Shown here: positions 1 through 32,279 of the stretch, in pieces
Layout: each line of letters opens with the position of its first letter
Position numbering within the stretch: the stretch's first letter is position 1
Source of the DNA: Octopus bimaculoides
Lineage: Eukaryota
Assembly (NCBI RefSeq): GCF_001194135.2
Contig: NC_069003.1
Coordinates: forward strand, 33,969,780-34,002,058
Reading direction: 5' to 3'
Length of the DNA: 32,279 nucleotides
Made by a program: the position numbers and the translations under genes
The notes under the pieces: generated by a model
Seen by the model: only the letters and a program-made list of their open reading frames with translations
What the model was told of the DNA's origin: nothing
Databases searched by the model: none

Positions 1-620
1 TGGATGGTCTCCTTGTTTAAGTTTGTAAATGCTGCCATAATCCTTACCTTCGGTTCATCTTTGGTGTTACAAGGACTTTTTTTTTTTGGGTCTCTCGTTC
101 AACTGCACTCCACACATAATAATCAAGTGGGTTGCAATCTGGAGAGTGAGGTGGTCAGATGTTAGGGGTGATGTGGTTGCAGAAATTGTCTGGCAGCCAC
201 GACAGGGTTCTCCTGCTTGTGTGGCATGGTGCAGAGTCCTGTTGCCAGACACAGGGTCTTTCAGCAGCCACCCTCTTGACTCAGGGCAGCACTACCTCCT
301 CGAGGCACTTGGTGTAGGCCTCCGTGTTGATTATGAAGCCGTGTGGGAAGATGAACGGAAGCATAATGTCCCATCACTTGTGATCACTCCAAACACCATG
401 ATGTTGACTGGATGCTTGATTTTTATCACTCTTCGTACATGTTCTCAGATTGCAAGATCCTCAAATTGACACCCGAACACTCTGAAATGTTCGTATTGGA
501 GCGTTCGGCGCGAATGCCAAGCAGTACAGCATGTCGTTTCCAAATTTCTAGCAGAGTGAATTGCGTCATGGTGCTGTTTTTCTCACAAAAGGTGCCCAAC
601 TGACCCTACTATACTGTGTA
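1..620 (-). mobile_element. Decayed, internally deleted Tc1/mariner (DD37D, maT-type) transposase remnant
   Basis: The minus strand reads MTQFTLLEIWKRHAVLLGIRA... (ATG at 569), then KHPVNIMVFGVITSDG/PFIFPHG...AYTKCLEEVVLP*VKRVAAERPCVWQQDSAPCHTSRRTLSWLPDNFCNHITPNI*PPHSPDCNPLDYYVWSAVERET. There are 37 residues between the second and third catalytic Asp, with stops and frameshifts. The element runs off the window start. Confidence 0.85.
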
Positions 621-784
621 GTCGACAAATTCAAAAACAAACAATGCGCATGCACGAAATTAAAAATATAAAATGGCGACAGTTTACCCATTGCATCCTG
701 TATATATTACATTATATTTTATCTGTTTTCAGTTTGATTTGTACGTGTGTATTGTGTGCTAATTGTACCATTCCTCTGGAACAG

Positions 785-1380
785 GTAAATACAGCTTGCC
801 GTGTGATATTCTACTATATAATATAGTTCATATATACACTTTGCTGTGTGGTATTCTGTAATATAGTATACCTCATAAATACAGCTTGCCGCGTGCTATC
901 CCGCTATATATTATCATTTATAAATAAAGCTTGCCGTGTGATATCCCGCTATATATAATTTTTTTTTTTATAAATACTGCTTACCGTGTGATATCCTTTA
1001 ATATGTTATTGTTTATCATTACAACTTGCCGTGTAATACCCTCCAATATATATTACTGTTTATAAATACAGCCTGTTGTGTGATATCCTGCTATGTAGTG
1101 TAGTTTTATAAATCAGCTTACCGTGTGATATCCCACTATATGTAATTGTTTATAAATACAACTTTCCATATGATATCCTATTATAATACATTACAGCTTA
1201 TAAATACAGTTTGCCATGTGATATTCCACTGTAACTGTTTATGTATCAGTTTGCCTTGTGATATTCCACTATGTATATAAACACATATATTGTAACTTGT
1301 TAGATAGAGCTTGCCGTGTGATATCCCGCCATATATAATTATATCGTACAATACTATGGTTTACTGTGTGATATTTCATA
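785..1380. repeat. Degenerate minisatellite, ~43-45 bp unit, about 13 copies
   Basis: Recurrent unit close to ATAAATACAGCTTGCCGTGTGATATCCCGCTATATATAATTGTTT, read directly from the sequence. Confidence 0.9.
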
Positions 1381-1430
1381 GCAAATTGCAATTCCCTTAC
1401 TAACTGTTTGTCGTGTGATTTAATATCAGA

Positions 1431-1431
<1 letters not shown>

Positions 1432-1488
<57 letters not shown>

Positions 1489-1927
1489 TTCATCAGCATC
1501 TTCTTTCAGTTCTGTTTCCATTTCTTGCCGAGAGAGAAAAAGGAAAAAATAAAAATAGAAAAGTAAATGAATAAATAAAGGGGTGGGGGAGAAAATTCAC
1601 TGCGACAATGCTCTTCTCAATACGTGTGATGTACCAGTTAAGACAATCTTTTGCACTTCCTGCATGAATGGTAAGCCAGGGATCATTCTTAAATAATTTT
1701 CAGTTCCTGTTTTGCTCATTCCAAGTGCTCCTACAATCACTGGTATTGTACACATCTTGAGATGTCACATCTTTTCGATTTCGATTAGCAAAATTTTATA
1801 TTTTATTAAATTCTTTTGCCGAGATATTATGGTCACAGGATTCATGTCAATCAATAAACAAACTTTATTGCTTTTGTCTTTCACAACAATATCTGGTTTA
1901 TTTGCCTTGATGGTCCGGTCCGTACAT
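1432..1927 (-). mobile_element. 5'-truncated R4/Dong-clade non-LTR retrotransposon: restriction-like endonuclease C-terminus, 3'UTR and (TAA)n tail
   Basis: Minus 1927..1597 translates as TDRTIKANKPDIVVKDKSNKVCLLIDM...KYKILLIEIEKM*HLKMCTIPVIVGALGM...VQKIVLTGTSHVLRRALSQ*, a PD..D RLE motif. A short UTR follows, running into a (TAA)n array at 1432-1488, the known Dong/R4 tail and target. Confidence 0.85.
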
Positions 1928-1928
1928 A

Positions 1929-2297
1929 CTGTCTGTCTGTATGTTTGGAATTACTCTAACGCCTCCCACACTGTCCAACCGATTTTAATGATTTTTGGCA
2001 CATAGGTAGATCACATGCCCTGAAGTTCAAATAAGGCCGGAATTTTTCGAAAACTCGATAATGCTCAGTTGGCATCGATTTTTGTGAGCTCAATCGGGCG
2101 TTTGAATGAAAATTCCCATAACGATGTTATTTTTCCTGCAGCTTTTGCATTTTTACGCGTGTAAAATTTCAACAAAATCGATAGAATAGTCTATGGGTAA
2201 TAGTTGGCACGGGGAACGTAGAAGATTTCAATACAAGGTCAGAGGTGGGCTTAACTTCAACACGGGAAACACGAGCAACGCCAGGTCCAACTGCTAG
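1929..2297 (+). mobile_element. Non-autonomous Helitron-like element (DINE/HINE-like architecture)
   Basis: GTCTGTCTGT microsatellite, then an ACCGATTTTAATGATTTTTGG motif, and a 3' end with decayed GCAACGCC hairpin followed by CTAG|T (CTAG at 2294-2297). Confidence 0.55.
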
Positions 2298-3463
2298 TAA
2301 CTCTATAATTTTATAAACAATTTGTAAAACATACTAAGAATGTCGAACAATAATCACTACGGATGCCAGAAAAACCTTCATATTCACAGGTCAAAAACAC
2401 CATGTGATCAACAGAATAGGGCATCCACACTCACATCCAGTGATTAAGGTATATTAAAAATACAAAGATACAGTAAATCTTGAGTATAGACACGGTCATC
2501 AGAGATTTGCACAGGAATTAATAACGAGTTTACAGACAGAAAACGGAAAAGAATATCTGAGAAGACAATAACTTTACATCACACACTCGTCAGAATACAA
2601 AACATGACTTTCCTACCAGACTTCCAAGGGCAGACAACCAGCGTAGCCAGTGACGGGCAAATTAAGCAGCGTTGGAAAAAATCTTAGAAAATATCTACCC
2701 TAAAATTAAGCAAGATTAAACGGAACTACAGTATATCGATCATACACTTGCTCGAAGACACAAAGAACAAAAATTCGTACACATTCACACATTCTTTTAT
2801 TCTTTTATTCTTTGTTAGACTGGGGAAAATACTCCTCATAAAAATGCACGTTTGTTTGTTTGTTTTTTGGGAGTATTTTTAAAAACGATTCTTCTCGTCC
2901 AGTGACCAACAGAAGCAATGTAATGCATTTGAGAAAATTCCTCATTCGACGATAACTCGCCTTGAATTAAAAAAGAAAAATGTAGATAAACGAAGAGGCG
3001 TTCAGCATAGGCATCAGTTCTTACGACGGAACGAGAGCAGAAGCTTGAACTAATACAAGAATATGTGCAAGAAGTTGGATAAAATTAAAGGAGATTTGCA
3101 GTGTGTGTGAATGTGTGTGGTGGGGTGCGTGTTTGTGCAATGTGAGATTAGATGAAAAGGGGACAATTAAGGTGGAGTCTTTCTTTGCAAGAGTAGTGCT
3201 CACAGAACCATCACTGTCGCCAAACAGAGTAAAGAGGATCCCACAAATTTGGTGAAAGCCGTTTTGACAGTTTCGAAGCGTGGGCAGCTTGACTGCTATA
3301 CGATACACAAATTCAAATGCTGCGTTGCTGGGAAAAGGGTTACTCGGTTTTGTGGGTGGATGAATTTCACTAAACGTTGGAGACAATGGTGGTGGTGGTG
3401 GTGGTGGCGGTGGTGGTGGTGGTGGTAATAGTAGTGGCAACAGCAGCAGAAAATTGTTGTTGG

Positions 3464-3985
3464 NNNNNNNNNNNNNNNNNNNNNNNNNNNNNNNNNNNNN
3501 NNNNNNNNNNNNNNNNNNNNNNNNNNNNNNNNNNNNNNNNNNNNNNNNNNNNNNNNNNNNNNNNNNNNNNNNNNNNNNNNNNNNNNNNNNNNNNNNNNNN
3601 NNNNNNNNNNNNNNNNNNNNNNNNNNNNNNNNNNNNNNNNNNNNNNNNNNNNNNNNNNNNNNNNNNNNNNNNNNNNNNNNNNNNNNNNNNNNNNNNNNNN
3701 NNNNNNNNNNNNNNNNNNNNNNNNNNNNNNNNNNNNNNNNNNNNNNNNNNNNNNNNNNNNNNNNNNNNNNNNNNNNNNNNNNNNNNNNNNNNNNNNNNNN
3801 NNNNNNNNNNNNNNNNNNNNNNNNNNNNNNNNNNNNNNNNNNNNNNNNNNNNNNNNNNNNNNNNNNNNNNNNNNNNNNNNNNNNNNNNNNNNNNNNNNNN
3901 NNNNNNNNNNNNNNNNNNNNNNNNNNNNNNNNNNNNNNNNNNNNNNNNNNNNNNNNNNNNNNNNNNNNNNNNNNNNNNNNNNNNN
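3464..3985. other. Assembly gap. Other gaps: 5050-5763, 6950-7531, 9163-9254, 11795-11849, 19308-19883, 20986-21085, 24259-24364, 30544-30964
   Basis: Runs of N, mostly flanked by microsatellites. Confidence 1.
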
Positions 3986-4393
3986 TTTTTTGAAATTACG
4001 GAGATGATTTTATTTCGTAACTTTTTTGTTTGTTTACGAGTGAAAGAAGATAAAATATCTTCCTCGAAAATTAGAATATTTTTAACCTAAAGGAGAAAAC
4101 AAAAAATAAAGCAACTCTTACCTCTATTTTAAAATAAAATTTTAACATGGTGTTTCATTTGATTTTTGAAAAAAAACATACGCTGATGAATATCAGACGA
4201 AACACGTCTGACTATCTCAAGGTGATAAAATGCCAAAATAACATCAAGATGATGATGGTGATGGTGATAACAACGACGACCGCGACGAGAAGAAGAAGAA
4301 GAAGAAGAAGAATCGTGATGATGATGAGGATGATGATGATGATGAACTAGTAAGATTAGAAACATTTTTGCTTTTAGAGTAGGCCGCAAGCAA

Positions 4394-4600
4394 TCTTACA
4401 TCGAATAATTATATAAACTAGTAATAAAAGAAAGAAGGGTTCTTATGCGACTAGAAAACTACTATAAAATACCCACAGTAGGACTACAAGATATCTAATA
4501 AAGAACAACGGACGAAAACTATTTCTGTTTTGAAAGAATCCAACAATTACAAAACAGAGGTTGAAATATCAAACGGGTGTGAGAGAAAAGAACGAGGAAC
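4394..4600 (+). mobile_element. Second, more decayed R4/Dong-like fragment (post-RT region)
   Basis: SYIE*LYKLVIKERRVLMRLENYYKIPTVGLQ / RYLIKNNG resembles the recalled R4-clade motif 'IERLY..R.EGGRGL..LE..YK....GL..YL'. Contains stops and a frameshift. Confidence 0.5.
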
Positions 4601-4699
4601 TCTTTTTAGAAATCCAAAAGGAATTCTATAGAAAGGCACGTCGACTAGAGTTGCTCTCATGTGACCAATTCCCGAGAGAGTTTTTTCTTGACAACTGAT

Positions 4700-4862
4700 G
4701 GTGGTGTGTTTACCTCCCCGTAACTTAGCGGTTCGGCAAAAAAGACCGATAGAATAAGTACTAGGCTTACAAAGAATAAGTCCTGGGGTCGAACTGCTCG
4801 ACTAAAGGCGGTGCTCCAGCATGGCCACATCAAATGACTGAAACAAGTAAATGAGTGAAAGA
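4700..4862 (+). mobile_element. Octopus-type SINE, 3' portion
   Basis: Contains ...GATAGAATAAGTACTAGGCTTACAAAGAATAAGTCCTGGGGTCG...GGTGCTCCAGCATGGCC..TCAAATGACTGAAACAAGTAAA. The same tail recurs at 27470-27531. Confidence 0.7.
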
Positions 4863-5834
4863 GTATTATGATATCTTTATTTAAGCACAAAACTCGCAAT
4901 TTTAAGGGAAAGGGGTTAAACGATGCCACCTACCCCAATTCTTGGTTTTATTTTTTCGCCCCTGGAGGGATGAAAGACAAAGTTTATCAGAGCGAGATGT
5001 AATAACGATTTATTCATTTATTCATTTATCTCTCACCACGCATTTATATNNNNNNNNNNNNNNNNNNNNNNNNNNNNNNNNNNNNNNNNNNNNNNNNNNN
5101 NNNNNNNNNNNNNNNNNNNNNNNNNNNNNNNNNNNNNNNNNNNNNNNNNNNNNNNNNNNNNNNNNNNNNNNNNNNNNNNNNNNNNNNNNNNNNNNNNNNN
5201 NNNNNNNNNNNNNNNNNNNNNNNNNNNNNNNNNNNNNNNNNNNNNNNNNNNNNNNNNNNNNNNNNNNNNNNNNNNNNNNNNNNNNNNNNNNNNNNNNNNN
5301 NNNNNNNNNNNNNNNNNNNNNNNNNNNNNNNNNNNNNNNNNNNNNNNNNNNNNNNNNNNNNNNNNNNNNNNNNNNNNNNNNNNNNNNNNNNNNNNNNNNN
5401 NNNNNNNNNNNNNNNNNNNNNNNNNNNNNNNNNNNNNNNNNNNNNNNNNNNNNNNNNNNNNNNNNNNNNNNNNNNNNNNNNNNNNNNNNNNNNNNNNNNN
5501 NNNNNNNNNNNNNNNNNNNNNNNNNNNNNNNNNNNNNNNNNNNNNNNNNNNNNNNNNNNNNNNNNNNNNNNNNNNNNNNNNNNNNNNNNNNNNNNNNNNN
5601 NNNNNNNNNNNNNNNNNNNNNNNNNNNNNNNNNNNNNNNNNNNNNNNNNNNNNNNNNNNNNNNNNNNNNNNNNNNNNNNNNNNNNNNNNNNNNNNNNNNN
5701 NNNNNNNNNNNNNNNNNNNNNNNNNNNNNNNNNNNNNNNNNNNNNNNNNNNNNNNNNNNNNNNAGGCAGACCAAAATCTATTCGGCTTCGCATAATAATC
5801 CGATGATTATTTTTAAAATCACACAATCAATCAA

Positions 5835-5870
<36 letters not shown>

Positions 5871-5871
<1 letters not shown>

Positions 5872-6420
5872 GCCCTGATGCAGTACCAAGCAGTGGATCT
5901 CATGGCTTCTCATCTTAACTGACTGGAAGTGCTATCATGTACATTGTTCTGTCTTGGTATAAAAGATGGGCTACAGCAAATATTCTGCTTAATACCACAG
6001 ATTTGCTTGTCAGTTGCTTGACCGTAACCAGTTGAGCATGTTCCTTGGTAGCTGACGATATGTGCATCTCTGATCACGAGCAGAAGTAGTGGGGGAGCAT
6101 CACAGCCATGTGTTGAGGCGAAATTCTTTGGGGTTTGAATGATTCACCTTTGGAAACATGGATGTTTTGTTTAAACAACCCTTATTCAGGGACCTTTTGA
6201 GCGGGGATGGGCTACTCGACCTGAAGAGTATTCTAACTGGATCCTACCTGCAAGGTCATGCGATGTTTATCTTGGTAAGAGATCACCATGCCGCGCACAT
6301 ATGGTTGTGATGCATGTGCCTGGTGCACCCTTATCAGACGGGTAGTCATGATGGGTATATTGGGCTTTGTATATTTTACCCCAGTGTCACTTTGATGGCA
6401 TGCACTGCTCTCTCACTCAA
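5871..6420 (+). mobile_element. ~550-bp non-coding interspersed element inserted in a (TAA)n array (possible non-autonomous R4/Dong partner)
   Basis: Complex non-coding block bounded by (TAA)n at 5836-5870 and at 6421-6432. Resembles a high-copy octopus repeat from recall; not searched. Confidence 0.5.
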
Positions 6421-6782
6421 AAATAATAATAATGATATTGATGATGATGTTGATGATGATGATGATGACGATGATGATGATGATGATGATGATGATGTTC
6501 TTTCTATTTTCTTTGCAGAATTCGTTACTATGATGACAGCTAAATAGCCAGCGACTCACGGAAGGATTGGAAAAGCATGGACAATTCTTTTTCTTTTTTT
6601 TTTAATCCTGTGGATGAAAATCTTATAAGAGATGATGTATGTAAGCGAGAAAGAAAGAGAGAAAAAGAAAGAGAGAAAAAGAAAGAGAGAGAGAGTGTTG
6701 GGATGAGAGAAAGACAGACAACAGTGAGAATCAAAGCAAGAGACAGAAAAAAAAAGAGAGAGAAACAAGAGAGAAAGAGAGG

Positions 6783-6818
<36 letters not shown>

Positions 6819-7699
6819 GAGAGAGGGGGGAGAGAAGGGTAAGTGGACTCAATGACTCTAATAATAAAAACCACACCTCATATGTGTATGTACTGATATT
6901 TGTGCTTTCGTGTATATGTATACGTATTTATATATAATTGTGCACACACNNNNNNNNNNNNNNNNNNNNNNNNNNNNNNNNNNNNNNNNNNNNNNNNNNN
7001 NNNNNNNNNNNNNNNNNNNNNNNNNNNNNNNNNNNNNNNNNNNNNNNNNNNNNNNNNNNNNNNNNNNNNNNNNNNNNNNNNNNNNNNNNNNNNNNNNNNN
7101 NNNNNNNNNNNNNNNNNNNNNNNNNNNNNNNNNNNNNNNNNNNNNNNNNNNNNNNNNNNNNNNNNNNNNNNNNNNNNNNNNNNNNNNNNNNNNNNNNNNN
7201 NNNNNNNNNNNNNNNNNNNNNNNNNNNNNNNNNNNNNNNNNNNNNNNNNNNNNNNNNNNNNNNNNNNNNNNNNNNNNNNNNNNNNNNNNNNNNNNNNNNN
7301 NNNNNNNNNNNNNNNNNNNNNNNNNNNNNNNNNNNNNNNNNNNNNNNNNNNNNNNNNNNNNNNNNNNNNNNNNNNNNNNNNNNNNNNNNNNNNNNNNNNN
7401 NNNNNNNNNNNNNNNNNNNNNNNNNNNNNNNNNNNNNNNNNNNNNNNNNNNNNNNNNNNNNNNNNNNNNNNNNNNNNNNNNNNNNNNNNNNNNNNNNNNN
7501 NNNNNNNNNNNNNNNNNNNNNNNNNNNNNNNATATACACACACTTCTTTTGTTTTTTTCATAAAAAACAATATGTAAAAAATATATTCGCAATAAAAAAC
7601 ATCTTTAAGTGTGGATCGTTGTTATATTTGTGATGAACTGGTGATGGTGGCGGTGTTGGCTGTGGGAGTTTTCTTGTTTTTTGTTGTTATTGCTATTTA

Positions 7700-8110
7700 A
7701 CTCTGATTCGATCGATTTGTGGTGAAAAGTGTTCCAGCCGTGACTACCCCGTCTATTTTTCAGACACAGCAGTCTCCTGTGATTCCCATGTCATCATTAA
7801 AATGATCACATGACGAGGAGTGAGTTGTGGGGTTTGTAATGTAGAAACTGGTAATGTGTTTGGGAAGAATCGATAAATCAATTGAATCGATATCAGTGTA
7901 TCCATCATCCACACTTCAGTCCCTATCGGAGGGTAACATAAAAAAAATCAACCAAAATTAGAATATAGAGGAACCTATTTTAAATACCACAAAGTGTATT
8001 TTTATCACCTGTACTTTATCCTTTCTGCTAATCGATACCTTTGTATCGATCAAACGGCGATCGAATATATAAAAGCGACTTAGATCGATGCCTTTCGATA
8101 AACAGATATT
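7700..8110. promoter_or_regulatory. ATCGAT (DRE-like) motif cluster, candidate promoter region upstream of Josephin gene A
   Basis: Six exact ATCGAT at 7711, 7869, 7886, 8031, 8045 and 8084, plus near matches. A CpG-retaining, pyrimidine-rich segment follows at 8150-8700. Confidence 0.4.
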
Positions 8111-8744
8111 GATCAAATATTACTTTCGTGCATAGTTTAATGATTTCAAATAAATAAATATTTTCAGTGAAACTCGAACTCACGGCGCATGTGTTACAAA
8201 ACCTATCGCTTCACCTTCTTCACAATTTTTTCTCTCTCTCTCTCTCTCCCTCTCCTCTTTCTTTCGCTCAACGTCATAAGAAGACTGCAATGGAGAACGA
8301 GATGACGTCGATATAGAATCGAGTCAAAAGGTAGAAATTTCTTATTCTTGTACTTACTTCTGCCTTTCTCTGATATGGTTCTCATTCTTCCTTCAATAAG
8401 TTAGTTTCCCTTTTTCACCAAAAGAATTGGCCGTCGCAGAAATTGTGGCAGCGCTGAGCCCACAATGTCATCTCCAAAGTCACTTTCACACGGGACGTTG
8501 GTAGGGCACACGATTAGTAAGACATCAAGGCCAATGGGAATGGATATAGAAATACTTCTATCACAGTTAGATTAGAAGGTTGCTGGCGAAAGTGGAGTGT
8601 CTGGGTGACAATTTGTACCGATATCCGTAATGGTGGCGAACGTAACCGGCTTAAATAAATCTTGTTATCGCTGTTCTAAGGACAAAGGATTGACAAACAC
8701 GTCAGAGCGTAGAAAAAAAAATGTCTTGTGGTATTTATTCCGTT

Positions 8745-8980
8745 AGTTTGCATTTTAAGTTCAAATCCCGCCGAGGTCAACTTTGCCTTTCATCCTTTGT
8801 TGTCGATAAAATAAAATAAAGGACAGCTTCTTTCTGTTTCCGTTTACCAAATCCACTCACAAGGCTTTGGTCGGCCCGAGGTTACAGTAGAAGACACTTT
8901 CCCAAGGTGCCACGCAGTGGGACTGAACCCGGTACCATGCGGTTGGGAAGCAAGTTTCTTATCACATAGCCACGCCTAAC
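8745..8980. mobile_element. Two adjacent SINE fragments (8745-8820 on +; 8830-8980 on -)
   Basis: The first is AGTTCAAATCCCGCCGAGGTCAACTTTGCCTTTCATCCTTT..GTCGATAAA, also at 16219, 16930 and 31385. The second is the reverse complement of the family GGTTCAGTCCCACTGCGTGGCACCTTGGG.AAGTGTCTT...AAAGCCTTGTGAGTGGATTTGGTA, also at 21765 and 24405. Confidence 0.75.
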
Positions 8981-9014
<34 letters not shown>

Positions 9015-9483
9015 AGTGAGAGGGAGAGGAGGAGAGAGAGATGGACAATAACGAATTTAAAGTCTAAATGTTCTTCCTCAGATGTTAAGATGGTAGGGCA
9101 CGATTTGAAAGCAATTTTACTGTTATATCTAGCAGGTTGGCTGATTGCGTGGTGTATTGGTTNNNNNNNNNNNNNNNNNNNNNNNNNNNNNNNNNNNNNN
9201 NNNNNNNNNNNNNNNNNNNNNNNNNNNNNNNNNNNNNNNNNNNNNNNNNNNNNNGGAAAAAAAAAAGCCTGTATGAGCAAGTACACACACAAACCAGTTC
9301 TTTTTCTTTTCACAGCCAGTTCTGTGAAAGCTTTCGAATGTGTCTACAAAATTTATATTTTTAACGACACAAATGAAACCTCTATGAACTGTTCGTCGTG
9401 TGTGCGTCGACAGGAAACGTCACAACATCATCGTCCATCTCTACTGGTGTGACAACATCGAATGCGACAGAAACAGCAACTTG

Positions 9484-9614
9484 ATGGAACAAAGAACTGT
9501 CGAAGTTTACCACGAGAAACAGAGAGGAGCACTGTGTGGCCTTCATGCCCTCAATAACTTATTCCAAGACAAAAACGCCTTTACCGAAAAGGCATTGGAC
9601 AGGATAGCTGTAGG
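9484..9614 (+). CDS. Gene A coding exon 1 ([44 protein letters not shown])
   Basis: Josephin catalytic-Cys motif. Donor GG|GTAAAT at 9615. Probable acceptor TTTTCTTTTCACAG| at 9315 for the 5'UTR part. Confidence 0.93.
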
Positions 9615-9726
9615 GTAAATATGCAACACCTGTATGAATGTTGGTGGGTGGTGTGTCTCCTATGAGGTGAGTTCACACCTGTAGGAGCTAAGATCTCTCT
9701 CTCTCTCTATCTTTCCTTCTCTTTCA

Positions 9727-9786
<60 letters not shown>

Positions 9787-10857
9787 CTCCCCCCCCTCTC
9801 TCTCTATCTCTATCTCTCTCACACACACACACTCTTTCTCACCTATACTCAGGTGTGCTTCAAGGTTCAATTTTGATCCTAACACTGCCCTACAAATCAA
9901 CCACCTTTTTGCCGTCACTTGCAACATAGTCCACTCTTAAACAGATCTTGCTATCACCCCTACAAGCAACATAGACACCTGACATCAAACCAGAATTGGC
10001 CCCCATAAACAACGTCCCCGAAAACAATGTCCAGTGAGGTCATACCAGCCTAGTTCCCTTTCACATCACAAACACACAATCGTTAACACACATCAAAAGA
10101 AATCTTGCCCCCACCCCCCAACCTTACCATCACCCCACAAGCAACATAAGCACTTACTCTGCCAGTCATGGTAACGTTACGCTAGAGATTCTTCAGAGGA
10201 ATCCTATTTAGGCCGCTTGTATTCGCATCGCACTCTTTTGGTTATTACCTAAAATTCATGATCAGAGGATAGAGACGAAAACCGAATCGAAGGTAGCGAG
10301 TTTGGTTTTTATTTTATTTTATTTTATTTTATTTTACAAACTATCCCCCTTCTAAAGATCAAATGCTGCAGATGGTTCATCACTGTGCCAGCACCTACAT
10401 TTCTGGCATCCAACTCTAGCATCCGAGAATGTCATTCCTCTGGAAATTCCACTCTTAACTTTCTTTTTTCTATTCCATATTCCTACAACCGTCGTTCAGA
10501 ACTGCCATAACAACCGCAGCATCCGAACCAAACCAATAAAAACAACAGCATTAACAAGCTTCATTAATCCAACTCACTGAACTCCTAAACTATGTTTAAA
10601 ATATTAACGATAATTATCATGTTAATGAACATGCCTTAGATTAATATTGCCTTACTTGTAATTTTTCTGACCCAGGTTGAAACAGAGGGGATTTCTAAGC
10701 AGTTTCCATATCGGAAACTACGAAATCTCTGTCCTACAAGTCGCTGTCAAAACAAAGGGATGTCAACTGATACAGTTTGACAAAAGGAAGTAAGTCATTT
10801 TTCCCAGCGTTCCTTCAAGCTCTGCGTTACGTCATCCCTGTCACTCTTTCCGTTTCA

Positions 10858-10893
<36 letters not shown>

Positions 10894-10995
10894 ATATATA
10901 TATATATGTGTGTTTGCATGCATGTACGTGCGTGCATATGTGTGAATGAGTATGTATGTACGCTCACATGCTGATTATATATATGTGTGCGTGTG

Positions 10996-11027
<32 letters not shown>

Positions 11028-11759
11028 TTCATACATATACATATACATATACTTATATATAGATACACTTATACATAGACATTTATATATGCATGTACGT
11101 GAATGCATATATGCTACAAATGTTTCGATAACATGGCAATTTATTTGCATCGTTGTATTATATCAGCTAAAATTGTCAGTCATTTCCTCGCGCTCTTTGG
11201 AACCATTGAAAGAGAAAAATTGACTGCAAAGAAAAATCGATCACGAGAAAACTTTCGGATAAGTTCACTTTGATAGTGTTAATATTACTGGAGTGGTGGA
11301 TAAGCTCCCATCCAATTAAACATCGTCATTCTAGTAGCATCAGTTCGTTTTTTGAAAAAATAGGAGAGGTCAAATTCTAATTCAAATCAAAATGTGGACA
11401 TTCAACAGCTGAGTCATTTAGTAACATATTTTAGAAGTTCGCGATATAACACGTGACAAAAAGATTCTTTTGTGTGAATCTGAGAGGAGAATATGTTGAA
11501 TAAAATCATAATTAACTGATCCTCATCTATTATATTTTACCCAAAGCCAATAGCTTTTCAGCACCACCTCGTATACTTATTTACGTCCATGTGTACATAG
11601 AAACTTGAATGGTAGCCCTAATGTGCCAACCAGTTTAGCTCAACGGACAAGCCAGTCGGTACCTTTAACGGAACGAGTTCACTCTGTTGCAAAGATTCAG
11701 ACCAAACCGTCAGTCATTCCCCAAAGGGCCTGTTCCATTGTGACCAATATATATCTGTG

Positions 11760-11794
<35 letters not shown>

Positions 11795-11849
11795 NNNNNN
11801 NNNNNNNNNNNNNNNNNNNNNNNNNNNNNNNNNNNNNNNNNNNNNNNNN

Positions 11850-11895
<46 letters not shown>

Positions 11896-12440
11896 AAATT
11901 TCACTTAGGTCAACTTTAGCAGTCTTCCTTTTGGAATTGATAAAATGATAAAATAAAGCGCCGAACTACGCCAGAAGATCGGTGGAACGTGATACCTTAC
12001 CGTTATCTGTTCTGACTCTGCGCATTCCGAGCACATCTCTTGCGATGACATTGATGCCACACTTTATTCACTTCACCTTTCCATTGGACAACAACGTCGT
12101 TGATGAGCGACCAGGAATTGGAAAACTTGTACGCTTGAGCCACTGACGATCTTATATAACACACCCTTGCACAAGCCTGCGCCAACGGAGGCAGATACAA
12201 GATCACACTTGATCGAGAAAGGGAATAAATACCTGGAACAGCACTTGCAATAGCATTTTATATGTTGAGTTCAAATTCCTCCTGGGACAACTTTATCCAG
12301 ATTACGAATTTAAATGCATCCATTGTCATAATTTTGTTTCTGGAAATAAATCTTTCAAAAAGCGATAGTGTCTATTTATTCATAGAATGGCCGGAGAGTG
12401 AATGCTTGTCTTGCAAAGAAATTGGGTTCAAAGGAGTTGG

Positions 12441-12481
<41 letters not shown>

Positions 12482-12537
12482 TTGTTTGCGCGCGTGTATA
12501 TGTGTGTATGAACGTATGTATATAAGTATGTACGAAA

Positions 12538-12612
<75 letters not shown>

Positions 12613-12664
12613 TAGATAGATAGATAGATAGATATACATATATATTTATATATACACACGCACG

Positions 12665-12699
<35 letters not shown>

Positions 12700-12749
12700 T
12701 GTATATATATATATTATATATGCATGTATACATGTATATATGCATGTAC

Positions 12750-12780
<31 letters not shown>

Positions 12781-14013
12781 TGTATGTAGAGAATCATAAC
12801 ACGCATTTTTTATAATCTTACATTATTTTGTCTTTTTTCTACCGGTCCTCCTGACAAAAGAAAATTATCCGAAACGTCGATTTCTCGTACACTTCTTCTC
12901 AGCGTCATTCATTAACTTTGTCACTAATGTTTTTTGCTTATTTTTGCTCTTTTGTTTATTTTTTCTCTTTTACAATTTCCTACATTTATTGGTTGATCCA
13001 TCTCTACTTTGACAAATATAGTGACGACTACTTCGTTGATGAGATCAGAATAAAACTGAAACACGCCGGTAGTTTTCTCTGTTAAGTGTTCAACAAATAC
13101 AAATAACGTTGATTTTGTCCTTGCTGCAAAATTATTCCAGGTTGTTTTTTGTTTTTTCTTTTTTCTCTTAGTTTTTTTTTATGTTTATTTATCATTTTTT
13201 TTTACATCAAACTAACCTAACATTCAATGCCTTGAGAAAAAAATGTCCACCGCTTAATTCACGTGCTATATTCTGCGGTGTCTGCAAACGCTGAGATAAA
13301 TAAATAAATTTATAAATAAAATAAATTTATAAAAAATATTTTAAACTGAAAATCTTGGTGATTAATAATTATTATCGGTTTTAGTAAATTCATTTACAGT
13401 GTCTTAAAGAGATTTTGTGTGTTTTTTGTTTCTTTTTTATCTAATTCAATGTTCCACAACCTTTCTTCGCTCGCGGTACACTTATACTCTTTTCAAAATC
13501 CAGCGGCATAATGAAATAAATACATAACTAACATTATAGGGGAACACTGCGGCACACCTAGCATCTTCTCGTGGCACGTCAAGTGTGCCGCGGCATACCG
13601 GTTGCGGAACACTGATCTAATTCACCAAACAGACGTCTGTCTTTGAATTTTCAATCAAAGACAGCAGCAACTTCGATGGTTTTGAAAGGAAGAAGAAACT
13701 ACATCACGTGAGTTGCTGCATTAGAGAGCAACACATCAACGTGTCGAATTGAACGAGACTTGAGTTCCCTCAGGTCACGGATGTATTTGGAATGTTTGCA
13801 ACAGAGTGGGTTCTGAAAAAAGGTACCCAAAGGCAAGATGGGCGGGCTGTTAAACTGGGAAACCGAAAAAGGGATACAAAAAAAAAAGCATGCACTCTAT
13901 CTGTCTTCGGTTTCTACTAAGTCCATCCGTCTAACTTTACTGAATAGGTTTCAGACAAGCCAGAGAGGTATGTGAAAAGACGTGAAAAGACATATATATA
14001 TAGAGAGAGATAT

Positions 14014-14045
<32 letters not shown>

Positions 14046-14065
14046 GTAGATAGATAGATAGATAT

Positions 14066-14113
<48 letters not shown>

Positions 14114-14209
14114 GTAGATTCGAATAAATGTTCGCAAGTATGCATGCATATATGTATGTATGTATATTTACTATGTATGTGTATATGTATATAAGTGTGT
14201 ATATATATG

Positions 14210-14272
<63 letters not shown>

Positions 14273-14948
14273 ATATGTGTATATGTGTATACATGTATGA
14301 GTATATGTGTATGTGTGTGCGCGCGCGTGTGCGTGTGTGCGTGTGTGTGTGTAATTTTTGGCCCAAATCCCCAAACACTTCTTATTGTAAGATTGAAACC
14401 TCAAGTGTGACTTGTATTCTTTATTTTTTTTATTCTTCTTCTTACTTCCTACCGTGACCGCCACTACCATCAGAGACATTAGAAGCTTGGCTATGAAGGA
14501 GATCAGTGGTTTCGTAATTCACACATGCGGCAGGGGTGGAAGAGGAGGCCACTGGCTTGCCATTACTTTAATTGGCAACGCTTTCTACCGGATCGATTCT
14601 CTTTTACCTCACGTCATTAAAATAGGTAACGAAGAATCACTTTTCAATCACTTGGCTGAAGAAATAAAGAACAAACGCACCATGTTGTTTTGTCTGATGG
14701 ACGAAGGTACGGTGTATAATGACTCTTGGATGAAGGAATTGAAACTTAAAGAGAAACTGACGCATTGCTGTGACAGTCGCCATATTCTAACTCGAAAACA
14801 TTGGATCGAACGCAAATTGGGACATTCTTTGCGCAAATCACAAAAGACTATGCACATACCAGCTACCTCTTCGGGCGTATCACAAAATATCAATGATGAA
14901 TCAGATAATTCTTCAGAAACATCACAAAAAGGTTGCAATCTGCTTTAA
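9484..14948 (+). CDS. Josephin-domain deubiquitinase paralogue A (JOSD1/2-like), join(9484..9614,10676..10789,14474..14948), 239 aa, C-terminal CaaX (CNLL)
   Basis: The spliced ORF is 720 nt. Both introns are GT-AG, phase 2, at the JOSD1/2 positions. Motifs are [17 protein letters not shown] (Q13, C18), GNYEISV, GGHW (H108) and IDS (D123). His-Asp spacing is 15, as in MJD proteases. An in-frame upstream stop lies at 9385. Confidence 0.92.
10676..10789 (+). CDS. Gene A coding exon 2 ([37 protein letters not shown]), absent from the ORF track
   Basis: Acceptor TTTTTCTGACCCAG| and donor AA|GTAAGT. 114 nt, phase 2-2. Matches the Josephin GNYDVNV..AL..KG....WFDKR segment. Confidence 0.9.
13480..13614. 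mobile_element. hAT (Charlie-like) terminal remnant in intron 2 of gene A
   Basis: Ends GTGTGCCGCGGCATACCGGTTGCGGAACACTG, whose reverse complement CAGTGTTCCGCAACC is the typical Charlie TIR type. The opposite end was not located. Confidence 0.5.
14474..14948 (+). CDS. Gene A coding exon 3 ([13 protein letters not shown]...GGHW...IDS...NDSW plus a 72-aa tail ending [12 protein letters not shown])
   Basis: Acceptor CCATCAG| at 14473, the first AG after the pyrimidine tract. Contains the catalytic His and Asp. TAA at 14946-14948. Confidence 0.92.
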
Positions 14949-15199
14949 ATTAGTTTCAACAAGATTCTGAAATCTTTGTTTTACTTTACCTTTCGATTTG
15001 TGTGGAAAAAAAACAACAAAAATCATTAACGCTTGCCTCTCTGTCTGTCTGTCTGTCTTTAACATCTGTTTATATTTACATGTATGCGCGTAAATACATA
15101 TATAAGTGTATGCATGTGTGTGTGTGTGCGTGCGTGTGAGGTGACTCTATGTATGTATGTATGTACGTATATGGAAGCATATATGTGCATATCTATGTA

Positions 15200-15235
<36 letters not shown>

Positions 15236-15236
15236 G

Positions 15237-15790
15237 GTCATCTATAACATCTAGGTCAGATAGATGTTATTCTAGATTCCATGAATGCACCACCACTGTT
15301 CGGCCCAATACAAGGACGATGGCCTGGCCATCTCAAGCCATGTGACCGGTCACACCATAGATAAATTCAGGATCTTATTAACATCGTTAACGAATTTGCT
15401 TTATCTAACGGTCACCGCCAACTTAACAAAGATTAACTTCTTAGATGTAACTCTAGATCTCCAGACAAACAAGTACTACCCCTACAGAAAACCGAACGAG
15501 GGAAATGTTTACGTTCATAAACATTCCAACCGCCCTCCAGCTGTAATCAGAAACTTAGTTTCAGATATCATAGAAAAATCTGCAACCTATCGCCAGAGAG
15601 CTCATTCACAGGTCGGTACCCTAATATAACAAGGCTCAAGCTGGAAGTGGTTTTAGTGATAAGACCACCCCCCAACCTGCATCCTCAAACCCTATGAGAA
15701 TTTAAAAAAGAAAAGTAATCTGGTATAATCCTCCCTGCAACCTAGACGTTATTGTTAATATAGCCAGGAGCTTCCCGACCTTAATTATTA
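15237..15790 (+). mobile_element. Penelope-like retroelement reverse transcriptase fragment
   Basis: QYKDDGLAI...INFLDVTLDLQTNKYYPYRKPN..NVYVHKHSNRPP, and downstream KVIWYNPPCNLDVIVNIARSF. These are YxDD, FLD and WFNPP motifs characteristic of PLE RTs. The fragment is degraded. Confidence 0.85.
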
Positions 15791-16218
15791 TAAACTCTTT
15801 TTAATTCCTGTAATGTTAAGAGAGATTCTTCATTGATTCCTTTCAAAGCTTTCTTTATGCCTGTCTCGGTGTTCATAACATTCGACAATTGGTGACCTGT
15901 AGTGAAAGACTATGAAACCTTTCTACCTTTCCAAACAAAGGGAGACCATAGATACAATCTCAAAAATTTAGCGTTGTTAATATAATTGGTACAAATCAGA
16001 AAAGGTTTTGTGCTGCAAACAGCAGAGAACTGAGATATTTGAGATGAAGGGCGGCAGAACTTTGGAGAAATGAAATGATATCTGTTGGAAGTCTGTGATT
16101 GAAATTTGTGAGAATGGAGAGTTCTGGCATTTAGAGAAAGAGTTAGGAGTTGGAATACAGTAGATAAAACTGACTAGCTCCCTCCCCCGAAATTTCAGGC
16201 CTGTAACTATAATGGAAA

Positions 16219-16460
16219 AGGTTATTATTTTCCTGGGGAAGGTGGCGAGCAGGTAGAATCGCTAGTTTGCAGGACAAAGTGTTTGGTGACATTTTTTTTT
16301 TCGACTACACGTTCTGAGTTCAAATTCCACCAGGATCGATTGTGACTTCCATTTTTCTTTTTGGCGGTCGATAAAATAATACCGGTTGAGCAGTGGGGTC
16401 GATGTAATCGGCAAGCCCCTACATCCAGAATTTCAGTCTTTGTGCCAATAGTATAAAGAA
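16219..16460 (+). mobile_element. tRNA-derived octopus-type SINE
   Basis: AAGGTGGCGAGC.GG.AGAATCG head, GTTCTGAGTTCAAATTCC B-box-like motif, and GTCGATAAAATAA.TACC.GTTGAGCA.TGGGGTCGATGTAATCG body, shared with other copies in the window. Confidence 0.75.
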
Positions 16461-16715
16461 AAAATTATATATTAACATAGTCAATCTACAGAATAGCTCC
16501 CTACACTGCTGATGAAATCAGAATATTATTCAGCCGGACTCCAAGTTTATTAAACTCAACCTCGATTATTGCAAACACAAAACATGAAGTTACTCCATCC
16601 TCAATATAAACTTAGATTTCTACCATTAATTAATGGGGCATTTGATTACGTGATTAACTGAATCATTATAAAGCGTAAGAAGTTGGGATTCACAATACCA
16701 GAAAGAGAACACTTA

Positions 16716-16921
16716 CCGTATTTTCTGGGGAAAAAATCGAAATTTTCAAACCAAAATTTACAGCTAAACAAGGTAGGTTGACTTATACACCAAGACGTAG
16801 GAGGACAAAAACCTTCCATGTGAAATGCTACAGGGTTTGGAAAGATAGTGAGGATGTTTGAATGTTTATGCTACATGTTTACACGATACGCTACATCGAA
16901 AATACAGGCCGGAAAATACGG
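16716..16921. mobile_element. Tc2/pogo-type MITE, 206 bp, TA target duplication
   Basis: TA|CCGTATTTTCTGG...CCGGAAAATACGG|TA terminal inverted repeats, with an internal GACTTATAC subterminal motif. Confidence 0.8.
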
Positions 16922-16929
16922 TAATGAGA

Positions 16930-17085
16930 ATATTCGTCGAGGTCGACTTTGCCTTTCATCCTTTCAGGGTCGATAAATTAAGTACCAGTTGCATACTGAG
17001 GTCGATCTAATCGACTGCCCCCCCCCCACCACCATCACCACTCCTCAAAAATTTCGGGCCTTATGTCAAGAGTAGAGAAGAATAC
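16930..17085 (+). mobile_element. Octopus-type SINE, 5'-truncated
   Basis: GAGGTCGACTTTGCCTTTCATCCTTTCAGGGTCGATAAATTAAGTACCAGTTGCATACTGAGGTCGATCTAATCGAC; near mirror of 31385-31575. Confidence 0.8.
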
Positions 17086-17584
17086 TCTAACAAGGACAAG
17101 GGAGATAACTCAGTGCCAGGGGAGGCCACTCTTTTAAAAACCATAAAAAGTATTTTAAAACGATCTGAACATTTTTATATATTTCTGGATTGACACACAC
17201 ACAGAGGAATGAAATGAAATGTGTGTAAGCGGGAAGTGAAGCCGCTTAAAACCTCCCTTCACCCACAATGTTGAAAAACAGACAATATCAATTATTAACA
17301 ATTATTTATAATGAAAGAATTCCCCAGAAAAATGTCACGTATATTTTTCAGTTAATCACATTTTCTGTCCATTCAGTTTATGGCAAAATGACCATTTGTT
17401 TTGCTTCTCCCTGAGAGTTTTCTGCTGACCAGACGTTAATATAAAGACACAGCAAGCTGAGCTGTTTTCTTCTTCCACTCCACTGACGAACAACAAAGGT
17501 GAAACATTGTGTCCAATACAACGAACTTTGATTAAATATGTTTTTTCAGTTGTCTTGTAATACAGGGGGTGTTGTTCCCCTGTA

Positions 17585-17800
17585 CACGTGTGTGTATCTG
17601 CATGTGTGTGTACGTGTACATCTGTATGTGTATGTACATGTGTGTATGTGTATGTGTACATATGTACGTGTGTGTGTACAAGTGTGTGCGTATGTGTATG
17701 TACGTGTGTATGTGTACGTGTGTGCATGTATGTGTATGTACAAGAGTGTGTATATGTACATGTGTGTGCGCGCACATATATGTGTGTCTGTGTGTGTGGG
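17585..17800. repeat. Compound (TG)/(TA) microsatellite. Similar tracts at 9725-9835, 10860-11110, 12445-12790, 13990-14355, 19884-20015, 26345-26660 and 27900-27970
   Basis: Read directly; these tracts account for the spurious YI/CV/HT-rich ORFs in the track. Confidence 0.95.
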
Positions 17801-18099
17801 GGGGGGTAACAGTAAGCAATTTGATTATTTGCTTTTGAGATCCATTCCACAATGTGGTAACTTGCACAAGTGTCAGCCTCAGGTCAACTGGTACACAGAA
17901 ACTGAATGGAAGCTCATCGTGTGTGTGTGTGTGTGAGAGTGCGTGTGTACGTGCGCGCACACATACCGCTAGTTCACATTCTGGCTGGACTGAAAGGGAG
18001 CACATTTCCCTCCTGAAATATCAACTGGAAATAACAACGATTTTGGCCCCCTTCCAACTGAGTTGCTCCCTTCCGTACAGTTAATTATGAACCATAATA

Positions 18100-18330
18100 A
18101 AAGCATGATAGAACATAACAGAACGTCATAGATTGTCATAGAATGTAATATAATAGCATAGGGTGTAATAGAAAGATATATCACAGAATATCATAGAATG
18201 TAATATAGAATGCCACAAAGAATGGCGTAGAATGTAATGTAACCTCATAGAGTCTTTATGAATGTCATAAAATGTCCAAAAAATGAAATAATAGAATGTC
18301 AACAAAATGTCACCATGGAAATGCCATAGA
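18100..18330. repeat. Degenerate 10-bp minisatellite (CATAGAATGT-like)
   Basis: Repeated CATAGAATGT / AATAGAATGT / CACAGAATAT units. Confidence 0.8.
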
Positions 18331-18434
18331 CAGTAAAAAAAAAAACAATAAATTATTAAACAAACACTACACACATTCCTCACACACACTCTCTCTCTCT
18401 CTCTCTCTCTCTCTCTTTATATATATATGTATGT

Positions 18435-18770
18435 ATATATATATATAAAATTTATTAATGAGGGTAGAAATTGATATTAATCAATTAAAACCAGTGGTCT
18501 AGCCTAGTTCTGGAAATTATATTGCAAACCGACAGACTATGCTGACGAGCCTGCAGATATTTATTTATGTAAATTTTAACAGGTGAAACCATGGTACGTA
18601 GGTTAATCGTTTTTTTATTTAGTATTGTTTCATTTGTCTTGCCCTTTTACAGTCTGTTGTGTCGCTGAATTTTTACTGAGAACATGTTTTTTTCGTGGTT
18701 AGATGATTCGGCATCTATTTCTAGCATATAGGAGTCCACTTTTGCTGGTCATTCCTCTTATTTTTGTATA
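18435..18770 (+). mobile_element. Penelope-type terminal-repeat-like element bounded by (TA)n, carrying a hammerhead motif
   Basis: Complex block between TA tracts containing a hammerhead with a palindromic stem III, the known hallmark of PLE termini. Confidence 0.55.
18537..18601 (+). ncRNA. Type I minimal hammerhead ribozyme (Penelope-type)
   Basis: Stem I is CTATG (18537-41) with CGTAG (18597-601). Core CTGACGA at 18542-48. Stem II is GCCTG (18549-53) with CAGGT (18580-84). GAAA at 18585-88. Stem III is the palindrome ACCATGGT (18588-95). The GUA cleavage triplet ends at 18596. Confidence 0.75.
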
Positions 18771-19026
18771 TATATATATATATATATCTATATAAGGATT
18801 CTTATCGGTATCGGCAGTTGGCCAGCTAAGCCAGTCTCACAGCAGTCCAACAATGGCTCAGCTGACTGTAACTTTGGAGTCACTGCCAAAAAAATTCTTG
18901 TGTAAGAATAATAAATTTGTACTCTACAAAAGGATAGAGTAACCCATCAAATTAATTAATTAATTAATGTAAAATTGTTTTTATTATAACCAAACATAAA
19001 AACAACCATTCATATACATATATATA

Positions 19027-19259
19027 TGCAGGGTTGGCCAAAAGTCACCCAACAGTAAATCAAAATTCCATAAATAATTAATATTCAATTTTATTTATTC
19101 ATTCCAATTATGAATGTTTAATTGAATGCTGGTAATTAATATCACCATTTTCTTCAAAATTTGCTTATTTATTAGAGAAGCCTTATTAAGTTGTTAAACA
19201 TAAATAAATCTTGGAATTTAATGGTTTTGATTTACTGCCAGGTGACTTTTGACCAGCCC

Positions 19260-19263
<4 letters not shown>
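19027..19263. mobile_element. Tc1/mariner MITE inserted in (TA)n
   Basis: ~40-bp imperfect TIRs: TGCAGGGTTGGCCAAAAGTCACCCAACAGTAAATCAAAA versus reverse complement TGCAGGGCTGGTCAAAAGTCACCTGGCAGTAAATCAAAA. Flanked by TA. Confidence 0.85.
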
Positions 19264-19307
<44 letters not shown>

Positions 19308-19883
19308 NNNNNNNNNNNNNNNNNNNNNNNNNNNNNNNNNNNNNNNNNNNNNNNNNNNNNNNNNNNNNNNNNNNNNNNNNNNNNNNNNNNNNNNNNNNNN
19401 NNNNNNNNNNNNNNNNNNNNNNNNNNNNNNNNNNNNNNNNNNNNNNNNNNNNNNNNNNNNNNNNNNNNNNNNNNNNNNNNNNNNNNNNNNNNNNNNNNNN
19501 NNNNNNNNNNNNNNNNNNNNNNNNNNNNNNNNNNNNNNNNNNNNNNNNNNNNNNNNNNNNNNNNNNNNNNNNNNNNNNNNNNNNNNNNNNNNNNNNNNNN
19601 NNNNNNNNNNNNNNNNNNNNNNNNNNNNNNNNNNNNNNNNNNNNNNNNNNNNNNNNNNNNNNNNNNNNNNNNNNNNNNNNNNNNNNNNNNNNNNNNNNNN
19701 NNNNNNNNNNNNNNNNNNNNNNNNNNNNNNNNNNNNNNNNNNNNNNNNNNNNNNNNNNNNNNNNNNNNNNNNNNNNNNNNNNNNNNNNNNNNNNNNNNNN
19801 NNNNNNNNNNNNNNNNNNNNNNNNNNNNNNNNNNNNNNNNNNNNNNNNNNNNNNNNNNNNNNNNNNNNNNNNNNNNNNNNNNN

Positions 19884-19931
<48 letters not shown>

Positions 19932-20029
19932 GACACATATACATATCGACACACACATACATATATACACACATACATACACATATATGTACACACATAC
20001 GTACACACACACACAAAAATATATAAATA

Positions 20030-20210
20030 TAGGCGCAGGCATGGTTGTGTGGTTATGTTATGAAGATTGCTTCGTAGCCCCATGGTTTTGGTTTCAATGC
20101 CATTGGATGGCACTTTGGGTGTCTTAGATGGCAGTCTTGAACTGACCAATACCTTGTAATTTAAACGTAGCAGAAGAAAACTGCATGGAAGCCCATTGTT
20201 TGTGTGTGTG
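20030..20210 (+). mobile_element. Diverged tRNA-derived SINE
   Basis: AGGCGCAGGCATGGTTGTGTGGTTA..AAGATTGCTTC....CATGGTTTTGGTTTCAATGCCATTG..TGGCACTTTGGGT head of the same family as 21765 and 24405. Confidence 0.55.
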
Positions 20211-20513
20211 CATTGCCGACATCATTTCCAAGCTGTAAACGCTTCCATAAGATTCTTGCCACCAGAAATACGGTGAACTTGTAATTGGCACATTAAATAC
20301 CAGTAATTAATGCTGTTAACATTCTCAAACTGTGATATAAAATAATTGAATTTTTAAAAATGTTTTTTTAGAAATACATGCAGGTACATAAACACAATAG
20401 ATACACACACACACTACAGACAAACATATAAGCATGTGAACATACAGATATATATATATACGCGTACGTAAATACATGTTTTTATGCATGCATAAACAAA
20501 TATATATACACAT

Positions 20514-20547
<34 letters not shown>

Positions 20548-20850
20548 CACATCATCGACCAGACTATTAGATGTTGTTATACATTGCTGGTCACAGTGTG
20601 CTTCCAAATGATGCCACCCCACTGATGACATATTCTGTCATCGGAGACAAATTGGGAAAAATAGGGAAAATGAAAATGGTATATATTAATGAAATGACGA
20701 CATATATATATATATATATATATATAATTAATTCAATAATGGGATAAAAATCTTTGATAAGAATTTTATCAGGAAGCTAGTGTGTAAAAAAATTCATAAG
20801 GGAAAAAAATCATCATTTTTTTTATTCCCAAGAATATAATTATTCATTTA

Positions 20851-20981
20851 TATTTATATAAGGGCATTCCTACGGAATAATGCCACACACTAGACTTCCA
20901 AAATAAAATGTAAAAATGTGTTTGCTTATTTTGAAAGTCTAGTGTGTGGCATTATTCTGTAGTAATGCCCTTATATAAATA
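20851..20981. repeat. Fold-back inverted repeat (~56-bp arms, 3 mismatches, ~19-nt spacer); probable MITE
   Basis: Left arm TATTTATATAAGGGCATTCCTACGGAATAATGCCACACACTAGACTTCCAAAATAA pairs with 20926-20981. Confidence 0.85.
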
Positions 20982-21764
20982 TATANNNNNNNNNNNNNNN
21001 NNNNNNNNNNNNNNNNNNNNNNNNNNNNNNNNNNNNNNNNNNNNNNNNNNNNNNNNNNNNNNNNNNNNNNNNNNNNNNNNNNNNNATATATATATAGAAT
21101 TAAGATTCAGTTGAGTTAGGTACTTAAATTGAGGCACCTTGTTAGGTCTGAGCAACATGGATACTCAACAATATCAAGTGACTATCAGACTAGATGCACA
21201 AGTACTGGCCATCAGATTTTCTTGCAGTGTATACAGGTAATGGGACCCAGCTGAGTGAAGGTATCCACTCTTTGTTACTCATGGATATATATAATATATA
21301 TATATATATATATAATAATGATAATAATAATAATCACTGATTAAGTAAAAAAATGATGGATTTGGTATTAATCTTTATTTTATTCAACGATCGTTTCAAC
21401 CGATCTTCTTACTGTCCCTTATGGGTGGGATTCTATGCATCATGTTGTGTTGCATCCATTTTGCAGTGTGGGCCACATCAGATACATTCATACACAAAGT
21501 GGTGTCTCACTAAAGAGCTTAAGTTTGGGCGGCCATGTTGTTCCTTGACCACTTGAGTTAGGGAATGGTCTTGTTATCTGACCACAGGATGGGTTGAAAT
21601 GACCATTGTACCAAATAAAAACTAATACCAAATCTGTCTTCCGTTTACTTAATCCATAATTATTATCTCAATTAACACTGTGGAATTCCTTAAGTCGTTA
21701 GTGACAATTGAATTTTTCCTTTTCAGTTTTATATTGTCTATAGCTGCCTTTGTTATTTTATATA

Positions 21765-21890
21765 TGGTTCTGGGTTCAGTCCCACTGCAAGGCACCATGG
21801 GTAAGTGTCTTCTCCTATAGCCTTGGGCCAATCAAAGCCTTGTGAGTGGATTTGGTAGACGGAAATTGAAAGAAGCCTGTTGTATATATG
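21765..21890 (+). mobile_element. tRNA-derived CORE-like SINE fragment
   Basis: GGTTCTGGGTTCAGTCCCACTGCAAGGCACCATGGGTAAGTGTCTT...AAAGCCTTGTGAGTGGATTTGGTAGACGGAAATTGAAAGAAGCC followed by a (TA) tail. Confidence 0.75.
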
Positions 21891-22204
21891 TGTATGTACA
21901 TATATATATATATATATATATCGTTGTTACTTATTTATATATATATGTATGTATGTAGATATGCAGGGCAGGGAATCGTCAATTAGTAATAAAATTAATA
22001 ATTAACAATTTTGCCGGGTAGCTCAGTATGAAAAAACCTTTTCGGTAAAATCATTTATAATCATAAATATATAGGGATTGACAGTAACCTGCTTCTCCAA
22101 CATACTGACAATTCAGAAATAGCAGCCAAAGAACTACTGATTCCAAAACTACAAATTATTACTCTAAATTGATAGCGATTGTATGTATGTATCTATCTAC
22201 ATGA

Positions 22205-22510
22205 AGGCACATGGCCTACAGGTCAGGGTGTTGCACTCACAATTGCTAGATAGTGGGTTCAATTGCGGGACCAAGCTATGCATTGTGTTCTTGAGCAAAA
22301 CACTTCATTTCATGTTGCTCCAGTCTGCTTAGCTCTCAATGGTTAACCCTGTGATGGACTGGCTTTCTGGCCAGGAGAAACGTTGGCCTGATCACCTAGC
22401 CAATGGGGTGGCTTCATTCAGGAGCCAAAAATAATGCAAAGCACATTGTGACTAGTGATGTATAACTTGCAATAGTCTGGTCAATCACATGACCACGCAA
22501 TATATGCACA
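22205..22510 (+). mobile_element. tRNA-derived SINE of a further family, downstream of the gene B stop
   Basis: GGCACATGGCCT...GGTCAGGGTGTTGCACTCAC...GGGTTCAATT (A/B-box-like), then GCATTGTGTTCTTGAGCAAAACACTTCATTTCATGTTGCTCCAGTC. Confidence 0.65.
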
Positions 22511-22671
22511 CATGCACGCACACACACACACATAAATGCACATGCACACATATAATTATACAAACATACACATGCAGTCAATAATTCTTCACACAAACAA
22601 AAACAAAATGAAAAAAAAAAGAGATAAAAAAAAAAGTCAAACAAAGGTTTGAGAGATTGGTTGGAACTAGT

Positions 22672-23083
22672 TTAAATCAGATTGCAACCATTTTGTGTTG
22701 TGTCTGAAGAATCCTCAGCTTCACAAGCAGCTTCAGATTTTTTTTTTTTAGGATCCAAAGGTTTGGTCAGTGGATTCCCCCATTCCTCTTCTGGCGGTAA
22801 CTGTCTAAACCAACTTTTATTTTTATCAACATCAGGTGTGACTATAAGAAATAATTCCGTATGATTGTTGTTCAATTGTTCACAGAGATGGACGAGAAGC
22901 TCGTCATCGCTACCAATCTCAACCGGCGCCTTATTATTGGAGTCCAAACTGTAGTAGACGTTACTGATTTTCCTGATGGTAATCCAGTGCTTGCCTTGAG
23001 AAATGAGTTTCATGATTATGTTGCCACACGGAATGTTCAGTATAAAACCTTCGATATTCTCCAAAACTAAACATTTCAAATTC
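22672..23083 (-). CDS. Gene B coding exon 3 ([18 protein letters not shown]...GKHW...LDS...KSW plus a 45-aa tail ending [12 protein letters not shown])
   Basis: Acceptor CCACCAAG| is the first AG after a long pyrimidine tract. Contains the catalytic His and Asp. Confidence 0.92.
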
Positions 23084-24063
23084 CTTGGTGGCCAGTGCCA
23101 TGGGGAAGAATGTGATGAAAAATAAGAAAAAGAAGAAGAAAAAAAAGAAAAAAGAGAAACATGAGATAAGTTAGGATTGAGTCAGCGTTGATACATCAGA
23201 AAGACATGTAGAGACAATTAGGCCCAAAATTACACACACTTCAGCAAAAACACACACAAACAGACTCCCTCCCCCCACGAACAGTTTGACAGGATCTGGC
23301 CAGCCAGGGAGCTATCCGTTTACTACATATGTATAGATAAATGATAGAAAATAGAATGAATGACATCTTTTATCTAAAAATCACTACAATTGTTTTAACA
23401 CATTTTTACACCTGTAATACACCTGTGAGATGTTGTGTAATCTTGCATCCAAAATGTAAAATTCACTTCCTCAGGTGATTACTTAAATAAGTCTTTTGTT
23501 AGATCCTACAATCATTAATAGGAGCATTTCCACTGTATGATGACATCAGGTAGCCAATAACATTGGACAAGCTTTGCATAGCATTCTACAAGGATTTTAC
23601 CCAAATCTTAATATCTAATTATATATATATGAGACATAGAAAGAGTAAATACTAGAAAAATACATACCTTGTTTTGTTAAACCAGAGCATATCATAACCT
23701 TTTGATTGCACTGCTACCATGAGGACATTTATATCATAGTTCCCCACCGCAAATGTACTGCGGTAGGGATTAAAGATTTCTTTGGGGCATAATCTGGGAA
23801 CAAAGAAATAATTAGTGTTAATTAATGTATTATTATTGTTATCATCAGCATCATCATAATTATCATTCTCATCATTTCCATAACATGATTTCGAAACTCA
23901 GTTTGCTGAATTCAAGAATATGTTATATGAAGTTTAAACATGTGCTGATGAGGCCTACTCAGGTAGACGCATGTCCTCAGCTGTCTTATATATATATATA
24001 TAAATTTCAGGATCAAATAAAAAGACAACAAATGGAAAATATGACATACCTGTGTATGTGTGT

Positions 24064-24111
<48 letters not shown>

Positions 24112-24364
24112 AAAACGTATAGTAAATAAACATACCAACATATGCTAGATACACAGATGAACAAAAAACACAGAAGGCCACCGACCCCTCTTCAGTTATT
24201 GGCCAGAGAGTCGAGTGCAATTTCGGCCATTATCAATAATATTGCTTCCACTCTGGAGNNNNNNNNNNNNNNNNNNNNNNNNNNNNNNNNNNNNNNNNNN
24301 NNNNNNNNNNNNNNNNNNNNNNNNNNNNNNNNNNNNNNNNNNNNNNNNNNNNNNNNNNNNNNNN

Positions 24365-24405
<41 letters not shown>

Positions 24406-25917
24406 GATGGGCTTATTTCAGTTTTTGTCTATCAAATCCAGTCACAAGGCTTTGGCCAGCCCAAGGCTATAGATGAAGACATTTGCCCAAGGTGTCATGC
24501 AGTGTGACTGAACCTGGAACCATGTGGTTCAGAAGCAAGCTTCTTACCACACAACTACACCAGCAATTATAACAGCCTATGTATCCATATCACACACACA
24601 CACACACACACAATCAACTCCCCACCTTAAAGCTAGTCAACCAAGCCTACTCGACATACCTGTCGCCACTTTTCTTCCCCACCCCACCCACCGACATTGT
24701 GCATGTGTGTTTCTTCTACGTAGACCCTGTCTAATCACTATACCCAATCATTTCTCCCCAGGACATCATTCCACTGACGTTTCCACAATGCTGATGATTT
24801 CTCTACTACCATCAATGTAATTTCAGAGTGACTGTGAAGGCCATGGGAACCACCAGACCAGACCAGACCATTAAAGAAATCATATCAATGGCACTAAATG
24901 AGATGTCGCAGCTGGCATTTTCTTTAAAACCAAACACTGGACCGAACACAGAATACATATTCAAAGAGTTTCATTTGTTCCAATAAGCACAAAGGCAAAA
25001 ACAAATTCTTCATATTAAGGTGAATCGTCAAACAGTATCCAGTGAAACCAAATTCCATTCTTCTAGCAAATGGTTTGGTGCATCCAGACTGGAAGGGAAA
25101 TAATTAGAAGCAGGAATCGAAATAGAAAACTCAAAGAATAGGTCACTCAAGATCTCGTTTCCCACAGGTGTGAATTCACCTCTTAAAAGATACCTCTAAT
25201 ATACATTCATACCAGTTTTGTATATCTAAGCACCTACAGGTGCAAACTCACCTCACAAAAGGTACCTCTCACACACACACACACTCACTTATATAGAGGA
25301 TGTATAGTTTAGCTCCGACAGGTGTGAACTCACTTCCTAGAAGATACACATTTCATATAAATTCGTACAGGTGTTGCATATCTTAGCTCCTACAGGTGCA
25401 AACTCCCCTTGCAGAAGATACACCTCCCACATGCATTCATATATGTGTAGCATGTTTCAGCTCCTGCAGACATGCAACACGTATTGGAAAAGACATCCAC
25501 ACCTACAAATATGTATAAGGGTTGTATATTTACCTACAGGTATGCAGACATCATCATCATCATCAATGTTCCATGCTGGCATGGGTTGGACAAGTGGGTT
25601 GACAGGATCTGCCAAGGCCAAAGACTGCATTGCGCTCCAGTATCTGTTTTGGTATAGTTTCTACAGCTGGAGGCCCTTTCTAACACACGTAATATAAAAC
25701 ACATACATACACACATACACACTCACACATACATACATACACAGGTGTTGTATATTTACCTTGTACAGATATTATCCAAATCCTTTTTAGTGAAGGCATT
25801 ACCATCTTGGAACAAGTTGTTGAGTGCATGAAGGCCGCACAGTTGCAGCCTTTGCGTCTCATGGTAAATTTTAGGTGGGGTGTTATTCACTGTGTTTCCA
25901 GAAAACTGAAACTCCAT
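22672..25917 (-). CDS. Josephin-domain deubiquitinase paralogue B (JOSD1/2-like), complement(join(22672..23083,23668..23793,25760..25917)), 231 aa, C-terminal CaaX (CNLI)
   Basis: The spliced ORF is 696 nt with two phase-2 GT-AG introns. Motifs are [20 protein letters not shown] (Q22, C27), [20 protein letters not shown] (H127) and LDS (D142). An in-frame TAA lies a few codons upstream of the ATG. Confidence 0.94.
23668..23793 (-). CDS. Gene B coding exon 2 ([41 protein letters not shown]), absent from the ORF track
   Basis: Acceptor TTTCTTTGTTCCCAG| and donor AG|GTATGT. 126 nt, phase 2-2. Confidence 0.94.
24405..24570 (-). mobile_element. CORE-like SINE in intron 1 of gene B
   Basis: Reverse complement of the 21765 family (…AAGCTTGCTTCTGAACCACATGGTTCCAGGTTCAGTCACACTGCATGACACCTTGGGCAAATGTCTT…). 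Confidence 0.75.
25160..25540 (-). repeat. ~75-80-bp tandem repeat, about 5 units, in intron 1 of gene B; one homologous unit starts intron 1 of gene A (9615-9693)
   Basis: Unit close to AGATATGCAACACCTGTA.GAAT…GTGTATCTTCT…GAGGTGAGTTCACACCTGTAGGAGCTA, aligned by hand. Confidence 0.85.
25548..25687 (-). mobile_element. SINE/LINE 3' tail with (GAT)n end
   Basis: Minus strand reads GTTAGAAAGGGCCTCCAGCTGTAGAAACTATACC…CAACCCATGCCAGCATGGAACATTGATGATGATG. Confidence 0.65.
25760..25917 (-). CDS. Gene B coding exon 1 ([53 protein letters not shown]); this frame is absent from the ORF track
   Basis: Catalytic-Cys motif. Donor AG|GTAAAT at 25759. Probable 5'UTR acceptor TTCCTTATCTTTACAG| near 26181. 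Confidence 0.94.
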
Positions 25918-26313
25918 GCCGATGTTAATGTGTTATTTGGTTTTGTTGCATTGGTTGGTGTTTAGCTGATGTTGCCGTGGGGTCTTGCAGCTGACATGCA
26001 CATCCAAGAGAGCACGGATACTCCTTTTGTTAGATTCAACATAGAAGCTTTATAAATATATTTGAAAGTCTTCACAAAATTATTCGTGAGAACAGTCAAA
26101 AAACACACATATATATGTACTCATGCAGATCTGTTTCTTGCTGGTTTCAGATAAACTGTCGTTGTGAGACCAGGTCAAGTTTTGAATAGCTGTAAAGATA
26201 AGGAATAATAATAAATTAAGATTTACATACTAAATATATATACATAAAAAAAAACTATAACAACATATATTGTTCCAAAAAAAAAAAACTATAACAATAT
26301 ATACTGTGATATA

Positions 26314-26378
26314 TTCCTCGAATGCTTATAAAATTTTTATGACGTCAACTAATATATATGAGTGTGTGTGTGTGTGTG

Positions 26379-26423
<45 letters not shown>

Positions 26424-26586
26424 TCGAAATACGGGAGTAGAAAAACAGCCAATAACTGATGAAGGGTCGTTCTTTGTGTTGTTTGTCTTGTTCTCCATTT
26501 GTGTCGTTCGTTGTTCGAAAAAATAGTTCGTATTCCATGTACTCGTACTTCGTATCTTTTGTTGTACACGTTTTGTGACGTCCTGT

Positions 26587-26590
<4 letters not shown>
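26314..26590 (+). repeat. Direct repeat, copy 1 (partner at 29707-29915)
   Basis: About 58 nt shared with 3 mismatches (TTCCTCGAATGCTTATAAAAT.TTTATG.CGTCAACTAATATATAT.AGTGTGTG), then (TA)n, then related CTGATGAAGGG…ACGTCCTGT segments. Confidence 0.75.
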
Positions 26591-26639
<49 letters not shown>

Positions 26640-27469
26640 CATACATATATATATATGAAGGGAGAGAGAGGTACGTCTATGTCTGCGTATAGATACATCC
26701 GCTGTCAGAAGGAGTACTCGAAACCATAGCAGATAGAGATTAATAATGTTTTCATTTTGGTCGCGGTGCAGTATTTATAAACATACACACGCGTATGCGT
26801 AAGTATGTGTTTCCCCATGCGTGTGTCTGCGGAGTTTTAGAATACGCGTCACGAAGACTTATACCACCTGGTTCCAGAAGTGGGAAGCAAAAATATAAAA
26901 CATTAAAACTTTTAACGATTTTTTTTCTTTTCTCTTTTTTCACCTCAGAAACAATCTAATTTAATTCCCGTTTTGTAAAACCCAGCAATAGTAATACATA
27001 GAAGGAGGACTTTAAAAACTACCCTTTTGTTTTCCCATAAACTATTGTATTTGAACGAATGAACTGTTCCTGATGTTCGTCCATAGACGTGTGTGCGTGT
27101 GTACAGTTGAGCATTTAAAATATTTATGAAACAACAATCTGTATGTAGTTATTAAAACAGGGATGGACACAGGTTATATATCAGGTTTTCTAACTCTCTA
27201 CGCCACACACACACAAACATACGTTCGAATATTTCGTATTTAGACAGCCAATGTTAAAATACAAAGAGAAAATCTCATAGATGCCAAAAACACATGGAAG
27301 GTTTTTCACGCGCGTGCTTAGTACATGACAAACGAACACGTACGGGTAGGCACATATAAACACTGATGGCCACCCCGTATAAGACTATTTCATACATACC
27401 CTTTATACACGACTCTCTAGCGCAGAATCGACTGTAGAACACATACATATTTCTGATACGTGCAAGTTT

Positions 27470-27531
27470 ATGGCGATGCTCCAGCAAGGCCGCAGTCTAA
27501 TGACTGAAACAAGTAAAAGAATAAAAGAATA
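27470..27531 (+). mobile_element. SINE 3' tail
   Basis: GGCGATGCTCCAGCAAGGCCGCAGTCTAATGACTGAAACAAGTAAAAGAATAAAAGAATA matches 4806-4862. Confidence 0.7.
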
Positions 27532-27897
27532 TATGCACACACACACACACCTCTTGCACACACAGAAAAGTCAAGAGCGTGTTTAAGGAAAGAAAAAAAA
27601 AAGTGCGAGATACAGAAAGAGGAAAGAGTATTTACAATTGAATATTGTTTACCATCAGCTGCAGCGATTGATTGTCTTTTGGTTTGTCTTCTGGTGCAAG
27701 AATTCGTTGCCTTAGACAATAATATAGTCCTAGATACTCAGTCTCTTACATAAACAGGGGTAACGCCTAGAATATCTTAGTTTCCCTGCTTATATAGAGA
27801 CACACATAACACCACCACCACTGGTATTAACTACACATACAACTCTGCTATGTAACCCCTTCCGCATTCTATTTATGTACCCGACCCATCTATCCCT

Positions 27898-27970
<73 letters not shown>

Positions 27971-28379
27971 CGCCTTTTTTTATCGCATCATCTAAGATTT
28001 TTCGAAACTTTTTTTTTTAATTTTCCTATCAAGACAAATCTCTCATGATGTTGCCACCACCCCAAAGAAGAAGCTTCGTCCCGGGGCCCAGGAAGAAATC
28101 AACAACGAAGGAAATAAAAGAAAAGAGAGCAAATAAATGAGACACGAAAAGTAGGTTAGGAAGAACAACAAAAAACATTCCAAAGAGAAATGGTGCAACT
28201 GCACCGATATCTTTGTTACACCTGGAGCGAAGCCAGGATAACATGAAATCATAAGAGCTTGTTACCTTTTCATCTACGATGAACCGAATATGGGTCGCAG
28301 CAGTCTTGTGTATTAATATGTTGGTTCATTTCAAAGGATGCAAAAACATCAGCACCAGTTTCTTTACCTACCGTTTTAG

Positions 28380-28550
28380 GAGGTACTATATACGTGGTCA
28401 CCCTATACGCAAGAAATAGCAACCGAATTTCCTCAAATTACACCATGCCTTCTCAGAAAAGGAGAAGACACATTATACAACGTTCTCTTAGGTACACTAT
28501 GTCTGAGTAAAAGTTAGGATGGTCATAGCTGGAACGCATTTGATCATCGC
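28380..28550 (-). mobile_element. Interspersed repeat fragment (SINE-like)
   Basis: Minus strand contains GCGTTCCAGCTATGACCATCC, related to GTGTTCCAGCCGTGACTACCCC at 7729-7750. Confidence 0.45.
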
Positions 28551-29706
28551 TCTTCTGGTTCCGAGATCGATCTCACCGCGCGTCAACTTGCGGAACTATT
28601 TTTTAACATAGCTTCGGGTTATAATCAAATGCCTCGTGAGTGAAATTCGATAGATGAATGTTCGTCGTATATATATGTGTGTATATATATATCGTGTTTG
28701 AATTTTTCACAACAGCGAAAGTTGTAGACCTCAATGAGAAAACTGATAAACGGTGCTTTCGAACGAAAATACCTTATGTTATATATTCCGCCCTTGTTGC
28801 ACTGACTACTTCTTTATCAGTCCCTCCCTCTCTTTCTCTGTCTCTCTATTTATCTATCTATATTATCTGTCTATCTGTCTTGCAAAAACGAAATACCATG
28901 AACCACTCAGTAGTCTGTTGAAAACCTAAACCCAACGACGCTATTGTTCACCAAATACATGATATAATATTAAAAAATATATAAGCAAATAATAGATGGA
29001 AAAATAGACAATAGAGAGATAGAGTGCACCTGAGCACAGTATACAACAATTTCTTTCATATATTTCATAGATAGGTAGAGTGAAAACAGGTTAATGGTCT
29101 TTATTTAATTATGCTTTTTCTTGGAAGTGAATAATTTTAGATAGTTTTAAAAATAAATTAGGTTATGATATATAATATAGTTTATGATTCCATCGCTTAT
29201 TAAGCCACGTCACAGTCTTAGTTTTTCTCATAGCAGTCACAGAATAACACAGTTATCTCCCCTCCCATTTCGCTTCCACGCTTGACGTTAATTAATGGCT
29301 AAAGGCGTTAATTAAAAGTTCTCTTATAATTAATTGTTCTATATCCGTATGAAAACAGAGGTTCTTCTGTCTTCAGTAGACGTTAGGGTGAACAAAAATA
29401 TTCACTGACGTTCTCTCCAGTGAAAAAAAACGCAATTTTTTAAATATTTATTGAAATAGTTATGTCATATAACAAGAGAAAGAAAGAAAGTAAATAAAAG
29501 AAATATATACAACACCGGATGTCTTATCCGGCTTCCAGAAATCCGGAAATACTGTGCTGTACCCTGTATCGAATTAACAGACGTTAGTTTTGAAATTGGT
29601 TAATTTATATACGGTGCGTTAAAAATAGTTTGGAATGTGATAGGAAGAGAGAAAGAGAAACTTTATAGCTTTATGTGCTTCGAGATCTACTGTTCCCCAA
29701 AAAATT

Positions 29707-29753
29707 TTCCTCGAATGCTTATAAAATCTTTATGTCGTCAACTAATATATATA

Positions 29754-29808
<55 letters not shown>

Positions 29809-29915
29809 GTCTAGATAGAATAGAGACAGCTGATGAAGGGATATTCCAAGTGGCTTTCCGTTTTCCTATGTGTTCGTTCCGTTGTCTGTAGTTTATTGTT
29901 CTAACGTCCTGTACC
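29707..29915 (+). repeat. Direct repeat, copy 2 (partner at 26314-26590)
   Basis: See copy 1. Confidence 0.75.
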
Positions 29916-29993
29916 CTGATATGCATGTATATACACATGTAGATGTAAGTATGTACATATATGTGTGTATACATGTATATATATTCTTTGTAT

Positions 29994-30032
<39 letters not shown>

Positions 30033-30115
30033 GTCAAAAAATCCATAAATCCGGAAACAATGCACTCGTACATCTGCCAGTAGAGTGGGTGTATTAATCG
30101 AAGTGAAGAGAATTA

Positions 30116-30273
30116 TATATCCATTACGATCGATCTTACCAATCGATTTCGCACTAGGGGTTCAACAGGCTGTTAGGTAACTATCCAATTATGTCACCCT
30201 GCGCTCTTCAGAGATGACAGATATGGAACCCCTAATGTGAAACCGATTGGTAAAATCTGCCGTAATGGATATA
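30116..30273. mobile_element. MITE-like hairpin element, 48-bp TIRs, TA-flanked
   Basis: TATATCCATTACGATCGATCTTACCAATCGATTTCGCACTAGGGGTTC versus reverse complement TATATCCATTACGGCAGATTTTACCAATCGGTTTCACATTAGGGGTTC (41/48). Confidence 0.8.
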
Positions 30274-31384
30274 TAATACTGTGTATATTTCGATTTATAT
30301 ATATATATATATAAGGTTGAGGAGGGTATTGGATTTAACCAGTAAGTGCTGTATACCGATTAGTTTGCCCCAGTCGTTGTATGAACAGGATTGGGGATTA
30401 TAAGTCGTGTATTAGCGTGTGTATATGTAAATATATAAAAATAAAAAGATAAAGAGAGCAATGGTAAGGTTGGAGAAATATTACCATTGCTCTCTTTATC
30501 TTTTTATTTTTATATATTTACACACACACACACACAAATATATNNNNNNNNNNNNNNNNNNNNNNNNNNNNNNNNNNNNNNNNNNNNNNNNNNNNNNNNN
30601 NNNNNNNNNNNNNNNNNNNNNNNNNNNNNNNNNNNNNNNNNNNNNNNNNNNNNNNNNNNNNNNNNNNNNNNNNNNNNNNNNNNNNNNNNNNNNNNNNNNN
30701 NNNNNNNNNNNNNNNNNNNNNNNNNNNNNNNNNNNNNNNNNNNNNNNNNNNNNNNNNNNNNNNNNNNNNNNNNNNNNNNNNNNNNNNNNNNNNNNNNNNN
30801 NNNNNNNNNNNNNNNNNNNNNNNNNNNNNNNNNNNNNNNNNNNNNNNNNNNNNNNNNNNNNNNNNNNNNNNNNNNNNNNNNNNNNNNNNNNNNNNNNNNN
30901 NNNNNNNNNNNNNNNNNNNNNNNNNNNNNNNNNNNNNNNNNNNNNNNNNNNNNNNNNNNNNNNNGAATGGCTCTGAGGGTCCACTCAAGGAAAATAGAAA
31001 TCAAAGCAGACCATAAGAAAAAATTAGTTGAGAATCACGGAATAAGAGTAATGTTTCCAAACCTTTTCGCAAATTCAGCACTTCTTTGATTTAAACAAGC
31101 CGACTCGACCAGTACCCCTTCCGTAAATCTTTTGTAGTAACATTGAAAAGTAGGTATGGCTTAATTAATATTAACCAGAGTCTCCCTGAGCGGAGTTAAC
31201 ATCCTATATAGGAAAGAGTTAAATAGAATCACGTCGATAGGCGAGAGGACAAACTTTCGTTATTTATTTATTTTTTTGTTTATCTTATTATTATTTTGTT
31301 TTTGAAAAAAAATATTTTTGTTGTTTATATTTTCTCTTCCTGTTTCTGTATTTGTTTAAATACGTTATAAAATAACTAGATGTA

Positions 31385-31575
31385 TTCTTTTCTGCTCTAG
31401 GTACAAGGCCCGAAATTTTGCGGGGAGCGGGGGGTCAGGCGGTTAGACCTACCCCAGTAGGCAACTGGTACTTAATTTATCGACCCCTGAAAGGATGAAA
31501 GACAAAGTCGACCTCGAACGTAAAGACAGACGAAATACCTCTAAGCATTTCTGCCAGTTCGCCGATCTGCATCAC
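31385..31575 (-). mobile_element. Octopus-type SINE
   Basis: Reverse complement of the 16930 family (CAACTGGTACTTAATTTATCGACCCCTGAAAGGATGAAAGACAAAGTCGACCTCG). Confidence 0.8.
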
Positions 31576-31699
31576 TTCTCCATCTCTACAAGACGTGGTA
31601 GTCGTAATCCCTGGACGATCCTGTGCAGCAAGAAGAAAAAAACCTTTCGGCAATTCGGTCATTATCAACTTTTATAGATAGTGACGCTAAAGACGAATT

Positions 31700-32279
31700 A
31701 AGTTTGTTTCTGCTCCGAATGGCGATGCTCTGAAAACAGTGGTCTGTTGCCGCCTCTGCTGAAGTCTGCTTCCTTTCTTTTTTCTTCTCACTTTCCTATT
31801 CTTCACGAAGGGCCCTCAGCGCCCTTTCCTTCTATGCATATAATAACAGAGCACTAAGCTTCTGCACCACCAGTTTGATCCATTTTCTATCCATTCCCTC
31901 AATGGGAAACATATCCGGGTTGACTGTGTTGTCTTGGCGGTCCATTACGAGCTAAATATCCATAAATACCACCATCTCACCTGACCGAGCATTGTTGCAG
32001 ACCACCTCTATGTTCATCATATGCCCATAATGTTGCGTAAATGTGTTGACGACCCATTGGTCGCCGTACATATCAATATCTTTGATTGAGAAACCATTTT
32101 GTAGGGAGACACACGTGATACAACAGTCCTGCATATCTTTTCGCCTTGTTCTTAATCTTAAACACCAGGCACACGCTTCTATATGCCTGGTCCTGATCGA
32201 ACTATACATCAGCTAGGGTTCTCCTTTGGTTCTTCTTGAGTTGGTGGGAGTGGGGTGAGTGTTACATTTTGTAGGTGTA
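31700..32279 (-). mobile_element. Degenerate coding relic, possibly LINE ORF1
   Basis: Codon-like frames broken by stops and a frameshift: FDQDQAYRSVCLVFKIKNKAKRYAG… / …IDMYGDQWVVNTFTQHYGHMMNIEVV…MFPIEGMDRKWIKLVVQKL…REE*ESEKKKERKQ. No diagnostic motif, so the family assignment is tentative. Confidence 0.4.

What the first reader, a model, noticed from the sequence alone, without database searches (positions are those of the whole stretch)
9484..25917. Tail-to-tail pair of catalytically intact Josephin deubiquitinases, both with a C-terminal CaaX prenylation box
Seen: two complete JOSD-like genes, each with Gln, Cys, His and Asp in register. After the normal Josephin end (NDSW167 in A, KSW186 in B) they continue for 72 and 45 aa. 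These linkers do not align, yet both converge on SS[ED]T[ST]Q[KN]GCNL[LI]*. Known: vertebrate JOSD1/2 are essentially bare Josephin domains, and JOSD1 membrane targeting depends on its own ubiquitination. Cys-a-a-Leu is the GGTase-I signature, and lipid-anchored DUBs are known in other families (USP32, MINDY1, farnesylated UCH-L1). I know of no prenylated Josephin. Inference: a lineage-specific subfamily of constitutively membrane-anchored MJD DUBs, kept as a duplicated pair, possibly regulating membrane-protein ubiquitination and endocytosis.
Basis: partly seen in the sequence, partly recalled or inferred. Interest (0 to 1): 0.88.

Follow-up and report, generated by a model that had tools for sequence, protein, structure and literature searches.

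The report
Octopus Josephin deubiquitinase pair with CaaX tails
Two neighbouring octopus genes encode ubiquitin-removing enzymes of the Josephin family that, unlike 326 relatives sampled from other organisms, end in a signal for attaching a lipid anchor; this is a plausible but untested lineage-specific way of tethering the enzyme to membranes.

Summary
The window is Octopus bimaculoides DNA with two convergent three-exon Josephin (JOSD-type) genes. My spliced models, A of 239 aa and B of 231 aa, match RefSeq XP_014776700.1 and XP_014776703.1 exactly. All assembly gaps lie in introns or between the genes. Gln, Cys, His and Asp are in register in both. Both Josephin cores are modelled confidently, and both C-terminal extensions look disordered and end in CNLL or CNLI.

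These ends fit the GGTase-I rule (branched aliphatic a2; X = L or I). They are kept in the O. vulgaris and O. sinensis orthologues. None of 326 other Josephins carries a comparable motif, including 18 bivalve and gastropod sequences.

- The tails are not convergent. They are a retained homologous 91-nt island, 81% identical, that runs 39 nt past the stop codon into the 3'UTR. Part of the constraint is therefore on the nucleotides, or the island reflects old gene conversion.
- The acidic tail has no adjacent polybasic or palmitoylation signal. That argues for endomembranes rather than a constitutive plasma-membrane or endocytic role.

B is strongly constrained (dN/dS 0.06). A evolves fast and has predicted isoforms that lack the catalytic Cys or the tail.

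Prenylation is untested. This is a new variant of a known kind, of moderate interest.

The parts
9484..9614 (+). Gene A exon 1 (Met1 to first two bases of Gly44); holds Gln13 (9520-9522) and catalytic Cys18 (9535-9537)
   Evidence: tblastn to JOSD1/2; donor GTAAAT; exact match to XP_014776700.1
10676..10789 (+). Gene A exon 2 (GNYEISV helix region), phase 2 at both ends
   Evidence: conserved in O. vulgaris at L003:1219-1332
14474..14948 (+). Gene A exon 3: rest of the Josephin domain (His108 at 14550-14552, Asp123 at 14595-14597), the 72-aa extension, CaaX CNLL (14934-14945) and stop TAA (14946-14948)
   Evidence: AF2 extension pLDDT 40-60
25760..25917 (-). Gene B exon 1; Gln22 (25852-25854) and catalytic Cys27 (25837-25839)
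   Evidence: exact match to XP_014776703.1
23668..23793 (-). Gene B exon 2
22672..23083 (-). Gene B exon 3: His127 (22987-22989), Asp142 (22942-22944), the 45-aa extension, CaaX CNLI (22675-22686) and stop TAA (22672-22674)
   Evidence: AF2 residues 195-231 mostly pLDDT below 50
14897..14987 (+). Paralogue-shared nucleotide island, A copy: last 52 nt of CDS plus first 39 nt of 3'UTR
   Evidence: the repeat finder I12, 91 nt at 81%; blastn; 44/52 and 30/39 identical against random flanks
22633..22723 (-). Paralogue-shared nucleotide island, B copy
   Evidence: 0 differences from O. vulgaris and O. sinensis over the island
9638..9666 (+). Alternative first coding exon of gene A (RefSeq isoform X2, [10 protein letters not shown]...); its product lacks catalytic Cys18 but keeps the CaaX tail
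   Evidence: P0062 sequence reproduced from the window, donor GTGAGT
24827..24986 (+). Alternative terminal coding exon of gene A (RefSeq isoform X3, 134 aa, no His/Asp and no CaaX). It lies inside intron 1 of gene B, so the A transcription unit runs antisense across B exons 2-3
   Evidence: P0064 reproduced exactly, acceptor TTTCAG

Best explanation
This is the JOSD locus of Octopus bimaculoides. An inverted (tail-to-tail) duplication produced two three-exon genes.

Each gene encodes three parts:
- a Josephin-fold cysteine protease domain with a complete Gln/Cys/His/Asp active site;
- a disordered C-terminal linker;
- a terminal CaaX box, CNLL in A and CNLI in B.

Inferred mechanism: cytosolic geranylgeranyltransferase-I attaches a C20 isoprenoid to Cys236 (A) or Cys228 (B). 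RCE1-type cleavage of the last three residues and ICMT-type carboxymethylation follow. The lipidated flexible tail then tethers the catalytic domain to membranes. Because the tail is acidic and has no second signal, those are most probably ER or Golgi endomembranes. There the enzyme would remove ubiquitin from membrane-associated substrates. By analogy with human MJD enzymes, these could include ester-linked (Ser/Thr) ubiquitin.

The tail was already present in the gene before the duplication, and both copies have kept it. B is the conserved 'working' orthologue of the single invertebrate JOSD. A is a fast-evolving paralogue with alternative isoforms.

Shown: gene structure, active-site residues, predicted fold, motif, its conservation in three Octopus species, and its absence elsewhere. 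Inferred: prenylation, membrane localisation and catalytic activity.
For: Gene models and identity:
- The spliced models equal the RefSeq proteins exactly.
- Pfam Josephin scores lie well above the cut-off.
- Catalytic residues sit in invariant alignment columns and align to JOSD2, PDB 6PGV.

Structure:
- The AF2 core of A has pLDDT above 90, and its best PDB match is JOSD2 6pgv_A (TMt 0.87, E = 1e-12).
- The B core is likewise confident.
- Both extensions have low pLDDT, as expected for an accessible CaaX linker.

Fit of the motif to prenylation rules:
- GGTase-I targets are Caa[L/F/I/M/V], governed mainly by a branched aliphatic a2 and by X; a1 is flexible (PMC11304957).
- Human GBP-2 ends in CNIL. 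It is labelled by mevalonate in vivo, and GFP-CNIL goes to the Golgi in a manner that prenylation inhibitors abolish (PMC2998424).

Conservation:
- The A orthologue in O. vulgaris ends [12 protein letters not shown].
- The B orthologues in O. vulgaris and O. sinensis end [12 protein letters not shown].
- The B extension has dN/dS 0.17 at dS 0.11.
- All five nucleotide differences between the A and B tails give conservative replacements: N/D, E/D, S/T, K/N and L/I.
- Synonymous sites between A and B are saturated (29/71), so the duplication is old, yet both copies kept the motif and the stop position.

Specificity:
- Only the 6 Octopus entries among 332 Josephins carry the motif.
- Nine of the 326 others have a Cys at -4, but none combines an aliphatic a2 with a GGTase-type X.

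Precedent for prenylated DUBs:
- Yeast Miy1 (MINDY family) (PMC11847538).
- USP32, which has a CaaX box (PMC10485055).
Against: - There is no experimental or transcript-level evidence for the lipid.
- Conservation of the tail extends 39 nt past the stop codon (30/39 identical), and the coding part shows no synonymous change (8/8 codons, Fisher p = 0.0015). Some or all of the constraint could therefore be on RNA or DNA rather than on the peptide, or the block could be an old gene-conversion tract.
- X = Ile (gene B) is a weaker GGTase-I determinant than Leu.
- Asn at a1 is non-canonical.
- The A extension has dN/dS of about 0.84, from small counts.
- The O. vulgaris annotation records only the last exon of A, and I could not see A exon 1 in another species. 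Long-term function of A as a protease is therefore less secure.
- No prenylation predictor was available.
Confidence: 0.6

Rival explanations
1. The terminal block is conserved mainly for an RNA- or DNA-level reason. Candidates are a 3'-end regulatory element spanning the stop codon, or a double-stranded RNA or A-to-I editing substrate formed when read-through transcripts of A run antisense through B. On this view the encoded CaaX is a passenger that is not prenylated, or not importantly so.
For: - The 91-nt island is 81% identical and crosses the stop codon into the 3'UTR (30/39), while both flanks are at random identity.
- Synonymous change in the tail is zero (8/8 codons) against 29/71 in the domain.
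- The island shows 0 (B) and 3 (A) differences between O. bimaculoides and O. vulgaris, where neighbouring non-coding DNA is 84-92% identical.
- RefSeq isoform X3 shows that A transcription can traverse B in antisense. The two island copies would then be complementary within one pre-mRNA.
- Strong nucleotide-level constraint around recoding sites is a known feature of coleoid genomes (my own knowledge, not tested here).
Against: - RNAalifold finds only a weak local hairpin (-5.2 kcal/mol) with one compensatory pair.
- There is no Rfam match.
- There is no complementary partner for the island within either gene.
- All five tail differences are conservative at the protein level, and the frame, the Cys and the stop position are kept in both copies.
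- The B extension as a whole is under protein-level constraint, dN/dS 0.17.
- RNA-level constraint and a functional CaaX are not mutually exclusive.
Confidence: 0.2
2. The shared tail is the footprint of a short gene-conversion tract between the inverted paralogues. The CaaX matters at most in gene B, and gene A is a degenerating or neofunctionalising copy whose tail is carried along.
For: - The island has sharp boundaries of typical conversion-tract length, and it includes non-coding sequence.
- A evolves much faster than B: dN/dS is 0.35 to 0.84 against 0.06, and A is 80% identical to its O. vulgaris orthologue where B is 97% identical.
- A has isoforms lacking the catalytic Cys (X2) or His/Asp and the tail (X3).
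- O. vulgaris annotates only a 147-aa fragment of A.
Against: - A-specific (S, K, L) and B-specific (T, N, I) tail residues are shared by O. bimaculoides and O. vulgaris, so there has been no conversion since those species split.
- The island has since stayed nearly unchanged in both genes (0 and 3 changes in 91 nt), which argues for selection rather than neutral drift after conversion.
- The A Josephin part still shows purifying selection (0.35), an open frame, an intact active site and a confident fold.
Confidence: 0.12
3. The C-terminus acts as some other short linear motif, for example a hydrophobic C-terminal docking or degron motif, rather than as a prenylation site.
For: Only the sequence itself supports this: a conserved hydrophobic -L-[LI]-COOH end preceded by a Ser/Thr/acidic cluster. 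Bivalve JOSDs also keep a lineage-specific conserved C-terminus (LQSxDDL) that has no Cys. The extreme C-terminus of invertebrate JOSDs can therefore be functional in other ways.
Against: - The invariant Cys exactly at -4, with aliphatic a2 and L/I at X, is the defining CaaX pattern.
- Asn at -2 does not fit the classical PDZ class I, II or III ligands, and the end does not fit PTS1 or KDEL/KKXX signals (my own knowledge of those consensus motifs).
Confidence: 0.05

Closest known systems
Human JOSD2 and JOSD1 (MJD-class deubiquitinases / ubiquitin esterases; PDB 6PGV)
   Same: The Josephin domain is the same, with Gln/Cys/His/Asp in register. B matches 6PGV at E = 7.5e-43 and A at E = 7.2e-16. 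The A model superposes on 6pgv_A with TMt 0.87. JOSD1 is also a membrane-associated Josephin (Seki et al. 2013, as summarised in PMC8224227). MJD enzymes are selective ubiquitin esterases (PMC7848729).
   Different: The vertebrate proteins end a few residues after the domain and have no CaaX. JOSD1 reaches the membrane through its own ubiquitination, not through a lipid. The octopus proteins add 45-72 disordered residues plus CNL[LI]. They are also divergent: B is 42% identical to JOSD1 and 39% to JOSD2, and A is 35% and 28%.
Other invertebrate JOSD proteins (bivalve, gastropod, insect and arachnid 'josephin-1/2-like')
   Same: They are orthologous single-domain Josephins, and many have a low-complexity C-terminal extension of 30-100 aa.
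   Different: None of the 326 sampled ends in a GGTase-type CaaX. Bivalves have their own conserved end, LQSxDDL. Mytilus JOSD is 55-65% identical to insect JOSDs, whereas octopus B is only about 45% identical to other protostome JOSDs. The octopus lineage is therefore fast-evolving.
Prenylated deubiquitinases of other families: yeast Miy1 / human MINDY1-2, USP32, and (disputed) farnesylated UCH-L1
   Same: The design principle is the same: a cysteine DUB with a C-terminal CaaX box that gives prenylation-dependent membrane localisation. This has been shown for Miy1 (PMC11847538). USP32 carries a CaaX box (PMC10485055). UCH-L1 is listed as prenylated (PMC8224227).
   Different: The catalytic folds are unrelated (MINDY, USP, UCH). 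Miy1 depends on farnesyltransferase, whereas the octopus X residues (L, I) predict geranylgeranylation. No member of the MJD/Josephin class has been reported with a CaaX in the searched library.
Human GBP-2 C-terminus (CNIL)
   Same: The CaaX is almost identical: Cys-Asn-aliphatic-Leu. It is proven to be prenylated, and fused to GFP alone it directs the protein to the Golgi in a manner that prenylation inhibitors abolish (PMC2998424).
   Different: The protein is unrelated (a dynamin-like GTPase). The resemblance covers only the four-residue signal.

Membership tests
MJD / Josephin cysteine deubiquitinases (Pfam PF02099) | Josephin domain match above the curated threshold | tested here: met
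   A scores 74.6 bits and B 91.2 bits against a cut-off of 26. HMM coverage is 1-150 of 157 for A and 1-156 of 157 for B.
MJD / Josephin cysteine deubiquitinases (Pfam PF02099) | Catalytic Cys, His and Asp/Asn plus the oxyanion Gln, all in register | tested here: met
   A Q13/C18/H108/D123 and B Q22/C27/H127/D142 fall in invariant columns of 32 Josephins and align to JOSD2 6PGV.
MJD / Josephin cysteine deubiquitinases (Pfam PF02099) | Josephin (papain-like) fold | tested here: met
   The AF2 model of A has 134 residues at pLDDT 90 or above. Foldseek's top hit is 6pgv_A (E = 1.1e-12, TMt 0.87), followed by ATXN3L and ATXN3 Josephin domains. The B model is confident over about residues 11-190 but was not fold-searched.
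MJD / Josephin cysteine deubiquitinases (Pfam PF02099) | Ubiquitin isopeptidase or esterase activity | not testable with these tools
   This needs recombinant protein with Ub-AMC, Ub-PA and Ub-Lys/Ub-Thr substrates.
CaaX-prenylated proteins (GGTase-I substrates) | Cys exactly four residues from the translated C-terminus | tested here: met
   TGC AAT CTG CTT TAA at 14934-14948 and TGC AAT CTG ATT TAA at 22686-22672. The same ends appear in the RefSeq models.
CaaX-prenylated proteins (GGTase-I substrates) | Branched aliphatic a2, and X = L (or F/I/M/V) | tested here: met
   a2 is Leu in both, and X is Leu (A) or Ile (B). The rule is taken from PMC11304957. CNIL of GBP-2 is a proven substrate (PMC2998424). 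The exact tetrapeptides CNLL and CNLI were not found in that study's held supplements.
CaaX-prenylated proteins (GGTase-I substrates) | Flexible, solvent-exposed linker before the Cys | tested here: met
   pLDDT is 40-60 over A 171-239 and mostly below 50 over B 195-231, with no secondary structure in the last 30 residues. The composition is polar and acidic. This is a prediction only.
CaaX-prenylated proteins (GGTase-I substrates) | Evolutionary conservation of the motif among orthologues | tested here: met
   The motif is kept in the O. vulgaris and O. sinensis B orthologues and in the O. vulgaris A orthologue. Only one genus could be sampled.
CaaX-prenylated proteins (GGTase-I substrates) | Covalent isoprenoid on the Cys, with -aaX cleavage and methylation | not testable with these tools
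   This needs metabolic labelling or mass spectrometry.
Plasma-membrane-targeted prenyl proteins (two-signal rule) | A second signal next to the CaaX: a polybasic stretch or palmitoylatable Cys within about 10 residues | tested here: not met
   Net charge of the 20 residues before the Cys is -3 (A) and -2 (B). The nearest other Cys is B C215 (13 residues upstream) or A C181. The KKKK of B lies 19-22 residues upstream of Cys228.

The most novel reading that the evidence does not exclude
Octopus, and possibly coleoids generally, has turned its only JOSD-type ubiquitin esterase/deubiquitinase into an obligatorily geranylgeranylated membrane enzyme. That would be the first lipid-anchored member of the MJD class.

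In addition, the 91-nt island that spans the CaaX codons, the stop codon and the proximal 3'UTR would be an RNA-level control element. It might be, for example, a duplex or A-to-I editing substrate created by convergent read-through transcription of the two paralogues. Such an element would tune whether the lipid-anchored form is made.
Probability: 0.1. Interest if true: 0.7.

Novelty: new variant of a known kind. Interest (0 to 1): 0.42.

Why it matters
If the tails are prenylated, this would be the first Josephin/MJD enzyme with a constitutive lipid anchor. It would add a fourth DUB fold to the short list of prenylated deubiquitinases (MINDY/Miy1, USP32, and the disputed UCH-L1).

It would also be a natural experiment on what happens when a JOSD is tied permanently to membranes. 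Human JOSD1 reaches the membrane only after it is itself ubiquitinated. MJD enzymes were recently shown to be selective ubiquitin esterases, so a membrane-tethered version could point to ester-linked ubiquitination of membrane or ER substrates.

The practical reach is limited:
- The evidence is purely sequence-based.
- The motif has been seen in only one genus.
- The proteins are already in public databases.
- Prenylation of DUBs as a principle is known.

The nucleotide-level island across the stop codon is an extra curiosity. It cautions against reading conservation of the tail as peptide selection alone.

Tried and rejected
1. Exons hidden in assembly gaps: rejected. All gaps are intronic or intergenic, HMM coverage is complete, and the gap-free O. 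vulgaris and O. sinensis loci show the same exons wherever the fetched DNA covers them.

2. CaaX-bearing Josephins being widespread: rejected for the sampled data. Two word-index searches, one exhaustive HMMER search of 1.84 billion representatives and one Mytilus-seeded search gave 332 Josephins. Only the Octopus entries carry the motif.

3. Looking for squid, cuttlefish or Nautilus orthologues: failed. None appeared in any search, so how far back the tail goes is unknown.

4. Independent (convergent) origin of the two tails: rejected by the shared island.

5. Recent gene conversion: rejected. The paralogue-specific tail residues are shared across species.

6. A structured RNA in the island: only a weak hairpin, no Rfam family, and no intragenic complementary partner.

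7. Island derived from a repeat present elsewhere in the window: rejected. The 12-mer GGTTGCAATCTG recurs at window 130, but the flanks do not match, so this is a chance hit.

8. Scores for CNLL and CNLI in the yeast GGTase-I CXXX screen supplements: not found in the held files.

9. Other genes in the window: the five non-repetitive ORFs I scanned, including 15285-15626 and 41-466, gave no Pfam hit.

10. Trichinella 'SNARE domain protein' P0089 (469 aa), a Josephin followed by a hydrophobic C-terminal segment: noted as a possible alternative membrane anchor, but it looks like a fused gene model and I did not pursue it.

11. A exon 1 in O. vulgaris: it lies about 300-400 nt outside the fetched locus L003, so I could not check it.

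Full report
**What is in the window**

The sequence is AT-rich (36.6% GC), full of microsatellites, and has nine runs of N. Reading the junctions gives these models:

| Gene | Strand | Exon 1 | Exon 2 | Exon 3 | Protein |
|---|---|---|---|---|---|
| A | + | 9484-9614 | 10676-10789 | 14474-14948 | 239 aa |
| B | - | 25917-25760 | 23793-23668 | 23083-22672 | 231 aa |

All introns are GT..AG. In both genes the two introns are phase 2 and sit at homologous positions.

The two translations are exact matches to Octopus bimaculoides RefSeq predictions. A equals XP_014776700.1, 'josephin-1 isoform X1'. B equals XP_014776703.1, 'josephin-1'.

**The gap question**

- The N runs at 11795-11849 and 24259-24364 lie in A intron 2 and B intron 1.
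- The N runs at 19308-19883 and 20986-21085 lie between the genes.
- No exon touches a gap.
- The Pfam Josephin model is covered almost end to end: 1-150 of 157 positions in A and 1-156 of 157 in B.
- The gap-free O. vulgaris and O. sinensis assemblies contain all three B exons in the same order. The O. vulgaris assembly also contains A exons 2 and 3.
- Nothing coding is hidden in the gaps.

**The enzymes**

- Pfam PF02099 scores 74.6 bits for A and 91.2 bits for B, against a threshold of 26.
- In a 32-sequence alignment, Gln13, Cys18, His108 and Asp123 of A fall in invariant columns, and so do Gln22, Cys27, His127 and Asp142 of B.
- The same residues align to the active site of human JOSD2, PDB 6PGV, at E = 7.5e-43 for B and 7.2e-16 for A.
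- AlphaFold2 models the A core at pLDDT above 90, and Foldseek's best match is 6pgv_A (TMt 0.87).
- The B core is equally confident.
- 'Catalytically intact' is as well supported as sequence can make it. Activity itself is untested.
- Human MJD enzymes are highly selective ubiquitin esterases (PMC7848729). The substrate bond may therefore be an ester rather than an isopeptide.

**The tails**

After W167 (A) and W186 (B) the proteins continue for 72 and 45 residues. Both extensions are predicted to be disordered, with pLDDT of 40-60. They end [12 protein letters not shown] and [12 protein letters not shown].

Both ends fit the GGTase-I consensus Caa[L/F/I/M/V]. In that consensus a branched aliphatic a2 and the X residue dominate, and a1 is tolerant (PMC11304957). 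The near-identical CNIL of human GBP-2 is prenylated in cells. CNIL fused alone to GFP takes the protein to the Golgi, and prenylation inhibitors abolish that localisation (PMC2998424).

The motif is kept in the O. vulgaris and O. sinensis orthologues of B (...[12 protein letters not shown]) and in the O. vulgaris orthologue of A (...[12 protein letters not shown]). The tail-to-tail arrangement is also kept in O. vulgaris, where the stops are about 17 kb apart instead of 7.7 kb.

**How unusual is it**

I collected 332 Josephin proteins from four searches:
- two word-index searches seeded with A and B;
- one exhaustive HMMER pass over 1.84 billion cluster representatives;
- one search seeded with Mytilus JOSD.

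Only the six Octopus entries carry GCNL[LI]. Nine of the 326 others have a Cys at -4, about what chance gives, and none combines it with an aliphatic a2 and a GGTase-type X. Eighteen bivalve and gastropod JOSDs have C-terminal extensions but no CaaX. The bivalves share a different conserved end, LQSxDDL.

Full-text searches found no paper linking Josephins to a CaaX box or to prenylation. Prenylated DUBs are known in other folds: Miy1/MINDY (PMC11847538), USP32 (PMC10485055) and UCH-L1 as listed in PMC8224227.

No squid, cuttlefish or Nautilus sequence surfaced in any search. The claim 'lineage-specific' is therefore established only for the genus Octopus.

A and B are only 41% identical as proteins. 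At residues they share within the Josephin domain, only 29 of 71 use the same codon, so synonymous sites are saturated. In the tail, all 8 shared residues use identical codons (Fisher p = 0.0015).

An inverted-repeat scan and blastn both pick out one 91-nt block, 14897-14987 against 22633-22723, at 81% identity. Identity is as follows:

| Segment | Identical bases |
|---|---|
| 52 nt upstream flank | 15/52 |
| Last 52 coding nt | 44/52 |
| First 39 nt of 3'UTR | 30/39 |
| 39 nt downstream flank | 8/39 |

This block is the best-conserved stretch between the paralogues. It is better conserved than the catalytic-Cys exon, which is 73% identical.

Between O. bimaculoides and O. vulgaris the island has 0 changes in B and 3 in A. 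Neighbouring non-coding DNA is 84-92% identical.

The A-specific and B-specific tail residues are shared across species, which rules out recent gene conversion.

The tail was therefore present before the duplication and has been retained. Part of the constraint, though, cannot be on the peptide. Three possibilities remain open:
- an adjoining 3'UTR regulatory element;
- an RNA duplex or editing substrate;
- an old conversion tract that has since been under selection.

I found only a weak hairpin, no Rfam match, and no complementary partner inside either gene.

Several points favour peptide-level selection as well:
- All five nucleotide differences in the last 13 codons give conservative replacements.
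- The frame, the Cys and the stop position are maintained in both copies.
- The B extension as a whole has dN/dS 0.17.

**The pair is asymmetric**

dN/dS between O. bimaculoides and O. vulgaris:

| Region | dN/dS |
|---|---|
| B, whole gene | 0.06 |
| B, extension | 0.17 |
| A, Josephin part of exon 3 | 0.35 |
| A, extension (few sites) | 0.84 |

A has small deletions next to the GNYD helix and before the catalytic His.

RefSeq predicts two further A isoforms, and both can be reproduced from the window:
- X2 starts at 9638 in intron 1 and lacks the catalytic Cys but keeps the tail.
- X3 splices exon 2 to a + strand exon at 24827-24986 inside B intron 1. It lacks His, Asp and the tail.

X3 implies that the A transcription unit can run antisense across B exons 2-3.

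In a neighbour-joining tree A and B pair together on long branches. That is consistent with a lineage-specific inverted duplication followed by acceleration in A. Long-branch attraction cannot be excluded.

Octopus B is itself divergent, at about 45% identity to other protostome JOSDs. Mytilus JOSD is 55-65% identical to insect JOSDs. No third JOSD-type protein from Octopus appeared in any search.

**Most likely mechanism**

I commit to the following, at confidence about 0.6:
1. Both proteins are substrates of GGTase-I.
2. The geranylgeranylated, processed C-terminus on a flexible linker tethers an active Josephin domain to membranes.

The 20 residues before the Cys are acidic (-3 in A, -2 in B). 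There is no neighbouring palmitoylatable Cys or adjacent polybasic stretch. The KKKK of B lies 19-22 residues upstream of Cys228, and the basic, possibly helical segment of A lies 35-60 residues upstream of Cys236.

Under the usual two-signal rule (general knowledge), that pattern predicts ER or Golgi endomembranes, or chaperoned cytosolic cycling.

What has been shown is the anatomy, the conservation and the taxonomic restriction. Lipidation, localisation and activity are all inferred.

**Verdict**

- The finding is a new variant of a known kind: a Josephin DUB with a CaaX anchor, in proteins already deposited but not described.
- Interest is moderate (0.42). It is a clean, testable hypothesis with a plausible precedent. 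It is restricted in known distribution and unsupported by experiment. It is also complicated by nucleotide-level conservation that offers a competing reason for the shared tail.

Noticed in passing
window 14897-14987 (+) and 22633-22723 (-): A 91-nt island is 81% identical between the two paralogues. It spans the last 52 coding nt, the stop codon and 39 nt of 3'UTR. Its flanks are at random identity, and the coding part has no synonymous differences. It has 0 (B) and 3 (A) changes against O. vulgaris. This suggests an RNA- or DNA-level constraint, or an old conversion tract.
   Followed up: partly
window 24827-24986 (+), inside intron 1 of gene B: This is the terminal coding exon of RefSeq isoform X3 of gene A (134 aa, no His/Asp, no CaaX). 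It implies that transcription of A can read through the 7.7-kb spacer and run antisense across exons 2-3 of B. In such a pre-mRNA the two island copies would be complementary.
   Followed up: partly
window 9638-9666 (+): This is the alternative first coding exon of gene A (isoform X2, [10 protein letters not shown]). Its product lacks the catalytic Cys but keeps the CaaX tail. It could be a non-catalytic, possibly membrane-tethered variant.
   Followed up: partly
window 25150-25469 (- strand sense; TRF array 25307-25469) and 9600-9700 (+): A minisatellite of about 74 nt (around four copies) in B intron 1 is 72-81% identical to the sequence straddling the exon 1 donor and the start of intron 1 in gene A. 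That A sequence includes the X2 alternative exon. Most units carry a GTGAGT/GTGAAT-like donor motif.
   Followed up: partly
proteins P0065, P0229, P0230, P0231, P0234, P0237 (bivalve JOSDs): Bivalve Josephins share their own conserved extreme C-terminus, (P)xLQSxDDL, at the end of an otherwise variable extension. This is a different lineage-specific terminal motif of unknown function.
   Followed up: no
L001 14983-23210 and L002 12043-20085, against window 23084-23667: Intron 2 of gene B is about 8 kb in O. vulgaris and O. sinensis but only 584 nt in O. bimaculoides. The A-B spacer is about 17 kb against 7.7 kb. These are large size differences between congeners, presumably from repeat insertions.
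   Followed up: no
window 4684-4866, 8816-8977, 21764-21912, 24365-24565: A dispersed repeat of about 150-190 nt (SINE-like) has many copies, 78-91% identical, in the O. vulgaris loci too. One copy directly abuts the assembly gap ending at 24364, and others lie within 200 nt of gaps.
   Followed up: no
window 15285-15626 (+): This is a 114-aa ORF in the spacer (…[34 protein letters not shown]…). From memory it resembles a retrotransposon-derived fragment, but it gave no Pfam hit.
   Followed up: partly
protein P0089 (Trichinella nativa, 469 aa, 'SNARE domain protein'): A Josephin domain is followed by a C-terminal hydrophobic tail-anchor-like segment. It is probably a fused gene model. If it is real, it would be another route to a membrane-tethered Josephin.
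   Followed up: no
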